A stretch of DNA of 64,000 nt from an uncultured Chloroflexia bacterium (GTDB lineage: Bacteria > Chloroflexota > Dehalococcoidia > GIF9 > UBA5629), in contig CAVWAG010000007.1 of the NCBI GenBank assembly GCA_963752975.1, forward strand, positions 1,793 to 65,792. The letters are read 5' to 3'. A program made the position numbers and the translations under genes. The notes under the pieces were generated by a model. That model did not search any database. It was not told the DNA's origin and worked only from the letters and a program-made list of their open reading frames with translations. Of the stretch, positions 1 through 64,000 are shown in pieces. Position 1 is the first letter of the stretch; the number at the start of each line of letters is the position of its first letter.

Positions 1-839
1 CAGACATTAACCTTCTCCAATTCGGCCATGGCTGCTTCGTATTGCTCCTTATTAGGCGGATTACCATGCCAGTAGGCTTTATTCTCCATAAAAGAAACAC
101 CTTTGCCCTTGATGGTGCGCGCTAAAATGACGGTCGGCTGCCCGGTCACCGTTTCGGCCTGCTCCAGCGCGTCAAGTATCTGCTTTACATCATGCCCTTC
201 TATGGATATAACGTTCCAGCGGAAGGAGCGCCACTTATCGGCAAAGGGCTCGAGCGGCATGATATCGTGCACGGCGCCATCCAGCTGGACGCCGTTGCAG
301 TCCACTATGGCGGTAACATTACCTAAATTATATTTGGCGCAGGCGTTTGCGCCCTCCCAGACGATGCCGCCCTGGCATTCCCCGTCTCCCAGCAGCGTGT
401 AGGTCCGGAACCCCTGCTGCCTCAGGCGGGCCGCCAGGGCCAGGCCGGAGGCTATGGCGATACCATGGCCGAGTATGCCGCTGGTCATATCGACGCCCGG
501 CGTTTTCAGGCGGTCGGGATGTCCCTGCAGGTGGCAATTCAGCTCCCCCCAGTGGTCGAGGTCCGCCATAGGGAAAAAGCCGCGCCTGGCCAGCGCCGAG
601 TACAGCAGTGCGGAGGCGTGACCCTTGCTCAGGATGAAACGGTCGCGGTCTTCCCAGGCCGGACGCTGCGGATCGATGCGCAATACATGGAAATACAATA
701 CCGCCATGATCTCCGCAGCCGAGAGGCAACCCCCCGGGTGCCCGGCCTGGCGCTGATAGATCATGGTCAGGCTCTGCCTGCGCAGGTAATTGGCTATCTT
801 ATTCAGTTCGGCTATGTCGCTGCCGTTATATGGTTTCAT
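1..839 (-). CDS. Transketolase, N-terminal (ThDP-binding) subunit; C-terminal end runs off the window
   Basis: The reverse frame is open from the ATG (complement of 837-839) to the window edge. It is absent from the ORF track because there is no stop in the window. My translation is MKPYNGSDIAELNKIANYLRRQSLTMIYQRQAGHPGG...LLGDGECQGGIVWEGANACAKYNLGNVTAIVDCNGVQLDG...TIKGKGVSFMENKAYWHG. This is typical of split transketolase N-subunits. Confidence 0.85.
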   Translation of the reverse strand, partial: MKPYNGSDIAELNKIANYLRRQSLTMIYQRQAGHPGGCLSAAEIMAVLYFHVLRIDPQRPAWEDRDRFILSKGHASALLYSALARRGFFPMADLDHWGELNCHLQGHPDRLKTPGVDMTSGILGHGIAIASGLALAARLRQQGFRTYTLLGDGECQGGIVWEGANACAKYNLGNVTAIVDCNGVQLDGAVHDIMPLEPFADKWRSFRWNVISIEGHDVKQILDALEQAETVTGQPTVILARTIKGKGVSFMENKAYWHGNPPNKEQYEAAMAELEKVNV

Positions 840-850
840 ACCTTACCCTT

Positions 851-1069
851 GTCATTGCGGGGACAGATTGCTTCGTCGCTATGCTCCTCGCAATGACGAA
901 AGAACTGTGCGTCATTGCGAGGCCACCGCAGTGGCCGCGGCAATCCGACCGTTGCCAGCCATAAGATTGCTTCGCTTCCTGCCACGCCTTCGGCTCGCAG
1001 CTTCGGCTCACCGCAATGACGAGACGAAACGTGCGTCATTGCGAGGAGCCCGCAGGCGACGTGGCAATC
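851..1069. repeat. Cluster of REP-like palindromic units (core GTCATTGCGAG...GGCAATC and its complement)
   Basis: Units lie at 851-897 (self-palindromic pair), 911-946, 965-1020 (inverted) and 1035-1069. The same family recurs at 8486, 9715, 10090, 11260 and 55963. ORF-track entries 790..1083, 826..1011 and 836..1081 are just translations of these repeats. Confidence 0.85.
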
Positions 1070-1077
1070 TATCCCCA

Positions 1078-2962
1078 TCATAGCCCTAGCTTATGCCTCA
1101 GCGACTGCGTTTCCCGGCACCAGTTGCCGACGTTCCATCTGCCGAAAACCCCCATGCCGCCAAGCTCATTGTCACCGTAATAAACCGGCACGTGTATCAG
1201 CGCAAGGCCATCGTAAGCATAGGCCTTATCCAAAGCTGCCGTCAATTCGTCCTTTGAACAGCCGCCTTCAATGGCCAGCACGCCTTTGACCGATGCCGCC
1301 CAGCCCACATAGTCGACCTCCACCGAATCAGAGGTGGCAAATTCATGGTTATATTGAGCTACCTGCAGGCCGGAGATGGCGGCCATGCGCCGGTTATCCA
1401 GCAGCAATATACAGCCCCTGGCGCCATGCTGGACACCGTCGATCAAGACCTGGGGGTTCATGGTGAATGAACCATCCCCTGTAAAGGCCAGGCCGTAGAA
1501 CTTCCTGCGCCCCGCCGAGGTGGCGAGCAGGGCCGATACGGCAAATCCCATGTAGCTGGCCCCGGTTTCCGTGAAGGTCCTCCCGTAGCTTTCATCCTCC
1601 ACCACCTGGAAGCCGTTGGCCTGAACATCGCCGGCATCGAAAAACTTGATGACCTCCTTTTGCGCGGCCCAATCGGCGGCGATTTTAATGGCCGCCGGCT
1701 GCGTGAGAGCCTGCTTCTTCCAGGTATTATCGTAAAGCACGGGGTGACTATAGCGCTCTGCCTTGAAGGCGCCCCACTCACGTTTCTTACCCGCGCAGGC
1801 TTTCAGCCATGCGGACGGCCCGCCCTGCGATTTCGACGGAAAACCCCGCAGCTCAGTCAGCAGCTTCAACAGGGTAAGACGGGCATCGCCGATGAGGGGC
1901 AAGCGTATCGTTATAATGCAAAGCCGCATCGATCTCACCGTTGATATTGATGACCTTTTTCACACCGGCGTAAGCCGTCCTGGAACAATCCGACTGGCAA
2001 ACGGAGCGCGAACCTATGGCTATTAATAAGTCGGCGTTCTCCATGGCATAGTTGCCGCAGAGCGTCCCCTTGGAGCCGCCCACCGTCATATTGCGGATAT
2101 GGCTATACGGGACGAGGCCGCTGGATAAAGGAGATGTAACGGCTACACCATCCGCAAGCTCGAGCAGTTCCAGTATCTCACTGGTTGCGCCTATTGCCCC
2201 GCCCCCAACACGCACCACTACGCTTTTAGCTTCTACAATCCATCCGGCGGCCTGCTTATAGTCACCTTCCGCTGCGCCCATGGCGAGATGTAAATCCGCG
2301 GGCAATTCACGCAGGTCGAACCCTTCCAGCATGTAGGGCTGCGTATTCATAGGCAACAATAGATAAAACGGGCCTGCCCGGTAGGGATGGTCTACTGTAG
2401 ATTGCCCGCGCCTCAAGGCGGTGGATACAGCTAAAGGCGTATGCAATGTATAGGCGTTGCCCATCACCGAACATAGCCTGAGAAAGAGGTCCTGTCCGGG
2501 ACGGGGTATCTGCTGCATGTTGGGTCCTTCATCCTCGGTTGTCTCATCCCCGAAGAGATACCAGATACCCAACCCGTCGGAGGCCGGCACAAGTGAAGCG
2601 GACAATGCCTGCAGCGCGCCGGGTCCGATCGACGTTACCACAGCCGACTTTTCCCCGCTTACCCAGCGCAGGGCCGCGGCCGCATGTGAAGCCTCGATCT
2701 CGTTGCGCAGGTTGATGACTTTGACCAGCCCGGCGTCCTGGTAAACGCGCAATACCTCGGCGACATCCGTGCTGCCATGGCCGAATACGGCGAAGAAGGT
2801 AGTGACATTCTGCCGCATCAGACCGAGTACAACCGCTTCAGACAGGGTGATATCCTGCCTTCCCGGTATACGGCCGCTGCTGATAGCCGCGTCCAACCCG
2901 CCGGCGCCGGCAATTAGGCCGGCCCTGGCCATGCGCTGCGTCAGGATATCTTCAAACGTCAT
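1078..2962 (-). pseudogene. IolD-like ThDP-dependent enzyme (acetolactate-synthase superfamily), frame-disrupted as assembled
   Basis: ORFs 1853..2962 (369 aa, FAVFGHGSTD...VTSIGPGALQ Pyr domain) and 1078..1938 (286 aa, GDGSFTMNPQ ThDP motif) are the N and C parts of one protein of about 630 aa. The frames join at ...HYNDT / LPLIGDARL across the G4 run at 1896-1899. Confidence 0.75.
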
Positions 2963-2996
2963 AGACTACTGTACCAATGTGGATTATACATGCTGA

Positions 2997-4475
2997 TTAA
3001 AATTTGCGTGACCATTCCTTGGGCCAGCGTTCCGCCACAACTTTTTTCTGTGTGAAGAATTCGACGGCGTCAAGCCCCTGCCCGTGCAGGTCGCCGAAGA
3101 AGCTCTCCTTCCAGCCGCTGAAGGGGAAGAAGGCCATGGGGGCGGCAATGCCGATATTGATGCCGATATTGCCGGCTTCAGCTTCATAACGGAATTTGCG
3201 CGCCGCCGGGCCGCTGTTGGTGAAAAGGCAGGCCATATTACCGTATTTGCCGCTGTTCACCAAACCGATGGCCTCGTCGATGGACTCCACGTGCATAAGT
3301 CCCAACACCGGGCCGAATATCTCGGTTACGGCGGTCCCGCTGCCGGGTTTTACGGCATCCAGGATAGTGGGACGCACAAAGCTCCCCTTCTCATAGCCTG
3401 TTATTATTGCGCCCCGGCCGTCCACTAATATTTTGACCCCCTCTTTTTTGCCCTGGCCTATCAGCTCTTCGATACGGGATTTGCTTTGCTGCGTGATAAC
3501 CGGTCCCATCTGGACCTTCTCATCCAGCCCGTACCCGACAACCCGGCTCTCAGCTATATCAACGATCCTGTCCCTGAACTCACCGCGCGCTGAGCCGACG
3601 GTAATGGCCAGCGAACCCGCCAAACAGCGCTGCCCCGCGCAGCCGAAGGCGCTGTCCGCGGTGATGCGCGCGGCCATCTCCATGTCCGCATCGGGCAAAA
3701 TGATAATGGGGTTCTTGGCCCCGCCCTGGCATTGGGCACGCTTGCCGTTGGCCGCCGACCGCCCATATATATATTTGGCTACGGGAGTCGAGCCGACAAA
3801 ACTGACGGCGCGCACCGTGGAATTATCGAGAATGGCGTCCACCGCCTCTTTGGCGCCGTTGACTAAGTTTATGACGCCGTTGGGAAACCCGGCGGCCGCG
3901 ATCAGGTGGAAGATCTTTTGCATGGTCAGCGGGACTTTCTCCGAGGGTTTGACTATATAGGTGTTGCCGCAGGCAACTGCGTACGGCAAGAACCAGAAAG
4001 GCACCATACCGGGGAAATTGAAGGGCGCAATGACGGCGCAAACCCCCACCGGCTGGCGCCACATTATCTCATCGATACCCTGGGCAATATCCTCGGAATT
4101 GTAACCCTGCATGAGGATGGGAATGCCACTGGCTACCTCTACATTTTCGATAATACGCCGGACTTCGCCGCGGGATTCATCCAGTGTCTTGCCGCACTCC
4201 ATGGTTATGCTGCGCGCCAGATCTTCAAGGACGTCCTCCAGCAGGTTCTTCAACCTGAATAAAGGCTGTATCCGCTCACCGGCAGGCGTCTTTCTCCAGG
4301 ATACAAAAGCTGCTGCGGCAGCTTCAACCGCCCGATCCACGTCGACTGCAGGCGACAGCGGCACCTTACCCATCACAGCGGCTGTAGCCGGGTTTACCAC
4401 GTCCTGGTATTTATCTGTGCTCGCCGAGCACCATTTTCCACCGGCATAATTCAGGATATCTGCATTATCGTCCAT
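2997..4475 (-). CDS. mmsA: CoA-acylating methylmalonate-semialdehyde dehydrogenase (MmsA/IolA)
   Basis: A 492-aa aldehyde dehydrogenase. The C-terminal [18 protein letters not shown] motif and overall layout are typical of MmsA. It lies adjacent to the IolD-like gene. Confidence 0.88.
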
Positions 4476-4584
4476 ACATGGAACCTCCCGGTAACTGATT
4501 GCGCTAATTATACAATGAAGCCGTGAATAATTACCCGCGCGGGGCCGGCGTCATCAAAATTACAACCGGGTTTCGTGCGGACAT

Positions 4585-4734
4585 TCACTCCGGCTTATTG
4601 GCATCGTTGCCCGAGGTCCCGCCCTTAGTCTTCGTCCCCTCTCTCAACCCGTTTAAAATAAGCCATATGACCAGGGCCAGCACGACCGCAACAAAAACGC
4701 CGCAGATGATAACGAAAATGGCTGCAAGGTTCAT
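4585..4734 (-). CDS. Possible small membrane peptide (49 aa)
   Basis: My reverse translation is MNLAAIFVIICGVFVAVVLALVIWLILNGLREGTKTKGGTSGNDANKPE, one TM helix plus a charged tail. It is below the ORF-track size cutoff. I recognise no homolog. Confidence 0.3.
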   Translation of the reverse strand: MNLAAIFVIICGVFVAVVLALVIWLILNGLREGTKTKGGTSGNDANKPE

Positions 4735-4873
4735 AGTACTGCTCCCCAGGGAATTGCCCGTTTATTACAGGCAGTTGAATAGCCTGACTGCATATAAATA
4801 GTACAACTTACCGGTGGAGCGCTCCAAACCGCTGTATCCGCCGGTTGCTTACCCGATCGTGGCCGGGGACGCC

Positions 4874-6049
4874 TTACCTGCCGAAGGCCGGCAGCCCGGT
4901 GATATCGCTGCCAATGATCAGGGTGTGCATATCGTCGGTGCCTTCATAGGTATATACCGACTCGATATTGGCCATATGCCGGATAGGTGAATTTTCCAGT
5001 GAGATTCCGCCGGCGCCCAGTAGCTCGCGGGCGGTCCTGGCGCAGAACCGGGCAACGTTGACGTTGTTCTTCTTGGCCAGCGAGATCTGCGCCGGCCGGG
5101 CCGTGCCCAGGTCCATCAGCCTTCCCAATTGATATGAGACAAGCTGGCCTTTGGTTATCTCAATTAGCATATTGACCAGCTTCTCCTGCACTAACTGGTA
5201 TGAAGCTATGGGAGAGCCGAACTGTTTACGCTCCCTGGCATAAACCAGGGCCGCTTCATAACAGTCCATGGCGGCGCCCAGGGCGCCCCAGGAGATACCA
5301 TACCTGGCCTGGCTAAGACAGGACAGCGGTGATTTCAGCCCGGCCGAGCCGGGTAAGAGATCATCGCCCGATACTATGCAATCTGAAAAATACAGCTCGC
5401 CGACGTCCCCGGCGCGCATGGATCCTTTCTTTTCAGTGCGCTTCTGCTCAAACCCTTTGATGCCTTTTTCCAGTAGGAAGCCGCGAATACCATTATCTGT
5501 TTTGGCCCAGACGACGGCGATGTCCGCGATGGACGCCTCGCTGATCCACTGCTTGGCGCCGTTGATGACCCAGTTACCACCCTGTTTCTTAGCGGTAGTT
5601 TCCAATGAGGAGACATCCGAGCCGACGTTGGGCTCAGTCAATCCGAAGCAGCCGATCTTCTTCCCGCTGGCCAGCAGCGGCAGCCATTTTGACCGCTGTG
5701 CATCCGACCCGTATTTCCAGATGGGATACATGACCAGGCCCGATGATACGGCGATAAAGCTCCTCAGGGCGCTATCGACCCGCTCAACCTCCTGACAGAT
5801 CAGGCCGAACTCCGTATAGCTTGAACCGGCCGCGCCGTACTCCCGCGGGATAAAGGAGCCGATGATGCCCAGTTCACCCATCTTAGGCGCCAGTTTAGCC
5901 ATATCCAGAGGGCGCTCATCGCTGAACGCTTCCGCCACGTAGGGCTTTACCTCCGCCTCCATGAAATCTCTGACCGTCTGGCGGGTCATCTTCTCCTCTG
6001 CGGTCAGCAGACTGTCTATGTCGTAGTAATCGACTCCCCTGAATTTCAT
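4874..6049 (-). CDS. Acyl-CoA dehydrogenase, glutaryl-CoA dehydrogenase-like
   Basis: A 391-aa protein with ACAD motifs (GCFGLTEPNVGSD, YEGTDDMHTLIIG). Its length and N-terminal layout resemble GcdH. Confidence 0.85.
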   Translation of the reverse strand: MKFRGVDYYDIDSLLTAEEKMTRQTVRDFMEAEVKPYVAEAFSDERPLDMAKLAPKMGELGIIGSFIPREYGAAGSSYTEFGLICQEVERVDSALRSFIAVSSGLVMYPIWKYGSDAQRSKWLPLLASGKKIGCFGLTEPNVGSDVSSLETTAKKQGGNWVINGAKQWISEASIADIAVVWAKTDNGIRGFLLEKGIKGFEQKRTEKKGSMRAGDVGELYFSDCIVSGDDLLPGSAGLKSPLSCLSQARYGISWGALGAAMDCYEAALVYARERKQFGSPIASYQLVQEKLVNMLIEITKGQLVSYQLGRLMDLGTARPAQISLAKKNNVNVARFCARTARELLGAGGISLENSPIRHMANIESVYTYEGTDDMHTLIIGSDITGLPAFGR

Positions 6050-6183
6050 AATTTCTTCACTCCCCTATTAGCTTCAATAGACTATTATTTATATGGCCAT
6101 AATGTATATTATGTCAAATCGTTGGCAAAGACAAAATCTTGTGCTAAACTATTATTGTAACGACAGAGCGTTCGGTCTGTAAA

Positions 6184-6834
6184 ATGAGAAAGGTCCGTAC
6201 TTTCAGTAACGACACGGCTCTTGTAAACGAGCGCCGCAAACATATCATTAAGATTGCCACTGAACTCATTGTTAAAAAAGGCTATAACAATATCAGTACG
6301 CGTGAACTTGCCAATGCGCTGGGCATGAGCACCGGCGGCCTCTATCATTATATAGGTTCCAAGTCGGATATATTGTACCTGATTATCAATTTTACGGCCG
6401 AGCTTACCGGCCAGACGCTGGACAGGTTCGCTAAAGAATTAAAAGATGCGCAGCCTGCCGACCAGCTTAAAGAGTCCCTAAAAGTCTATTTCGAGACGGT
6501 GGATTATTACCGTGATTTTCATAATTTTGTCAATCACATAATGCTGTCCCTGCCTCTCAAGGACAGGAGGATTGTGTACGAGGCGGAAAGCAGAATAATC
6601 CAGTTTTTCGAAAGCCTGCTGAATTCCGGTATGGAGAACGGCGAATTCAGAAGGGTTGATGCCAAGATCCTGGCGCATAATATAGTGGCCGCGGCCAACG
6701 CCTGGGCCAACCGCGGCTGGTATTTGAAGAGATATTACACACTGGATAAATACACGGACGAACAGGTAGAATGCATCCTCGATCAAATCTCGGCGCCGGG
6801 TAAGGCTTCGCCACTGGCGCAAATAAGCAGGTGA
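6184..6834 (+). CDS. TetR/AcrR family transcriptional regulator
   Basis: A 216-aa protein with an N-terminal HTH (GYNNISTRELANALGMSTGGLYHYIGSK). It is divergent from the ACAD and upstream of the AbfD-like gene. Confidence 0.88.
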   Translation: MRKVRTFSNDTALVNERRKHIIKIATELIVKKGYNNISTRELANALGMSTGGLYHYIGSKSDILYLIINFTAELTGQTLDRFAKELKDAQPADQLKESLKVYFETVDYYRDFHNFVNHIMLSLPLKDRRIVYEAESRIIQFFESLLNSGMENGEFRRVDAKILAHNIVAAANAWANRGWYLKRYYTLDKYTDEQVECILDQISAPGKASPLAQISR

Positions 6835-6939
6835 ATGGGCAGTTTGAACTATCCAGTGACAGGGGGTGACAGATACAGATTAATAGCTTAATTTTGCGAT
6901 CAAACAAATACAAGATATTAAAATTTATTAGGAGGGACC

Positions 6940-8439
6940 ATGGCAATCGATAGAAAAGCAGTATCCGAGTCAGCGTTGGGCACCAAGAAAGAGTACATCA
7001 ACAGGTTGGGCAAGATGCGCCGCAACGTGTATTACGACGGCCACCTGATCGACCGCACCGATGAACTGCAGATGTGCACCATCAACACCATCGGGTCGAC
7101 TTATGACTTCGCCCAGGACCCGAAATTCAAGGACCTGGCGACGGCCAAGAGCCATATCACCGGCAAGACCATCAGCCGGTTCACCCACATCCACCAGAAC
7201 AAGGAAGACCTGCACAAGAAGCAGGACATGACGCGCGCCCTCTGCCGCGAGGTTGGCGGCTGCATACAGCGCTGCATGGGCATCGACGGCTCCAACTCCT
7301 GCAACGCCATCTCCTTCGAAGCCGACAAGCTGAACAAAGGCGCTACCGAGTATCACAAGAATTTCCTGAAATGGCTGGAGAACTTCCAGAATAAGGACCT
7401 GATCGGATGCTGCGCCCAGACGGACGTGAAGGGCGACAGGATGAAGAGGCCCGCCGAGCAGAAGGACCCCGACCTCTACCTCCATGTAGTGGAAAGGAAG
7501 AGCGACGGCATCGTGGTCAGCGGCTGCAAAGTACACAACTCTGAAGCTTCCGTGGCCGACGAGATCGTGGTCGTCCCCACCCGTGCCCTCATGCCCAATG
7601 AGAAAGACTGGGCGGTGGCCTTCGCCGTCCCCGGAGACTGGGAAGGGGTGAAGCAGGTATGCACCATTCATAATTTAAGGGAACGCAAGCATTATAAGAA
7701 GGGATTCATGCAGGGGGCAACCGATTCCTACACCATCTTCGATAAGTGCTTCATACCCTGGGAGAGGGTTTTCCTGTGCGGCGAGCAGCAGCACGGCGCG
7801 GTCGGCGCCCTGCTCTTCGCCCTCTTCCACCGCCACAGCTATTCGGGCTGCAAACCCGCCATCGGCGACGTCATGCTCGGCACCGTCGCCCTGGCTGCTG
7901 AATACAACGGCGTGCACAAGGCCAGCCATATAAGAGAGAAATTGGCTGAACTGATCATGATATCCGAGCTTGGCTATGCGGCAGGTTTCACGGCCTCCGA
8001 ACTGGGCAAACCTGAGGTGTACATGCCCGGCTATGGCTTCATGCCTTACGGCCCCGGCAGCTATATACCCAACTCCATCTACTGCAACGTCGGCCGCTGC
8101 CTGACCGGCGAAGCCGTCTACCGGGAAGCCGAGATACTCTGCGATGTTGCGGGCGGCATCCCGGCCACCTTCCCGCACGAAGGCGATTTCCTCAATCCCG
8201 ACACTGCTGAACTGCTGAAGAAATACACCATGCGCAATCCCGATATCAAGGTCGAGAATGCCATCAAACTGTGGATGCACGTCGGTGATATGATCTGCTC
8301 GGCCACCGGCGGTATCGCCCAGGTCGGCGGCTACCACGGCGGCGGCTCACCCGTTATGGAACAAATCGCTATCACAACCCAGTACGATATCCAGGAAAAG
8401 AAAGAATTGGTCAAACGGATCGCCGGCATTAAAGACTGA
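6940..8439 (+). CDS. abfD: 4-hydroxybutyryl-CoA dehydratase/vinylacetyl-CoA isomerase-like (HpaB-fold family)
   Basis: A 499-aa protein. The CIQRC (Cys-x3-Cys) and FHRHSYSGC motifs match my recollection of the [4Fe-4S] ligand positions of AbfD. A strong RBS (AGGAGG) lies upstream. Confidence 0.78.
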   Translation: MAIDRKAVSESALGTKKEYINRLGKMRRNVYYDGHLIDRTDELQMCTINTIGSTYDFAQDPKFKDLATAKSHITGKTISRFTHIHQNKEDLHKKQDMTRALCREVGGCIQRCMGIDGSNSCNAISFEADKLNKGATEYHKNFLKWLENFQNKDLIGCCAQTDVKGDRMKRPAEQKDPDLYLHVVERKSDGIVVSGCKVHNSEASVADEIVVVPTRALMPNEKDWAVAFAVPGDWEGVKQVCTIHNLRERKHYKKGFMQGATDSYTIFDKCFIPWERVFLCGEQQHGAVGALLFALFHRHSYSGCKPAIGDVMLGTVALAAEYNGVHKASHIREKLAELIMISELGYAAGFTASELGKPEVYMPGYGFMPYGPGSYIPNSIYCNVGRCLTGEAVYREAEILCDVAGGIPATFPHEGDFLNPDTAELLKKYTMRNPDIKVENAIKLWMHVGDMICSATGGIAQVGGYHGGGSPVMEQIAITTQYDIQEKKELVKRIAGIKD

Positions 8440-8449
8440 GTATGTAAAA

Positions 8450-8481
8450 GGCCCCGCCTCACCGGAGGCGGGGCCTTTTTT
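8450..8481 (+). terminator. Rho-independent terminator after the AbfD-like gene
   Basis: Stem GGCCCCGCCTC (8450-8460), loop ACCG, stem GAGGCGGGGCC (8465-8475), then T6 (8476-8481). Confidence 0.85.
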
Positions 8482-8485
8482 ACCT

Positions 8486-8614
8486 GTCATTGCGAGGCCG
8501 CCACAGCGGCCGCGGCAATCCAGTCCTCACGCGTCATTGCGAGGCCGCCACAGCGGCCGCGGCAATCCTTCCACCATGCAAAGATTGCTTCGTCGCCTGC
8601 GGGCTTCTCGCAAT
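8486..8614. repeat. REP-like unit cluster (two direct 36-bp units plus one inverted unit)
   Basis: GTCATTGCGAGGCCGCCACAGCGGCCGCGGCAATCC occurs at 8486-8521 and again at 8533-8568. The inverted unit GATTGCTTCGTCGCCTGCGGGCTTCTCGCAAT lies at 8583-8614 and is interrupted by the IS. Confidence 0.85.
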
Positions 8615-9714
8615 GGGCATATTACTCAAAAAAAGTTGCTAGAAATTTTCATAACGAGTAAATTTTGAGAGTATTTTTTTTAAAATGGAATCGTTTTAGT
8701 GTCAATCATTCAACCGTTTCAATGATTGAGGTAATTAGAATGCATAAAAAAATGCCCCCGGTGTGGATCAGAGGGTATTAAACTCTATGGAACAGACGCA
8801 TTACAAAAGCAGCGATTTCAGTGTTTGCACTGTCATAGGACATTTATCTGGAAAGCGAAGCACAATAGCATTGCACGACGTCAGCATTGGTTTAGATTGT
8901 GGATAAAGGAGAGTTGTTCTGTTAGGTTACTTTGCAAACTCTCAGGTTATAGCACGAACAAACTCAATAGAATAATAAATTACTGGCTAGGACAAATACC
9001 GAAAGAGCGTATTAATTACGAGGAAATCCTTTATGTTATTTATGATGCTACCTACTTTCACAAGGATGGATGCATGCTAAATCTCATGAATGCAACAAAT
9101 CAAAAGATAATTGCACATACCTATGTTCGTAAAGAGAGCTTCAGGGATTCGTATAATTGGTTTATGAACTTGAAGCGCCAGGGATTGGACCCTGTATTTG
9201 TTACAACGGATGGTGAACGATCAATCATACGTGCCATGAAACTCGTTTGGCCGAACGTAAAACTCCAAAGGTGTTTATATCACTTGCAACGTGAAGGAAT
9301 GCGCTGGTTGAGAACATATCCCAAAACCGAGGCAGGTAGAGAATTACGCAACATTATTTCAAAACTCAGCAGGATCAAGACCGTTCAGGAACGAGATACT
9401 TGGGTCAGTATATATGATAACTGGATTAAAAAATACGGGAGTTTTGTCCTGTCTCTGCCTCATACAACCATTGCTTATAAGGATCTTCAACGCACCGTGG
9501 TACTACTAAACAACGCCTTGTCAGATATGTTCCATTACCTTGTCAATAGCAACGTACACGCTACAACCAATGCACTGGAAGGGTTTCATTCGCGGCTTAA
9601 GGCAGACTATCGTCGCCATAGAGGTTTAACAAAGGAACACAGAATTCAATATATTCGTTGGTACTGTTATTACCAAAATGCGTCAAATTAGCAACTTTTT
9701 TGAGTAATATACCC
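8615..9714 (+). mobile_element. IS element copy 1 (about 1.1 kb, single DDE transposase)
   Basis: Terminal inverted repeats of about 27 bp: GGGCATATTACTCAAAAAAAGTTGCTA (8615-8641) and the complement of TAGCAACTTTTTTGAGTAATATACCC (9689-9714). It is flanked by the direct 5-bp repeat GCAAT (8610-8614 and 9715-9719). A second copy is inverted at 10159-11259. Confidence 0.85.
8825..9691 (+). CDS. DDE transposase (IS1/IS1595/ISL3-like features; family unassigned)
   Basis: A 288-aa ORF from TTG. Candidate D-D-E residues are in VIYDATYF, VTTDGERS and TNALEGFHSRLK. The same frame is open upstream to 8735 and encodes a Zn-ribbon (KKCPRCGSEG...QRFQCLHCHRTF) with no in-frame start. The ATG at 8740 is out of frame across an A7 run (8746-8752). 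Confidence 0.8.
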   Translation: MHCHRTFIWKAKHNSIARRQHWFRLWIKESCSVRLLCKLSGYSTNKLNRIINYWLGQIPKERINYEEILYVIYDATYFHKDGCMLNLMNATNQKIIAHTYVRKESFRDSYNWFMNLKRQGLDPVFVTTDGERSIIRAMKLVWPNVKLQRCLYHLQREGMRWLRTYPKTEAGRELRNIISKLSRIKTVQERDTWVSIYDNWIKKYGSFVLSLPHTTIAYKDLQRTVVLLNNALSDMFHYLVNSNVHATTNALEGFHSRLKADYRRHRGLTKEHRIQYIRWYCYYQNASN

Positions 9715-9780
9715 GCAATGACGAGAGGAAAAGGGCCAATACAAAAACGTCATTGCTAGGAGCGCAGCGACGAAGCAATC
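9715..9780. repeat. REP-like units (42-bp hairpin unit plus one core unit)
   Basis: GCAATGACGAGAGGAAAAGGGCCAATACAAAAACGTCATTGC lies at 9715-9756 and repeats directly at 10117-10158 with one mismatch. It is followed by TAGGAGCGCAGCGACGAAGCAATC. Confidence 0.8.
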
Positions 9781-9795
9781 TTGTATAATGCATCT

Positions 9796-10087
9796 ATGGG
9801 CGAAAGACATTTCTATGTGTACGTCATAACCAATTGGAAAAACACGGTGCTTTATACTGGTGTGACTAATGATCTTAAAAGACGCGTTTATGAACACAAA
9901 GAAAAGATTGTTGAGGGTTTCGCCAAACGCTACAATCTGACAAAGCTGGTATATTACGTAGGTTGCGGAAACTGCTGAGGCAGCAATTCTCCGTGAGAAA
10001 CAGCTCAAAGCCGGGGCCAGGCAAAAGAAAGTGGAACTCGTTGAAGGGCTGAATAAAACGTGGTCGGATCTTTATCCTGAATTGTAA
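9796..10087 (+). pseudogene. GIY-YIG nuclease family protein (COG2827-type, about 96 aa), frameshifted
   Basis: MGERHFYVYVITNWKNTVLYTGVTNDLKRRVYEHKEKIVEGFAKRYNLTKLVYY (GIY...YIG motifs) stops at 9978. The +1 frame continues VAETAEAAILREKQLKAGARQKKVELVEGLNKTWSDLYPEL*, which is the conserved C-terminal half. The shift is near 9958-9963. Confidence 0.8.
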
Positions 10088-10089
10088 TA

Positions 10090-10158
10090 GATTGCCACGG
10101 CCGCTGTGGCGGCCTCGCAATGACGAGAGGAAAAGGGTCAATACAAAAACGTCATTGC
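10090..10158. repeat. REP-like units (inverted core unit plus the second copy of the 42-bp hairpin unit)
   Basis: GATTGCCACGGCCGCTGTGGCGGCCTCGCAATGAC is followed by the 42-bp unit at 10117-10158. Confidence 0.8.
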
Positions 10159-11259
10159 GGGTATATTACTCAAAAAAAGTTGCTAATTTGACGCATTTTG
10201 GTAATAACAGTACCAACGAATATATTGAATTCTGTGTTCCTTTGTTAAACCTCTATGGCGACGATAGTCTGCCTTAAGCCGCGAATGAAACCCTTCCAGT
10301 GCATTGGTTGTAGCGTGTACGTTGCTATTGACAAGGTAATGGAACATATCTGACAAGGCGTTGTTTAGTAGTACCACGGTGCGTTGAAGATCCTTATAAG
10401 CAATGGTTGTATGAGGCAGAGACAGGACAAAACTCCCGTATTTTTTAATCCAGTTATCATATATACTGACCCAAGTATCTCGTTCCTGAACGGTCTTGAT
10501 CCTGCTGAGTTTTGAAATAATGTTGCGTAATTCTCTACCTGCCTCGGTTTTGGGATATGTTCTCAACCAGCGCATTCCTTCACGTTGCAAGTGATATAAA
10601 CACCTTTGGAGTTTTACGTTCGGCCAAACGAGTTTCATGGCACGTATGATTGATCGTTCACCATCCGTTGTAACAAATACAGGGTCCAATCCCTGGCGCT
10701 TCAAGTTCATAAACCAATTATACGAATCCCTGAAGCTCTCTTTACGAACATAGGTATGTGCAATTATCTTTTGATTTGTTGCATTCATGAGATTTAGCAT
10801 GCATCCATCCTTGTGAAAGTAGGTAGCATCATAAATAACATAAAGGATTTCCTCGTAATTAATACGCTCTTTCGGTATTTGTCCTAGCCAGTAATTTATT
10901 ATTCTATTGAGTTTGTTCGTGCTATAACCTGAGAGTTTGCAAAGTAACCTAACAGAACAACTCTCCTTTATCCACAATCTAAACCAATGCTGACGTCGTG
11001 CAATGCTATTGTGCTTCGCTTTCCAGATAAATGTCCTATGACAGTGCAAACACTGAAATCGCTGCTTTTGTAATGCGTCTGTTCCATAGAGTTTAATACC
11101 CTCTGATCCACACCGGGGGCATTTTTTTATGCATTCTAATTACCTCAATCATTGAAACGGTTGAATGATTGACACTAAAACGATTCCATTTTAAAAAAAA
11201 TACTCTCAAAATTTACTCGTTATGAAAATTTCTAGCAACTTTTTTTGAGTAATATGCCC
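10159..11259 (-). mobile_element. IS element copy 2 (inverted relative to copy 1)
   Basis: It has the same ends (GGGTATATTACTCAAAAAAAGTTGCTA at 10159-10185; ...GAGTAATATGCCC ending at 11259). It is flanked by the direct 5-bp repeat ATTGC (10154-10158 and 11260-11264). The encoded transposase is identical. It is 1 nt longer than copy 1 (A7/T7 versus T6 in the right-end homopolymer). Confidence 0.85.
10183..11049 (-). CDS. DDE transposase, identical to 8825..9691
   Basis: The 288-aa translation is identical in the ORF track. The same out-of-frame Zn-ribbon leader and T7 (A7 on the coding strand) run are present at about 11122-11128. Confidence 0.8.
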   Translation of the reverse strand: MHCHRTFIWKAKHNSIARRQHWFRLWIKESCSVRLLCKLSGYSTNKLNRIINYWLGQIPKERINYEEILYVIYDATYFHKDGCMLNLMNATNQKIIAHTYVRKESFRDSYNWFMNLKRQGLDPVFVTTDGERSIIRAMKLVWPNVKLQRCLYHLQREGMRWLRTYPKTEAGRELRNIISKLSRIKTVQERDTWVSIYDNWIKKYGSFVLSLPHTTIAYKDLQRTVVLLNNALSDMFHYLVNSNVHATTNALEGFHSRLKADYRRHRGLTKEHRIQYIRWYCYYQNASN

Positions 11260-11333
11260 ATTGCGAGCCGGAAGGGCGCGGCAATCCTTCCACTACCCAA
11301 GGATTGCTTCGTCGCTGCGCTCCTCGCAATGAC
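11260..11333. repeat. REP-like unit cluster
   Basis: ATTGCGAGCCGGAAGGGCGCGGCAATCC is followed by the inverted GATTGCTTCGTCGCTGCGCTCCTCGCAATGAC. ORF 11213..11401 is a repeat translation. Confidence 0.8.
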
Positions 11334-11348
11334 GAAGCGCTGCCTGTC

Positions 11349-12128
11349 TTAAGAAAACTTCCTGATGTCAGCAAAGGCAGCCTTAATGGTTTCCCTGGCA
11401 AAGGGCACTATCCTGCTGTTGCAGTGCACTTCGTCCGCCAGGTAGTACTTCTTGATGAAACCATGCTCATTTGAAGCAATGGACTGCACATCAACGTAGG
11501 GTACATCAATCGATTTGCAGAAGGCCATCAGTCTTTCATTGAATTTCTTCGAGATCTCGCTTCTTTCCCTGGGCTTACCTGAGAACGGCAGGGCCGTGAT
11601 GAATTCCTTGCTGGCCGCCGGCGGTATGCCGTGAACGCACACTGCAAAACCATCCTGCTTGATCCTTTCAATAGCCAACCCGTACCTTTCCACCGTGCGG
11701 TCGATGAGTGTATCGATGCTCACGGTTTTTCCGCTCTTGCCGTACTGCAGATAGATGTGAACACGGGCATCGATCTCTCCAAAAACCAGGAAGACAACAT
11801 CCCTCCTCTTATTTATCTTTGAAAGAAACAATTGGAGGAACTCGGCAGACCGGGTAAAGCTATGTTCCTTAATCAGGTTATAGGCTGTGGCCTGCGAGAT
11901 ATGCTCTACCAGGAAGGGGCATTTATAGATAAATGGCTTGACATGGCTATCGCCGATGACATGGATGATACAGGTATTAAATAAGCGGCCTTTTATCCTC
12001 AGCAGCGTATTGAAAAATACCAGCGGGGGATACTTGAAAACCATGTCCCAAAACGGGAAATAAATGGCGCCGTGCCTTTGCAGCCAGGCAAGCCGTGACA
12101 GCTTATAGTTCTTCCAAAATCCTTGCAT
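11349..12128 (-). CDS. Hypothetical protein, possible SGNH/GDSL-type hydrolase
   Basis: A 259-aa protein. VIGDSHV (block I GDS-like) and ADEVHCN (block V DxxH-like) hint at the SGNH fold. I recognise no other family. Confidence 0.45.
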   Translation of the reverse strand: MQGFWKNYKLSRLAWLQRHGAIYFPFWDMVFKYPPLVFFNTLLRIKGRLFNTCIIHVIGDSHVKPFIYKCPFLVEHISQATAYNLIKEHSFTRSAEFLQLFLSKINKRRDVVFLVFGEIDARVHIYLQYGKSGKTVSIDTLIDRTVERYGLAIERIKQDGFAVCVHGIPPAASKEFITALPFSGKPRERSEISKKFNERLMAFCKSIDVPYVDVQSIASNEHGFIKKYYLADEVHCNSRIVPFARETIKAAFADIRKFS

Positions 12129-12200
12129 GACGCTATACGGGTAAGCTGGTCTCGCTAAAAAGCCGGACAGGTTAAAGGGCCAGTTTCAAAGCGCCCGTTA

Positions 12201-12713
12201 TCAGATGAAACGTTCGAATCTTTCTTTCCTGGCTTTGCATACGGGGCAGATTTCCGGCGGGCCATCGCGGGCGCACAGGTAGCCGCATACTTTGCAGCGC
12301 CAGACCGGCAAGGGCAATTTGTTCCAGTTTACATCAACGGCCCGGGCCGCCTTCTTTTTCCGTTCTGATCGCGGTGGACGGCTCTCAGGAATGGACTGCA
12401 ACGCCTGTTTGCCCTCCAGTACCGCCTGCGATATGTACAGCGCGCAGTAACAGGCGCCATTATCAACAACATCCCGGTCCCTGTAGTCACAGGGGCAGAT
12501 TATATCCAGGTCGTCCTCCTTATTCCCCATGGACAGCCTGCACGGGCAGGATGGATAGCCGTAGCGCGCTTGATTGACCAGCAGGCCCTCTATAAGGTTC
12601 CTGGTGAAGCTAACATCGGGGTTGATATTATATCCCCCGGCTATGGCATCTTTTTTATATTTTTCATAAGCCCGGTCGATTTCTTCGGGGCTGATAGAGA
12701 TGGTCTCACTCAC
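12201..12713 (-). CDS. Ferredoxin:thioredoxin reductase catalytic-subunit-like protein fused to a C-terminal rubredoxin
   Basis: [25 protein letters not shown]...GACYCALY matches the FTRc CPC...CPC...CxC pattern. The C-terminus [24 protein letters not shown] is a rubredoxin-type 2x CxxC. Confidence 0.8.
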
Positions 12714-13033
12714 AGTTTCAACGCCTGTTTAATAGCGTCCTCTTTAAACCCGACAATGCATTTGCTGTCGTTGATTACCAGAGTCGGGAAAGAACAATCG
12801 GGGTTCCACTTTTCTATCAAAGCGATGGCCTGTTCCTTTTCCGGCCCCGGTAACAGGTCAACAAACAGGTAATCATAGCCAACGCCCAGGTCGTTTAGAA
12901 GCTGTTTGGTTTTTCTGCACCACTGGCAGGTGCTCAAAGCATACAGCATCAGCTTGCCGGCGTTCTTACCCTCTACATGTTCAATCTTCATAATATCCGC
13001 TCCTCTAAAGTTACGGGGCAACCTCTGATTCAA
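12710..13033 (-). CDS. Glutaredoxin/thioredoxin-fold protein (CxxC = CQWC)
   Basis: A 107-aa protein with [17 protein letters not shown] and a glutaredoxin-like layout. Its stop overlaps the FTRc-like start (4-nt overlap), implying translational coupling. Confidence 0.75.
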
Positions 13034-13156
13034 ACCCCTGTTCCATCTGAATAATATCTTAAACCGTTGAATACTGGCAAATAGCGGATTATTGACAGCG
13101 TTAACAATTCCTTTGTAATATCACTAAGCGCACTTGAAACGGGGGTACGATAGAAA

Positions 13157-13744
13157 ATGGATAAATTCAATATCAACGCAGGGAACTCCTTATTCCTGCT
13201 GATCGATTTCCAGAGCAACCTGGCCGTTGCCATGAAAGAGGATGTCTATGCAAATTGCCAGAGAAATGTCGGCCTGATCATAGAGTCCTGCCATGCTCTT
13301 AATGTGCCGATCCTGGTTACAGAGCAGTACAGCAAGGGATTAGGCCACACCGTTGAGCGTATAAAAACCAGCCTGAGAGATGATTACCGTCCTTATGACA
13401 AGCTTACTTTCAGTTGCTACCGTGACGCCGCGTTCTTAGCTTCATTCTCTCAACAAAACAAGAAATACATCATGGTTGCCGGCATAGAATCACACGTGTG
13501 TGTCCTCCAGTCGGTTTTGGACCTTGTCGCAAACGGCTATTACGTTCACGTTATCAGCGACACGGTGTGTTCCCGCTATAAAAAGGACTGGGAGAATGCC
13601 ATGCTTTATATGCGGCAGGCGGGAGCTGTAATTACGACTACGGAGATCGCTGTTTTTCAACTCTTACAAAAAGCAGGTACCCCGGAATTCAAGGTCATCT
13701 CCCCGTTATTCAAAAACAAGGAGTCTTACTGGTCGGATAAGTGA
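13157..13744 (+). CDS. Isochorismatase-family cysteine hydrolase
   Basis: A 195-aa protein with LLIDFQ, VTEQY and GIESHVCVLQS motifs typical of the isochorismatase/YcaC family. Confidence 0.8.
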   Translation: MDKFNINAGNSLFLLIDFQSNLAVAMKEDVYANCQRNVGLIIESCHALNVPILVTEQYSKGLGHTVERIKTSLRDDYRPYDKLTFSCYRDAAFLASFSQQNKKYIMVAGIESHVCVLQSVLDLVANGYYVHVISDTVCSRYKKDWENAMLYMRQAGAVITTTEIAVFQLLQKAGTPEFKVISPLFKNKESYWSDK

Positions 13745-13762
13745 TCTGCCCGGACAATATCT

Positions 13763-14500
13763 ATGCAAAACCGCCGCGGTCTAATAATTATTGCCAGCCT
13801 GCTGGTCCTGATATCACTGGTCCTGTACATTGCGCTTTTCTTGATTTTCAATGATGCCAAAGACATTTTCTTTTATACTTTGCTGGACCTGGCCTTCCTG
13901 CCGCTCCAGGTACTGATCGTTGGCATCGTTATCGAGCGCATTATGGTTAAGCGCGAGATAGATGAGAAAATCAGTAAATTGAATATGGTGGTGGGCACAT
14001 TTTTCTCTGAAGTCGGCCATCCGCTTTCCGCAATGTTTTTAAATTCAACTCCAGACAGGGAAAGGATCATCCCCAATCTGGACATCACTCCCGCCTGGAA
14101 AACACAGGAGTATGTCAGGGCCCGCAAATATGCCGAAAAGGATACTAACGTAGATTTCACCAACATCGACCTTGAAGCGTTGAAGTCATTCCTGACCGGT
14201 AAACGCCAATTTTTATTGACACTGATTGAAAATCCCAATCTCCTGGAACATGAGAGGTTTACCGACCTGCTGTTAGCGTCATTTCATCTGGCCGAGGAAC
14301 TCGAATCACGTCCCTTGCTGGCCCATCTACCGGCAAGCGATATTGCACATCTCAAGGGTGATATCAATCGCGCCTACCGGTACCTGGTCATCGAGTGGCT
14401 GGACTACATGCAACACGTGCAATCCAATTATCCGTTTTTATATTCGCATTACGTCAGGACGCATCCCTTCCAGGCGCATCCCTCGGCTGTCATCGAATAG
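13763..14500 (+). CDS. Hypothetical membrane protein (2 N-terminal TM helices plus a helical soluble domain)
   Basis: A 245-aa ORF with a hydrophobic N-terminus (LIIIASLLVLISLVLYIALFLIF, LAFLPLQVLIVGIVI). I recognise no family. Confidence 0.5.
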   Translation: MQNRRGLIIIASLLVLISLVLYIALFLIFNDAKDIFFYTLLDLAFLPLQVLIVGIVIERIMVKREIDEKISKLNMVVGTFFSEVGHPLSAMFLNSTPDRERIIPNLDITPAWKTQEYVRARKYAEKDTNVDFTNIDLEALKSFLTGKRQFLLTLIENPNLLEHERFTDLLLASFHLAEELESRPLLAHLPASDIAHLKGDINRAYRYLVIEWLDYMQHVQSNYPFLYSHYVRTHPFQAHPSAVIE

Positions 14501-14638
14501 CCAATTACACAGGCGCCCTCCAGGCAACCGTGCCGCTTACACTGAATTGGAACCGATTTGCTCCCTGCGCGTGCATTAACTAAACTAATATCAGGTGGTA
14601 TTGTTGCTAACAGGCGGCATGCCAGGCGGAGGAGCGAA

Positions 14639-15260
14639 ATGAACAAAATAAAATCGTTTGTCCTCAAGCACTACAGAATGTTACTGACAGTATTCATTCC
14701 GGTAGCGGTCGTAGCGGTTATATTCGCAATCCCCTTTCTGACGGTAGCCGTGCCCGTGACGGAGTCGTACTGGGACACCGTTATAAAAACGGAGCCGTAT
14801 ACCGATAATGAAACCTACACGGATTCGGAGGCGTACGTTGCGACCGAGACCCGCACTGATACCGTGGTCAACCAGGCGGTTGGATACGGGGGATGGACCC
14901 AGAGTTTTAAAGTTGCCAAAGCCGATTCGACTGTTACCATCGAGGTTAATAATTATGGCGGCGGCAGCTACTATCGCGCCGAGATATTTCGTGGTAGGCG
15001 ATAATTACAGCCCGTATTATTCACCGTGGTCACCCATGTCCCCCTGGTCCTCCTGGTACGGCGGCGGGTGGGACAATTTCGGTGGCGGGCAATCCTGGGC
15101 GACGGTGCGTGTCAGTTACCCGGAAGATGTGACCAAGTACAGGCCGGTTACCAAAACCAGGGTGGTAACCAAGTACCGGGATGTGCCAACCCAGGTTCTC
15201 AAAGACAGGACGACTATCCAAAATGTTAAAATGTCCATCTGGCAAAGCATATTCAGGTAG
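14639..15260 (+). pseudogene. Hypothetical membrane-anchored protein, apparent frameshift
   Basis: The ATG at 14639 follows a GGAGGA RBS. MNKIKSFVLKHYRMLLTVFIPVAVVAVIFAI... ends at 15004, and the 14808..15260 frame continues with ...YFVVGDNYSPYYSPWSPMSPW...VTKYRPVTKTRVVTKYRDVP. The join is near 14965-14990. The single-gene interpretation is inferred. Confidence 0.4.
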
Positions 15261-15301
15261 TTGCCTGCAGCCCGTTAGTATGCATTTATGAGGACGGAGA
15301 T

Positions 15302-15484
15302 ATGAAAGAATCGATCATGGAGATAATTGTCTGCCCCGTGTGTAAAGAGGCTCTCGATCTGACGGTCACGGAAAAGACCGACGGCGAGATAATTGCCGGC
15401 TCCCTCTTCTGCCGGAAATGCAATTACTCCTACGCCATTAAAGACAGCATCCCCAACCTGCTGCCGCCCAATGTCAGCAGTTAA
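15302..15484 (+). CDS. Trm112-family small zinc-ribbon protein
   Basis: A 60-aa protein. IVCPVCKEALD...LFCRKCNYSYAIKDSIPNLLP is the Trm112/YbaR (DUF343) pattern. Confidence 0.75.
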   Translation: MKESIMEIIVCPVCKEALDLTVTEKTDGEIIAGSLFCRKCNYSYAIKDSIPNLLPPNVSS

Positions 15485-15490
15485 ACAGGG

Positions 15491-15859
15491 TTACCCGGGT
15501 TTATAGACGGCGCACGACTCCGGCGATTCCCATACCTCGACGCTGTCTACAACCTCAGCAGACGGGAAATTGGGTAACAACCGCTGGTAAACCGTAGCTG
15601 CGATATTCTCGGAAGAGGGGTTGATTCTGTCAAACGGTTCTATCTCATTCAGGCAAGAATGATCATATTTCCCAACGATCTCACCCAACTGTTTTTTTAA
15701 ATCGCTGAAATCATAGGCAAGCCCGATCTCATTCAGGCCGGATAAGCGCAACCGGGCCACCACTTTAAACCTGTGGCCGTGCAGTTTCTCGCATTTGCCC
15801 TGATAGCCCCGCAGAAAATGAGCGGCGCTAAAACTACTCTCTACAGCGATATAATACAT
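15491..15859 (-). CDS. 6-pyruvoyl-tetrahydropterin synthase family protein (QueD/PTPS-III type)
   Basis: A 122-aa protein with CEKLHGHRFKV (CxxxHGH). It lies directly downstream of folP-folK on the same strand. Confidence 0.85.
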   Translation of the reverse strand: MYYIAVESSFSAAHFLRGYQGKCEKLHGHRFKVVARLRLSGLNEIGLAYDFSDLKKQLGEIVGKYDHSCLNEIEPFDRINPSSENIAATVYQRLLPNFPSAEVVDSVEVWESPESCAVYKPG

Positions 15860-15860
15860 G

Positions 15861-16367
15861 TTATTCCCCTGCCAAATTTAACCCGATCCGGCCTGCTTTT
15901 ACAACCCTGCTCCGCGAATCCGACTCTGTTAACAACTGAGCTATCGTTTTATGTAAAACTGGATGTGTGAAGTCCGCGTCTATCTCGGCCAGGGGCACCA
16001 TTACGAAGAGACGCTGCTGGATGCGCGGATGGGGAACTACCAGGCCGGGCTCCTTAATCACCTCCCGCCCATAGAACAGCAGGTCGGCATCTATGAGGCG
16101 GGGCCCACCCTCGAATGAACCCACCCGTCCCAACTGCTTCTCCATACCTTTCAGGATGGCCAACACTGCGAGGGCATCAACCTCAACCTCAGCCAGGACA
16201 ACGCAGTTGAGGAAATCCGGCTGCCCTTTATAGCCTTCAGGTTCCGTTTCATAGACCGATGACGTTTTGATAATTGTCATACTTTTGGACAACAGGGATA
16301 TGGCCCTGTTTATATTGGCCGGCCTGTCGCCCAGGTTGGTCCCCAACCCGATATATGCCCCTGTCAT
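15861..16367 (-). CDS. folK: 2-amino-4-hydroxy-6-hydroxymethyldihydropteridine diphosphokinase
   Basis: A 168-aa protein with AYIGLGTNLGDR, GPRLIDADLL and VVPHPR motifs. Confidence 0.9.
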   Translation of the reverse strand: MTGAYIGLGTNLGDRPANINRAISLLSKSMTIIKTSSVYETEPEGYKGQPDFLNCVVLAEVEVDALAVLAILKGMEKQLGRVGSFEGGPRLIDADLLFYGREVIKEPGLVVPHPRIQQRLFVMVPLAEIDADFTHPVLHKTIAQLLTESDSRSRVVKAGRIGLNLAGE

Positions 16368-17230
16368 CGCTCATCCCGGACCCTGATAACGGCGTCACAC
16401 ATACGGCAAACGAGCGACATCGCGGCGACATCATGTACGCGGACCATATCGGCGCCGTTGACTATGCCGATGGCCAGTGTCGCCGCCGTCCCCTGCAATA
16501 AAGCTTCACTATCCTCACCCAGCACATTGCGTATAAAAGATTTGCGGGAAGTCCCGATTAAGATGGGACGCCCCAGCGTTTTCAAATCAGCGAGTTTACG
16601 CAGTATCTCAAGATTCTGATCCTGCGTCTTCCCGAATCCGATGCCCGGGTCGATCACCAGGTTTTGACGGCTGACACCCGCGTCAATCGCCAACCGGATC
16701 AAGCCCTGCAAACTGCTGACAACTGTTCCGGTAATATCACGGCTTGGCTGCCCCCGTTCATTACTGGTAAGCACAACAGGTACCTGCCTCTCCGCAACCA
16801 GCCTGAGCATAGACGGATGCATCTTCAGCCCGGAGATATCATTGACCATGCTCACGCCTGCATCGAGGGCCTGCACGGCCACCTCATATTTATAGGTATC
16901 GATACTGATCGGGATGCTCGCCGATCTCACTAACTCTTTGATAAATGGGATTACGCGTTTTAGCTCTTCCTCCACCGGTACGGGAGCGGCATCGGGCCGT
17001 GTAGATTCTCCGCCCACGTCAATTATATCGGCGCCCTCCCCGGCAAAGCGGACCGCCTGCTGCAGCGCCTCATCAATTGATCGACAACCATCTCCTGAAA
17101 ATGAATCCGGAGACAGGTTTATAACGCCCATGATATAGGTGCGTTTGCCCCAGGCAAAGACGCTGTCACGGCAACGCGTAACGCCCAAAGCATTTCCTGT
17201 AACCTCATTTTCATGCGCCATTTGAATCAC
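16364..17230 (-). CDS. folP: Dihydropteroate synthase
   Basis: A 288-aa protein with IMGVINLSPDSFSGDG, IIDVGGESTRP and VNDISG motifs. It has a 4-nt overlap with folK. Confidence 0.92.
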   Translation of the reverse strand: MIQMAHENEVTGNALGVTRCRDSVFAWGKRTYIMGVINLSPDSFSGDGCRSIDEALQQAVRFAGEGADIIDVGGESTRPDAAPVPVEEELKRVIPFIKELVRSASIPISIDTYKYEVAVQALDAGVSMVNDISGLKMHPSMLRLVAERQVPVVLTSNERGQPSRDITGTVVSSLQGLIRLAIDAGVSRQNLVIDPGIGFGKTQDQNLEILRKLADLKTLGRPILIGTSRKSFIRNVLGEDSEALLQGTAATLAIGIVNGADMVRVHDVAAMSLVCRMCDAVIRVRDER

Positions 17231-17281
17231 ATTTCCCGCTTGGTTAACAATCCGATTTTAGCATTTGCCTGTTATACCGAT

Positions 17282-17308
17282 GTAGGGGCGTACCTTCAGG
17301 TGCGCCCG
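17282..17308. repeat. 27-nt hairpin repeat GTAGGGGCGTACCTTCAGGTGCGCCCG
   Basis: An identical 27-mer recurs at 56148-56174. The arms GGGCGTACC/GGTGCGCCC can pair with one mismatch. Confidence 0.7.
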
Positions 17309-17456
17309 CAAGAACGGACTTTTCAGCAATACCATACATACAGGAATATTTTACCATTTGCCCATTTTAGACGGTAGATAGATTTAGATATATATCAGAT
17401 CAATATGGTAAAATACTTACTCCATTGCCGGTGTCAGGGATATTACTTTCAGAGTA

Positions 17457-19223
17457 ATGACTATGGGAAAAACGATAAGCGAAAAGATACTCAGTGAGAA
17501 GTCTGGTACAGACGCAAAGGCGGGCGATATAGTCATAGCGCCTGTTGACCTGGTGTTTGTACAGGATACCACTGGGCCGCTTACCATCCGCCAGTTTAAA
17601 GCGGGTAAAAAGCAGACGCTGGCATTACCCGGGCGGACCGCGCTATTTATCGACCATGCCAGTCCCAGCCCGAACCGTCAATTGTCCAACGATCATGCGT
17701 TTATGCGGCAGTTTGCCGCCGATTCCGGATGCCTGTTGTTCGATGCCGGCTGCGGTGTATGCCACCAGATCGTAGCGGAACAGTTAGCCAACCCTGGCGA
17801 TATCGTTGTCGGCGCTGACTCACATACCGTCACAGCGGGCGCCGTCGGCGCTTTTGCCACAGGCATGGGTTCCAGCGACATCGCCGTAGCCATGTCGCTG
17901 GGCAAGACCTGGTTCAGGGTACCGGAAAGCTTTAAAATTGAAGTTTCGGGCGAATTTCAGGCGGGGGTGAGTGCCAAAGACCTGATTTTATATCTTATCG
18001 GGAGCATCGGCGCCGATGGCGCCACCTACAGGGCACTCGAGTTCAGCGGAGCTGCCATCGACGAAATGCCGATGCATCAAAGATTGACGATCGCCAATAT
18101 GGCCGTTGAAGCCGGCGCCAAAGTGGGCATTTTCCCCTCTGACGGGGTAACCAGGGATTATTTACGCGCCCGGGGAAGGGAAGCCGGGTACAGGGCGATA
18201 ACAGCCGATGCCGGCGCCGCCTACGAGCGAACCATCAAAATAGATGCGGGCAGTATAAAACCGATGGTAGCGAAACCTCACGCGGTTGATAATGTTGCCC
18301 CTGCCTCCAGCCTTAAAGGCATCAAAGTCAACCAGGTATTTATCGGGACCTGCACCAACGGCCGTCTGGAAGACCTGATGGAGGCTGCTTCAATGCTCAA
18401 GGGGAAAAAAGTAGCGGCCGGTGTCAGGCTGCTGGTCTGCCCGGCATCGAGGACGATATTTTCCCGGGCGATCGAGGCAGGATACATCAGTACGATAATT
18501 GAAGCGGGAGGCATCGTTCTGCCTCCGGGATGCGCAGCCTGCCTTGGTCTGCACCAGGGTATCCTGGCCGACGGCGAAGCCTGTATATCCACAGCCAACC
18601 GCAATTTCAAGGGGCGCATGGGCAACCCGGAGGGATTCATATACCTTGCCAGTACCGCCACGGCAACAGCATCGGCAATTACAGGAAGGATCACCGACCC
18701 AAGCGAGGTTACTCTGATGGCCAGCTCTACACTTAAAGGCAAGGCTTTTAAGTTCGGTGATGATATCTCCACCGACCTGATCATAGCGGGCAAATACGCG
18801 CATTTACGCAGTAACCTGCCCGAGCTGGCCAAACACGCCATGGAGGACGCCAACCCCGATTTTGTAAAGCAGGTAAAACCCGGTGACTTCATTGTGGGCG
18901 GATCTAATTTCGGCCTCGGTTCCAGCCGCGAGCATGCCCCTCTGGTGATAAAAATGGCCGGTGTCAGCGCCATACTGGCGAAATCATTCGCGCGTATCTT
19001 CTTCAGGAACGCCATCAACCAGGGAGTTCCGGCGTTGATCTGTGATACGGATAAAATATCCCAGGACGATATCCTTGAAATCAGGTTGGAAGAAGGTATA
19101 ATCAACAATGTTTCCAGGAAGGAGTCATACCGCTTCACCGGGATACCGCAGGCCATGCTGAACATACTGAATGAGGGAGGCTTAATTCCCTATATTAACA
19201 AGCACGGGGACTTTAAGCTTTGA
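17457..19223 (+). CDS. Aconitase-family dehydratase, large (LeuC/HacA-like) and small (LeuD/HacB-like) subunits in one ORF
   Basis: A 588-aa protein. Residues 1 to about 420 are LeuC-like (GADSHT, CTNGRLEDL, ACLG). From ...DPSEVTL|MASSTLKGKAFKFGDDISTDLII the sequence is LeuD-like (GSSREHA). The junction is at about 18711-18720. Confidence 0.82.
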   Translation: MTMGKTISEKILSEKSGTDAKAGDIVIAPVDLVFVQDTTGPLTIRQFKAGKKQTLALPGRTALFIDHASPSPNRQLSNDHAFMRQFAADSGCLLFDAGCGVCHQIVAEQLANPGDIVVGADSHTVTAGAVGAFATGMGSSDIAVAMSLGKTWFRVPESFKIEVSGEFQAGVSAKDLILYLIGSIGADGATYRALEFSGAAIDEMPMHQRLTIANMAVEAGAKVGIFPSDGVTRDYLRARGREAGYRAITADAGAAYERTIKIDAGSIKPMVAKPHAVDNVAPASSLKGIKVNQVFIGTCTNGRLEDLMEAASMLKGKKVAAGVRLLVCPASRTIFSRAIEAGYISTIIEAGGIVLPPGCAACLGLHQGILADGEACISTANRNFKGRMGNPEGFIYLASTATATASAITGRITDPSEVTLMASSTLKGKAFKFGDDISTDLIIAGKYAHLRSNLPELAKHAMEDANPDFVKQVKPGDFIVGGSNFGLGSSREHAPLVIKMAGVSAILAKSFARIFFRNAINQGVPALICDTDKISQDDILEIRLEEGIINNVSRKESYRFTGIPQAMLNILNEGGLIPYINKHGDFKL

Positions 19224-19245
19224 AGGCGGATTGCCGCCATAGAGG

Positions 19246-20337
19246 TTGGATAGAATGACTTATCGCGTTACTTTGTTGCCGGGCGACGGCATAGGCCCTG
19301 AGATAACCGCTGCCACGGTACGTGTGCTCGAGGCAACCGGTGTTAAATTTGATTGGGATGTTTGTACCGTGGGTGAGTCATCCATCGAGAAATACGGTAC
19401 ACCTCTCCCGGATATCACCCTGGAATCAATTAAGCGGAATAAAATAGCTCTAAAAGGCCCGGTTACGACGCCCATTGGCACAGGTTTCCGCAGCGTGAAC
19501 GTGGCCCTGCGTAAACAACTTGACCTGTATGCCTGCCTGCGGCCCTGCAAGAGTTTCAAGGGTGTGGTGACCACACCCTATGAAAACGTTGATATCGTGG
19601 TGGTCAGGGAGAACACCGAGGACCTGTATATCGGGATCGAGTTCGCCAGAGGGACAGCGGAAGCCGAACAGCTTCACGATTTCATCTCCAAGCATTTCAA
19701 GGGTAAAGTTAATGCCGAATCCGGGTACAGTATCAAAGCTATCTCGGAATACGGGTCGCGGCGCATCGTTAAATATGCCTTTGAATACGCCCGGAAATAT
19801 AAGCGGAGAAAAGTATCCGCTATAACCAAAGCCAATATAATGAAGTTTACCGATGGGTTATTTCTGGCTACAGCCAGGGAAGTTGCCGGAGATTATCCTG
19901 ATATCGAATATGAAGAGGTCCTGGTTGATGCCCTTTGCATGCGCCTGGTAAGAAGCCCGCAGATGTATGATGTGCTGGTGCTGCCCAACCTGTACGGCGA
20001 CATTATCTCCGACCTGTGCGCCGGATTGGTAGGAGGGCTGGGATTGGCGCCGGGCGCCAATATCGGAGATAGCATAGCGGTTTTTGAACCCACACACGGC
20101 AGCGCGCCTAAATACACCGGCATGAACAAGGTCAGCCCGATAGCACAGATGCTGTCGGCGGTTCTGATGCTGAGATATCTTAATGAAATGAACGCCGCGG
20201 ATAGAATGGAAAAGGCTATTGCTGATGTGATCGCTGAAGGTAAGAGCGTAACCTACGACCTGCGGAAAGACCGTGATGCGCCCAGTGCCGGCACTTCACA
20301 GGTAGCAGACGCAATTATCGCACAATTAAAAAAATAA
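19246..20337 (+). CDS. Isocitrate/homoisocitrate/3-isopropylmalate dehydrogenase family protein
   Basis: MTYRVTLLPGDGIGPEI... and NLYGDIISDL motifs are present. The likely true start is the ATG at 19255. Substrate cannot be assigned from sequence alone. Confidence 0.85.
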   Translation: MDRMTYRVTLLPGDGIGPEITAATVRVLEATGVKFDWDVCTVGESSIEKYGTPLPDITLESIKRNKIALKGPVTTPIGTGFRSVNVALRKQLDLYACLRPCKSFKGVVTTPYENVDIVVVRENTEDLYIGIEFARGTAEAEQLHDFISKHFKGKVNAESGYSIKAISEYGSRRIVKYAFEYARKYKRRKVSAITKANIMKFTDGLFLATAREVAGDYPDIEYEEVLVDALCMRLVRSPQMYDVLVLPNLYGDIISDLCAGLVGGLGLAPGANIGDSIAVFEPTHGSAPKYTGMNKVSPIAQMLSAVLMLRYLNEMNAADRMEKAIADVIAEGKSVTYDLRKDRDAPSAGTSQVADAIIAQLKK

Positions 20338-20358
20338 CCTGATCCACTGCTGATCAGG

Positions 20359-20903
20359 TTAAACACGCTGGTCCCGGCGGCTGTTTAGATAACTCAGTAA
20401 GCCCGCTATGCTTTTGGCATCGCAGATCTCACCCGAAACGATCTTTTGCATAATTTCAGGCAGGGGAACCCTCACTACTTCTATCTCATCGGTATCTTCA
20501 GCAATTAACCTGCTTTCTGCTAAATCCTTAGCTACAAAGATATGCATATATTCTGTGCAATACCCGGGCGCGGCATAGAATCCTCCCAGTTTTGTTATCT
20601 TGGCCGGTAAATACCCTGTCTCCTCCTGTAATTCACGCCTCACACAATCCTCCGGGTCCTCTCCCTCCTCTATTCCGCCCGCGGGATCTCCAGCAGCACT
20701 TTATTCACCGGCCTGCGGAACTGTTTCACCATCACGATCTTGTCTTCATCATCAACCGCTACCACCGCGATGCAGTCTGCGTGCTCAACAATTTCACGTG
20801 TGGTAACCCGGCCTGACATCTTCTCGACGGTATCTATCCGCAGGTTAACGGCGCGGCCCCTGAATACCTCTTTGCTTGACAGGAATTTCTCGTTATTTAT
20901 CAT
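20359..20903 (-). pseudogene. Nudix hydrolase (ADP-ribose pyrophosphatase-like), frameshifted
   Basis: ORFs 20670..20903 and 20359..20643 are two halves. The Nudix box AGGIEEGEDPEDCVRRELQEETGY is only readable across a 1-nt shift near 20678-20685. Confidence 0.8.
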
Positions 20904-21364
20904 GGCGCGGGCACGTCGTATACCAGCGCAACTTCGTCACAGTCCGGGAATTTAGGGCAGCTGTAGCACTCCGCCCATACTTTGCGTGGTAACTCCATTT
21001 TTTCCACCTGCCTGAACCCCTGCCGCATAAAGAAGCCGGGTTTATAAGTTAGGCAGAATATCCGTGGGATACCCAGCGACTGGGCTTCCTCCAGGCAGGC
21101 CTTAATCAACGCCGCCCCTATACCTTTTCTATGCTTGTCTTTGACAACAGCCAGGGATTTTACCTCGGCCAGGTCGGCCCAGCTGATATGCAGAGCGCCA
21201 CAGGCGATAACCTTGCCGCCTCTGGCGCGGATAACGAAATAATCGCGCAGGTTCTCGTAGATCTCGCTGAGGGCGCGGGGCAGCATCTCACCCTTGCCAG
21301 CAAATTTATTGACAAGTACATGCATCTGCTTGACATCGTTGATCTTGGCTTTTTCCGCTTTCAT
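20900..21364 (-). CDS. GNAT N-acetyltransferase (short ArgA-like amino-acid acetyltransferase)
   Basis: A 154-aa protein with an acetyl-CoA motif (HRKGIGAALI) and the C-terminal CPKFPDCDE motif seen in short ArgA-like GNATs. Confidence 0.75.
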   Translation of the reverse strand: MKAEKAKINDVKQMHVLVNKFAGKGEMLPRALSEIYENLRDYFVIRARGGKVIACGALHISWADLAEVKSLAVVKDKHRKGIGAALIKACLEEAQSLGIPRIFCLTYKPGFFMRQGFRQVEKMELPRKVWAECYSCPKFPDCDEVALVYDVPAP

Positions 21365-22203
21365 AGTGCTTTCCTGTTAAGTTTCGCTGTGAGTGTGCTA
21401 TAGAAACAATTTTTATTTCTCAAACGCAGAAATTTCGTCGTCACTTCCGTTATTGAAACTTCTATTTCGGTACCATCCTTCAATGTCTCCTCCACCTGCC
21501 CATCCATACTCACAATAGCATCATGGTTGGTGAAAACCTTTAATCTGATCTTGGTTGAAGGTGATACTACTATGGCTTTATCCGTAGTCAAATGGGGACA
21601 TACAGCCTTCAATATTATATCCCTTGATTCGGGGTAGATAACCGGTCCATTGGCCGCCAATACGTAGCCGGTGCTGCCCGTTGCCGTGGATATGATGACG
21701 GCATCGGCTCTATAGGTAGTGAAAAAGTCTCCGTCCAGGGAAACGTCGATATTAATCAGCCTGAGGAATTTCCCCCTGCCAACAACAACATCGTTTAAGG
21801 CATGAAAGACATGGCCGGAGGAGATCACGCGCGCCTGTAACATGGCACGTTCGTCTATCCATCCTTCACCCTTGATAATTAATTCCAGTTTATCCCTGGC
21901 TTCCCCGGCTTCAAGTTCGGCCATGAATCCCAGGTTGCCAAAATTGACCCCCACTATAGGTATCCCCAGCGGAAATATTATCCTGGCAACTCTGAGTATA
22001 GTGCCGTCACCACCGACACTGACGATTAGATCGCTGCCGCCCATCATATTTTTTGCTGCCGCTTCATCCCACGAAGAATGCACCCAGCACTGAATGTCTT
22101 TACTTCGCAGAAAATTCAACAGTTCGTGGGCGAATTTCTCTGTTTTCTCAACCTTGGGATGATATAAAATACCGATTCTTTTCACAGTGCCGCAGTCTAT
22201 CAT
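21361..22203 (-). CDS. nadK: NAD kinase
   Basis: A 280-aa protein with GGDGTIL and the ATGSTGY-type motif (TATGSTGYVLA). Confidence 0.9.
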   Translation of the reverse strand: MIDCGTVKRIGILYHPKVEKTEKFAHELLNFLRSKDIQCWVHSSWDEAAAKNMMGGSDLIVSVGGDGTILRVARIIFPLGIPIVGVNFGNLGFMAELEAGEARDKLELIIKGEGWIDERAMLQARVISSGHVFHALNDVVVGRGKFLRLINIDVSLDGDFFTTYRADAVIISTATGSTGYVLAANGPVIYPESRDIILKAVCPHLTTDKAIVVSPSTKIRLKVFTNHDAIVSMDGQVEETLKDGTEIEVSITEVTTKFLRLRNKNCFYSTLTAKLNRKAL

Positions 22204-22316
22204 CGGTATTTTATAGTGTCAAATCTGCCTGGCATATCGCCCGTTTGAAATGAAAAATATCTACGCTGATAAATAGAGAGGCTTAAGCAGGAATACGGCA
22301 ATTATTAGTTGGAATA

Positions 22317-23783
22317 CTAAATTCCAAATATTTTAGCTGCATTCTGGGTAATAGCCATAAATGCCCCGGGAACTATTCCGATAACCACGACCGCTAGGCA
22401 ACAAAAACCGAGTGCTAACCATTCAGGCCAGGTAGAGGACACTTCATCGTTGGCCACAGGTTCTCCCATCCACATCACCTTAACGACCTTAAAATAATAG
22501 TACGCCGAAATACAACTGTTGATCACTGCAATTATCACTAACCACAGCAGTCCCTGGTCGACGGCCCCGCTGAAAATATATATTTTGGCGATCAAGCCGG
22601 CGGTGGGCGGCAATCCGGTTAAAGATACCAGACATATGGTTAAACCGGTTGCCAGCAACGGCGAGCGCCTGGCCATGCCGGAGTAGTCGTCGATATTATC
22701 GCTGTTGATTTTGTTGGAGATGGCAATTATCGCAATGAATGCTCCCAGGTTAGTCAAAGTATAGCTGAATAGAAAGAAAATCAGCCCGCTGCGGATATTG
22801 CTGTCGGCCTGCGCAGCCATACCCATGGCGGCTAAACCAACCATAAGGTAACCTGCCTGCGCAATGCTGGAATAACCGAAGAGCCGCTTGATATTGGTCT
22901 GGACTAAGGCAACGATATTGCCGGCGGTCATGGTAAGCACAGCAAGGACAGCTATAATCATTGCCCAGTCATTATGCAGCCAGGCCGGCATTCCGAATGC
23001 TGTTAACAATATCCGGGCGATCACGGCAAACCCCGCCGCCTTGCTGGCAACCGAGAGATACGCGGTTATGGGCGTGGGCGCTCCTTCGTAAACATCCGGT
23101 ACCCACATCTGGAAAGGTACGCTGGCGATTTTGAAACCGAAACCGCTTATCAACAGTACCAACCCGATCAGCAGAACCGGGGAGCTGACCAGGCTTGCCG
23201 CGGGCATTCCCTTCACGAAATCGGCAATACAGGTAAGGCACGTATAGCCCGTCGTCCCGAATATCAATGCCATGCCATAGAGCAGTATCGCGGAAGCAAC
23301 AGCGCCCAGGATGAGATATTTTAAACCTGCTTCACTTGACTGTTTATCCTTAAGAAAACTCACCAGCACATATAAGGAGATACTGCTCAGTTCCAGAGCA
23401 ACATAAATCGTTATCAGGTTGATGGCCGACACCAATAGCATAAGCCCGATTGCGGACAGCATTAACAGCGCATAGAATTCACCCTGGAATCTCTCAAATT
23501 TCAAAACGTAGCGGTTCGATGCAAGGATTACCAGGACTAAAGAAACAAGGATAAGCGCTTTAAAGAAAAGGCCAAACTGGTCAACCGCTATCATTTTGTT
23601 GAAAACATCAGTGCCCGGACCGCCCCATAACATTAAGACGGCTAACAAGGCCACAAACGAACCGGCAACCGCGATTACCGGCAATACCTTCTTCGGCTTG
23701 ATAAATAAATCAAGCACAATGACAATAAGGGCAAAGCACAGAAGGCTGATCTCCGGCGCAATATATCGAATTTGATCCATCAT
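22317..23783 (-). CDS. nuoN: NADH-quinone oxidoreductase subunit N
   Basis: A 488-aa polytopic protein. It has the FKIASVPFQMWVPDVYEGAPTP motif and is last in the nuo operon. Confidence 0.9.
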   Translation of the reverse strand: MMDQIRYIAPEISLLCFALIVIVLDLFIKPKKVLPVIAVAGSFVALLAVLMLWGGPGTDVFNKMIAVDQFGLFFKALILVSLVLVILASNRYVLKFERFQGEFYALLMLSAIGLMLLVSAINLITIYVALELSSISLYVLVSFLKDKQSSEAGLKYLILGAVASAILLYGMALIFGTTGYTCLTCIADFVKGMPAASLVSSPVLLIGLVLLISGFGFKIASVPFQMWVPDVYEGAPTPITAYLSVASKAAGFAVIARILLTAFGMPAWLHNDWAMIIAVLAVLTMTAGNIVALVQTNIKRLFGYSSIAQAGYLMVGLAAMGMAAQADSNIRSGLIFFLFSYTLTNLGAFIAIIAISNKINSDNIDDYSGMARRSPLLATGLTICLVSLTGLPPTAGLIAKIYIFSGAVDQGLLWLVIIAVINSCISAYYYFKVVKVMWMGEPVANDEVSSTWPEWLALGFCCLAVVVIGIVPGAFMAITQNAAKIFGI

Positions 23784-23812
23784 GTATCTAAACCGTCCGA
23801 AAACTAATTCAT

Positions 23813-25306
23813 TTACATCCCGATAAGCTTGGCAATCGGTTCAATTCCCATGTAGATAACATTGGTTAAAATCGCTGGATAAATACCAACCAGCATTATC
23901 ACAGCCACTACAGAGAAGGTGCTGATCATCTCGACGGCATCGGCATCTTTCACACCGTTGTATTTATCCAAAGGATAGCCATAGAACACCCTCTGCAGCA
24001 TCCAGAGGATATAGCCCGAAGTAACCACAATGCCGATAACTGCAATCAACGTGAAAATCTTCATCCCGGCTACGGCTACACTGCTAAAACTGCCGGCAAA
24101 GGTGATGAATTCGGCCACAAATCCTGCCGTGCCGGGCAGGCCAAGTGAAGCCAGGCCGGCGATGCTGAAGACCACCACAATTATGGGCATCTGGCGGGCT
24201 AGGCCGCTCAGGTTATTGAGATCCCTGGTATGAGTCTTATCATAAACCAGCCCGACCATGGCGAAGAGCAACCCGGTTATGACACCATGGCTGAACATCT
24301 GAAGGCTGGCGCCGGTGAGGCTGACCTGGTTAAGAGCAAAGATACCCAGCAGTACGTAGCCCATATGGCTGACACTGCTATAGGCAATCAGCCGCTTCAG
24401 ATCTGTTTGCCTGAGTGTTACAGCCGCGCCATAGATAACCCCGATAACAGCCAGTGTGCACATGACCGGGGCATATTGCAGGGCTACCTGCGGCAACATG
24501 CTTACGCATAAACGTATCATGCCGTAACCGCCCATCTTGAGCAGCGCCCCTGCCAGGATAACACTGGCCGCGGTGGGGGCATTGGTATGCGCATCAGGCA
24601 GCCATGTGTGCAGCGGGAAAACCGGCAATTTTATGGCAAAGCCCACCATCAGCAGGAAAAACAGGACGGTAAGCGGGATGAAAGAGGTGCCGATCTGGAT
24701 ACCGCGCAGTGCTGTGATATCAAAAGTATGGGTAATAAAATAAACGCTAAGTATGCCGGCCAGCATAAACGCACTGCCAACCAGCGTATAAATCAAATAT
24801 TTATATGCCGCGTATTCCTTTCTTCCGCTTCCCCAGATCGAGATCAGGAAAAACATGGGTATCAATTCCAGTTCCCAGAAGAGGAAAAACAGGATGAGGT
24901 CCAGTGAACAAAATACGCCCAGGATGCTGCTTTCCAGCATCAAAATCCAGATAAAAAACTGCTTCGGCCGCAGTTCTACCTTCCAGGAAACCAGCACCGA
25001 TATTACACCGAGGAAGGTCATTAATATGACCAGGGGCAGGCTTAAACCGTCGACACCCAGATGGTAGTATGAATTGATAGCCGGGATCCACAGTAACTTC
25101 TCTTCAAACTGCATCTGCCCGATGGCTGCTTCAGACCTGTTGAACATCAGGAACACGGCGATGGATACCAGGAAAGAAGCGAGGGTAGCTGACAGGGCTA
25201 TCCATTTTACCGTCTTCTGGCCCGGTTTGGGCAACAGGGCAATGATAACTATACCGATGACCGGTAAGAATATGATCCAGCTCAACAAATTCAGATTCAA
25301 AGCCAT
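23813..25306 (-). CDS. nuoM: NADH-quinone oxidoreductase subunit M
   Basis: A 497-aa protein with the KLPVFPLHTWLPDAHTNAPTAASVILAG motif. Confidence 0.9.
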   Translation of the reverse strand: MALNLNLLSWIIFLPVIGIVIIALLPKPGQKTVKWIALSATLASFLVSIAVFLMFNRSEAAIGQMQFEEKLLWIPAINSYYHLGVDGLSLPLVILMTFLGVISVLVSWKVELRPKQFFIWILMLESSILGVFCSLDLILFFLFWELELIPMFFLISIWGSGRKEYAAYKYLIYTLVGSAFMLAGILSVYFITHTFDITALRGIQIGTSFIPLTVLFFLLMVGFAIKLPVFPLHTWLPDAHTNAPTAASVILAGALLKMGGYGMIRLCVSMLPQVALQYAPVMCTLAVIGVIYGAAVTLRQTDLKRLIAYSSVSHMGYVLLGIFALNQVSLTGASLQMFSHGVITGLLFAMVGLVYDKTHTRDLNNLSGLARQMPIIVVVFSIAGLASLGLPGTAGFVAEFITFAGSFSSVAVAGMKIFTLIAVIGIVVTSGYILWMLQRVFYGYPLDKYNGVKDADAVEMISTFSVVAVIMLVGIYPAILTNVIYMGIEPIAKLIGM

Positions 25307-25311
25307 TTACC

Positions 25312-27234
25312 TCAGCTGAACAAATATAGGCAGACTGCAATGGCAAATGCGCCGATCGCAATCGTGATCACATATAACTGTGTCTGCCCTGTCTGCAATT
25401 TCCGCAGGGCGCCTCCTGCCAGAGCCGTGCCCTGCGCGGCGCCGTTCACAGTACCGTCGACCACACTGGAATCAAACATTGCCATTACTTTGAAAATGCC
25501 GTTATACAATATCGTTTTCACGATTATGTTTTCGTATAGTTCATCCATCCAGTATTTCCTGTAAAGCATCGTGTATACCGGTTTAAAGGCTTTGCCGATT
25601 TTTTCAGGTGAAATCCACCTGGCGCAATACATGGCATAGGCCAGAAATATGCCGAACAGGGCCACTATCAGGGAAATCAAAGGCAGCGGATGGGTCAATA
25701 CCCCGAAGAAACCCTGCACAAATGAAACCGCTTCGGCTTCGCCGGATCCCATTAACTGGCTGAAAAAGCCCGTCACATTGATCCAGCCGATGCATACCGC
25801 CAGTACCGCTAATATAACCAGCGGGACCACCATCACGGCGGGCGATTCATGGGGCCCGTGTGCATGAGAATCTTCGTGTGCACCATGTTCAGGCTCGGCG
25901 CCGCCCCTGTATTCCCCGTGAAAGGTCATGAATATGGCGCGGAACATATAGAACGCGGTCATAAATACCGTGATAATAGCCAGGCCGAATAAAACCGGGT
26001 TATTGGTGAATGCTGATACCAGTATCTCATCCTTGCTCCAGAACCCGGCCAGCGGCCAGATACCCGCCAGGCTCAACGCGCCGATGACAAAAGTAATATA
26101 GGTCCAGGGCATGGCTTTTCTCAAGCCGCCCATCAGCCGCATATCAAAGGTTCCGGTCCCGTGGTTGACGCTGCCCGACCCGAGGAACAGCAGCGCCTTG
26201 AAAAACGCGTGTGTGAAAAGGTGGAATATACCGATGGCCACGCTGCCCACCCCCAGGCCCAGCATCATAAAGCCTAACTGGCTGATCGTGGAATAGGCCA
26301 ATACCCGTTTAATATCGTTCATCACCAGCCCCATACTGGCGGCGAATATAGCTGTGAAAGCTCCAATGACGGCCACCACTGTCATGGCCTCAGTGGAGTG
26401 CGAGAAAAGCGGGTAAAATCTTGCCACCAGGAACACGCCTGCGGCGACCATGGTAGCCGCATGTATCAGGGCGCTGACCGGGGTAGGGCCTTCCATAGCA
26501 TCCGGCAACCAGACGTGCAGCGGAAATTGAGCGGACTTGCCGGCTGCGCCGGAAAAGATGCCGATAGCTACCCAGGTCAGGGTCGTTCCTGCCAGCGTAC
26601 CGGCGGCAACCAGTTTATACAAGGTTTCCGTATCGAAAGTGCCAGTATTAGCATATAAAATCAGTATGGCAGCCAGGAACCCGAAATCCCCCAGCCTGGT
26701 TACGATAAAGGCCTTTTTAGCAGCATTCGCCGCGGAAGGCTTATGAAACCAGAAGCCGATAAGCAGGTAAGAGCCCAGCCCGACGCCTTCCCAGAATACG
26801 AACATGAAGAGGATATTATTTGCCAGCACCAGCCCCAGCATGCAGGCTGTGAAAAGCGACATGAAGGCATAATACCTGAGATATCCCGGGTCACCTTTCA
26901 TATAGCCCTGGGAATATATTTGCACCATCAAACTGACAAATGTTACGACCACAACCATAACGGCTGTCAGGGCATCTACCAGGACACCGATATGTATATT
27001 TAGGTTCCCGACAACCGCCCACTGTATATCGTCAACCAGCAACATATGTTCAGGCGCCGCGATGACGGCGCCCAATACCCACAGGGACAGGGCGCAGGAT
27101 ATACCTACGGTTCCTATGGTCAGATAGCCGCCGACCCTGGGATATTTACTCAGGAAAGGCCTGAGTACCAGCCCGATAAACAGGAAGGAGAAGAACGGCA
27201 GCAAGAAAATAAGCCAGGGAACCTGTGTCGGCAT
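25312..27234 (-). CDS. nuoL: NADH-quinone oxidoreductase subunit L
   Basis: A 640-aa protein with the GKSAQFPLHVWLPDAMEGPTPVSALIHAATMV motif. Confidence 0.9.
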   Translation of the reverse strand: MPTQVPWLIFLLPFFSFLFIGLVLRPFLSKYPRVGGYLTIGTVGISCALSLWVLGAVIAAPEHMLLVDDIQWAVVGNLNIHIGVLVDALTAVMVVVVTFVSLMVQIYSQGYMKGDPGYLRYYAFMSLFTACMLGLVLANNILFMFVFWEGVGLGSYLLIGFWFHKPSAANAAKKAFIVTRLGDFGFLAAILILYANTGTFDTETLYKLVAAGTLAGTTLTWVAIGIFSGAAGKSAQFPLHVWLPDAMEGPTPVSALIHAATMVAAGVFLVARFYPLFSHSTEAMTVVAVIGAFTAIFAASMGLVMNDIKRVLAYSTISQLGFMMLGLGVGSVAIGIFHLFTHAFFKALLFLGSGSVNHGTGTFDMRLMGGLRKAMPWTYITFVIGALSLAGIWPLAGFWSKDEILVSAFTNNPVLFGLAIITVFMTAFYMFRAIFMTFHGEYRGGAEPEHGAHEDSHAHGPHESPAVMVVPLVILAVLAVCIGWINVTGFFSQLMGSGEAEAVSFVQGFFGVLTHPLPLISLIVALFGIFLAYAMYCARWISPEKIGKAFKPVYTMLYRKYWMDELYENIIVKTILYNGIFKVMAMFDSSVVDGTVNGAAQGTALAGGALRKLQTGQTQLYVITIAIGAFAIAVCLYLFS

Positions 27235-27428
27235 TATAGTTTCCTTAAGACCTCCTCAATGACATGTAACCTTTCCTGAGAAACATATATTTTATAGGGC
27301 GCTGATTCCTTCATTTCCAACTTATCTGTGTCGGGCAGCAGCCGCGTGGGGATACCCTCCCCCTCGAAGAATTCCTTCCACATCTCGGCTATCATAAGGT
27401 TTGGTGCGCTTTTAACTTGAACCCACAT
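27234..27428 (-). CDS. Small soluble protein inside the nuo operon (DUF2007-like)
   Basis: A 64-aa ORF packed between nuoK (which stops 5 nt upstream) and nuoL (its stop overlaps the nuoL start). The pattern V..A.....A......L..EGIP......V.V resembles the DUF2007 family. Confidence 0.5.
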   Translation of the reverse strand: MWVQVKSAPNLMIAEMWKEFFEGEGIPTRLLPDTDKLEMKESAPYKIYVSQERLHVIEEVLRKL

Positions 27429-27432
27429 TGCA

Positions 27433-27747
27433 TTACCACTTCAATATATTGAAATTTTCGATATCGACGCTCTCGCGGTTCCGGTAAGCCGCAAAGATAA
27501 TCGCTATGCCTACAGCTACTTCAGCGGCTGCGACCACCATGACAAAGATGGCAAACAGCTGGCCAGTTAAAATAACAGGAGTGACATATCGCGAAAATGC
27601 TATTAATGTGATATTGACGGCGTTGAGCATTATCTCAACGCACATAATTATCTTGATGACGTTCCGCTGAGTTAGAACGCCGAATAAGCCGATACAGAAA
27701 AGCACCGCTGATAAAACCAGGAATTGATCCAATCCGACGCTTAACAT
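27433..27747 (-). CDS. nuoK: NADH-quinone oxidoreductase subunit K
   Basis: A 104-aa protein with 3 TM helices and typical NuoK size and position. Confidence 0.88.
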   Translation of the reverse strand: MLSVGLDQFLVLSAVLFCIGLFGVLTQRNVIKIIMCVEIMLNAVNITLIAFSRYVTPVILTGQLFAIFVMVVAAAEVAVGIAIIFAAYRNRESVDIENFNILKW

Positions 27748-28232
27748 TATTTCTCCCTGATTACAGCTATCGCACCCAGTATGGCCGAAAGCAGTAGCAC
27801 TGCGGCGATTTCGACAGTCAGTAAATAACCCGGATCCCCAAACAATGCTTTGCCCAAGGGTTTAATCGTTTCGTTCAGAGGGGCGCTATCCGGCGTGGCA
27901 AATGTGACGTTAAGTAAACAAAACAAAATAGTCCCGAGCAGCAGAAAAGATACAGCAGCGGCAATGTATTTCAATTTGCCCAGGGGTTGGCCCTGCCGGG
28001 CATCCCTGGTAAGCATGATAGCTACGATAAGCAAAATGGAGATTGCCCCGACGTAAATCAATATTTGCACTATGGCGAGGAAATCAGCATGCAGCAGCAG
28101 GTAAATACCGGCCACCGTCATAAACAGCAGTATCAGGCACAGCGCTGCTCTAAATATATCACGCACCGCTATGACGGCTATCGCTGATACCACAGCCAGC
28201 GCGGCGAAAAGGTAAAATACTAAATCAAGCAC
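27747..28232 (-). CDS. nuoJ: NADH-quinone oxidoreductase subunit J
   Basis: A 161-aa hydrophobic protein positioned between nuoI and nuoK. Confidence 0.85.
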   Translation of the reverse strand: MLDLVFYLFAALAVVSAIAVIAVRDIFRAALCLILLFMTVAGIYLLLHADFLAIVQILIYVGAISILLIVAIMLTRDARQGQPLGKLKYIAAAVSFLLLGTILFCLLNVTFATPDSAPLNETIKPLGKALFGDPGYLLTVEIAAVLLLSAILGAIAVIREK

Positions 28233-28778
28233 CGGGTCCCCTCTTTCTTTTACTTAACGGGATAAAGCTCAATTTCTGGCCGCCGACCTTTTTGTTATAC
28301 AGCAGAAGGCTTTGCTCCGGCAGTTTATCATCGAACTGCGGCCTGAAATACGCGCTCGGCTGGTGATCGGCCGACACCGCCAGTTTCTCCTTATTCATGA
28401 CCAGGTCACCCCGGCGGTATTTTGCGCATTCATAGCTCAGCCCCATGGCCAATGCATCATAAGGGCACGATTCAACACACAGCCCGCAGAAAATGCAGCG
28501 TCCCGTATCGATTTCAAATTTATCAACGATAAATTTGCTCTCCTCGCCCCTGTGAGTAACGATGATGATATTAGCCTGGGGACAGCTTTTGGCGCAGGTA
28601 GCGCAACCCGTGCATTTATCAGGAAACCACACCAGTTCGTTGCCGCGGATCCGCCTGCAGTGTTCAGTTTCTCGTCGGGATACTGAACTGTAATAGGCGA
28701 CCTGAAGAGGTGCTTAAAGGTAAGCGCCATGCCTTTGGCAATACCTATGCCATACCGTTCAAACTTCAACCCTGCCAC
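28225..28778 (-). pseudogene. nuoI: NADH-quinone oxidoreductase subunit I, frame-disrupted as assembled
   Basis: The N-terminus is MAGLKFERYGIGIAKGMALTFKHLFRSPITVQYPDEK (28437..28778 frame). The remainder is ...RRIRGNELVWFPDKCTGCATCAKSCP...CIFCGLCVESCP (28225..28632 frame, 2x 4Fe-4S). The shift is at the T3 (A3 coding) run at 28668-28670. Confidence 0.85.
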
Positions 28779-29864
28779 CTCCTAATGTGAATAGCCTGGA
28801 CCAGAGCAGGATTAATAAAGCGGCAAATCCAAAATTCAATATGATCATCAACCACTGCATTGTGCCCACCAGTACCTCTATGGCAATAATCAACATGTTG
28901 ATGACGGCCATGGGCAGCAAAAACTTCCAGGCGAACGACATCAATTGGTCGACTCTCAATCGCGGCAGGGTAGCGCGCATCCAGATAATGACACTGAATA
29001 TCATAAATACTTTGATAATGAACCAGATAAGCGGGGGCAGCAACGGACCCTGCCAACCACCCAGGAACAGGGTGGTGATGATACCGGCATAGGCCAGCGC
29101 ATACCGTATTCTCCCAGATAGAACATGGCAAATTTCATGCCGGAGTACTCGATATGGTATCCGGCGACAATCTCCGAATCAGCTTCCAGCAAATCAAAGG
29201 GACGAGCGGTTCATTTCCGCCAGGCAGCCCAGGAAAAATATCATGAATCCCAGAGGCTGCAATAATATAAATGGTATGGTTTGAGATTCAACGATTTTAA
29301 TCATGGAGAAGGAACCCGCTACCAGGGCCACCCCGACCAGTGACAGGACTACGGGCAACTCATAGCTAACCATCTGGGCAATTGCCCGCATACCTGCTAT
29401 CAGCGAATATTTGTTATTGGATGCCCAGGCGGCCATGAAAATGCCGATTACCGAGATGGAGCTGATCGCTATCACGATAAATGATGCCGACGTTTAAATC
29501 AACTAATATGGCGCTTTCGCTGATGGGGATAACTGCAAATATCAAAAGTATGGGCACAAAAACTATTACCGGGGCTATGAAATGTATAAGCTTGTCGGCC
29601 TTTTCAGGCACTATATCCTCTTTCAAAAGGATTTTAATCGCCGTGGCAATGGGCTGAAAGATGCCTTCCGGGCCGCAACGGTTGGGGCCGGTGCTTATCT
29701 GGAAGCGGCCCAGCAACCGCCTTTCCCACCAGATAAAAACTATAACCACGTAAGGATGAAGACAATGATGAGCAGGATACCGACAACTGCGGGCGTCAGA
29801 TAAACTGCCCAGTCCGGCCAGTTTGCGCCTTAAGCAGCAGTTGAAATTGATCAAGCAGGGTCAT
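28759..29864 (-). pseudogene. nuoH: NADH-quinone oxidoreductase subunit H, at least 3 frame disruptions
   Basis: Fragments 29414..29854, 29194..29475, 29001..29192 and 28759..29043 together give WERRLLGRFQISTGPNRCGPEGIFQPIATAIK..., [37 protein letters not shown]... and LPRLRVDQLM. The start is MTLLDQF at 29864. Confidence 0.85.
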
Positions 29865-30969
29865 CCGGTCTATCTCTCCAAGCACAACATCGATGCTGCC
29901 GAAAATAATGATCAGGTCAGCAACCTTCCAGCCGATCACCATATCCTTCAGCGCAGTGATATTGATCAAGGTGGGCGGATAAATATGTACACGGTATGGC
30001 GCTATCGACCCATCACTTACAATGTAGAAACCCATATTTCCCTTGGAGCTTCAATATACCCGTAAGCTTCGCCCTTGGGCGGCCTGAAAAACTGGGGCAT
30101 ATCCGCGCAAACCGGGCCTTTTCAGGTATCTGGGCGATGGCCTGTTCGAGGATGCGTACGCTCTGCCTGATCTCCTGCATGCGTACCCAGTACCTGTCAT
30201 AGCAGTCCCCGCTATCACCGGTGGGCATTTCAAAATCAAATCTGTCATAAATCGAATAGGGGTCCATCTTGCGGATATCCCATTTCACGCCGCTGGCGCG
30301 CAAGACCGGACCGCTTGCCCCGATGTGCGATGGCCGTATCCCTTGGCAGAATGCCTACGCCCTTGCTGCGTGCCAGCAATATCTCATTCTGCGCCAGCAA
30401 CTGGTCATATTCATCAATATATCTGGGCATCTCGGCCACGAATTTTTTCACCGCCGGCATAAAATCTTCCGGCAGATCCTGGCTGACACCGCCGATGCGC
30501 ATATAGTTATACAGCAGGCGCTGACCGCAGACCATCTCGAACATATCCATGATCTTCTCACGTTCCCGCCACATGTAAAGTACCGGGGTCATCATCGCTC
30601 CCAGATCATTCAGGAAGAAACCAACAGCCATCATGTGGCTGGAGATCCGCATTATCTCAGAGAAGATAATGCTGTAGATATTCTGCCCTTTCAGGGACTT
30701 TGATGGCGCCGAGCTTTTCAACGGCCATGCAATAGGCGAGATTATTGGTCATCGATGACAGGTAATCCAGCCGGTCGGTGAACGGGATATTCTGGGTATA
30801 GGTACGCGTCTCGGCCAGTTTTTCAATTCCGCGGTGCAGGTAACCGATGATCGGCTCCAGGCCAACTACGACCTCACCGTCCAATGTCACGCTTAAGCGG
30901 AATACGCCATGTGTTGAAGGGTGCTGAGGGCCGATATTCAAGATAAAATGGCTCGGTCCGGATGGCCAT
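29865..30969 (-). pseudogene. nuoD: NADH-quinone oxidoreductase subunit D, at least 4 frame disruptions; no stop before nuoH
   Basis: Fragments are [24 protein letters not shown]...[13 protein letters not shown] (30657..30969), 30245..30721, 30013..30303, and 29796..30035 (...GFYIVSDGSIAPYRV...GSIDVVLGEIDR). The last fragment reads straight into the nuoH ATG. Confidence 0.85.
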
Positions 30970-31411
30970 TATAAATAATCCCTCCGCAGAGGATGGCCGA
31001 CAAACCCTTCCCAGAGCAGAAGGCGCCGCATATCCGGATGCCCGTCAAATTTAATACCGAACAGGTCAAATATCTCCCGCTCCTGGTAATATGCGGCGCG
31101 CCAGACCGGCATCACGGACGGCACAACCGGATTTTCCCTGTATGAAACAACGCGTTTTCAATATCAAACTCTGGTTATTTTTCAGGGAAACAAGCCTGTA
31201 AACGATCTCCATGTAGTCAAGGAAATCCACGGCAGTTACAAACGTCAGGTAATCAAAATCCAGGCCGGCCGTGTTTTTCAGGTAGCCGGCAACCTGCAGC
31301 AGCTTGTTGCGCGTCAACTAAAATATCAGCTTTACCGGTGGAGATCACCGAGCCGGTAATAGCCTCCTGCAGTTTCTTCCCGGTTTCTTCACAGTTAATT
31401 GCGACGGTCAC
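30969..31411 (-). pseudogene. nuoC: NADH-quinone oxidoreductase subunit C, at least 2 frame disruptions
   Basis: The start is the GTG at 31411. The pieces give ...RNKLLQVAGYLKNTAGLDFDYLTFVTAVDF... and ...[40 protein letters not shown]. The TAATG stop/start overlaps nuoD. Confidence 0.82.
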
Positions 31412-31433
31412 TTGGCTTATTACCTGCTGCTGC

Positions 31434-31922
31434 TTATTTTAAGGCCAGATTCGGATTGTCAATGGTCCCTTTGATCATTTTGGCGTGCAGTTGCGTGATA
31501 CCATAGATAAGGCCCTCCGGTCGCGGAGGGCAACCCGGTATATATACATCTACCGGCAAAATCCGGTTTATACCCGGTACAACACTATATGACTCCCTGA
31601 ATGTACCACCGCTGACGGCGCAGGCCCCCATGGCGATCACCCACTTCGGTTCGGGCATCTGGTCATAAACCATCCTGATAGCCGGCGCCATTTTCCAGGT
31701 TACCGTGCCCGCTACAATCATCAAATCCGCCTGACGCGGGGACCAGCGGAAGATATCCATGCCAAACCTGGAAACATCGAACCGCGAGGCCGCCATGCCG
31801 ATCATTTCAAAAGCGCAACAGGCAAGGCCGAACATCAGCGGAAAAATCGACCTCTGCCTGGCCCAGGCAATAGCCGTATCCACTGTCGTCAATAATAGAT
31901 TGCGTTGCAGCTTCTTCATCAA
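31434..31922 (-). CDS. nuoB: NADH-quinone oxidoreductase subunit B
   Basis: A 162-aa protein with [18 protein letters not shown] and IPGCPPRPE motifs. ORF 31807..32040 (its ATG overlaps the nuoA stop) may be its true N-terminus displaced by another indel near 31925-31935. Confidence 0.88.
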
Positions 31923-32030
31923 GCCATCTATCCGGGTCAGGAAACTGGCTGGTACATTGTCGCATAAAAGAGTTGATGAGTTGGCCTTCTGCCAGGTCAG
32001 CTTCCTGGGGCGTAGATACTTCTGGCCTGT

Positions 32031-32402
32031 TTATTTCCATTGCAGGGCTCCCTTGCGCCAGGCGTAAACATATCCAATTGTCAGTATAACCAGGAATACA
32101 CCCACCGCGACAAGCCCGCCGATACCCAGTTCCTTGATATTAACAGCCCAGGTATAGAGGAAGATGGTCAGCATATCCAGCAAAACGAATAGTACTGCGA
32201 AGAAATAGTATCTAAAATTGAACTGCACCCAGTTTTTCCCGATCGTCTGCATGCCGCATTCATACTGCCCTGATTTAGTCGGGTTCTTCTTGTGCGGAAT
32301 CAGGCCTATCAACTGCAGTAGCTTCGGTAAAAGCGGGATGGTGATGGTAAAACCTATAGCTATTATGAGAAGTATTCCAACATAACCGTATTGTTCAAGC
32401 AA
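32031..32402 (-). CDS. nuoA: NADH-quinone oxidoreductase subunit A
   Basis: A 123-aa protein with 3 TM helices and a YECGM motif. It is the first gene of the operon. Confidence 0.88.
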   Translation of the reverse strand: MLEQYGYVGILLIIAIGFTITIPLLPKLLQLIGLIPHKKNPTKSGQYECGMQTIGKNWVQFNFRYYFFAVLFVLLDMLTIFLYTWAVNIKELGIGGLVAVGVFLVILTIGYVYAWRKGALQWK

Positions 32403-32564
32403 TTTGTGATATCTCCTCGGTTAAAAGCCGTTGGATAGTATATTACAATACTCAAAAAGATGTCAAAACGAATTCAGCGAGTTTGACTTACGAACAATGC
32501 AGGGTATTATAATTAGTGCTCGGATTATTATTCCATTTAATATTACTCTTGAACATCAGCCAAA

Positions 32565-33117
32565 ATGCGTATTACCGGTGGCTCCGCCAAAGGACAGATT
32601 ATTAAATCCCCTCAAAGCGTTGCTGTCCGTCCTACTACGGATAAAGTTCGCGAGGCAGTCTTCTCAATACTGGGCGCATTAGCCAATAATTGGGATAGCG
32701 GGCCTTGATCTATTTGCCGGCAGTGGCGCGCTGGGGATCGAGGCCTTGAGCCGTGAGGTTGGATGGGTCGATTTTGTTGACCAGAGCAGTAAATGCTGCC
32801 TGGTAATCAAGCAGAATTTAATCAAAACAGGATTTATTGATAAAGCTCATGTATACTGTTGCCCGGTTATGAAAGCAATCAGTTTCCTGGAGCGCAGCTA
32901 CGACATGGTATTTGTTGACCCGCCGTATGCCGATAATTCCCTCAGCACCCTGATACCTGTTTTAGCCAGGTCGACTTTTATTTCCCGGGACTCGGTCATT
33001 TTAGTATCGCATGCCTCACGCAATATTCTCGACCAGCAGTACGGTAGCCTGTCAAAGATTAAAGAGAAGCGATATGGCGATACCTGCATTTCAATATACC
33101 AGAAAGGAGGTTGCATC
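32565..33117 (+). pseudogene. rsmD: 16S rRNA (guanine966-N2)-methyltransferase RsmD, frameshifted; reads in frame into coaD
   Basis: MRITGGSAKGQIIKSPQSVAVRPTTDKVREAVFSILG... is followed, after a shift near 32700, by LDLFAGSGALGIEALSRE...VFVDPPY. There is no stop before the coaD TTG. Confidence 0.8.
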
Positions 33118-33598
33118 TTGACCACTGCTATTTATCCCGGCAGTTTCGACCCCATTACCAACGGGCACCTCGACATTATAAAGAGGGCGTCATCCATATT
33201 TGAGAAGGTGATTCTCGGTATTTATGATATACCGCAGAAATCGCTGCTTTTTTCAGTTAAGGAAAGAGTGGACCTGGCCCGCCAGGCGGTAACAGATTAC
33301 AAGAACGTCGAGGTGATTGTCATACTCAGGGATTACAGTGGAGTTTGCCCGGAAAGCTAAAGCCCAGGTGCTGGTACGCGGTTTGCGCGCCAGTTCAGAT
33401 TTCGAACGTGAATTCGAGATGGCGCTAATGAATAAAAAACTTGCTCCGGACATAGAGTTAGTATGCTTCATGGCAAATCTGAGATATCAGTTCTTGAGTT
33501 CAAGCCTGTTGAAAGAGATAATCCAACTCGGCGGCAATCTCGATGACATGGTGCCTCAAGGGGTCAGCGCCGCCTTGAAGAAGAAACTCCTGTCGTAA
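33118..33598 (+). pseudogene. coaD: Phosphopantetheine adenylyltransferase, frameshifted
   Basis: A TTG start lies 7 nt after AAAGGAGG. The product begins TTAIYPGSFDPITNGHLDIIKRAS and, after a shift near 33320, continues YSGITVEFARKAKAQVLVRGLRASSDFEREFEMALMNKKL. Confidence 0.85.
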
Positions 33599-33678
33599 GA
33601 CATAAAAACAGGATATAATCTCTATAGCCTGTTTTGCCTGACTGTTTATATAAATAAATACTTGGAGGTTTAAGGAAA

Positions 33679-33942
33679 ATGGCCTATATCATAACCGACG
33701 ATTGCATTAGCTGCGGCGCCTGTGAAGCGGAGTGCAAGAACGAAGCTATTAAAGAGGGAGAATCAATTTATCAAATAGATGCGGCCAAGTGTACCGAATG
33801 TATAGGCTGGTTCGATAAGCCGAAATGCGCCGAAGTATGCCCGGTGGACTGCTGCGTCGCTGACCCGAATCATAAGGAAAGCAAGGATCAACTTCTGGAC
33901 AAATGGAAGAAATTACACCCGGGTAAAACGCCGAAAGCTTAG
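33679..33942 (+). CDS. 4Fe-4S ferredoxin (YfhL-like)
   Basis: An 87-aa protein with [11 protein letters not shown] and CTEC...CAEVCP cluster motifs. Confidence 0.85.
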
Positions 33943-33969
33943 CTCAGGCTTCCTTCATTTAAATTTCAT

Positions 33970-34686
33970 ATGTTGACTATTGACCTTGATCTGTTAAAGA
34001 TCAACGGGTGTGAGTTTATTCTGGATGCCGGATGCGGGGCCGGCCGGCATATCTGGCAGGTATGCAAGGTGAACAAGGGGGCATCGGTTGCCTTTGACCT
34101 CGATGTGGCAAGCCTTCAGAACGCCAGGTGTATGCTGTACCAGATGGATTTAAAAGGGGAATCTGCAGGCCCATGGCACTTGGTATCAGGCAGTATAACC
34201 AGGCTGCCGTTCGACGACGCTTTTTTTCATAAAGTAATCTGTTCGGAGGTATTGGAGCACATACCGGACGATTTTCAAGCGGTGTCTGAATTAACACGTG
34301 TGCTCAAACCCGGTGGTATCCTGGCAGTCAGTGTGCCTTCCCATTTTGCGGAGTCGGTATGCTGGAAGATATCCGACGATTATCACAATACCCCGGGTGG
34401 ACATATCAGGATATACAAACAGCAGGATATTCTGGAATTGCTGAGGAAATTTAACCTGGATGTATTTGCCATACGCTATAAACACGCATTGCATTCCATG
34501 TATTGGTGGTCCAAAGGACTTTTCGGACTGAAGAACGAAAAGGCCTTGATACCTTCTCTATATAATAAATTCCTGGTCTGGGATATTTACACGCATCATA
34601 AATATACCGGATGGTTTGAGAACGGGCTCAACCGAGTAGTTCCCAAGAGCACAGCCATTTACTGCCGCAAGCCGGCGGCAAATTGA
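33970..34686 (+). CDS. Class I SAM-dependent methyltransferase
   Basis: A 238-aa protein with ILDAGCGAGRH (motif I) and LKPGGILAVSV. The substrate is unknown. Confidence 0.8.
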   Translation: MLTIDLDLLKINGCEFILDAGCGAGRHIWQVCKVNKGASVAFDLDVASLQNARCMLYQMDLKGESAGPWHLVSGSITRLPFDDAFFHKVICSEVLEHIPDDFQAVSELTRVLKPGGILAVSVPSHFAESVCWKISDDYHNTPGGHIRIYKQQDILELLRKFNLDVFAIRYKHALHSMYWWSKGLFGLKNEKALIPSLYNKFLVWDIYTHHKYTGWFENGLNRVVPKSTAIYCRKPAAN

Positions 34687-34710
34687 TGCGAACCGATAAG
34701 GCACACACCG

Positions 34711-35509
34711 CTATTTACTATCCAGGGCCTTAGCTTTTTGATAAGCAGCGGACACCGCGTTGATTATCAGTGATCTGAATCCCCCCATTTCGAGGCTGAG
34801 CAGCGCCTCAGCCGTAGTGCCTCCCGGTGAAGTAACCATGTTCTTTAATTCTGCCGGGTGCAAGGCCATTTTTTTCATAGCTTCAGCGGATCCCACGATT
34901 GTTTCGATTACAAGCTTGCTGGCAACACTCCTCGGCAATCCGATATGGACACCCGCATCAATCAGAGATTCAATAAAAAGGAAAACATAGGCAGGCCCGC
35001 TGCCGCTCACCGCGGTAGCCATGTCGATATATTTTTCATCCTCAAAATATTGCTCGGCGCCCATCGCAGCCAGGATAGAACGGACCATCTCATGCTGCGG
35101 CCCGGATAATTCCCCGGTAGACGTCCAGGCCGTCATACCTTTGCCCACCTGTGCCGGTGTATTCGGCATAGCCCTGGCCACCAGCCTGTAATCCAGATGA
35201 CGGCAAAGCGACTCGAGGCTTATCCCGGCCGCTATCGATATCACCAATTGCGATTTCAATTGCCCCGCTATTTGCTTCATAATGGGAACGAGTTCATGCG
35301 GTTTCACGGCAAGGACAACTGCATCCGCGCCGATTACAGACCCGGCAATTATCAGCGGTTACCGGTATCCCATATTTTTTAACAGGTAATCGCGGCTTTG
35401 CGCCGATAATCGCTGACAACAATATCCTGCTTGCCGGCCAGCTTCTTCCTGAGAATGCTTTTACCACCGCTCTGCCCATGGTTCCGCCGCCGACTATCGC
35501 AACTTTCAT
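34711..35509 (-). pseudogene. proC: Pyrroline-5-carboxylate reductase, frame-disrupted
   Basis: The N-terminus is MKVAIVGGGTMGRAVV (35294..35509). The C-terminal 198 aa (34711..35307) carry AMPNTPAQVGKGMTA and VTSPGGTTAEAL. At least two shifts lie between 35300 and 35440. Confidence 0.85.
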
Positions 35510-35512
35510 AAT

Positions 35513-36189
35513 TCAACTCCTTTCGCCGAAAATAGCCCGGCCTATCCGCACCATGGTTGCACCTTCCTCGATGGCGACCTCGAAATCGTCGCTCATGCCC
35601 ATGGAAAGTTCCCTTAAATCATAGGATTCGATTGAGTTTTCTTAACCCTGCAAATAGCGGCCTCAGTATCCTGCTGCGTCATCAACCTGAGGCGCAATAG
35701 TCATCAAGCCCAGGGGATCCAAATTTGGCAACCTGCAATTGAGCTGATCGCGCTGTCCAATTCATCTTCGCCAAAGCCGAATTTGGTGCCTTCACCTGCA
35801 AGATTAACCTGTATAAATACAGGCACCTTCTTAACAGCCCTCTCATTTATCAAACACGCCAGGCGCAAGTATCAACGCTATGTATGATGTCCACGATCTC
35901 AATTGCGTCCCCGACCTTGTTGGACTGCAAATGCCCGATAAAATGGAGTGTGAAAGTGGAACGGCAATCTGCCAGTTGCTCCAGCTTGGCAGTTGCCTCC
36001 TGGATCCTGTTTTCACCGAAATCGGTCAATCCGCAACTTATCGCGTCTACGTATTGCCTGCTGAGAGAAGTTCTTGGTGACAGCTATAATTCTTACGGCA
36101 GACGGATCCCGGCCACTTCTCCGGCATGCCCCGGCGATGCGGCCGCGCAATTCCGCGATATTCTCATGAATACTATACCTTGAATCCAT
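35513..36189 (-). pseudogene. yggS: YggS-family pyridoxal-phosphate homeostasis protein, several frame disruptions
   Basis: MDSRYSIHENIAELRGRIAGACRRSGRDPSAVRIIAVTKNF...FGENRIQEA...HFIGHLQSNK...[27 protein letters not shown] is readable only by hopping frames. Confidence 0.8.
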
Positions 36190-36264
36190 AGCCGCCAACT
36201 GACCGCTAAAGGGAACCGGCTTCACTCATATATTTTCTCATCAGCGGCCTGGGCTTCCGGTGCA

Positions 36265-37453
36265 TCATCCTCCACATTGCGCACTTTTCCCGGCGGCGGA
36301 AAGCGTTTCCCGGTAGTATTCATGCTGAATAATGAGATTCATAATTTCACTCGTGCCCGTCCAGATAATCGAAAGCCTGGCGTCCCTGAGCATTTTCTCA
36401 ATGGGATATACATTTGTATATCCTATACCGCCCACTACCTGCATGGCATTATTAATGATCTCCCAGGCCGCCTCCGTGGCAAATTTCTTGGCTTCAGATA
36501 CCAGCCTCCTCGAGTAACCCGTGCTTCCCATAGCGTCTACAGCGGTAGCAGCACCGTATACCAGGGTGCTGGCGGCATCAAGCTTGGTTACACTGTCGGC
36601 TATCCTGAAACTGACGCCCTCGAACTCACGTATCTTGCGGCCGAAAGCTTTCCTTTTGTCACTGTATTTTGTGGCAACTTCAAGAGCCGCCCTGGCCAGT
36701 CCCACCACACCCGCAGCGGAGGTCATCCTCTCAGGGATCATCATCTGATTGAATACATCCGCGCCCCTGTTCAAACCCAAAACCAGGTTCTCCTTGGGTA
36801 CCCTGGTATTCTTAAATACCAGCCTGCCTGCGCCGCCACCCCTGGTGCCCAGCAATCCGTAAATATATTTAGCTTCAACGCCCATGTCCCTCTCAACAAT
36901 GAAGGCGCTTATCGATTTCCCCGGCGTGCCTTCAGTACGTGCATAGACCAGGAAAATATCCGCCCCGTCCGCGCCAACCACAAATCTTTTTTGCCCGTTC
37001 AGTATAAAATGGTCACCTTCCTGTACCGCGGTCGTGGTTGCGCCAAAGAAATCGGAACCTCCCCGCGGTTCGGTTAAAGCTTCGGCACAGAAAATCTTTC
37101 CCTTTTAGCAGGGGCTCCAGGTACTTTTTTTTCTGCTGGTCCGATCCAAATACATCGAGCGCTTCACCAACTATACTGACCAGTGAAAACAGGCAGCCCA
37201 GCGACATCCCCAGGACACCTATCTCTTCCAGCGCAATTATTTCATCAACCCACTTCAAACCCCTTCCGCCGTATGCCGGGTTAAATCTCAGTCCCAGCAG
37301 TTTACTGGTGGCAAGGCTGACCACGTATTCACGCGGGTACCTCACCTTATCAGCATCCATATCTAAGAGAAGTTGCTTGGGCACAGACTTAACGAATTTT
37401 CGTACCTCTTCCCTTAGTGCCCTCTGCCTGTCTGTTAATAATGATTCCAGCAT
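36265..37453 (-). pseudogene. Acyl-CoA dehydrogenase, frame-disrupted
   Basis: ORFs 37013..37453 and 36265..36981 are the N and C parts. The bridging segment [37 protein letters not shown] is readable in a third frame. Confidence 0.82.
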
Positions 37454-37506
37454 GTTTTCACCTCACAAATCCGATATATTTCCGCAAAAGTTCAGATCCG
37501 GATACC

Positions 37507-39959
37507 TTATTTTAATACTATATTTAAGAGCTTGCCGGGCACATAGATAATCTTAGCAATACTTTTACCTGCGACGTAGCCTTTTATGCGTTCCTGTTCA
37601 AAGGCCAGCTTCCTGGCGTCTTCCTCCGTGATATTGACCGGTACGGAGAGCTTATCCCTGAGCTTACCATTGACCTGTATAACCAGGGTGGTTTCTTCAT
37701 CGGCAGCAAGTTCCCGTGTCCCATTTCGGCCAGGACTGATTGTGAATACTATACTTGTAGCCGAGTTGCTGCCATAGCTCTTCAGTCATATGCGGCGCGG
37801 AAGGGGCCAGCAGCAGCAGCAGTGTCCTGGCCGCTTCATCCCACACCGAGCTCCGTACAGACCCGTTCTCCTGTACCCTGCTCAACACATTGCTGTATTC
37901 CATCAAAGCCGCCAGCATAGTATTGAAACGGAAACGTTCCATATCCTCTGTGGCTTTCTTAATCGTTTTGTGCATGATCCTCAGCCATTCTTTCTGCGCA
38001 TCCGCGTCAAGCTGCTTCTCCTGATATTGGACTGATAGCAGGTTCCATACCCTTTTCAACCACCGGCCCATACCGATGATACCGTTATCATTCCACTCGC
38101 CACCCTGCTCCCACGGACCAACAAACATCAGATAAACGCGGACGGCATCGGCGCCGATGTCAGAAACATACTCATCAGGGTTAACCACATTGCCTTTTGA
38201 CTTACTCATCTTTTCACCCTGGCACACAATGATGCCCTGGTTAAACAGGCGCGTAAACGGTTCATCAAATTTTACGATCCCGATATCCCTGATAGCCTTA
38301 ATAAAGAAGCGGGAATAAAGAAGGTGCATCGTGGCATGTTCGGCGCCGCCCGTATAAAGATCTACGGGCATCCAATAATCGAGTTGGTCCCGGTTAAACG
38401 GGTATTTATCAGAAGTCGGACTGGTATACCTCAGGAAATACCAGGAGGAGCACATAAACGTGTCCATGGTATCGGTTTCCCGTTTTGCAGCAGCGCCGCA
38501 TTTCGGGCACCTGGTATTTACAAAGGATTCACAATATTTAAGCGGAGATTCTCCGGTTGGTTTGAATTCAGCATCAGGGGGCAAAAGTACAGGCAGTTCA
38601 TTCTCCGGTACGGGGATAATGCCGCATTTCGCGCAATATACCATGGGAATTGGTGCGCCCCAATACCTCTGACGGGAGATCAGCCAGTCCCGCAACCTGT
38701 ACGTAATAGTCTTGCCCCCCCAACCTTTCTCGGAGAGGAAATCACAGATGGCCGATATCATTTCCCCGTCGGATAAACCGTTAAACTGGGCCGAATTAAC
38801 CATGTGCCCGCCTTCCACGTGGGCCGCTTCCAGGTCCTTCCCGTCCCAGTTATCCGGCGCGACCACTAACCTGATAGGTATGCCATATTTTTTAGCAAAA
38901 TCGAAATCCCTCTGATCGTGAGCGGGGACCCCCATCACAGCGCCCGTCCCGTATTGAGGCAGGACATAATCCGCGATCCAAACAGGTACTTTTTCGCCGT
39001 TTACACGGTTGACAACATAGCTTCCCAGGAATACACCGGTCTTTTCAGTGTCAGCGGCTGTCCTTTCGAATTCTGTCTGCCTCTGTGCGCTGCGGATATA
39101 AGCTTCCACCTCAGCTTTCCTGCCGGGAACGGTCAATCCGGGGACCAGCGGATGCTCCGGCGCAAGTACAAAGAAAGTTACGCCGAATAAAGTATCCGGC
39201 CGCGTTGTGAAAACCCTGATTTCCTTCTCTTCGATACCCGGTTCATCCAGGCCGAAAGAGATATCTGCGCCATAGCTTTTGCCTATCCAGTTGGTCTGCA
39301 TGATCCGGATACGTTCCGGCCAATCGATCTTACTGAAATCAAGCAACTCATCAGCATACTTGGTGATTTTGAAAAACCACTGTTCAAGCCGCTTTTTCTC
39401 CACGGCGGTGTCACAGCGCCAGCAGATACCGTCGCCTACTACCTGCTCATTGGCCAGCACCGTCTGACATTTCGGACACCAGTTGACGGCGGCTTTCCCG
39501 CGATATGCCAGTCCGGCTTCATACAGTTTTAAGAAAAACCACTGTGTCCATTTATAATATTCGGGAAGACAGGTGATGACCTCCCTGTCCCAGTCATATA
39601 TAGCGCCTATGGTTCGCAACTGCCGGCGCATATTTTCGACATTTTGCAATGTCCAGACCGCTGGATTAATGCCGGTGGATATCGCCTTGTTTTCAGCGGG
39701 AAGTCCGAACGCATCGAAGCCCATGGGATGAAGCACATTATAACCCCGCATCATTTTATAGCGGGCATATACATCGGAAGGCGCCATGGCGTACCAGTGC
39801 CCGATATGCAGGTCGCCCGATGTATAAGGAAACATGGTCAAGGCATAAAATTTAGGCCTCGGATCATCTTCTTTAACCTCTGTACAAATGGTCCGCCGCC
39901 CACCTTTCCTGCCATTTCTTCTCGATTTCTTGTGGGTTGTAGTTAATTGCAGCTTTCAT
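37507..39959 (-). pseudogene. leuS: Leucine--tRNA ligase, two 1-nt frame disruptions at the ends
   Basis: The core 714-aa ORF (37697..39841) has HIGH (DLHIGH) and KMSKS. The true N-terminus MKAAINYNPQEIEKKWQERW starts at 39959 and is shifted at CC 39877-39878. The C-terminal tail LAADEETTLVIQVNGKLRDK...IIYVPGKLLNIVLK* is shifted at CCC 37713-37715. Confidence 0.9.
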
Positions 39960-40076
39960 AGTAGTCAGAATTTTAGCCTTTGAGGCTCAAGCGTCAACAT
40001 ATTGATGATTAATCAAGCTGACGTCATATGCCGGTAAACCGGAAATCTGATATCATAAATTCATATAGGATTTAAT

Positions 40077-40454
40077 ATGCTGCCGGAGAAATTTGAGAGG
40101 CTCGTAATTGATACCGTTGCCGGGATGCCCGCTGAATTTAAAGAGATGCTGGATAACGTAGATATATGTATACAGGACTGGCCAAGCGGGAACAATTGAA
40201 AAGCGTGGGGTTGACGAGATAAAGAGGATCTACTCGGTTTATACGAAGGGACCCCGAGCACGCAGCGGGATCAAAATTATAACCTGGTACTGCCCGACAA
40301 GATCACGATATTTCAAAAACCCCTCGAAGCTCAATGCCCATCCGCCAAGGAATTGAGGGAGGAGATAGTGAGAACTGTGAAACATGAAATAGCGCATTAC
40401 TTTGGGCTTGACGATGAGCGTTTGCATGAGATTGAAAACAGGGCCGGCCGTTAA
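40077..40454 (+). pseudogene. Zincin-like metallopeptidase family protein (DUF1025-type), frameshifted
   Basis: MLPEKFERLVIDTVAGMPAEFKEMLDNVDICIQDWPS... continues in other frames as ...LLGLYEGTPSTQRD...LPDKITIFQKPLE...VKHEIAHYFGLDDERLHEIE (HExxH). The ORF-track minus-strand entries here are shadows. Confidence 0.7.
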
Positions 40455-40534
40455 TCACTATTGATTTACACTTAATTTTAGAGTAGAGTATTACCAGGGC
40501 TATATGGGGTAAATACTTTGGAGGCTTAATATAA

Positions 40535-42355
40535 ATGAGAAGGTTGCCATTATCGTTGCCGATTGCCTTGTTGATATTGGTGCTACTTGTCCGTTGCCGC
40601 TTGCTGTTGCAGCCGACGGCACAACCGGGCTGCCTGACGGCCTGACTCTTACTAAAGGGTCCCTTTCATTCAACCAATTGAAGCAATAAAGGACGACCGT
40701 CACCATAAAAGTCACTGCAACAAACAACAGCGCGGTTCAAATCGAATACTCGCTGCCAATCAAGATAAATGGGACTGCTTATGGATCGCCCCAAGCGATT
40801 TCCCTTGCGCCCTCCGCCACCAAGGATATTACATTTACCGTTACGGCACAAAACGCGGGCAATAACGATGTAGCGGTGGGAAACCTGCAGGGTTTTTTCA
40901 CAGTAAAGGGAGGTTCATTTTTTGACATGTTTCCTCTCTATGTCTGGATAATATTCGGCGTAATACTGCTAATTCGTCGTTACTGTTACTTGTCCTGATG
41001 CTGATAAAACCAAAGAATAAAGCCGGCGCCCAGCCGAAGCAGTTCTCGCATCAGGGTAAGCAAAAGGGTAAAGCGGGGAAACCCGGTGCTCCTGACTCAT
41101 TCCAGCAACCGGGTGGATCCCTCAGGCCAGGGATGCCTGACGGGATGGCGCCCGGTATGCAGGGCCAGGGCCAGTTTGGTGCACCCACGATATGCAGGCG
41201 CCGGGTATGGCGGGCATGCAGCAGCCATTCCAGCAACAGCCACAGCCGGGTATGCAGCCTTTCCCCCAGCAAAACGCGCCGGGCATGGCTCAGCATTTCC
41301 TATCACAACCCGGTATGCCTCCATCATTCCAGCAACAGCCACGCGGTATGCCGCCGCATTCCAGCAGCCGCCGCAGCCGGGTATGTCAACAATTTCCGCC
41401 CCCGCCGGGCACACCACCTTGCCACCAGCAATCCCAGCAGGGGGGCGCGCAACCTTTACCCAACCCAACCTCAGCAGGGCATGCCGCCTTCCGCTATGAG
41501 AGGGCCGCAATATCCGCAAGCCCCCCATATGCCGCAACCGGGCCAGCAACCTCCGCAGCAACCGCCGATGCATGGCATGCAACCCAATAGTACAGCAACC
41601 GCCGGGCACACGGCATGCCTCCTCCTCCACCTAATGCATTCGGGGCGCAACCCGCGATGCCATTCTGGAATGCAGCCGCCGGCGCCGCAAATGCCCGGGC
41701 AAATGTATCCACCCGTGCACATGCCGGTTCAGCCGCCCTCACAGGGCGGAATGCCACCGCCGATGCCCGTCAATTACCAGTCGATGGGTATGCCGAAGTT
41801 TTCAGTCAGCAACCTGACCATAACGCCTAACACCGTTAAAGTCGGCGAACCGGTTAATATCAGCATCATGTCTCCAATAACGGCATGCAAACCGGTAAAT
41901 ATAGCGTTGTTTTGAGAATGGGCGGCGTGGTGGAAAACATCAGCGATATGACCTTATCGCCCGGCCAGAACCAGACAGCCAGCTTTGTGGTAGTCAAAGA
42001 TGCACCCGGCGATTATTATGCCGATATAGATGGACTTGGTGGGTTCTTCACAGTAATCCCCCTCAATCCGCCGTCATTCATTGTGAGCAATTTTGCGATT
42101 TCTCCAGAGCGCGTCAGGCAGGGACAGCCCGTCATCGTAACAGCCACTGTGACCAATACCGGAGAGATCACCGGCAGCCACCCCCTGATCCTGAGAGTGA
42201 AGGGAATGGCCGAGGCCCAGCAAGAAGTCCTGCTCGGACCGGGCAAAATGCAGAAGGTCGAATTCCAGATGAGCAAAGATACCCCCGGGTTCTACCCTGT
42301 ATCAATGGAGAACTGGACGGGCAAATTCGTCGTTGAAATGGATTGGACCGGGTAG
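40535..42355 (+). pseudogene. Membrane protein with CARDB-like beta-sandwich domains and a Pro/Gln/Met-rich low-complexity linker; many frame disruptions
   Basis: It starts after a GGAGG RBS with MRRLPLSLPIALLILVLL. One Ig-like domain follows (VTIKVTATNNSAVQIEYSLPIKING...FTVKGG), then a TM segment and basic KPKNK, then about 700 nt of PGMQ/QQP repeats readable in three frames. The C-terminus has two CARDB-like domains (FSVSNLTITPNTVKVGEPVNISI..., FIVSNFAISPERVRQGQPVIVTATVTNTGE...). The single-gene model is inferred. Confidence 0.55.
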
Positions 42356-42410
42356 CAGCTAGGGGCGCGGATAGGTCTAGTCTGGTTCGGCTCGGTTTTC
42401 ACCAGTTTGG

Positions 42411-42869
42411 TCATATGTCTGTGAGATAATCGATATAAAATATGCCGTTGAGGTGATCGATTTCGTGCTGCATGGCTTGCGCAAGCAGATCTGATAGCCT
42501 TTCTGCGTACGAGTTTGCCGTGTCTGTCTCTTGGCTCTGCACTCTCACTGATTCGAGCGTTGGTTATCTCGGCCTGGTATCCCGGCACACTCAGGCATCC
42601 TTCCATAACCAGCCTCTCGCCTTTTGCCTCTCACTACGACTTCCGGATTTATCAGGACAAAAACCTCCTCGTTCAGGCATCTGGATGACCATGACTCGCA
42701 GCGGGACACCGACCTGGTTGGCTGCCAGGCCCACGCCGGAAGCCTCTGCATGCGTTTCGATCATATTGTCGATCAAGCCGCCGGACAGAAACATCAGAAT
42801 GATGGAGACTTTGTTGGCTTTTTTCCTCAGCATTGGGTCGGGGTTTTTTCTTATCTTTAGAACTGCCAT
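42411..42869 (-). pseudogene. def: Peptide deformylase, about 3 frame disruptions
   Basis: MAVLKIRKNPDPMLRKKANKV..., GVGLAANQVGVPLRVMVIQ, EGCLSVPGY and QHEIDHLNGI(F/L)YIDY (the three Def motifs) are found in different frames. The gene starts 10 nt after the priA stop. Confidence 0.85.
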
Positions 42870-42878
42870 GACAAATAA

Positions 42879-45110
42879 TTAAATCATACCCACAGGGTCA
42901 ACGTCCAAAATCCACCCCTCTGGGTAAATTCATACCATTCAAAATAGCCTGCAAGTCTGTTGCCCAGCAATTATAATCTGCATCTGGTACTTGCCCCGCA
43001 ACCGTGATAAATGAGCGGGCGCCGGACCTATCAATCGTGATCCCGGTAAACCCTGTACTGCGATTTGCTGTTTCAGGGTGTTTGCCATCGTTCTCGCTTG
43101 CCTGTTGCAACTTTCCTGGCTTCGATTGCTGACTGTCAGCCGGACTATATTGTTGTAGGGCGGATACCCGAAAGCACGCCCTGTATTTTATTTCCTGTTT
43201 ATAAAACCCAGGGTAATCATGCCTTGCAGCGCATTTGATCGCATAGTATCCCGGGTTGAAAGTTTGAATGACCGCGCGTCCCGGTACATGTGCCCGCCCC
43301 GCCCGGCCGGCGACCTGGCAGAGAAGCTGGAAGGTCCTTTCTCGCGGACCTGAAATCAGGCAAATTCAGTCCGGTATCGGCATTGATCACACCTACTAAC
43401 GAAACTCCCGGAAAATCCAGCCCTTTGGCCAACATCTGCGTGCCGATCATTATATCTGCTTCGCGTTTGCGGAACATGTCAATCAACTTTGAATATGCCT
43501 TCGAAGTTGCCGCGGCATCACTGTCAAAGCGCAGGATTCTGGCCTATTCGAAAAGCCTCCTGCATTCAGCCTCGACTGTTTGTGTGCCTATGCCCAGATA
43601 CTTGATATCAACGCTTGCGCAGGCCGGGCATTTTGCAGCGGCGGCGTAAGTCCGCCGGCAGTGGTGGCAGACCAGGCGTTTGCTGGCCGCATGATATGTC
43701 AATGTCCCCGAGCATTTTCTGCAGCTAAATACCCAACCGCAATTGCCGCATTCAATAAATGTGGCAAGCCCGCGCCGGTTGATATACAGCATTACCTGCT
43801 CGTCCCTGCCAAGGGAAAGCACAACCTGTTTTTTAAGCAGGCGGCTGAAGATGCTGCGGTTTCCCGCTTTGAATTCGTCGCCCATATTAACCACGCTAAC
43901 TTCGGGCAGCGGCAGGTTGCCCAGGGCAGAAACCCGTTCGTTCAACTCGATCAGCCGGTACTGTCCCTGCAGTGCCCGGTAATAAGTCACAACATCAGGC
44001 GTAGCGGTCCCCAATACCAAAACAGCACCGGTTAAGTGCTGCCAGCCTGATAGCCACATCGCGCGCATGGTACCTGGGCATTTTGTCCGACTGTTTATAG
44101 GCCCACTCATGCTCCTCGTCGACTATTATCAACCCGAGATCAGGTTGCGGCGCAAAGATGGCGCTGCGCGGCCCTATGACGATGTCGAATTCGCCCCTGC
44201 TGATGCGCCGCCACTCGTCGTATTGTTCACCGGCAGATAACTTGCTGTGTATGACCGCCACCCTGCCGGGGAACCTTGCAAAGAAGCGGTCTGTTATCTG
44301 CTGTGTCAGAGCAATCTCAGGGACCAGGCATATGCCCCGTTTTCCCTGCCTGATCGTCTCCGCCAGTGCGGCCAAGTATATTTCAGTCTTACCGCTGCCG
44401 GTTACACCGTTAATCAAGAATGCGCCGGGCCCGTGGTAATCCGGCCCTCCTTTAATTGCTGTCTCTACCGGTTGCCAGGCATCCTTTTGCCCTGCAGTGA
44501 ATTGCAGGGGAAACTCAAGCGCAAAATCTCTCTGCGCCAGTGGATCGCGAAATACCTCTTCATCCTCCAGAACAATCAGCTTTTTAAGCAGCAGGGCTTT
44601 GATAACGCTGCCTCCGCATTTGACCCGCGATAGTACCTGGCCAACCGGCAACCTGCCCCCCGTGGCCTCAAGAAGTTTCAGCACCTCCGCTTGCTTGGCC
44701 CCACCGGCCGTGCCCGCTTTTCCCCGGCCATCGGCCTGACCCGCAGCAGTATTCAGTGCCACATATCTGATATATTTAGCCTTTTGGGGTTTTCCGGTCC
44801 CCGAACCCGGCGGCAACATCAGGTCTATAGCATCGAAAATGGGGGAAAGGTAATAATCAGCAATCCACAGGGCCAGGTCAATATGCTCAGGGCTTATGAT
44901 AACCGGTGGGGAGATGAGTTCTATAATGTCCCGCGTATCCTGGACAGCAGTGGAATCCGACAGGCTGAGCACAATGCCGCGGACCACCCTGGCGCCGAAG
45001 GGCACCAGCACCCCCTGCCCTCTCAGGATGCTTAACGATCCCGGTACTGAATAGGTAAAAGCATGCCGGTGGCCGCCAGGTGCATCGACGGCCACCTCAG
45101 CAAATTTCAT
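42879..45110 (-). pseudogene. priA: Primosomal replication-restart helicase PriA, at least 6 frame disruptions
   Basis: 43995..45110 carries GVTGSGKTEIYL and IIVDEEHEWAYKQ. 43544..44110 carries the Cys-rich Zn region (CGNCGW...CRKC...CHHC...CPAC). 43217..43486 carries MIGTQMLAKGLDFPGVSLVGV. The terminal GWILDVDPVGMI* ends at 42879. Confidence 0.88.
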
Positions 45111-45115
45111 GCAGT

Positions 45116-45538
45116 TTATTCAGATTCAGTTACGGTGGCCTCCGGCTGGCCGGCTGGCGCCTCAACAAGCATATCCGGTACCACCACCTGGGCAATATTC
45201 TCCCGTCTTTCCTTTAGCCTGGCTTCCTTGGTGCTGAGACGCCTGATATAGTACAGCTTGCTGCGCCTGACCTTACCATGGCGCACGACTTCAATTTTCT
45301 CCAGCAACGGTGATGCCAGCGGGAACGTATGCTCCACACCTACACCCGAAGTCACACGCCTGACGGTGAAATTCCCTCCTGAATTATGCTTGGCAACCTT
45401 GATAATCAAGCCCGGGAATACCTGCAGGCGCTCACGGTTAGCCTCCTTAATCTTGAAGCTGACACGCACGTTGTCACCGGGCGCCAGTTTAGGCAGGCCC
45501 GCTGTCACTTTGTTCTTTCCTATAGCCTTGATATCCAT
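45116..45538 (-). CDS. rplS: 50S ribosomal protein L19 (with a C-terminal extension of about 25 aa)
   Basis: A 140-aa protein with FKIKEANRERLQVFPGLIIKV...FTVRRV.SGVGVEHTFPL.SP. It is downstream of trmD as usual. Confidence 0.9.
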   Translation of the reverse strand: MDIKAIGKNKVTAGLPKLAPGDNVRVSFKIKEANRERLQVFPGLIIKVAKHNSGGNFTVRRVTSGVGVEHTFPLASPLLEKIEVVRHGKVRRSKLYYIRRLSTKEARLKERRENIAQVVVPDMLVEAPAGQPEATVTESE

Positions 45539-45567
45539 TTCATATCCTTATCCTTTATTTATTATTA

Positions 45568-46311
45568 TCAATTATTATTTAAATCTTGCGATTTCAACAA
45601 CTTTTTCTCAGCATCAGTCAGCGCTGCTTTGCACAACAGGTCCGGCCGCCTGGCGGCCGTCCTCAGAATACTCTGCCGGCGCCGCCAATCAGCAACAGCC
45701 TTATGATCCCCGGATAAAAGCACATCCGGCACGTTGCTTCCCCGGTATTCGGGAGGCCGTGTATACTGGGGATATTCCAGCAGGTTGCCAACATGCGACT
45801 CCTCGGTCAGGGATGTATCGGAACCTATCGCGCCGGGCAACAACCTTACCAGGCAATCGATAATCACCATGGCTGCTGATTCGCCTCCGCTGAGCAGGTA
45901 ATCGCCTACACTAATCTCATCGCAAGCAAGTTGCTCCGCAACCCGCTCATCGATACCCTCATAGTGGCCGCAAATCAATATTATATTATTATTGCCGGCT
46001 AATTTTCCAGCCAACTCCTGGGTAAGCAATCCGCCCTGGGGTGTCAACAGTATCAGGTGAAAGTCTGCTGCTGCATTCTCTGCCTTTATTGATTCCACTG
46101 CCTCGAATATAGGCTCAGGCTTCATGACCATACCGGCGCCGCCCCCATACGGGTAATCATCCACGGTATGGTGCTTATCGTGTGCAAATGACCTGATGTT
46201 ATGCAGGCTGACTTTAACTATTCCCTGGGCTATTGCCCTGCCGATAATACTGTGCTCCAGAAAACCCGGGAAAGCCTCCGGAAATAATGTCAGCACATCG
46301 ATATTTAACAT
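45568..46311 (-). CDS. trmD: tRNA (guanine37-N1)-methyltransferase
   Basis: MLNIDVLTLFPEAFPGFLEHSIIGRA...VDDYPYGGGAGMVMKPEP...LICGHYEGIDERV. I prefer the ATG at 46311 over the ORF-track start at 46377. Confidence 0.9.
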   Translation of the reverse strand: MLNIDVLTLFPEAFPGFLEHSIIGRAIAQGIVKVSLHNIRSFAHDKHHTVDDYPYGGGAGMVMKPEPIFEAVESIKAENAAADFHLILLTPQGGLLTQELAGKLAGNNNIILICGHYEGIDERVAEQLACDEISVGDYLLSGGESAAMVIIDCLVRLLPGAIGSDTSLTEESHVGNLLEYPQYTRPPEYRGSNVPDVLLSGDHKAVADWRRRQSILRTAARRPDLLCKAALTDAEKKLLKSQDLNNN

Positions 46312-46544
46312 TTCCTGATCATCCTGCAAAGCGGCAAACAAGGTAGGTATTTTACCACACCACTCGTAAAGTACCAAGTTATCCGCCTGCCCAGGTCTTG
46401 TGCGAACAGTAGAACACTTGAACTATGTACCTATATATTGTGATGATCAGCCGTTTTTATTCTACAAATTGTGGTTGCTGGCAAAATAAATTTAGCGGAA
46501 AGCCGAATCTTGCCGAAATGCCGCAGCTTTTTCTCCGAAAACGC

Positions 46545-46574
46545 TTGACAGTGGGGAAAAAATAAGTAAATAAT
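46545..46574 (+). promoter_or_regulatory. Putative sigma70-type promoter of the wHTH-mraZ-rsmH-ftsAZ cluster
   Basis: TTGACA (46545-46550), an 18-nt spacer, then AATAAT (46569-74). It is the only good -35/-10 pair in the 235-nt intergenic region. Confidence 0.45.
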
Positions 46575-46598
46575 GGGACATAGTGGTAAAAAATGGTA
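46574..46598 (+). promoter_or_regulatory. Three TGG(G/T)A direct repeats at exact 10-nt spacing (MraZ-box-like operator)
   Basis: TGGGA at 46574, TGGTA at 46584 and TGGTA at 46594, immediately downstream of the putative -10. E. coli MraZ is known to bind GTGGG-type direct repeats with 10-nt periodicity in its own promoter. Confidence 0.45.
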
Positions 46599-46614
46599 AA
46601 AAGGGGGAAACAAG

Positions 46615-46980
46615 ATGGTGATAAATTGTCAATGCGAAAACATTGCTAACCATGAACTGTTCTCCTTTTTGAAAGAAAACGACATTACCGGTCACAGGCT
46701 GCGCCTGTTGTTATTCTGGGGCAGGCATCCCCAGGCCAAGTTTAACCTCGACTGCATCGCCCACGTCCTCGATATCACCTGCTTCCACCTGAGGGAGTTG
46801 CTGCGCGAACTGATCAGCAAGGGGATGGTTGAAGAGAGGTACTGCGCCAGCGGCATCGCCCACTATTCCTTGAATTCAGAGCATGCCCTGAGCGAATACA
46901 TACAGGAGCTCGCCAACCTCGATTGGAGCGCTCTGAGAAACCTTGAAGGAGAAGTTGAGCGCGAAGCGCTCATGGCCTGA
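46615..46980 (+). CDS. Hypothetical small winged-helix-like protein upstream of mraZ
   Basis: A 121-aa ORF with a good RBS (AAGGGGGA). LDITCFHLRELLRELISKGMVEE resembles a MarR/wHTH recognition region. The assignment is weak. Confidence 0.45.
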   Translation: MVINCQCENIANHELFSFLKENDITGHRLRLLLFWGRHPQAKFNLDCIAHVLDITCFHLRELLRELISKGMVEERYCASGIAHYSLNSEHALSEYIQELANLDWSALRNLEGEVEREALMA

Positions 46981-47004
46981 CGACCGCGCAAGGATTGAGT
47001 ATTA

Positions 47005-47434
47005 ATGTTTGTCGGTGAATACGAATATAAAGTTGATAACAAGGGCCGCCTGCCCTTGCCTCCGCGTTTCCGCAAGGAATTGGAGGATGGCCTGGTCCTG
47101 ACGCTGGGACCCGACAACTGCATTGCGGCCTATCCCAAAGCCGATTGGATAAAAATGACGGCCAACCAGGCGCCTCCCAATTTACTTTCCTCCGATAAAG
47201 AAAGAAAGATAAACCGCTTTTTCTTCAGCAATGCCAATGAAGTATCGGTTGATAATCAGGGCAGGATCGCCCTCCCCTCATCATTGCGGGAAAGATGCGG
47301 ATATCAGCGACAGAGCAATCATTAATGGGCTAAATACCTCTTTCGAGATATGGAATCCCGCACAACTGGAAAAGGAACGCCTGACGGCCGATGAAGCCCG
47401 GCAGCTGATGGAAATCCTGGAGGAAAGGAAATGA
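47005..47434 (+). pseudogene. mraZ: Division/cell-wall cluster transcriptional regulator MraZ, frameshifted
   Basis: MFVGEYEYKVDNKGRLPLPPRFRKEL...DNQGRIALPSSLRE is followed, after a shift near 47285-47295, by ADISDRAIINGLNTSFEIWNPAQLEKE... These are the two SpoVT/AbrB-like halves. Confidence 0.88.
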
Positions 47435-48367
47435 GCGTAGCTTTAGCCAACAGGACGCATATCCCGGTACTGGTAGAAGAGGTAATAGCGGCGCTGGATG
47501 TGCAACCCGGCAGGCGTTATATAGATTGCACTCTGGGCGGGGGTGGACATTCAACAGCTATTTTGTCCCGGTGCCAGCCGGACGGCGAACTTCTCGGCAT
47601 AGACGCAGATCCCGAAGCCATAAATCTCGCCCAGCATAATCTCTACGATTATTTCGAAAGCTCCGTAATCATCAACGACAACTTCTACAACCTGGAAAAT
47701 ATTTGCGCAAAGACCGGTTTTTCGCAGGCTGACGGCATACTCTTCGACCTCGGATTATCCTCACTTCAACTCTCCAGCGCCGATCGCGGCTTCAGCTTCC
47801 AGGTAAATGGCCCGCTGGACATGCGCTTCAACCCCGATGAGCAACTGACCGCCGCCGATATCGTCAACAGGATGCCCGAGGCCAAGCTGGCGCAGTTGAT
47901 CCTTATATACGGTGAAGAGCCGCAGGCCAGCAGGATCGCCAAAAATATAGTTGCTCACAGGCCAGTTGCCGATACCGCGGACCTGGCATCCATCATAGCC
48001 GGCACAATAGGTGACAACTTTGGCAAGATTCATCCCGCTACCAGGACCTTCCAGGCTTTACGTATAGCAGTTAACCGGGAACTAGACCACCTGACATCGG
48101 CATTAGAGCAGACCTTAAATTGCCTTGCGCCCGGCGGCCGGTTGGCGGTAATCAGCTACCACTCCCTTGAGGACCGCATCGTAAAAAACTTCATGTTGCG
48201 TGAAACCAGGGCCTGCATATGCCCGCCCAACCTGCCGGAATGCCGCTGTCAGCATAAACCACAGTTTAGAGCTTATCATCAGACACCCCATCATGCCATC
48301 CGAGTCAGAGATCGAAAAAAACCCGCGCAGCAGGAGCGCCAAGCTCCGCGTCGCGCGCAAGATATAA
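47431..48367 (+). pseudogene. rsmH: 16S rRNA (cytosine1402-N4)-methyltransferase RsmH, frameshifted near the C-terminus
   Basis: HIPVLVEEV...DCTLGGGGHS...FDLGLSSLQL...[13 protein letters not shown] is intact. The conserved tail [23 protein letters not shown] is only in another frame (shift near 48270), giving a stop at 48367. Confidence 0.88.
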
Positions 48368-48391
48368 AAAAATACGCAGGAGGCAAAGAAA

Positions 48392-48526
48392 ATGATCGGA
48401 GCAAGAAGGTTGAGCACGATCCTGAATAATGACAGGAAACTCCTGACAATATTCGGGGGCATGGTTTTCGACGGCGTCGTTTTCATCAGCCTGATAATTG
48501 CGATCGCTATCCTCTACTTCTTGTAA
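48392..48526 (+). CDS. Possible 44-aa single-TM protein in the FtsL position
   Basis: The ATG follows GCAGGAGG. MIGARRLSTILNNDRKLLTIFGGMVFDGVVFISLIIAIAILYFL. It is below the ORF-track cutoff. The function is inferred from position only. Confidence 0.35.
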   Translation: MIGARRLSTILNNDRKLLTIFGGMVFDGVVFISLIIAIAILYFL

Positions 48527-48578
48527 GAATATTTGCCAGATAAATTATTAAAGATTAAATCAAAGGAGGCATGGATTA

Positions 48579-49799
48579 ATGACAAAAAAATTGATTACCG
48601 GCATCGACGTTGGTACAACCAAGATATGTACCATAGTTGCCACCCTTGATTCCGGCGGCGCGCTGCAGGTGCTTGGGGTCGGACAGGTACCTTCGCACGG
48701 CCTGCACAAAGGAATGGTGGTCAACGTCGAAGAGGCCCGGGACTCGGTAGCCGAATCGGTCAAGAGGGCGGAACAGGCCAGCGGCGTAAAAATCGAGTCG
48801 GCTTACATCGGTGTAACCGGCAGGCACATCAGCTCGGTCAACAGCCACGGCGTTGTGGCCATCCCGCGGACGGACCGGCTGGTGCGGCAGGACGATTTAT
48901 CCCGCGTCCTCAATTCCGCCAAGAACCTCAACATCCCGGATGACAGGAAGATCCTCCACCAGATACCCCGCGGCTACAGCCTGGATACCCAGGAAAAAAT
49001 CAAGAACCCTGTGGGCATGCACGGTTTCAGGTTAGACGTGGAAACGCACATCATTACAGCTTCAACAGCTTCCGTGCAAAACCTGGTTAAATGCGTGCGC
49101 AGCGTGGGTGTCGAAATCGACGACCTGGTACTTGAACCCCTGGCCAGCGGCGAATCAGTGCTGACCCCCGAAGAGAAAGAGATCGGCGTCATAATGGCTG
49201 ATATCGGCGGCGGCACAACCGACATCGCCGTTTTCAAAGACGGCAGCATCTACCACACATCCATCATCCCTGTCGCCGGTTACCAGTTTACCAGCGACCT
49301 TTCTATCGGACTGGGTCTCCCCTTCGAGATCGCCGAAGCGATGAAAAAGAAGTACGGCAACGTCTATCCCGAAACGGGCTCCAAAGACGAGAGTTCCACC
49401 CTCACCGTGGAAGACGGTCACAGCGTCTCCTACAAGGACCTCAGCAATATCCTGCGTGACCGCATGGAAGAATTGCTCAGGCTAATACTTCTTGAGATGC
49501 CGGATACCAGCTATGCTGCTCTGGCCCCGGCCGGTTTAGTCATGACCGGCGGCGGATCCAAGATGAACGGCCTGGAAGCGCTGGCCCGCGCAACCATCCG
49601 CATCCCCACCAGGATCGGCGAACCCATGGGCGTTTACGGAATAACCGACGTATTACATGATCCGGCCAATGCCACCGGCGTGGGACTGCTGCTCTGGGCG
49701 ATCAAAACGGGCGGCAAGCCGACCTGGGAAGCCAAGGCCAAGCCGAACGGTTCAGTAAGCAACGTAATGGACCTTCTTAAGAAATTCTTCGGCGCATAA
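48579..49799 (+). CDS. ftsA: Cell division protein FtsA
   Basis: A 406-aa actin-fold protein with ITGIDVGTTKICTIVA, MADIGGGTTDIAVF and VMTGGGSKMNGL motifs. Confidence 0.92.
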   Translation: MTKKLITGIDVGTTKICTIVATLDSGGALQVLGVGQVPSHGLHKGMVVNVEEARDSVAESVKRAEQASGVKIESAYIGVTGRHISSVNSHGVVAIPRTDRLVRQDDLSRVLNSAKNLNIPDDRKILHQIPRGYSLDTQEKIKNPVGMHGFRLDVETHIITASTASVQNLVKCVRSVGVEIDDLVLEPLASGESVLTPEEKEIGVIMADIGGGTTDIAVFKDGSIYHTSIIPVAGYQFTSDLSIGLGLPFEIAEAMKKKYGNVYPETGSKDESSTLTVEDGHSVSYKDLSNILRDRMEELLRLILLEMPDTSYAALAPAGLVMTGGGSKMNGLEALARATIRIPTRIGEPMGVYGITDVLHDPANATGVGLLLWAIKTGGKPTWEAKAKPNGSVSNVMDLLKKFFGA

Positions 49800-49836
49800 A
49801 ATAAATAATCAGGAAATAGCAGGAGGTTAAGAAAAA

Positions 49837-50953
49837 ATGTCAAAATCAATGTTCTCAACCGCACCGGCCAAGATCAAAGCGATCGGTTGCGGAGGCGGCG
49901 GATCCAACGCCATCACCCGCATGGTTCGCGAAGGCATCAAGGGAGTCGAATTCATCTGCATGAATACCGATGCCCAGGCACTGGCCCTGGCTGAAGTACC
50001 CGTGCGCATCCAGTTGGGAGAAAAGCTGACGCGCGGGCTTGGGCGCGGGCGGCGACCACACTGTCGGCCAGAAATCCGCCGAAGAAAGCCGCCAGGCTAT
50101 CCAGGAAGTAGTGTCCGGAGCGGACATGGTCTTCATAACGGCCGGCATGGGTGGCGGCACCGGCACCGGCAGCATACCTGTAGTAGCCGACGTAGCCCGG
50201 CAGTCCGGCGCGCTGACCATCGCCATCGTCACCAAGCCCTTCTCCTTCGAAGGAGCACGCCGCATGAAGGTCGCCGAAGAAGGCATACTGCAGCTTTGCG
50301 ACAAGGTGGACACGCTGGTCATCATTCCCAACGACCGCATTATCGAACTCTGTGACAACAAGACAACCGTAGACAACGCCTTCAGGCTGGCAGACGATGT
50401 GCTGAGGCTCGGCGTACAGGCCATAGCGGAAGTAGTCACGGTCCCCGGCCTTATCAACCTTGACTTCGCAGATATCCGGGCCATCATGAAGAACTCCGGC
50501 CCGGCCTGGATGTCAGTAGGCCACGGCAAAGGCTCCAGCAGGGCAATTGAGGCGGCCAAGAATGCGCTGGCCAGCCCGATGCTCGATGTTTCCATCAGCG
50601 GCGCCAAAGGCGTTCTTTTCAATGTCACCGGCGGCAGCAACCTGACCCTCTTCGAGTGCAACGAGGCTGCCGATGTCATTGCCCAGTCAGTCGATCCCGA
50701 TGCCAATATCATTTTCGGCGTCGTCTTTAACCCGTCCATGGAAGACGAGGTCCAGATCACCATCATCGCCACCGGTTTCACTGCACAATACGGTTCAGGC
50801 GTTCCGACTGAAGTTGAATTGCGCAGGCTGTTGCGTGGGGCAACCGAAGACAGCCTCGATGTCCCCTCATTCCTGAGGAGAGGCTCGCGTTATCCCAATG
50901 CGCAAGCGGCGGCCCCGCAGCCTGTAGCAAGCTACAACAGGATGCAACGCTAA
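49837..50953 (+). pseudogene. ftsZ: Cell division protein FtsZ, single 1-nt insertion
   Basis: ...[14 protein letters not shown]...GEKLTRGLG is followed in the +1 frame by [15 protein letters not shown]...[18 protein letters not shown] (tubulin signature). The sequence reads CTT GGG CGC, whereas CTT GGC GCG would keep the frame. This is an extra G in run 50041-50043. Confidence 0.92.
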
Positions 50954-50986
50954 AGCATTTACTATCCACAGCACCTTTACCGGAAA

Positions 50987-51012
50987 GGGCGGAGAATTTT
51001 CTCCGCCCTTTT
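50987..51012 (+). terminator. Rho-independent terminator after ftsZ
   Basis: GGGCGGAGA (50987-50995), loop ATTT, TCTCCGCCC (51000-51008), then TTTT. Confidence 0.8.
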
Positions 51013-51033
51013 CAATTTATGTCGTGTAACCCA

Positions 51034-51062
51034 TTGACTCTTACTATATGTTGTGTTAGTAT
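51034..51062 (+). promoter_or_regulatory. Putative nrdR-nrdJ promoter
   Basis: TTGACT (51034-39), a 17-nt spacer, then TAGTAT (51057-62). NrdR box 1 fills the spacer. Confidence 0.5.
51041..51056 (+). promoter_or_regulatory. NrdR box 1
   Basis: TTACTATATGTTGTGT matches 13/16 positions of the published NrdR-box consensus acaCwAtATaTwGtgt. Confidence 0.6.
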
Positions 51063-51071
51063 CCTCTTAGA

Positions 51072-51087
51072 CCACATAGTATAGTGT
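51072..51087 (+). promoter_or_regulatory. NrdR box 2
   Basis: CCACATAGTATAGTGT matches 12/16 positions of the consensus. It starts 31 nt after box 1, which is the classical tandem spacing. Confidence 0.55.
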
Positions 51088-51093
51088 TGTGAG

Positions 51094-51625
51094 ATGAAGT
51101 GTCCTAATTGCGGTGAGCCGGAATCGAAAGTTATAGACTCGCGCAGCCTTGGAGAGGAGATAAGGCGGAGGAGAGAGTGCATAAAGTGCCAGTTCCGCTT
51201 TACGACTTACGAAAGGCTGCAGACACAGGAACCTGTACGTGATAAAGAAAGACGGGCGCAGGGAGGAGTTCGACCGTGAGAAGCTGTTTTCAGGCATCCG
51301 CAAAGCCTGCGAGAAGCGCCCCATGCCGACCGGCGCCATCGATAAGCTGGTGGAATCAATCGAAGCTGAATTGTACACTACAGGCAAGGCCGAGGTACTC
51401 AGCACCTTGATCGGGAAGATCGTCGTCAGCAAATTAGCCGATGTCGACCATATCGCCTACATCAGGTTTGCCAGTGTCTATTACGAGTTCTCGGATATCT
51501 CCACGCTCAAGCAGGCAGTTGACACTTTAGTTGAGAACAAGCTGGGCGCCCCGCTGAGCGGCCAGCTGCCACTGATAAATAAGGATGAGATAGCCCGTCA
51601 AAAGCGCCGTGGCAAGCAGAGATAA
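51094..51625 (+). pseudogene. nrdR: Transcriptional repressor NrdR, single 1-nt frame disruption
   Basis: [48 protein letters not shown] is the Zn-ribbon. [28 protein letters not shown]... (ATP-cone) follows in the +1 frame. Removing C51238 restores ...PVVIKKDG. Confidence 0.9.
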
Positions 51626-54272
51626 GGTCATGGCAAATAAGAATGTCAGGAACCGGCTATCCGATTCCATCAGGAACTACATTGCTAAAACGGTTTTTAC
51701 CTACACGCAGACCATGGGACTCAAGGAAAGGAACGAAATAGAAGAGCTCACCGAAAAGGTAATCTCGAGGTTGGAGAAGAATATGTCTATGGATGAACAG
51801 ACTATAGCTAAAAGGTTGGAGCCGACCTTGCCCGGCATGGAACACCTGGTAGCGCCGATTATTCCACAACCTCCATCCAAAGACCGCATTGAAAACATAG
51901 TCAACGAGTTGCTGGCAGAAAAAGCCAGCGGCAGGCCTCCGGCCGGGAAACCGTCAGCGGATCTCGATCAACCTGCTATAACGCCGCCGGTAATAAAATC
52001 CACACCGGCCGTAGAACTGCCGCCGGCCGAGTTAACACTGACTGAAAACGCACTGGTAGTGCTTGAGAAAAGATACCTGCAGAAAGACGGCCAGGGCAAC
52101 GTAATTGAAACACCTGTCGATTTATTCAGGAGGGTCAGCAAACATATCGCCTCCGCCGAGCTGAAATTCGATAAGCAGGCAGACGCAGGGGAGTGGGAGG
52201 AGAAGTTCTTCAGGCTGATGACCTCGCTGGATTTCCTGCCCAATTCCCCCACGCTTATGAATGCCGGCCGTGAACTCGGGCAGCTCTCAGCCTGCTTCGT
52301 CCTGCCGATTGAGGACAGCATGGAATCCATCTTTGACGCCGTTAAATACACAGCGTTGATACATAAAAGCGGCGGCGGGACCGGTTTTTCATTCTCGCGT
52401 ATACGTCCTAAAAAAGACCGCGTGGGCTCCACCGGGGGCGTCGCCAGCGGCCCGGTATCCTTCATGCGCGCTTTTGATGTTGCCACAGATGTCATCAAGC
52501 AGGGCGGCATGCGGCGCGGCGCCAATATGGGCATCCTCAATATCGACCATCCCGATATCCTGGAGTTCATCTCGTCCAAGGAAGATCCCAAGGCTTTCAC
52601 CAATTTCAATATCTCGGTAGCTATCAGCGATGCCTTTATGAAGGCTGTTGAGCAGGATGCGGAGTATGACCTGGTGAACCCGCACAACAGGGAAGTGGAG
52701 GGGCGGCTGAGCGCGAGGCAGGTCTTCGATAAAATAGTCGACATGGCATGGAGGACCGGAGATCCGGGCATCATATTTATCGACCGCATCAACCAGTTTA
52801 ATTCTACGCCCAACCTGGGCAACATCGAGAGCACCAATCCCTGCGGAGAACAGCCGCTTCTGCCCTACGAATCCTGCAATCTGGGTTCCGTAAACCTCTC
52901 CAAAATGGTCAAGCAGGCCGGCGGTAAGAGCGAGATAGATTATGACAGGCTGCGCGGGACGGTGAAGCTGGCTGTGCGCTTCCTGGACGACGTGATCGAG
53001 GTCAACCAATTTCCCCTGCCCCAAATAGCCGAGATGACGCGCAAGACCAGGAAGATAGGACTGGGCGTCATGGGTTTCGCTGATATGCTGATCCAGCTTC
53101 AGATAGCCTATAATTCCGATAGAGCCCTGGAGATAGCTGAGCAAGTCATGCGCTTTATCTCCGAAGAGGCCACTGCGGAATCCGTTGCCTTAGGCCGGTC
53201 GCGGGGGCTTTTCCCGGCTTTTAGCGGGAGCGTGTACGACAGCGCAGGCGGACTGCGGGTGAGAAATGCCAACCGGACCACCATCGCTCCCACCGGTACA
53301 CTCAGCATAATCGCCGGCTGTTCCAGCGGTATAGAGCCCGTTTTCGCCCTGAGCTATTTCCGGCATATACTCGATGGTGAAAAGCTGGTTGAGGTGAACC
53401 CCTATTTCGAGAAGGCGTCCAGGGAGCAGAACTTCTATTCGCCGGGGCTAATGGAAAAGCTTGCCGGAGGGGAAAAGCTGGATACGATCAAAGAGGTCCC
53501 CTCGGAACTCAAGGGAGTCTTTGTAACATCTCACGAAATCTCACCCGAATGGCATATCAAGATACAATCCGCCTTCCAGAAGTACACCGACAGCGCTGTT
53601 TCCAAGACTGTCAACCTGCCGCACGAAGCTACCGTAGAAGATGTTAAGAATTCCTATTTAAGCGCCTACAAAGCCGGGTTGAAAGGCATCACCATCTACC
53701 GGGACAGAAGCCGCGACAGCCAGGTATTAAACACCGGTCAGAAAGACGCCGCCGCGGAGAGCAGCGAAGCGCCGGAAAAGGATCAGGAAGCAGAGGCCCG
53801 GTTGTCACCCCGCCAGAGGCCCAAGATCACGCAGGGCATAACAGAGCGGGTAACCACGGGTTGCGGGTATATCTACGTCACGGTAAATTATGACGATAAA
53901 GGGATTTGCGAGGTGTTTTCCAGCCTTGGCAAGGCAGGCGGATGTGCGTCGGCGCAGCTTGAAGCTACCAGCCGGCTCATCTCGCTGATATTCAGGTCAG
54001 GTATCGATGTCGGCTCGGTTATTAAACAGCTCAGGGCCATCAGGTGCCCGTCCGTTTCCTGGGAAAATGGGCGTGCTATACTATCCTGCGCTGACGCTAT
54101 CGGCAGCGTGCTGGAAAAATATATAAAAAGGGACGAGGAAGGCATACCCGTAGGGAATTATGTAAAGTCTTCTCCCGCTATCACCGGACTTTGCCCTGAT
54201 TGCGGCAACCTGCTGGTTTACCAGGAGGGCTGCCACATCTGCCCAAGCTGCGGCTACACCAAATGTGGTTAA
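51609..54272 (+). CDS. nrdJ: Adenosylcobalamin-dependent (class II) ribonucleotide reductase
   Basis: An 887-aa intact protein with TENALVVLEKRYL, NPCGEQPLLPYESCNLGSVNL and a C-terminal CPDCG...CPSCG Zn-finger. The start could be the ATG at 51630. Confidence 0.9.
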   Translation: MASRDKVMANKNVRNRLSDSIRNYIAKTVFTYTQTMGLKERNEIEELTEKVISRLEKNMSMDEQTIAKRLEPTLPGMEHLVAPIIPQPPSKDRIENIVNELLAEKASGRPPAGKPSADLDQPAITPPVIKSTPAVELPPAELTLTENALVVLEKRYLQKDGQGNVIETPVDLFRRVSKHIASAELKFDKQADAGEWEEKFFRLMTSLDFLPNSPTLMNAGRELGQLSACFVLPIEDSMESIFDAVKYTALIHKSGGGTGFSFSRIRPKKDRVGSTGGVASGPVSFMRAFDVATDVIKQGGMRRGANMGILNIDHPDILEFISSKEDPKAFTNFNISVAISDAFMKAVEQDAEYDLVNPHNREVEGRLSARQVFDKIVDMAWRTGDPGIIFIDRINQFNSTPNLGNIESTNPCGEQPLLPYESCNLGSVNLSKMVKQAGGKSEIDYDRLRGTVKLAVRFLDDVIEVNQFPLPQIAEMTRKTRKIGLGVMGFADMLIQLQIAYNSDRALEIAEQVMRFISEEATAESVALGRSRGLFPAFSGSVYDSAGGLRVRNANRTTIAPTGTLSIIAGCSSGIEPVFALSYFRHILDGEKLVEVNPYFEKASREQNFYSPGLMEKLAGGEKLDTIKEVPSELKGVFVTSHEISPEWHIKIQSAFQKYTDSAVSKTVNLPHEATVEDVKNSYLSAYKAGLKGITIYRDRSRDSQVLNTGQKDAAAESSEAPEKDQEAEARLSPRQRPKITQGITERVTTGCGYIYVTVNYDDKGICEVFSSLGKAGGCASAQLEATSRLISLIFRSGIDVGSVIKQLRAIRCPSVSWENGRAILSCADAIGSVLEKYIKRDEEGIPVGNYVKSSPAITGLCPDCGNLLVYQEGCHICPSCGYTKCG

Positions 54273-54305
54273 GTGAATAATCTGAGTTGTGAGGATCGAT
54301 GAGGC

Positions 54306-55728
54306 ATGGATGAAAAGGAAAACCGCTATGCGCTTGCCTTTAAGCAGATCGCCAGGATAATCAACAGTCCCCTGCCGGTAAAAAAAATGGTCAGCGGGGT
54401 TTGCGCCAGCGCCACGCGGGGCTTACAGGCTGCCGGATGTGCAGTCATGCTGCTCAACCCGCAGAAGGAATACCTCGATATCATCGGCGCTCATGGTCTG
54501 AGCGACATATACCTTCGCAAGGGGCCCATCAATGCACGCAAGAGCTATGGCGACATCCTCGAGGGCACCACCGTCGCCGTGGATGATGTCCAGATGGACA
54601 AGAGGACACAGTATCCCGAGCAAGCGGTCAAAGAAAACCTCAAATCGCTGCTGGGCGCTCCCATACGGCAGAAAGGCGAGGTGATCGGCGAGATCAGGTT
54701 ATATACACGTGTAAAACGCCGTTTCAAGCCTCATGAGAAGGATTTTTTAGTTACGGTGGCCAATATCCTGGCAGTGACGCTGGAGAAGATCGAGCTTAAC
54801 CAGTACCTGAATAAACAGCACGAATCAAACATCTCGCGGCAAAAGAAGCTGACCAGTTTTTCCGACCTGCCGATGAGGCCTATACGGCCCATGAATTTCG
54901 GCCACCCCAGCGAAGAGGAGTTTGCGCGCCTTCTGGACTTCTACCAGGTGGAATGGCTATATGAGCCGCGTTCGTTCCCGCTTTCTACAGACAATGGCAG
55001 GATAACCGAGATGTTCACCCCTGACTTTTATCTGCCTGAAATCAACCTTTTCCTGGAACTAACCACCGCCAGACAGAGCCTGATCACCGAGAAAAATCAC
55101 AAGGTACGCAAATTGAAGGAGCTTTACCCGGATATAAATATCCGGCTGCTCAATAAGAGCGACTACCTGAAACTATTCGCCAAGTATGGCTTTATCACGC
55201 CGGGGGAAAACAAGATGACCGGCATAGGCAGGCTGCTTTTAAGCAAGACCCAGATACAGCGGCGCGTCAAATTACTGGCCAAGCAGATCTCCAGGGATTA
55301 CCAGGGCCGGGAACTGATCATGGTAGGCATTTTAAAAGGCGTCCTGTGCTTTATGTCCGACCTGATGTTGAATATGTCCATACCGGTGGTTATTGATTTC
55401 ATGGCTATCTCAACCCTGGATCAGCAGGTCGATTCAGCCGTACAGATCACTGAAGGACCTGGATACTGAAATCGGAAACAAGCATGTGCTGATGGTCGAG
55501 GATATCGTGGATACGGGCATGACACTGAATTACGTGCTCAATTATCTTTCCGCCCGCAATCCGGCCAGTTTGAAAGTGTGTACACTACTGGATAAAAGGG
55601 TACGCAGACTGATTGATGTGCATATAGATTATGTCGGGTTTGAAGTGCCCGATGAATTTGTGGTTGGTTACGGCCTTGATGTAGCCGGCAAATACCGCAA
55701 CCTCCCGGATATAGGGATTCTTGAATAA
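54306..55728 (+). pseudogene. hpt: GAF domain - uncharacterised domain of about 110 aa - hypoxanthine phosphoribosyltransferase fusion, one frame disruption in the HPRT part
   Basis: Residues 1 to about 165 are GAF-like (VCASATRGLQAAGCAVMLL...APIRQKGEVIGEIRLY). Residues 195-300 are FGHPSEEEFARLLDFYQVEWLYEPRSFPL...FTPDFYLPEINLFLELT... From about 305 the sequence is HPRT (LLLSKTQIQRRVKLLAKQISRDY...VGILKG; after a shift near 55455, [25 protein letters not shown]...[20 protein letters not shown]). Confidence 0.75.
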
Positions 55729-55962
55729 CGCAAAAAATAAATTGCCCCAAGTAACCTCAGTTTCCCGGTTCCTCATCCGCCCACTCTGCACTGCTCAGCC
55801 ATCGCCTCACGTGTGCCCGGGTCCTCTGCCTCCCCGTTCCAACTTCGATTACTTGGGACGTTAATAAAATTAGCACATAACCGCATACATGTCAATACCC
55901 TCTTTATAGCTGAAAAAATTTTATTGAAAAATATTTTCCCAGGATAATTACCGGACAAAAAC

Positions 55963-56140
55963 GTCATTGTGCCTCCAACGGCCGTATTGCTGCGGCCGCT
56001 ACGGCGGCCTCGCAATGACGAGGGTAAGGAGAGCCCTCCTCAAAAATGTCTTTGCGAGGAGCCCGCAGGCGACGCGGCAATCCCATGGCAATGCACTATG
56101 CCTTCGATCATGAGATTGCTTCGCTCACTCCCGCGATGGC
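55963..56140. repeat. REP-like unit cluster
   Basis: The cluster begins GTCATTGTGCC... and contains ...GGCCTCGCAATGACG (ending 56020). GTCTTTGCGAGGAGCCCGCAGGCGACGCGGCAATCC lies at 56048-56083. GATTGCTTCGCTCACTCCCGCGATGGC lies at 56114-56140. ORFs 55969..56151 and 56046..56327 are repeat translations. Confidence 0.8.
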
Positions 56141-56147
56141 ATATTCC

Positions 56148-56174
56148 GTAGGGGCGTACCTTCAGGTGCGCCCG
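56148..56174. repeat. Second copy of the 27-nt hairpin GTAGGGGCGTACCTTCAGGTGCGCCCG
   Basis: It is identical to 17282-17308. A second GC hairpin (GACGGGTCTGAAGACCCGTC) follows. Confidence 0.7.
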
Positions 56175-56223
56175 ATATCGCGGACGGGTCTGAAGACCCG
56201 TCCCCACGACTACGGCTATTTGG

Positions 56224-56958
56224 TCACCGGAAGAGCATGCTATAGGCGTCGATTATCTCGCTTCCCCAGAAGAGGGCAATCAGCCCACCGGCGGCTAAAA
56301 ATACTCCGAACTGCAACGGTTCATTGAATTTCTTCAGCTTCCAGAGAATCAGAATGGCCGCGGTCAACGCGCCCGCCAGTATGGCTATATACAAGGCTAC
56401 TAATATTTGCGGGAAACCGACTGACGCGCCAATCAACCCGGCCATATCTACATCGCCGTAACCGAGGACGCTTTTCTTGAATAAGTGAGGCAGCGCCCAG
56501 AGCAGGAAAAAAAACCCGTAGCTGACGGCCAGGCCTTCAAGCGAGCTAATAATGCCAGGCAGAGTTCCGGTCAGCGGACTCAGCAGCGCAATAATCAAAG
56601 CCAGCATGATACCCGGGTAGACGATAAGATGGGGTAAAATGCACTGCTCAAGGTCTGTGATAAAGAGAATAATATAAAACGAGATGAAGATGATAGCCGA
56701 TGCTAATTGCCAGGTTACACCGAAGGTAAAGAAAGCCAGCACGAAGAGCAGGCCGGCAGCCAGTTCCACCACCATCGAGCGAACGGGGAAAGGCTCCCCG
56801 CAATAACGGCATTTTCCCCTCAATATCAGGTAGCTCACTATAGGAAAGAGGTCGCACGGTTCCAGCATATGCCCACAACTGGAGCATTGCGAGGGAGGAT
56901 GAACGATCGACTTCCCCGCCGGCACGCGATCGGCTACCACGTTAAGGAAGCTGCCCAT
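56224..56958 (-). CDS. pilD: Prepilin peptidase (A24 family, PilD-like)
   Basis: A 244-aa protein with GSFLNVVADRVP, CSSCGH...CRYCG (Zn motif) and GYGDVDMAGLIGA (catalytic Asp). The upstream in-frame sequence IFLAAIIFLLGIS lacks a start, so the N-terminus may be truncated or displaced. Confidence 0.88.
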   Translation of the reverse strand: MGSFLNVVADRVPAGKSIVHPPSQCSSCGHMLEPCDLFPIVSYLILRGKCRYCGEPFPVRSMVVELAAGLLFVLAFFTFGVTWQLASAIIFISFYIILFITDLEQCILPHLIVYPGIMLALIIALLSPLTGTLPGIISSLEGLAVSYGFFFLLWALPHLFKKSVLGYGDVDMAGLIGASVGFPQILVALYIAILAGALTAAILILWKLKKFNEPLQFGVFLAAGGLIALFWGSEIIDAYSMLFR

Positions 56959-57024
56959 GCTGATCCCCAGCAGAAATATTATGGCCGCCAGGAAAATCTC
57001 CAGTTTAATACCAACCTTTCGAAA

Positions 57025-59472
57025 TCATTTAGTCTGCCGGGCAGAAAGGGATGCCGTAATATCGTTTGCTGCAGCCTGTAGCACGTGGTTATTCCAGGGG
57101 AAAGCAGTGATCACGCCCTTCAACACAGCGACATCCTCGTCAGGAATCAGCTCTGCCGATTTACTGAAGGCCTCTATCGCTTCGCCCGATTTCTTAGCAT
57201 ACATATCCGCGATGCCCAGGAAAGACCAGGCAATCCAATCGCCCTTATCATCCACATAGTATTTTAAATTGTCGGCTACAACGTCGATCACTCCATAATT
57301 AGCTGCCTGTCTGCAGAAATTTATGAAATAATCGATGTCATTCGGGCCTTTATAGATAAGGCTCGTCAGCCGGGCATCTCCCTTTTCAGGAAGGACGAAC
57401 ATCTCACTTGCTTTTTCTTTGTCCCCTTGCAGGCTTTTGAGCAGCCCGCCATAAAACGAATTCTGCGTCCATAAAGGGTCAGCCTTCTCTGCTTCATCAA
57501 GCTTTTGCCCGGCCTCCTGATAATCTCCTTTAAGCATCAATGCCAGCGCCCATTTATCAAGTATCACCGCATTGCCCGGCAGTTGCCTGTCGGCGCGCTC
57601 ATAATTAGTTATAGCTTGCCGCCACTTCTCCTTGTCGATATGGTTCGCCCAGTACGAATATACATCACCGGTGGTATATGCCCAGTAAGCCAGCAGAGGC
57701 TCCAACCGGGCGGCATTCTCGTAACTGGCTGCGCTGAAGGCTATGAGTGTGGCCTTCTGAGTAGCGTTATCAGAAAGGTCAGCCAGCGTATAGGCGTATG
57801 CTCCGATATAGCTGCTGTTAACTGACTCGCGCGGCTCCAGACTTATAGCTTCAGCAAAATCAGCCATAGCCTTATTGGCATCCTCTGACCACGCCCGTAT
57901 GGCATTGCTTAATTTGATATCGGCCATAAACTGGCTGTAGACAAGAGTAAAACCAAGCAGCATAAGAACGGATAGCATAGACCATGCTGCGATTTTTCTT
58001 ATTCTGACCGGCTTATTCTCCGCCAGGATATCCTGATTAGTTGTATTGCTTTCACCATCATACACTGTTGAGGTGTCCTTTATGTAAATATGTATAGCAG
58101 CCGCCATCAGGCTCGCCAGCAGCCAGAGTGTGTATTCCTGAATAATCTCGGAAGGGTTGAATAAAATATAGATACAATACTGCAGCATTGCTGATATGAG
58201 AGCGGCAGCCACCATATATGCCTGCTTGTCTCTACTCTCTACCAGTAACCTGTAGCCCAGCCACAAGAATATTATTATTATGGCAAGAAAGCCTGCCAAA
58301 CCCAGCAAACCGTTGTTAGCCCAAAGGTATAAATAGTGATTTTCCGGCTGCCCGAGCAAAACCGAGCTATAAGTATCCTGGCTTTTCATAGCCGTCGGAT
58401 AGCGTGTCTGAGATGTCACGATGAAGGTTTCCGGGCCATATCCGAAAAGGTGTCTTAATTGGCGGTAACTATCAGTGTAAAAGGGTACCTCCGGCCTTTC
58501 CATGGCCACGCTTATTGCGCATCGCCAGATGTCGACCCGCAGGTCCATGGTTTTTAGTCCCACTTGCCCGGCAAATGTAGCAACGGCAGGTTCAGGTTGA
58601 TGGGATGTCCGCTCTGTTCTCGGTAACACCAGCTGCCCCACGGAAACGACCGCAATAATTACCAGCACGGCCAGCATCAGCACACTCAACACCACCACAG
58701 CCTTTTTTCGTAAATATATGCCCCACAGCAGCAAAAATAGGAACGTGCCAGGTATGAAAAGTAATAAAGTTATGGAATACTGGGCAAAGGCCAGGCAAGC
58801 AAATTGCAGTACAAATATTACCAGTAGAACTATGATTTTCATCTGTTTTCCTTGAGGCACCGGCTTGGCATGCCATGATAATACGATCAAGGCCGCGTTA
58901 ACCGGCAGCACAACTGCGAGAAAACCACTCAAGGACAATGGATTTCCTACAGTTGAAAAAACCCTGTCGTTGAACCCGTACCAGGGCAGGATGCCAGGCC
59001 AGGCAAATTGGATAATCCCAATGCTGGCCACTATGCCGGCCGAAAAGGTCAGCGCATAAAGAGCTCTGTATAACCGGGCCTGGCTGCGTATTTTGTCCGC
59101 TACTATCAGAAAAAAAATAATCCAGGCTACTGTTGAGACTAACCCGGCCTTACGCCCCATGCTTCCCCACACACTTGTATACGGTGATATCGACAATAAG
59201 GTAGATACCAGCCAAGCCAAACCGAAAAACAATATTACCGTTTGCAGAGGCGACTTTTTAACGAACTGCCACCCATTGACGCTGTTAGAACCTCGATTAA
59301 GTAAAATCCATTGTGCCGTATATAATCCCAGGAGCAGGGCCACCATGAACTGCAGCAGCATTGATTTGGCAAAGTAGAAAACCTCGTAACCCCACGGGTT
59401 AAGCCATAAGGGCAGGAGGAAAATTATTCCGAGCCATGTGATCTCAAGTCCACTATTAAGTTTATTGTACAT
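57025..59472 (-). CDS. O-antigen-ligase-like (Wzy_C) polytopic membrane protein with C-terminal TPR repeats
   Basis: It has about 12 TM helices, then LFGYGPETF...GQPENHYLYLWANNGLLGLAGF (the Wzy_C/WaaL-type H-N-x-Y-L motif). The C-terminal ~330 aa are TPR-like. I prefer the MYNKL start at 59472, because 59473-59541 overlaps a block conserved upstream of both pilin genes. Confidence 0.75.
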   Translation of the reverse strand: MYNKLNSGLEITWLGIIFLLPLWLNPWGYEVFYFAKSMLLQFMVALLLGLYTAQWILLNRGSNSVNGWQFVKKSPLQTVILFFGLAWLVSTLLSISPYTSVWGSMGRKAGLVSTVAWIIFFLIVADKIRSQARLYRALYALTFSAGIVASIGIIQFAWPGILPWYGFNDRVFSTVGNPLSLSGFLAVVLPVNAALIVLSWHAKPVPQGKQMKIIVLLVIFVLQFACLAFAQYSITLLLFIPGTFLFLLLWGIYLRKKAVVVLSVLMLAVLVIIAVVSVGQLVLPRTERTSHQPEPAVATFAGQVGLKTMDLRVDIWRCAISVAMERPEVPFYTDSYRQLRHLFGYGPETFIVTSQTRYPTAMKSQDTYSSVLLGQPENHYLYLWANNGLLGLAGFLAIIIIFLWLGYRLLVESRDKQAYMVAAALISAMLQYCIYILFNPSEIIQEYTLWLLASLMAAAIHIYIKDTSTVYDGESNTTNQDILAENKPVRIRKIAAWSMLSVLMLLGFTLVYSQFMADIKLSNAIRAWSEDANKAMADFAEAISLEPRESVNSSYIGAYAYTLADLSDNATQKATLIAFSAASYENAARLEPLLAYWAYTTGDVYSYWANHIDKEKWRQAITNYERADRQLPGNAVILDKWALALMLKGDYQEAGQKLDEAEKADPLWTQNSFYGGLLKSLQGDKEKASEMFVLPEKGDARLTSLIYKGPNDIDYFINFCRQAANYGVIDVVADNLKYYVDDKGDWIAWSFLGIADMYAKKSGEAIEAFSKSAELIPDEDVAVLKGVITAFPWNNHVLQAAANDITASLSARQTK

Positions 59473-59716
59473 TTTGCCAATACCTTCAATGCAAGCGTAG
59501 CAATTACAAGCCGAATGTAACTTATGCCACTTCGTCTGCAACCGATTCAGGATACAATTATAGCTGATTGATGCAAACAGGATGTTAGCAGTGAATATAT
59601 CCCCGGCGGTTGACTATTCGCTATGGATTATATAAGATTGCGGGCAATAGAAATTCGGACAGGGTCAGAAAAGACAGATGCAATCTGGTGTAAAAGCAGA
59701 ATCAGGAGACTATTAA

Positions 59717-60040
59717 ATGCAATTCTTCAAATCCGGAAGCAAAGGTTTCACACTTATCGAGTTACTGGTGGTCATTGCCATCCTGGGTACCCTGGCAGCC
59801 GTGGTAATCTTGAACGTAACCAAGTATATCGGCGCGGGAAAAACGCAGGCAGGCCGGACCGAGCTAGCTAATGTTCAGACTGCAGTAGCAGCGTACATGT
59901 ATGATAGTTCAGGCAGTATTGCGGCAGGTACGGCAACACCTGCAGCGCCCGGCGTACTTTCACCATATTTGCTGAATTCCCTGCATGGCTCTTATTCATG
60001 GACGGCCGCGGGGGCTGTATCACAAACTGCATACCCGTAG
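59717..60040 (+). CDS. Type IV pilin-like protein (prepilin N-terminal cleavage/methylation domain), copy 1
   Basis: MQFFKSGSKG|FTLIELLVVIAILGTLAAV is a class III signal peptide (G-1, F+1, E+5). The protein is 107 aa with no Cys pair. Confidence 0.88.
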   Translation: MQFFKSGSKGFTLIELLVVIAILGTLAAVVILNVTKYIGAGKTQAGRTELANVQTAVAAYMYDSSGSIAAGTATPAAPGVLSPYLLNSLHGSYSWTAAGAVSQTAYP

Positions 60041-60309
60041 ATACCGTTAAGTTTGTTGTACGTTTTGTCAATAACTTGAATGAAGCCACCGCAACAATTA
60101 CAGTAGGAATGTGACTTATATCACTTCGCCTGCAACTGTTTCAGGATATAATCGCTAAAGATTTATGCAAATAGGACGTTAGTACTATATATACTCCTAC
60201 CAACAGGCTATTTACAATTTCTGGAATATAATATAATATAAACCGTACGAATTAAAAAGGGCTGCGGGTCGAGCAAGCCTCTCTTAAAAACAAAATACGG
60301 AGGTTTAAA

Positions 60310-60633
60310 ATGAAATTTTTTAAATCGGGAAGCAAAGGCTTTACGCTAATCGAGTTACTGGTGGTTATCGCCATCTTGGGCACGCTGGCAGCCGTGGTAA
60401 TCTTGAACGTAACCAAGTATATCGGCGCGGGAAAAACGCAGGCAGGCCAGACCGAGCTGGCTAATGTTCAGACTGCAGTAGCAGCGTACATGTATGATAA
60501 TTCAGGCAGTATTGCCGCAGGTACGGCAACACCTGCAGCGCCGGGCGTACTTGCACCATATTTGCTGAATTCCCTGCATGGCTCTTATTCATGGACGGCC
60601 GCGGGGGCTGCATCACAAACTGCATACCCGTAG
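60310..60633 (+). CDS. Type IV pilin-like protein, copy 2 (5 aa differences from copy 1)
   Basis: MKFFKSGSKG|FTLIELLVVIAILG... It differs from copy 1 at Q2K, R47Q, S64N, S82A and V101A. A strong RBS (ACGGAGG) is present. Confidence 0.88.
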   Translation: MKFFKSGSKGFTLIELLVVIAILGTLAAVVILNVTKYIGAGKTQAGQTELANVQTAVAAYMYDNSGSIAAGTATPAAPGVLAPYLLNSLHGSYSWTAAGAASQTAYP

Positions 60634-60661
60634 ACATAATGACTTCAGCATAAACACTTCA

Positions 60662-60694
60662 GGGTCCGGATTATAAATCCGGACCCTTTGTTTT
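60662..60694. terminator. Bidirectional rho-independent terminator between pilin copy 2 and pilT
   Basis: GGGTCCGGAT (60662-71), a loop, ATCCGGACCC (60677-86), then TTTGTTTT. A-rich sequence lies upstream for the opposite strand. Confidence 0.75.
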
Positions 60695-60714
60695 ATATCC
60701 GGAATTTCTTATAT

Positions 60715-61779
60715 CTATACCGGGGCTGCCCTCAATGTCTTGTTTATATCCTCGGCATCCTGGCAGAAGGCAAAGACGTACTCCTTTGTAATAATGCCCT
60801 TCTTGTATAGGTCAACCAGCGCGTCGTCCAGCGTTTTCATACCCTGGTTTGAACTTGTGCGTATGGTGTTCGGTATAAGGAAGGGTTTGCCCTCGCGTAT
60901 CAGGTTCTTCACCGCAGGGTTGGCCAGCATTATCTCCACCGCCGCCACCCTGCCACCGCCGATGCGAGGCACCAGCACCTGGCTGAAAACCGCGATCAGC
61001 GTGGAAGCCAGGCGGGCCTGCGCCATGACCCTCTCGTGCGGTGGGAACATATCCACTATCCTCTCCACCGATTGTGCCGCGCTGGGGGCATGCCCGGTGG
61101 ATAGCACCAGGTGGCCGGTCTCCGCCACGGTCAGCACGGCCGAGGCTGTCTCGATATCGCGCATTTCACCCACTAATATCACGTCGGGATCCTGCCGTAG
61201 TACGTATTTAAGGGCGCTGACAAATGAGTGTGTGTCCTGCTCAAGCTCCCTCTGCGAAAAAACGCACTTAACGTTAGGGTGAATGTACTCCACGGGTACC
61301 TCAATGGTAACAATGTAGCGTTTCCGGGTGTGATTGAGGTGATTCAGCATGGCGGCTATGCTGGTGCTTTTACCCGAACCGGTGGGGCCGGTAACCATGA
61401 TAAGCCCACGCGGGCGGGTTATCAGGTCCTTGCAAGCATCGGGGAGGCCCAGGTCTTCTACCGTGGGGATGCGTTTGGGCAGCAGGCGGATGGCCAAGCT
61501 GACGGAGCCCTGCTGCCAGCAGGCGTTGCACCGGCCACGCCCGCCATCGGGCAGTGAATAGGCGAAATCCACCTCCAATTCGCGCTTAAATATATCCCTC
61601 TGGCGCTGCGGGGCGACCTGATTAAACAGCCCTTCGATGTCCTCGTGTTTCAAAACGGGGAGACTTCCAGCGGGCTGCAGCTCACCATCTATCCTGAACA
61701 TGGGGGGCACCCCCACAATCAGGTGCAGGTCCGAGGCCCGGCTCTCACTAGCCAAATTCAGCAGTTCGTCTATCCGCAT
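60715..61779 (-). CDS. pilT: Type IV pilus retraction ATPase PilT
   Basis: A 354-aa protein with ASDLHL, Walker A GPTGSGKST, DPDVILVGEMRD and TGHLVLST motifs. Confidence 0.9.
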   Translation of the reverse strand: MRIDELLNLASESRASDLHLIVGVPPMFRIDGELQPAGSLPVLKHEDIEGLFNQVAPQRQRDIFKRELEVDFAYSLPDGGRGRCNACWQQGSVSLAIRLLPKRIPTVEDLGLPDACKDLITRPRGLIMVTGPTGSGKSTSIAAMLNHLNHTRKRYIVTIEVPVEYIHPNVKCVFSQRELEQDTHSFVSALKYVLRQDPDVILVGEMRDIETASAVLTVAETGHLVLSTGHAPSAAQSVERIVDMFPPHERVMAQARLASTLIAVFSQVLVPRIGGGRVAAVEIMLANPAVKNLIREGKPFLIPNTIRTSSNQGMKTLDDALVDLYKKGIITKEYVFAFCQDAEDINKTLRAAPV

Positions 61780-61818
61780 GGTCGTAATCTGATAGGCCGC
61801 AACTTCGCTATGATCTAT

Positions 61819-63228
61819 CTACCTTTTTAAACTCAGAGTGATAACAAATTTGATTTCCGTATAAGTGCTGTTGCTCACCGATTTGATAAGCACCAGGTTG
61901 TATATCCCCAAATCTCTCAGGTCATGTGTATAATTAAGCAGTATCTCCTCGCTGGGCGCCGCACCGTCCAGCTCGATAGAACTGCTGTCCACTATAATAT
62001 TGGTCAAATATACCGTGCCTGGCAGCACGGAGATGGCCGCTCCGATATCCCTGTTGGTCAGGTCACGCTGTGTAGCCAGGTAAGTTAACGGCGCCTTCAC
62101 CGTGTCCAATATCTTCCGGTAAGAATCCCGGTCAGCAGTAGCTTTGGCCGTTTCATCGCGATAAGTATTTTGTACCTCGCTGAGCAGTGTGGTCTTTTCG
62201 TTCATCTGAAGCTGAAGTCTGACCGTTTCCGACTCCGCCATGTTGTTCATGATAAACATTCCCAGTACAGCCAGGGCACAAATAATCAGCGCTACCAGGG
62301 GTAGCTGACTTGCGCCGGTCATCGCCGGCTGCCCGGATAACGGCGTTGCCCGCGGTATGACGTTGACATCCACCCGGGTAAGCCTGTTAAGCAGTCTCAG
62401 CGCCAGGCCGGTATTAGCCGTAAATACATTGTCATCCTGTCCTTCGGGATACATCAATAGTAGGGGGGCGGGCTTAACCGCATACCCCAATATCATGGAA
62501 AGCGTTTCACGGTAATAACCGCTCAAGATGCAGGGAGTCTGGTTATTCAGAGAGCTATTGGGATGGCTGGAATTGTAGAAATTAACCGTCCTGTCAGCCT
62601 CTTCCTTGACCATGGCCACCTTATCGCCATCACTCATCCCCTGTCGTGTAAAAGGAAGGCTGCGTATCAGCTCCGGTATGCCGTCATTGATGATGGTCAG
62701 GTCAAAGTTGCTGGCCTGTACATTCAGCATGATAGCCGTCTTCTCGTCAATTACACGTGCAAGGGCCAGCGGCTTTAATTCCAGGTACTTGACCCGCAGA
62801 CCTGCCAGCTTGAGCACATCGGTAACTGAATTAACGTTATCGAACGGCAGCCCTATCAGGCAGAGGGCAATCTCGTTTTCAGATATCTTAGTATCCGACC
62901 ACGACGTGTAAAGAGAATCAAGAGGCACAGGTACGACCCTTTCCATCTCTTTCCTGGCTGCCTCCGCCAACAGCGCACGGTCGAGCTTGGGGACGTAAAC
63001 CACCCTGTAGATGGAATGAATACCGCTGACACAGGCCGAAACATCTTTCTCACCGATGCGGTACTGTGACAGCACCATGCTGATAACCTGGCCGACGTGG
63101 GCCTTTTCCATCACCACGCCGTTCTGCACCCAGCCAGGCTGCAGAGGTGTTTCCACGGCGAAGACCACCCGCTTACCCCTGACCGAGGTTATCTTTACCG
63201 AGTTGTCTTCAATATTGACTGTCAGCAT
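61819..63228 (-). CDS. pilM: PilM-like actin-fold pilus assembly protein fused to a TM plus PilN-like C-terminal region
   Basis: A 469-aa protein. The N-terminal ~300 aa are PilM-like. A TM segment (LPLVALIICALAVLGMFIM) is followed by a coiled-coil/alpha-beta region like PilN. Confidence 0.75.
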   Translation of the reverse strand: MLTVNIEDNSVKITSVRGKRVVFAVETPLQPGWVQNGVVMEKAHVGQVISMVLSQYRIGEKDVSACVSGIHSIYRVVYVPKLDRALLAEAARKEMERVVPVPLDSLYTSWSDTKISENEIALCLIGLPFDNVNSVTDVLKLAGLRVKYLELKPLALARVIDEKTAIMLNVQASNFDLTIINDGIPELIRSLPFTRQGMSDGDKVAMVKEEADRTVNFYNSSHPNSSLNNQTPCILSGYYRETLSMILGYAVKPAPLLLMYPEGQDDNVFTANTGLALRLLNRLTRVDVNVIPRATPLSGQPAMTGASQLPLVALIICALAVLGMFIMNNMAESETVRLQLQMNEKTTLLSEVQNTYRDETAKATADRDSYRKILDTVKAPLTYLATQRDLTNRDIGAAISVLPGTVYLTNIIVDSSSIELDGAAPSEEILLNYTHDLRDLGIYNLVLIKSVSNSTYTEIKFVITLSLKR

Positions 63229-63243
63229 TTATCCGGTAAATTC

Positions 63244-63843
63244 CTACTGTGTATTGCACATAATCATTATGCTCATAGAAGCTATGTCCAGGTTTCCCTC
63301 AATCGTAGCCGGGGTAATGGCGATATTTAGGTACTGGCTGGAAGGGAATCTGTTATCGACTGCAATTAGGAAATTCTGGAAGCTGGCCACCTGGCCGGAC
63401 AAACTGAGATCATATGTAAGCGCCGGGTAATTTGTCCCCAGTATCGTGCCTTGTGAAGAGGAGACACTCATGCTGGTTATATTAATATCGTTTTTCCAGG
63501 CGAGATCCATCAATATCTGTGAACTTTTCAGGTTATCGCATGCTTCTTCGTATAATTTCCTGGCAGCCTCCGCTTCAGCTTTGAGTGTTCCTACCTCGGT
63601 GGACAGGGATGACTGGCCGGCTATTTTCGCCTTGATGGCGTCATACTGCGATTGTAGTTGGTTTATCTGCAGGCGCAACGCCTGCTGTTTCGAGGACTGC
63701 TCCAGATAGCCTGTTGCCATCGGTATCATGGCAATCAGAAATAGGCAGAGGATAACGATGAGCCAGACAGATGTACTTAGACGCGGCAGGCGCTGGAGTA
63801 TGCTGTTGCCGGCTTTCTTTGGTGCTTCTACAGGAGACGCCAC
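63244..63843 (-). CDS. PilO-like pilus assembly protein
   Basis: A 199-aa protein with an N-terminal TM (VWLIVILCLFLIAMIPM), a coiled coil (QALRLQINQLQSQYDAIKAKI) and a C-terminal alpha/beta domain. Confidence 0.6.
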   Translation of the reverse strand: MASPVEAPKKAGNSILQRLPRLSTSVWLIVILCLFLIAMIPMATGYLEQSSKQQALRLQINQLQSQYDAIKAKIAGQSSLSTEVGTLKAEAEAARKLYEEACDNLKSSQILMDLAWKNDINITSMSVSSSQGTILGTNYPALTYDLSLSGQVASFQNFLIAVDNRFPSSQYLNIAITPATIEGNLDIASMSIMIMCNTQ

Positions 63844-63911
63844 TATCTTATTTCTTCAGGCATTTATTCCTATTATACATTAAACATACGGGATACATTC
63901 AATATGAGAAA

Positions 63912-64000
63912 TCAGCGGTAATCATAGCCCATGAATGTAGTAGTGGTACCTCCCTGGCCTGCGCCCGGAATCTGTGTCTCCGTATGAACCCCGGTAAGAT
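63912..64000 (-). CDS. 3' end of an unidentified ORF entering from beyond the window
   Basis: The reverse frame reads ...LTGVHTETQIPGAGQGGTTTTFMGYDYR* with its stop at 63912-63914. There is too little sequence to call it. Confidence 0.25.
   Translation of the reverse strand, partial: LTGVHTETQIPGAGQGGTTTTFMGYDYR

Follow-up and report, generated by a model that had tools for sequence, protein, structure and literature searches.

An unnamed 1.1-kb insertion sequence (IS) has very probably inserted itself, in two independent events, into neighbouring units of a BIME-like palindromic repeat array, each time at the same fixed site of the repeat core and by means of an IS256/IS1249-like transposase. 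This reading comes from sequence analysis of a 64,000-nucleotide stretch of DNA, here called the window, and of relatives of the IS in other metagenomes. The whole clade integrates at one fixed position, duplicating the central 5 bp of an 11-bp core, CTC-GCAAT-GAC. Insertions occur in both orientations, approximately 70% in that of the window copies and 30% in the other.

Two insertions in a repeat array

The two copies lie in inverted orientation (Table 1). Copy 1 aligned with the reverse complement of copy 2 without any difference except in a T-run of the right terminal repeat (T6 at 9696-9701 in copy 1, T7 in copy 2). The earlier note had reported this difference as a possible base-calling artefact; the difference itself is real in the sequence, and T7 is found in every short-read relative, so T6 of copy 1 may be such an artefact or a true 1-nt deletion. 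In both copies the terminal inverted repeats are 26/27 bp long with one mismatch, the left being GGGCATATTACTCAAAAAAAGTTGCTA and the right GGGTATATTACTCAAAAAA(A)GTTGCTA. Copy 1 is flanked by GCAAT at 8610-8614 and 9715-9719, copy 2 by ATTGC at 10154-10158 and 11260-11264. Read on the IS strand, both junctions are CTCGCAAT[IS]GCAATGACG, and the flanks diverge further out, the outer ones after 8 bp and the inner ones after 9 bp. The GGG...CCC ends and the 5-bp length of the duplication are unambiguous because relatives in the opposite orientation have the same termini. The copy boundaries, duplications and 444-bp central segment (9715-10158) described in the earlier note all agree with the sequence, and its proposal of two independent insertions holds, each copy having its own duplication and flanks that are unrelated outside the 8-9 bp core.

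Joining the flanks of copy 1 restores a repeat unit that agrees with the intact ones. The restored target, CTCGCAATGAC, which had been proposed as a canonical repeat core, was found uninterrupted elsewhere in the window, with 13 matches at one mismatch or fewer against 1.07 expected from shuffles. These 13 cores fall into three intergenic clusters, in which units alternate in orientation with recurring head-to-head (D1) and tail-to-tail (D2) spacers. The repeats have the traits of REP/BIME sequences: they are short imperfect palindromes, extragenic, in many copies, and arranged in alternating clusters with recurring spacers. The two identical units at 8486-8568 have a DNA fold of -12.8 kcal/mol (z = -3.4). 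The window's repeat unit is found in very large numbers in freshwater metagenomes; whereas REPs are species-specific in sequence, its core spans phyla, being common to Chloroflexota-like and Omnitrophota genomes. The sole gene of the 444-bp segment, a GIY-YIG nuclease, sits between repeat units, and its repaired protein scored 53.7 bits against the Pfam GIY-YIG model.

The intergenic region gained this block, made up of repeats, the GIY-YIG pseudogene and the IS copies, recently and in a lineage-specific manner. In contigs from four runs, strains approximately 94% identical have position 8479 joined directly to 11344 and lack the entire 2.9-kb block, and the intergenic region is plain at more distant syntenic loci. 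The earlier note had suggested looking for empty sites in related genomes; what those strains lack is the block as a whole.

Table 1. Features of the inserted block and its borders (positions in the window).
Feature	Position	Strand	Remarks
Terminator-like hairpin (inverted repeat I11)	8446-8479	+	After HpaB-like gene (6940-8439); last sequence common with related strains before the block
Two identical intact repeat units (direct repeat D3), GTCATTGCGAGGCCGCCACAGCGGCCGCGGCAATCC	8486-8521, 8533-8568 (8486-8568)		Core matches
Repeat unit 3, left part, GATTGCTTCGTCGCCTGCGGGCTTCTCGCAAT	8583-8614		Split by IS copy 1; remainder 9715-9723; GCAAT at 8610-8614 is one duplication copy
IS copy 1, 1100 bp	8615-9714	+	Left terminal repeat 8615-8641, right 9689-9714 with T6
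Conserved hairpin inside IS (direct repeat D7)	8702-8729	+	Just upstream of ribosome-binding site GAGG (8728-8731); z = -3.1
Start codon and slippery run, ATG CAT AAAAAAA	8740-8752	+	Zero frame stops after 13 codons
Transposase frame	8753-9691	+	Zinc ribbon CPRC...CLHC, then Mutator/IS256-type DDE domain; stop codon within right terminal repeat
Second GCAAT duplication of IS copy 1	9715-9719
Head-to-head spacer AGAGGAAAAGGGCCAATACAAAAA, then repeat unit 4 (9748-9780)	9724-9780		Direct repeat D1, inverted repeat I4
GIY-YIG nuclease gene, small	9796-10088	+	Apparent frameshift: one extra T near 9950-9960
Intact repeat unit 5, GATTGCCACGGCCGCTGTGGCGGCCTCGCAATGACG	10090-10125		Fold -10.9 kcal/mol, z = -3.0
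Repeat unit 6, left part, CGTCATTGC	10150-10158		Split by IS copy 2; ATTGC at 10154-10158 is one duplication copy
IS copy 2, 1101 bp, inverted	10159-11259	-	Right terminal repeat 10159-10185 (7 A on + strand), left 11233-11259; A7 at 11122-11128
Repeat unit 6, remainder, ATTGCGAGCCGGAAGGGCGCGGCAATCC	11260-11285		First five bases are the second duplication copy
Intact repeat unit 7	11302-11334		Final element of the inserted block; precedes GDSL-like gene (11349-12128, minus strand)

No public run containing the window's strain was found. A 1.1-kb inverted repeat with a 444-bp gap is a shape that long-read errors can give, and the assembly has possible indel errors (T6 versus T7, the frameshift in the GIY-YIG gene and a LeuRS frame that is short at its N-terminus). 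It is nevertheless very unlikely that a single real insertion was turned into an inverted pair by a foldback, by chimerism within a read or by the collapse of a duplication. The sequences outside the copies are different repeat units and not mirror images, diverging after 8 bp on the outer and 9 bp on the inner side, and the head-to-head spacer D1 is direct at both sites where a foldback would have made it inverted. We give similarly little credence to the pair acting as a unit, whether as an invertible switch or as a composite transposon with the GIY-YIG segment as its cargo, even though the segment is bracketed by two identical inverted copies and would invert by homologous recombination between them. 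The outer flanks (GCAAT/ATTGC) are reverse complements with no direct repeat and no shared outer duplication, so that the two copies do not form a composite transposon, as the earlier note had concluded; besides two repeat units, the segment contains nothing but a broken GIY-YIG gene, and such pairing was seen at none of the other IS loci. Inversion would have no evident regulatory effect because the segment lies between convergent genes. A past inversion would keep the flanking pentanucleotides, so the duplications cannot show it.

Target site and orientation among relatives

The census covered non-redundant elements, approximately 70 relatives with 54-100% identity from other metagenomes, with a Candidatus Omnitrophota genome among the sources. 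CTC-GCAAT-GAC is the insertion site in nearly all of these, among them relatives with 54-55% identity (one in the Candidatus Omnitrophota genome) and another with 62%. The claim of insertion at a fixed nucleotide, made from two copies, now stands on approximately 70 elements. Tabulating the flanks of other copies, as the earlier note had proposed, recovered the core and the 5-bp duplication, exact in 49 of 52 elements, and the sequence outside the core was different at every insertion site. Two more identical copies, linked to the window only by coming from the same sample, occupy the same target site. In all four identical copies and approximately 68 of 72 non-redundant relatives, a repeat unit was interrupted at a fixed position and restored on joining the flanks, the pattern that Tobes and Pareja define as type 1 REP targeting.

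Strict orientation specificity, which had also been claimed, did not survive the census. An identical copy from the window's sample (L015) lies at the same site in the opposite orientation, GTCATTGC[left end...right end]ATTGCGAG, and 52 elements were split between CTCGCAAT[IS]GCAATGAC (n = 37) and GTCATTGC[IS]ATTGCGAG (n = 15). This 37:15 split is a bias and not a rule. A few relatives (L080/L081, L084 and L030) lie in other contexts. Elements of this kind break short-read assemblies: 16 had mixed flanks with no direct repeat, all on contigs of at most 2.3 kb. They are likely assembly chimeras, although they may have arisen by recombination between copies.

The transposase is a distant IS256 relative

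The catalytic codons are D 9044-9046, D 9209-9211 and E 9578-9580; the residues (D108, D163 and E286) are invariant in an alignment with 13 relatives, and the CPxC...CxxC motif is kept in all relatives. The protein exceeded the cut-offs of Pfam PF00872 Transposase_mut (33.4 bits, cut-off 21), the MULE model (32.7 bits, cut-off 27.6) and two 4-Cys N-terminal domain models (NF050000, 40.1 bits, cut-off 28; NF048018, 34.5 bits, cut-off 27). It matched NCBIfam IS1249 (NF033544, 161 bits, cut-off 300) and the IS256 Zn-binding variant (NF048019, 110 bits, cut-off 150) over their full length below cut-off, and scored 57.6 bits against the IS256 equivalog (NF033543, cut-off 150). In tblastn it was approximately 28% identical to IS1249 at 99% query coverage. 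The element is a distant IS256 relative, below curated-level membership, as neither the IS256 equivalog nor the IS1249 curated NCBIfam cut-off was reached. It has the Mutator/IS256 DDE domain and the terminal repeats of a few tens of bp that characterise the IS256 family. The target duplication of that family is 8-9 bp in the ISfinder description, which the 5 bp of both window copies and 49 of 52 relatives do not match.

The zinc-ribbon/transposase frame lies +1 (or -2) relative to the zero frame that begins at the start codon. Gene callers cut the transposase down to 288 aa, and the split of the frame at the A7 run was absent from the earlier note. Among approximately 88 elements, none had the zinc-ribbon frame open from the ATG after the conserved GAGG; in one 62% relative (L107) it is open only if translation begins at an upstream ATG, close to which no obvious ribosome-binding site is seen. 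At least 69 elements need a -1 shift at ATG CAY AAA AAR, and in 19 the required shift is +1/-2, at a run of A7 or A8. Short-read assemblies of relatives L018, L019 and L021-L027 carry the same A7, and zinc-ribbon residues are conserved downstream of the shift. Identical multi-copy elements carry A7, which implies that the A7 form is active. Upstream, three pairs of the conserved hairpin have 9-12 double compensatory changes among 50 relatives.

Obligatory recoding at the A-run, at codons 3-4, would throttle transposase synthesis. Most relatives would shift by -1; the subclade of the window copy would shift by +1 or -2, or lose one A from the transcript. As at the A-run sites of the IS1 and IS3 families (A AAA AAC, A AAA AAG), the run lies between the translation start and the catalytic frame, and most relatives need -1 on AAA AAR or AAA AAC, as IS1/IS3 do. 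Unlike in IS1/IS3, the shift falls at codons 3-4, hence there is no upstream regulatory protein, and the window's subclade requires +1 or -2. Access to a +1 frame through transcriptional realignment is documented for some IS (IS630-type transcriptional slippage), and a 2016 review states that no IS with +1 ribosomal frameshifting was then known (PMC5009743).

How the target is chosen

From the nucleotide precision of insertion across hosts, we infer that the target is chosen by the transposase. The enzyme itself would read the core as DNA sequence, probably through its zinc-ribbon/helix-turn-helix N-terminus, and cut with a 5-bp stagger, the asymmetry of the core yielding the orientation bias. 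Landing in extragenic repeats would let the element multiply without disrupting genes.

Recognition of a structure instead, an extruded hairpin or cruciform or a lagging-strand template fold, with insertion at the stem foot, is unlikely. In CCGCGGCCGC-type units, which fold at -11 to -13 kcal/mol (z approximately -3), ATTGC and GCAAT form the base of the stem, and the duplicated GCAAT is one of these two arms; most restored targets have GATTGC 25-35 nt upstream. However, TTCGTCGC-type units, of which the copy 1 target is one, fold into that stem no better than shuffles (z = -1.5, -1.7), and no insertion uses the symmetric GCAAT on the other arm (GGCAATCC). Several targets (L025, L036, L064 and L066) have no upstream ATTGC arm or have AT-rich or weak stems, and still keep CTCGCAATGAC. 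Untargeted insertion, with only the copies in harmless extragenic repeats surviving selection, would fit repeats as neutral landing sites and the extragenic position of every copy seen. Survival bias cannot, however, place 49 of 52 elements, taken from many organisms, at one and the same nucleotide with the same 5-bp duplication, and it leaves unexplained why the rest of the 35-nt repeat and other intergenic DNA are never used; we regard this account as extremely improbable. Scarcely credible at all is a mobile element longer than 1.1 kb of which the repeat halves are a part, an idea that arises because the same 8-9 bases border every copy on each side. These bases are joined and uninterrupted in many IS-free repeat units, a 5-bp direct repeat surrounds each copy, and the sequence past the core differs per site. 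The IS is found both ways round relative to the border bases, and these opposite-orientation copies rule the longer element out.

Relation to known REP-targeting elements

Five IS families already have known REP-targeting members. IS1397 inserts in the loop of its palindromic unit with a 3-4 bp duplication, whereas the present element inserts at the unit foot with a 5-bp duplication. The earlier note, which had cited IS1397 as a precedent, was right that the element looked different, since it is IS256/IS1249-like and of another family. For IS1397 and ISKpn1 (IS3 family, enterobacteria), REP/BIME targeting is experimentally proven and target choice has been attributed to the transposase (PMC1525189). 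They and the present element alike insert specifically into palindromic extragenic units in alternating-orientation clusters, but theirs is an IS3 transposase in two overlapping frames, as against the IS256/IS1249-like zinc-ribbon enzyme described here, and the repeat family and host phylum differ. In the IS110 family, IS621, ISPpu9, ISPpu10, ISPa11 and ISRm19 insert near-exclusively in REPs (ISPpu9 7/7, ISPpu10 7/7, ISRm19 4/4; Tobes and Pareja 2006, PMC1525189). Those elements have a DEDD enzyme and usually no terminal inverted repeats, in contrast to the 26/27-bp repeats, DDE Mutator-type enzyme and clean 5-bp duplication found here.

ISRm5 of Sinorhizobium meliloti (IS256 family) is REP-associated in the looser 'type 2' manner, with 5/7 copies (PMC1525189), so REP targeting had previously been noted for the IS256 family. 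ISRm5 and the present element belong to the same superfamily (Pfam Transposase_mut); compared by description, ISRm5 is looser and the present clade nucleotide-exact in nearly all of its approximately 70 elements. IS1249 (IS256 subgroup, Corynebacterium Tn5432) is the best-scoring named model. Both have a 4-Cys zinc ribbon followed by a DDE domain, the present transposase with approximately 316 aa against 382 model positions. We know of no report of REP targeting by IS1249.

Implications

The clade is a well-populated natural case of sequence-exact target choice by an IS256-superfamily DDE transposase. With approximately 70 independent insertions, a common 11-bp core and a stagger fixed at 5 bp, target reading by a Mutator-type enzyme becomes directly testable. 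The conserved A-run at codons 3-4 is a compact recoding signal and a candidate transposase throttle. A more ambitious reading, which we consider rather improbable, would make the IS one layer of a cross-phylum mobile system. In it, repeats with the CTCGCAATGAC core would be spread by the small GIY-YIG nuclease genes found between the units and not by a RAYT, the Y1 transposase gene associated with REPs, and the IS clade would be a dedicated parasite of the repeats. Separately, the A7 subclade of the window might enter its transposase frame at codon 4 by ribosomal shifting proper, +1 (or -2); such a shift, if true, would be the first in an IS. The cross-phylum repeat core offers a safe landing pad, and repeat clusters enlarge by accretion, this intergenic region having gained 2.9 kb after approximately 6% divergence.

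Identical copies and their duplications

The two copies of the unnamed insertion sequence (IS), aligned with the second inverted, showed zero substitutions. Their sole difference was a run of six T in copy 1 and seven in copy 2, within the right terminal repeat. The terminal inverted repeats spanned 26/27 bp in each copy (GGGCATATTACTCAAAAAAAGTTGCTA and GGGTATATTACTCAAAAAA(A)GTTGCTA). Each IS, taken on its own strand, was bordered as CTCGCAAT[IS]GCAATGACG, with flanks unrelated outside those bases. When the sequence was re-examined, the coordinates, the one-nucleotide homopolymer difference and the separate 5-bp duplication of each copy were all as an earlier note had described them.

Positions of the IS copies, the surrounding repeat array and other features in the window
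Feature	Position	Detail
IS copy 1	8615-9714	+ strand
IS copy 2	10159-11259	- strand
5-bp direct repeat, copy 1	8610-14 and 9715-19	GCAAT
5-bp direct repeat, copy 2	10154-58 and 11260-64	ATTGC
T6 run, copy 1	9696-9701	T7 in copy 2
Hairpin	8702-8729	TCAATCATTCAA...TTGAATGATTGA
Ribosome-binding site	8728-8731	GAGG
ATG CAT AAAAAAA, copy 1	8740-8752	
Same motif, copy 2	11122-11134	
Transposase long frame	8753-9691	Zinc ribbon (CPRC...CLHC), then Mutator/IS256-type DDE domain
D108, D163, E286	9044-46, 9209-11, 9578-80	
Repeat array	8486-11334	Excluding the IS copies
GIY-YIG nuclease gene	9796-10088	Small; enclosed by array, units on both sides; apparent frameshift, one extra T near 9950-9960
Block missing from related strains	8480-11343	
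Further repeat clusters	850-1060 and 55960-56130	Core GATTGC...CTCGCAATGAC
Leucyl-tRNA synthetase frame	37697-39841	- strand; begins at MTMFPYTSGDLHIGH

Target site and orientation across relatives

The earlier note had taken the pair for two independent insertions into a REP-like core, specific in both site and orientation. An identical 288-aa product was found on two further contigs from one ENA sample (assembly ERZ25039512), L015 and L016; the four identical copies, counting the window's two, share a sample. L016 had the window's orientation, CTCGCAAT[IS]GCAATGAC. L015, flanked as GTCATTGC[left end...right end]ATTGCGAGG, shared the nucleotide position and pentanucleotide duplication of the window copies in the opposite orientation.

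Relatives (54-90% identity) were gathered by exact-protein look-up and a metagenome scan, and redundant flanks were removed before the census. The window's orientation, with the same flanks as L016, occurred 37 times, and the opposite, GTCATTGC[IS]ATTGCGAG, 15 times (P = 0.003 against 50:50, binomial test). A further 16 elements had mixed flanks without a direct repeat, every one on a contig of at most 2.3 kb, and a handful lay in other contexts (L080 and L081 at CCCGGGAT; also L084 and L030). Contigs of at least 4 kb held 16 elements in the window's orientation, 5 in the opposite and 0 with mixed flanks; chimeric short-read assembly of a multi-copy repeat is therefore the best explanation of the mixed-flank cases. 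In a Candidatus Omnitrophota genome, a relative at 54% identity occupied the same target site. With both orientation classes at the core and an exact 5-bp duplication in 49 of 52 elements, this tabulation bore out the claim of site specificity, which is a property of the whole clade. The claim of orientation specificity failed against the 15 opposite insertions and the identical copy on L015; orientation is biased, about 70:30, and not fixed.

Two 67% relatives, on L080 (around 1193) and L081 (692-1751), were flanked by CCCGGGAT and ATCCCGGG and lacked the usual core, suggesting that a subclade targets another palindrome. A scan of 185,579 representative genomes for the IS end GGGYATATTACTCAAAAAA returned 14 loci, and BLAST identified every one as a chance 19-20-mer without the IS.

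Restored targets usually read GATTGC-(stem)-CTC|GCAAT|GAC, and in CCGCGGCCGC-type units the GCAAT that is duplicated forms one foot of the ATTGC/GCAAT stem. The transposase could recognise this hairpin or the core sequence itself. Units of the CCGCGGCCGC type folded well (-11 to -13 kcal/mol, z about -3). Those of the TTCGTCGC type, copy 1's target among them, folded no better than shuffles, and several targets had AT-rich stems or no partner arm and still kept an intact 11-bp core. In the other arm (GGCAATCC), GCAAT never served as an insertion site. Because poorly folding and armless targets retain the core and the second GCAAT goes unused, we favour recognition of the core sequence over recognition of the hairpin.

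Probable recoding at the start of the transposase

No start codon opens the transposase frame. A conserved GAGG is followed after 8 nt by ATG CAT AAAAAAA, from which the zero frame runs into a stop after 13 codons. The zinc-ribbon frame starts directly 3' of a TAA, at +1 (or -2) relative to this ATG, and zinc-ribbon residues were conserved downstream of the A-run. Among about 88 elements (the window's and relatives L017-L107), none had the zinc-ribbon frame open from that ATG; one 62% relative was additionally open from an upstream ATG. At least 69 elements carried ATG CAY AAA AAR/C/T with the frame at -1, and ATG CAY AAA AAA GA TGY was conserved in most relatives. The other 19 had A7 (the window's subclade) or A8 (two 54-55% relatives), with the frame at +1/-2. 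Since short-read assemblies of relatives also carry A7, the frame split is not a long-read artefact. The start 'MIEV', annotated in distant relatives, was rejected; its GAGG is the conserved ribosome-binding site for ATG CAT.

As judged from these alignments, the arrangement looks like obligatory recoding at the A-run, at codons 3-4. Most of the clade is explained most simply by a -1 ribosomal shift; the A7 and A8 forms would need transcript slippage or a +1/-2 shift. A 2016 review knew of no IS with +1 ribosomal frameshifting, and described access to a +1 frame through transcriptional realignment (PMC5009743). No stimulatory structure was predicted 3' of the A-run. The hairpin directly before the ribosome-binding site was conserved across 50 relatives (columns 25-44 of alignment A3), and three of its pairs showed compensatory double changes. 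It lies about 16 nt ahead of the A-run, unlike the stem loop of Roseiflexus-type transcriptional slippage, which adjoins the slippage site (PMC5009743). That identical multi-copy elements carry A7 implies that this form is active. Many database entries of this transposase family were exactly 288 aa and started within the zinc ribbon (L/MHCHRTF...); gene callers miss this recoded N-terminus.

Family placement

The transposase scored 33.4 bits against Pfam Transposase_mut (cut-off 21) and exceeded the cut-offs of both NCBIfam N-terminal 4-Cys domain models. It matched two further NCBIfam models over their full length but below cut-off: IS1249 (161 bits, cut-off 300) and 'IS256 family, variant Zn-binding type' (110 bits, cut-off 150). 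D108, D163 and E286 were invariant among relatives, and the closest annotated plasmid-borne relatives were from Emticicia (32% identity) and IS1249 itself (28%). On these scores, residues and identities, the IS is unnamed and belongs to a distant branch of the IS256 superfamily that resembles IS1249. IS256 duplicates 8-9 bp of target; the duplication here is shorter, at 5 bp.

The repeat array and its recent history

The core CTCGCAATGAC, allowing one mismatch, occurred 13 times in the window in 3 intergenic clusters, where shuffles predict 1.07. Without the IS copies, the array between the two convergent genes is BIME-like, with seven units in alternating orientation and two repeated spacers, D1 head-to-head (98% identity) and D2 tail-to-tail. 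The repeat unit was hugely abundant on the contigs of X1-X4, which were uninformative about this locus, and extremely so in freshwater, sediment and peat metagenomes. Unlike species-specific REPs, its core crosses phyla, being present in the Candidatus Omnitrophota genome (L105); the names of cluster mates with at least 90% identity mark the window itself as Chloroflexota-like. Rfam at a permissive threshold gave only weak terminator-like matches, none of them to the repeat or to the hairpin of the IS.

In strains about 93-94% identical (contigs from four public runs), 8479 was joined straight to 11344 across 11 other bases, ACTCTGACCAA; seven repeat units, the GIY-YIG gene and both IS copies were missing. 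More distant syntenic loci had a plain terminator-only spacer. The whole 2.9-kb block is therefore a recent accretion. Among the related loci compared, none had the array without the IS copies. Inversion of the 444-bp segment between the copies (9715-10158) by recombination is plausible; since the two duplications share one pentanucleotide, the flanks would not reveal a past inversion. No public run searched contained the source strain, the best holding only 23-26% of words. The leucyl-tRNA synthetase frame looks about 40 residues short at its N-terminus. Taken with the GIY-YIG frameshift and the T6/T7 difference, this suggests that the assembly may contain indel errors.

GIY-YIG genes recurred near this repeat family, within about 100 bp of the IS-hit unit in the window, L042 (1056-1343) and L049 (1627-1860), and about 850 bp downstream of the IS in L105 (3301-3561). 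A literature search found no paper mentioning both GIY-YIG and REP. The nuclease may be linked to the spread of the repeat.

Relation to known REP-targeting elements

REP targeting has experimental support for IS1397 and ISKpn1 (IS3 family) and IS621 (IS110 family); a genome survey found REP association in five families, IS256 included, and ISRm5 (IS256) showed a looser association, at 5/7 copies (PMC1525189). The window IS is set apart from the proven examples by its transposase lineage, repeat family, host phyla and duplication length, and the record for its clade is broad and nucleotide-exact. The IS is a new member of the known class of REP-targeting elements and does not represent a new type of system.

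Follow-up and report, generated by a model that had tools for sequence, protein, structure and literature searches.

Clustered frame disruptions in a 64-kb stretch of a Chloroflexota contig are almost certainly consensus errors and not gene decay

Introduction

Bacterial genomes undergoing reductive evolution, such as those of Mycobacterium leprae and recent endosymbionts, decay under relaxed selection, with nonsense mutations, a deletion bias and larger deletions, while core replication, translation and division genes are spared and the disruptions are common to the lineage. In some endosymbionts, genes with genomic frameshifts can be rescued by transcriptional slippage, which needs long homopolymer (poly(A)) tracts that are conserved in the lineage.

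Frameshifts can also be introduced during assembly. Such gene-fragmenting errors are well documented in long-read assemblies and metagenome-assembled genomes, or MAGs (PMC9262707; proovframe preprint 10.1101/2021.08.23.457338), and IDEEL, proovframe, Kastor and frame-shift-aware DIAMOND/MEGAN-LR have all been made to detect or fix them (PMC9262707; 10.1101/2021.08.23.457338; PMC12007338). In polished nanopore assemblies, residual errors are usually homopolymer-bound (PMC9262707), unlike those described here.

The window that we have analysed is a 64-kb stretch of DNA, the source of which is described as an uncultured Dehalococcoidia-like Chloroflexota bacterium. Like M. leprae and decaying endosymbionts, it has many genes with frame disruptions, but it displays no relaxed selection, deletion bias or sharing of disruptions within the lineage, its core genes are struck and it has a single nonsense codon. 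As in slippage rescue, genomic frameshifts are found in needed genes; however, most inserted bases differ from those beside them, and sister strains lack the sites. As in long-read or hybrid assembly errors, single-base indels split conserved genes that align full length once repaired, essential genes are struck indiscriminately and accurate independent assemblies lack the indels. Unlike the usual errors of this kind, those in the window are mostly non-homopolymer, insertion-biased and vary in density along a single contig between 0.2 and 11 per kb.

Results

Shifts were counted by frameshift-aware protein-to-DNA alignment of intact orthologues against the window, while indels were called by DNA comparison with up to eight independent assemblies of relatives (86-100% DNA identity to the window), with L163-L170 serving for sites in the nuo region, L172 and L173 for patch 2 and L161 for patch 3. 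At 40-44 kb, L161 was the single close relative in the DNA comparison, and L175, which is more distant, was used at the protein level. Repaired genes aligned from residue 1 to the last at 74-98% identity (def over residues 1-147 of 159 only), and did so without gaps except for CARDB (59 gap positions), which is a length-variable repeat protein, and def (1 gap). As a control, the identical alignment method found 0 shifts in 13 genes (nuoA/J/K/L/M/N, the Fer4 gene, a methyltransferase, rplS, trmD, two hypotheticals and ftsA), among which nuoL/M/N and ftsA had been read as intact in the initial annotation.

Between 17.4 and 51.8 kb, there are 81 indels of a length that is not a multiple of three, 72 of which lie within 28,225-45,110. 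These 72, nearly all 1-2 nt in size, comprise 48 insertions and 24 deletions, which agrees with the mixture that had been noticed from the sequence. Their distribution is far from Poisson (index of dispersion of per-kb counts 4.9, chi-square p = 1e-18), with three dense patches of 5-11 indels per kb at 28.6-32.0, 35.3-36.3 and 39.95-44.04 kb, the number of dense regions that the initial annotation had proposed. The rate per kb is 0.18 in a clean block (17.4-28.6 kb), 5.3 in patch 1, 0.9 at 32.0-35.3 kb, 11 in patch 2, 0.8 at 36.3-39.95 kb, 9 in patch 3 and 0.9 at 44.04-51.8 kb. In the window, 23 genes are confirmed as broken, as against an earlier estimate of about 23 that would need frame hops, and they include nuoB/C/D/H/I, proC, yggS, ACAD, leuS, def, priA, ftsZ, nrdR, mraZ and rsmH.

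The clean block (17443..28600, minus strand), which carries leuC, leuD, leuB, Nudix, GNAT, nadK, nuoN, nuoM, nuoL, a 64-aa ORF, nuoK and nuoJ, has only two window-specific indels in 11.2 kb, at 23799 (intergenic) and at 20683, the latter accounting for the single hit suspected in Nudix (one shift, by DNA comparison only). Patch 1 (28601..32000, minus strand) spans nuoI, nuoH, nuoD, nuoC and the 5' part of nuoB. Where at least 10 shifts in about 3 kb had been claimed, there are 18 window-specific 1-nt indels (10 insertions and 8 deletions), at 28657, 29101, 29204, 29478, 29749, 29827, 29865, 30045, 30117, 30325, 30673, 30942, 31142, 31309, 31423, 31915, 31960 and 31967. All covering relatives among L163-L170 (5-8 of 5-8) go against the window at these sites, except at 31423, which is intergenic and where gap placement varies among relatives. 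By protein alignment, nuoI has 1 shift, nuoH 5, nuoD 5, nuoC 2 and nuoB, which was absent from the earlier list, 1; once repaired, the frames run end to end with 86-95% identity to the L175 orthologues. The break in nuoI is real but not where it had been pinned (28668-28670), consisting of a complex net -1 change at ~28651-28657.

Next come rsmD and coaD (32565..33592, plus strand), with extra bases in rsmD at ~32700 and, near its 3' end, at 33103, and in coaD at ~33315. Relatives are unanimous against the window (3/3, 6/6 and 5/5, respectively) and protein alignment gives one shift for each gene, so both anticipated hits hold. Patch 2 (35301..36300, minus strand) covers the 5' part of proC (4 shifts), the whole of yggS (5 shifts) and the 3' end of ACAD, and has 11 indels, based on L172/L173 DNA and L175 proteins, at 35340, 35380, 35409, 35460, 35631, 35668, 35675, 35738, 35869, 36047 and 36293. 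ACAD (acyl-CoA dehydrogenase; 36225..37453, minus strand) has two +1 shifts, near 37104 and 36293, and when both are allowed 409/409 residues align with 92.4% identity to the L175 orthologue. Similarly, leuS (37510..39968, minus strand) has the two hits expected, +1 shifts near 39877 and 37716, and with exactly these two 819/819 residues align with 97.6% identity to P0001 and 88.2% to L175 LeuS.

Patch 3 (39951..44040) comprises the leuS-zincin spacer, the zincin (40077-40454, plus strand), the CARDB protein (40535-42355, plus strand), def (42377-42869, minus strand) and the 3' half of priA (42879-44040, minus strand). Global alignment with L161 together with blastn reveals about 37 frame-changing indels (26 insertions and 11 deletions), where some 20 shifts had been claimed for 40-45 kb. 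Against L175 proteins, there are 2 shifts in the zincin, 10 in CARDB, 7 in def and 5 in priA. In def, which is 20%-divergent, roughly 14 events are seen at the DNA level, part of which may be alignment noise. The only in-frame stop in all the repaired genes is a nonsense codon in priA (AAG to TAG at 43544-43546), a substitution that shows that the error process is not purely made of indels. Coding DNA in this patch has 8.8 indels per kb, and intergenic DNA, of which the sample is small, has 13.8 per kb.

In the low-density stretch that follows (44041..51810, plus strand), rplS, trmD, the two hypotheticals and ftsA are intact, while single-base insertions are found in mraZ (47299-47301), rsmH (48262), ftsZ (50038) and nrdR (51225). 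All four are seen against L161, those in ftsZ and nrdR also against L162 and that in mraZ also against L177, whereas at the DNA level rsmH was compared with L161 only. Protein alignment gives one shift each for mraZ and rsmH, as had been suspected, and for ftsZ, while the one shift in nrdR comes from DNA comparison only. Several of the sites that had been pinned are off by 3-13 nt: ftsZ is broken, but by an extra base at 50038 and not by a G in GGG 50041-50043, and nrdR is broken, but by an extra A at 51225 and not at C51238.

Two other genes, which lie outside the span compared with relatives (17.4-51.8 kb), were judged on domain matches, and both are broken as first read. The gene for an IolD-like thiamine-pyrophosphate enzyme (1078..2962, minus strand) is split in two frames overlapping at 1853-1938, with Pfam matches to TPP_enzyme_N and TPP_enzyme_M in ORF 1853-2962 and to TPP_enzyme_C in ORF 1078-1938. 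The GAF-HPRT fusion gene (54306..55728, plus strand) is split inside its phosphoribosyltransferase domain, with GAF and positions 10-57 of the Pribosyltran profile in ORF 54306-55469, and positions 82-156 in ORF 55393-55728, the frames overlapping at 55393-55469. A gene missed by the first reading encodes a membrane-anchored hypothetical protein (14558..15260, plus strand) and is interrupted at 14974, where the window has an extra T; without this base, a single 233-codon ORF is restored. Conversely, a GIY-YIG gene listed as hit could not be located within the window.

The earlier claim that most indels sit in short homopolymers does not stand. Inserted bases are of all four kinds, and 36 of the 45 single-base insertions (80%) are unlike both neighbours, whereas insertion at random would give 57% (p = 0.0014). 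Only 4 of the 45 are located in runs of 3, and several break up homopolymers, for example runs of A or T. This spectrum looks like that of random read errors. Residual homopolymer errors of the nanopore type were considered as a source and rejected, because the inserted bases mostly differ from their neighbours and few change run length.

Intact versions of this region are readily found. L175, a 25.6-kb Logan contig that covers the whole finding, has an identical gene order with all genes intact, and so does ERZ1426817, a 28.6-kb ENA/NCBI contig with a 98% identical LeuS. Furthermore, L161, L163, L165-L170, L172 and L173 have intact nuoA-K, proC, def, priA, mraZ, rsmH, ftsZ and nrdR. At the coding indel sites in 28.6-33.4 kb, the window is the outlier against all 5-8 covering relatives (all 3 at 32700). 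These relatives are mutually 4-14% apart in DNA and have only 0-2 small gap events (1-4 nt) over the 5-kb nuoA-K block, with the exception of L164, which has its own 34-nt deletion there. Three contigs from sample ERR10755942 (L176, L172 and L177) are from essentially the same strain as the window. L176 matches the window without a mismatch over 1,674 nt, its sole difference being the extra T at 14974 in the window; L172 is likewise free of mismatches over 33428-35235 and has none of the indels at 33105-35868; and L177 is 99.5% identical and without the mraZ insertion. Over 35236-36022, L172 departs from the window by 31 mismatches and 9 indels (~4% different).

Broken genes keep an undiminished signature of purifying selection. 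Mismatches to L161 at codon positions 1/2/3 number 22/14/94 in priA and 16/14/67 in CARDB, and window-unique substitutions number 9/2/43 in nuoD, which is broken, versus 6/0/30 in nuoL, which is intact. Likewise, window-unique amino-acid changes affect 1.6% of codons in the broken nuo genes versus 1.9% in the intact ones (Fisher p = 0.62). The indels themselves are unfiltered by selection, since coding and intergenic densities are similar in patch 3 and ftsZ, priA, leuS, def and complex I are all struck.

Discussion

Because the indels are absent from same- and sister-strain assemblies and the broken genes are still under selection, the frame disruptions are almost certainly base-calling or consensus errors of the assembled contig, as opposed to mutations carried by a living cell. 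The preference of the initial annotation for artefact over gene decay is thus strongly supported by the intact sister- and same-strain assemblies, the outlier position of the window and the selection signature. The consensus would carry random single-base indels, with about twice as many insertions as deletions, over an otherwise faithful copy of functional genes.

As for the patchiness, in which the error rate swings about 50-fold from one 1-4 kb stretch to another, it would most likely come from very low effective read support in places during consensus building or polishing. This could come about (i) by fluctuating depth in a low-coverage, indel-prone data set of the long-read type, or (ii) by a divergent allele in the assembled strain, such that few reads of a mixed population would match and correct the draft. 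Divergence from relatives is higher in those 500-nt bins that are rich in indels (Spearman rho 0.37, p = 0.004), and this modest excess fits either low effective coverage or collapsed strains. Patch 2 also starts next to position 35,236, where the identity of the window to the same-strain contig L172 ends. Collapsed strain variation, which the initial annotation had suggested, therefore gains moderate support, although the GNAT gene (21.0-21.5 kb) is 14% divergent with zero indels.

A stronger version, a sub-variant of the main explanation and not a true rival, holds that a consensus collapsed or chimeric between two co-existing strains, and not low depth as such, mainly produced the artefact, with the consensus caller adding indels where reads of alleles ~4-20% apart were merged. 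This is possible, if somewhat doubtful. It would account for the onset of patch 2 near the switch from 100% identity to ~4% mismatch (the mismatches in yggS are mostly at third positions and hence real allelic differences), for the 49 mostly synonymous window-unique substitutions per kb in nuoD versus 10-20 per kb in its neighbours, and for the overall correlation of divergence with indels. However, indels are not preferentially beside mismatches to L172 (the nearest are 2-14 nt away or more, at 4% mismatch density), nuoC and nuoB hold 5 indels at low unique divergence, and the divergent GNAT gene has none. That the dense patches (nuoD-nuoH, yggS, CARDB-def) are real tracts of strain-specific recombination, or else hypervariable alleles, in a co-existing Dehalococcoidia population, with the errors reading out this fine-scale mosaicism, is highly unlikely, and localised bursts of indel mutagenesis are remoter still.

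Very recent mass pseudogenisation, in a dying, relic or host-dependent lineage with dozens of frameshifts in essential genes, would take the deposited indels at face value and could draw on the nonsense substitution in priA and on the somewhat higher divergence of the patches. Yet, genes with 5-10 frameshifts show no rise in non-synonymous change and an unchanged third-position dominance, whereas at the usual bacterial ratios of substitutions to indels 18 neutral indels in 3.4 kb imply far more than 100 unconstrained substitutions. Moreover, insertions outnumber deletions 2:1 and large deletions are lacking, the reverse of the deletional bias of bacterial gene decay; joint loss of ftsZ, leuS, priA, def and complex I is impossible in a free-living cell; and contigs of essentially the same strain do not have the indels, all of which makes decay extremely improbable. 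The opposite idea, that the genes function despite their shifts, whether by programmed ribosomal frameshifting, by transcriptional slippage or by insertion/deletion RNA editing, has in its favour only the expected essentiality of the proteins, and its probability is negligible. Recoding sites should be conserved, but relatives that are 94-100% identical have uninterrupted frames; a slippery or long homopolymer context is absent, with 80% of inserted bases unlike their neighbours; intergenic DNA in patch 3 carries indels at a similar density; and a single gene has up to 10 shifts.

In conclusion, consensus error as the source of these disruptions has practical implications. Residual errors need not be homopolymer-bound and can cluster at the divergent alleles of a strain, and artefact can be separated from decay without reads by combining third-position bias with comparison of sibling-strain assemblies. 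No new biology is implied and the biological interest is low, the main value of the finding lying in data quality. In this 64-kb window, 23 or more genes, including those for complex I, leuS, priA, def and ftsZ, would be annotated as fragments or pseudogenes. Without re-polishing or frame correction, pangenome and dN/dS analyses, completeness estimates, gene calls and pseudogene counts would all be wrong for this contig, and probably for the whole MAG.

Gene content and close relatives

Housekeeping genes of an uncultured Chloroflexota bacterium lie in the window, among them a minus-strand complex I operon of 11 subunits (nuoA-B-C-D-H-I-J-K-L-M-N). This operon is followed by rsmD, coaD, genes for a ferredoxin and a methyltransferase, proC, yggS, an acyl-CoA dehydrogenase gene (ACAD) and leuS, after which come a zincin-like gene, a gene for a CARDB-repeat protein, def, priA, rplS, trmD, mraZ, rsmH, ftsA, ftsZ, nrdR and nrdJ. 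Between nuoK and nuoL lies a conserved 64-aa ORF (27234-27428, minus strand), also called in the related contigs L164, L166, L168 and L171, for which no Pfam match is on record.

In a LeuS scan of GTDB genomes and JGI metagenomes, the best matches were Dehalococcoidia MAG proteins (71-76% identical), which are adequate for protein-guided frames but too distant for DNA comparison. Close relatives, that is, independent assemblies with 93-100% identical DNA, were obtained only via exact-protein look-ups. These are L161 (GCA_026389675.1, spanning window 39975-51810), L162 (SRR20698638, 48467-51354), L163 (SRR31558115, 17443-32479), L164-L171 from two NCBI MAGs, several Logan runs and one JGI metagenome (nuo region), and three ERR10755942 contigs of essentially the same strain as the window, L172 (33095-36022), L176 (14963-16636) and L177 (44662-48180). 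A further relative, the 25.6-kb Logan contig L175, covers window 27.5-49.9 kb with the same gene order and all genes intact. Look-ups with nuoB, nuoM, nuoJ, the 54306-55469 protein and the pilT-like protein (60715-61779) returned no match, and there is therefore no close DNA reference for 1-14.9 kb and 51.8-64 kb.

According to gene calls, the genes broken in the window are full length in all retrieved relatives except L164 (NuoB 201 aa, NuoC 146, NuoD 368, NuoH 368, NuoI 181, ProC 266, Def 159, PriA 706-741, MraZ 142, RsmH 311, FtsZ 371 and NrdR 176). The same gene set is intact, as judged from gene calls and not DNA, on a 28.6-kb ENA/NCBI contig (ERZ1426817) whose LeuS (P0001) is 98% identical. 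L164 (GCA_026389715.1) is defective in ways of its own: deletions of 34-80 nt, opposite window 25537-25618, 28498-28531 and 33848-33903, interrupt its nuoL and nuoI and take out part of its ferredoxin gene, and a 1-nt deletion at window 28033 fragments its nuoJ. Assembly defects are therefore not confined to the window's record. L177 also has a T-run 2 nt shorter at about 46666, where a 121-aa hypothetical protein is called as 108 aa, a difference that lies on the L177 side because the window, L161 and L175 agree.

Clustered frame disruptions

In the ORF list, nuoC to nuoI, proC to ACAD and zincin to priA fall into short overlapping ORFs, and nuoL, nuoM and nuoN are uninterrupted. Scoring open stretches by codon usage gave too weak a signal to place shifts without homologues and was replaced by homology-guided alignment, using a frameshift-aware protein-to-DNA aligner written for this analysis and validated on a toy case, which was queried first with orthologues of moderately related loci and then with the 26 proteins of L175. 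With shifts allowed, every window gene aligns from the first residue to the last at 74-98% identity. The alignments are gap-free except in CARDB, with 59 gap positions, and in def, which aligns over residues 1-147 of 159 with one gap. The shifts needed are distributed over the nuo genes (nuoI 1, nuoH 5, nuoD 5, nuoC 2, nuoB 1), the stretch from rsmD to leuS (rsmD 1, coaD 1, proC 4, yggS 5, ACAD 2, leuS 2) and that from zincin to rsmH (zincin 2, CARDB 10, def 7, priA 5, mraZ 1, rsmH 1); the same aligner found none in 13 control genes. The sole in-frame stop among the repaired genes is in priA (AAG to TAG at 43544-43546).

A DNA-level catalogue, combining pairwise DNA alignments with five protein-level-only shifts in 36-40 kb, lists 81 frame-changing indels (lengths other than multiples of 3) in 17.4-51.8 kb, 72 of which (48 insertions and 24 deletions) lie within 28,225-45,110, from 28,657 to 44,037. 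Isolated sites lie at 14974, 20683, 47299, 48262, 50038 and 51225. The indels from the DNA alignments are window-specific, all relatives covering a site agreeing against the window (5-8 of 5-8 at nuo-region coding sites). The distribution per kb is strongly over-dispersed (index 4.9, chi-square p = 1e-18), with 0.18 in leuC-nuoJ, 5.3 at 28.6-32.0 kb, 11 at 35.3-36.3 kb, 9 at 39.95-44.04 kb and about 0.9 elsewhere. As a control, relatives 4-14% apart over the 5-kb nuoA-K block differ by 0-2 small gaps of 1-4 nt (the 34-nt deletion of L164 aside), yet the window shows about 18-21 gap events against any of them.

The aligner with its zero-shift controls and the catalogue thus bear out the initial annotation, which had described clustered frame disruptions; these are real and highly non-random. 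Its counts were roughly right or conservative, with at least 10 shifts in the nuo patch, where 18 were found, and about 20 in 40-45 kb, where about 37 were found at the DNA level and 24 at the protein level. Two further broken genes were absent from its list, nuoB and one at 14558-15260 for a membrane protein. The splits it reported in the IolD-like and GAF-HPRT genes are confirmed by the order of Pfam domains in the different frames, while motif and Pfam searches found no GIY-YIG gene in the window, and comparison with relatives moves the indel sites it had pinned in ftsZ, nuoI and nrdR by 3-13 nt. Its placement of most indels in short homopolymers does not hold either: 36 of 45 single-base insertions are unlike both neighbours, versus 57% expected at random (p = 0.0014), and some interrupt a homopolymer (relatives ACGAAAATG, window ACGATAAATG; relatives TTCAAATAAAA, window TTCAAGATAAAA).

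Artefact rather than gene decay

The frame disruptions are almost certainly a sequence-quality artefact, not biology. One line of evidence comes from the ERR10755942 contigs. Over 1,674 nt, L176 matches the window without a mismatch, the sole difference being a gene-breaking extra T at 14974; L172 has no mismatch over 33428-35235 and shows none of the eleven indels that the window has between 33105 and 35868; and L177, 99.5% identical, is without the mraZ insertion. Selection has also left its usual mark on broken genes, mismatches to L161 at codon positions 1/2/3 being 22/14/94 in priA and 16/14/67 in CARDB (5/1/25 in intact trmD), and window-unique substitutions being 9/2/43 in nuoD versus 6/0/30 in intact nuoL. 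This is not the pattern of a pseudogene left to drift with five frameshifts. At positions where the relatives are invariant, the window has unique amino-acid replacements in 1.6% of the codons of broken nuo genes versus 1.9% in intact genes (p = 0.62), and this test reveals no excess of substitution errors in the dense nuo genes. The indels themselves appear unfiltered, their density in patch 3 (39.95-44.04 kb) being similar in coding and intergenic DNA, and ftsZ, leuS, priA, def and complex I cannot all be dispensable. Finally, bacterial gene decay has a spectrum opposite to the insertion-rich, small-event pattern seen here, with insertions and deletions at 2:1, nearly all events of 1-2 nt, no large deletions and one nonsense codon. 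Such a spectrum is typical of read error. Raw PacBio reads carry about 8% insertions, 3% deletions and 2% substitutions, and in nanopore reads the classes are roughly equal (proovframe preprint, 10.1101/2021.08.23.457338).

Real gene decay, over which the initial annotation had also preferred an artefact, is rejected on these four grounds: same-strain contigs, third-position bias, unfiltered indels and an insertion-rich spectrum. Recoding or RNA editing is excluded as well: the sites lack slippery context, and sister strains do not conserve them.

Origin of the patches

Why the errors are patchy may have to do with strain mixture. Bins of 500 nt dense in indels show modestly higher divergence from relatives (rho 0.37, p = 0.004), and patch 2 (35.3-36.3 kb) starts close to 35,236, where identity to the ERR10755942 strain ends and gives way to about 4% difference. 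In yggS, 17 of 25 mismatches to that strain are at third positions and are thus real allelic differences, and nuoD has 2-4 times as many window-unique synonymous changes as its neighbours. If the consensus was built or polished from a mixed strain population, a divergent allele in the assembled strain would attract few supporting reads and raw indel errors could survive there. The same picture would be expected from mere fluctuation of depth on the scale of read lengths (1-4 kb). The mixed-population scenario fits imperfectly: indels occur in nuoB and nuoC with no added divergence, they are absent from a GNAT gene that is 14% divergent, and in the L172 comparison they lie no closer to strain SNPs than expected. 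A consensus merging both alleles should place them beside such SNPs. The insertion:deletion ratio changes from 31:22 before 42.36 kb to 22:4 after (Fisher p = 0.02), which hints at different reads or polishing states behind different parts of the contig.

A long-read origin is plausible, since this contig is longer than 64 kb and separates a pair of identical 1.1-kb inverted repeats, whereas the retrieved relatives' assemblies are 1-29 kb. A literature search with the relatives' accessions gave no match that would name the sequencing technology. That long-read MAGs can be riddled with frameshifts is well documented (PMC9262707; 10.1101/2021.08.23.457338; PMC12007338).

Repeats and strain variation

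The inverted repeat (8607-9701 and 10173-11267) has two 1,095-nt arms, 100% complementary and 471 nt apart, and lies within a low-GC island (41-45% vs about 52%). Both arms encode the same 288-aa fragment of a Mutator/IS256-family transposase (matching Pfam Transposase_mut positions 197-322 of 379). The repeat may represent a composite element or a pair of IS copies in inverted orientation; a fold-back artefact of assembly is also possible. Short GC-rich palindromic units (CGCAATGACG...CGTCATTGCG; GCGGCCGC-containing), which look like REP-type intergenic repeats, lie near the IS copies (8474-8520, 9714-9756, 10090-10158), and ORF translations suggest similar units at ~55,960-56,120, in apparently non-coding DNA (55.7-56.2 kb). 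Another element, an rve/DDE_Tnp_IS240-family IS, is polymorphic among members of the species group, being present in the rsmD-nuoA spacer (window 32403-32564) of several sister strains (L163 211-1263, L164 2531-4212, L165 2423-3624, L167 1-1259) and absent from that of the window, L166 and L175.

Strains differ in the length of the CARDB-repeat protein (40535-42355), which has 463 aa in L161, 593 in ERZ1426817 and 635 in L175, and at ~41344 the window is without a 39-nt Pro/Gln-rich repeat unit found in L161. This looks like true in-frame variation of the repeat, distinct from the errors. The most error-dense gene, def (42377-42869), shows ~20% DNA divergence from L161 (4-7% for its neighbours), with codon-position counts of 34/16/50, and may be a divergent, possibly recombined allele.

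In conclusion, the biological novelty of the frame disruptions is nil, and the contig – probably its MAG too – needs re-polishing or frame correction before gene-level inference.
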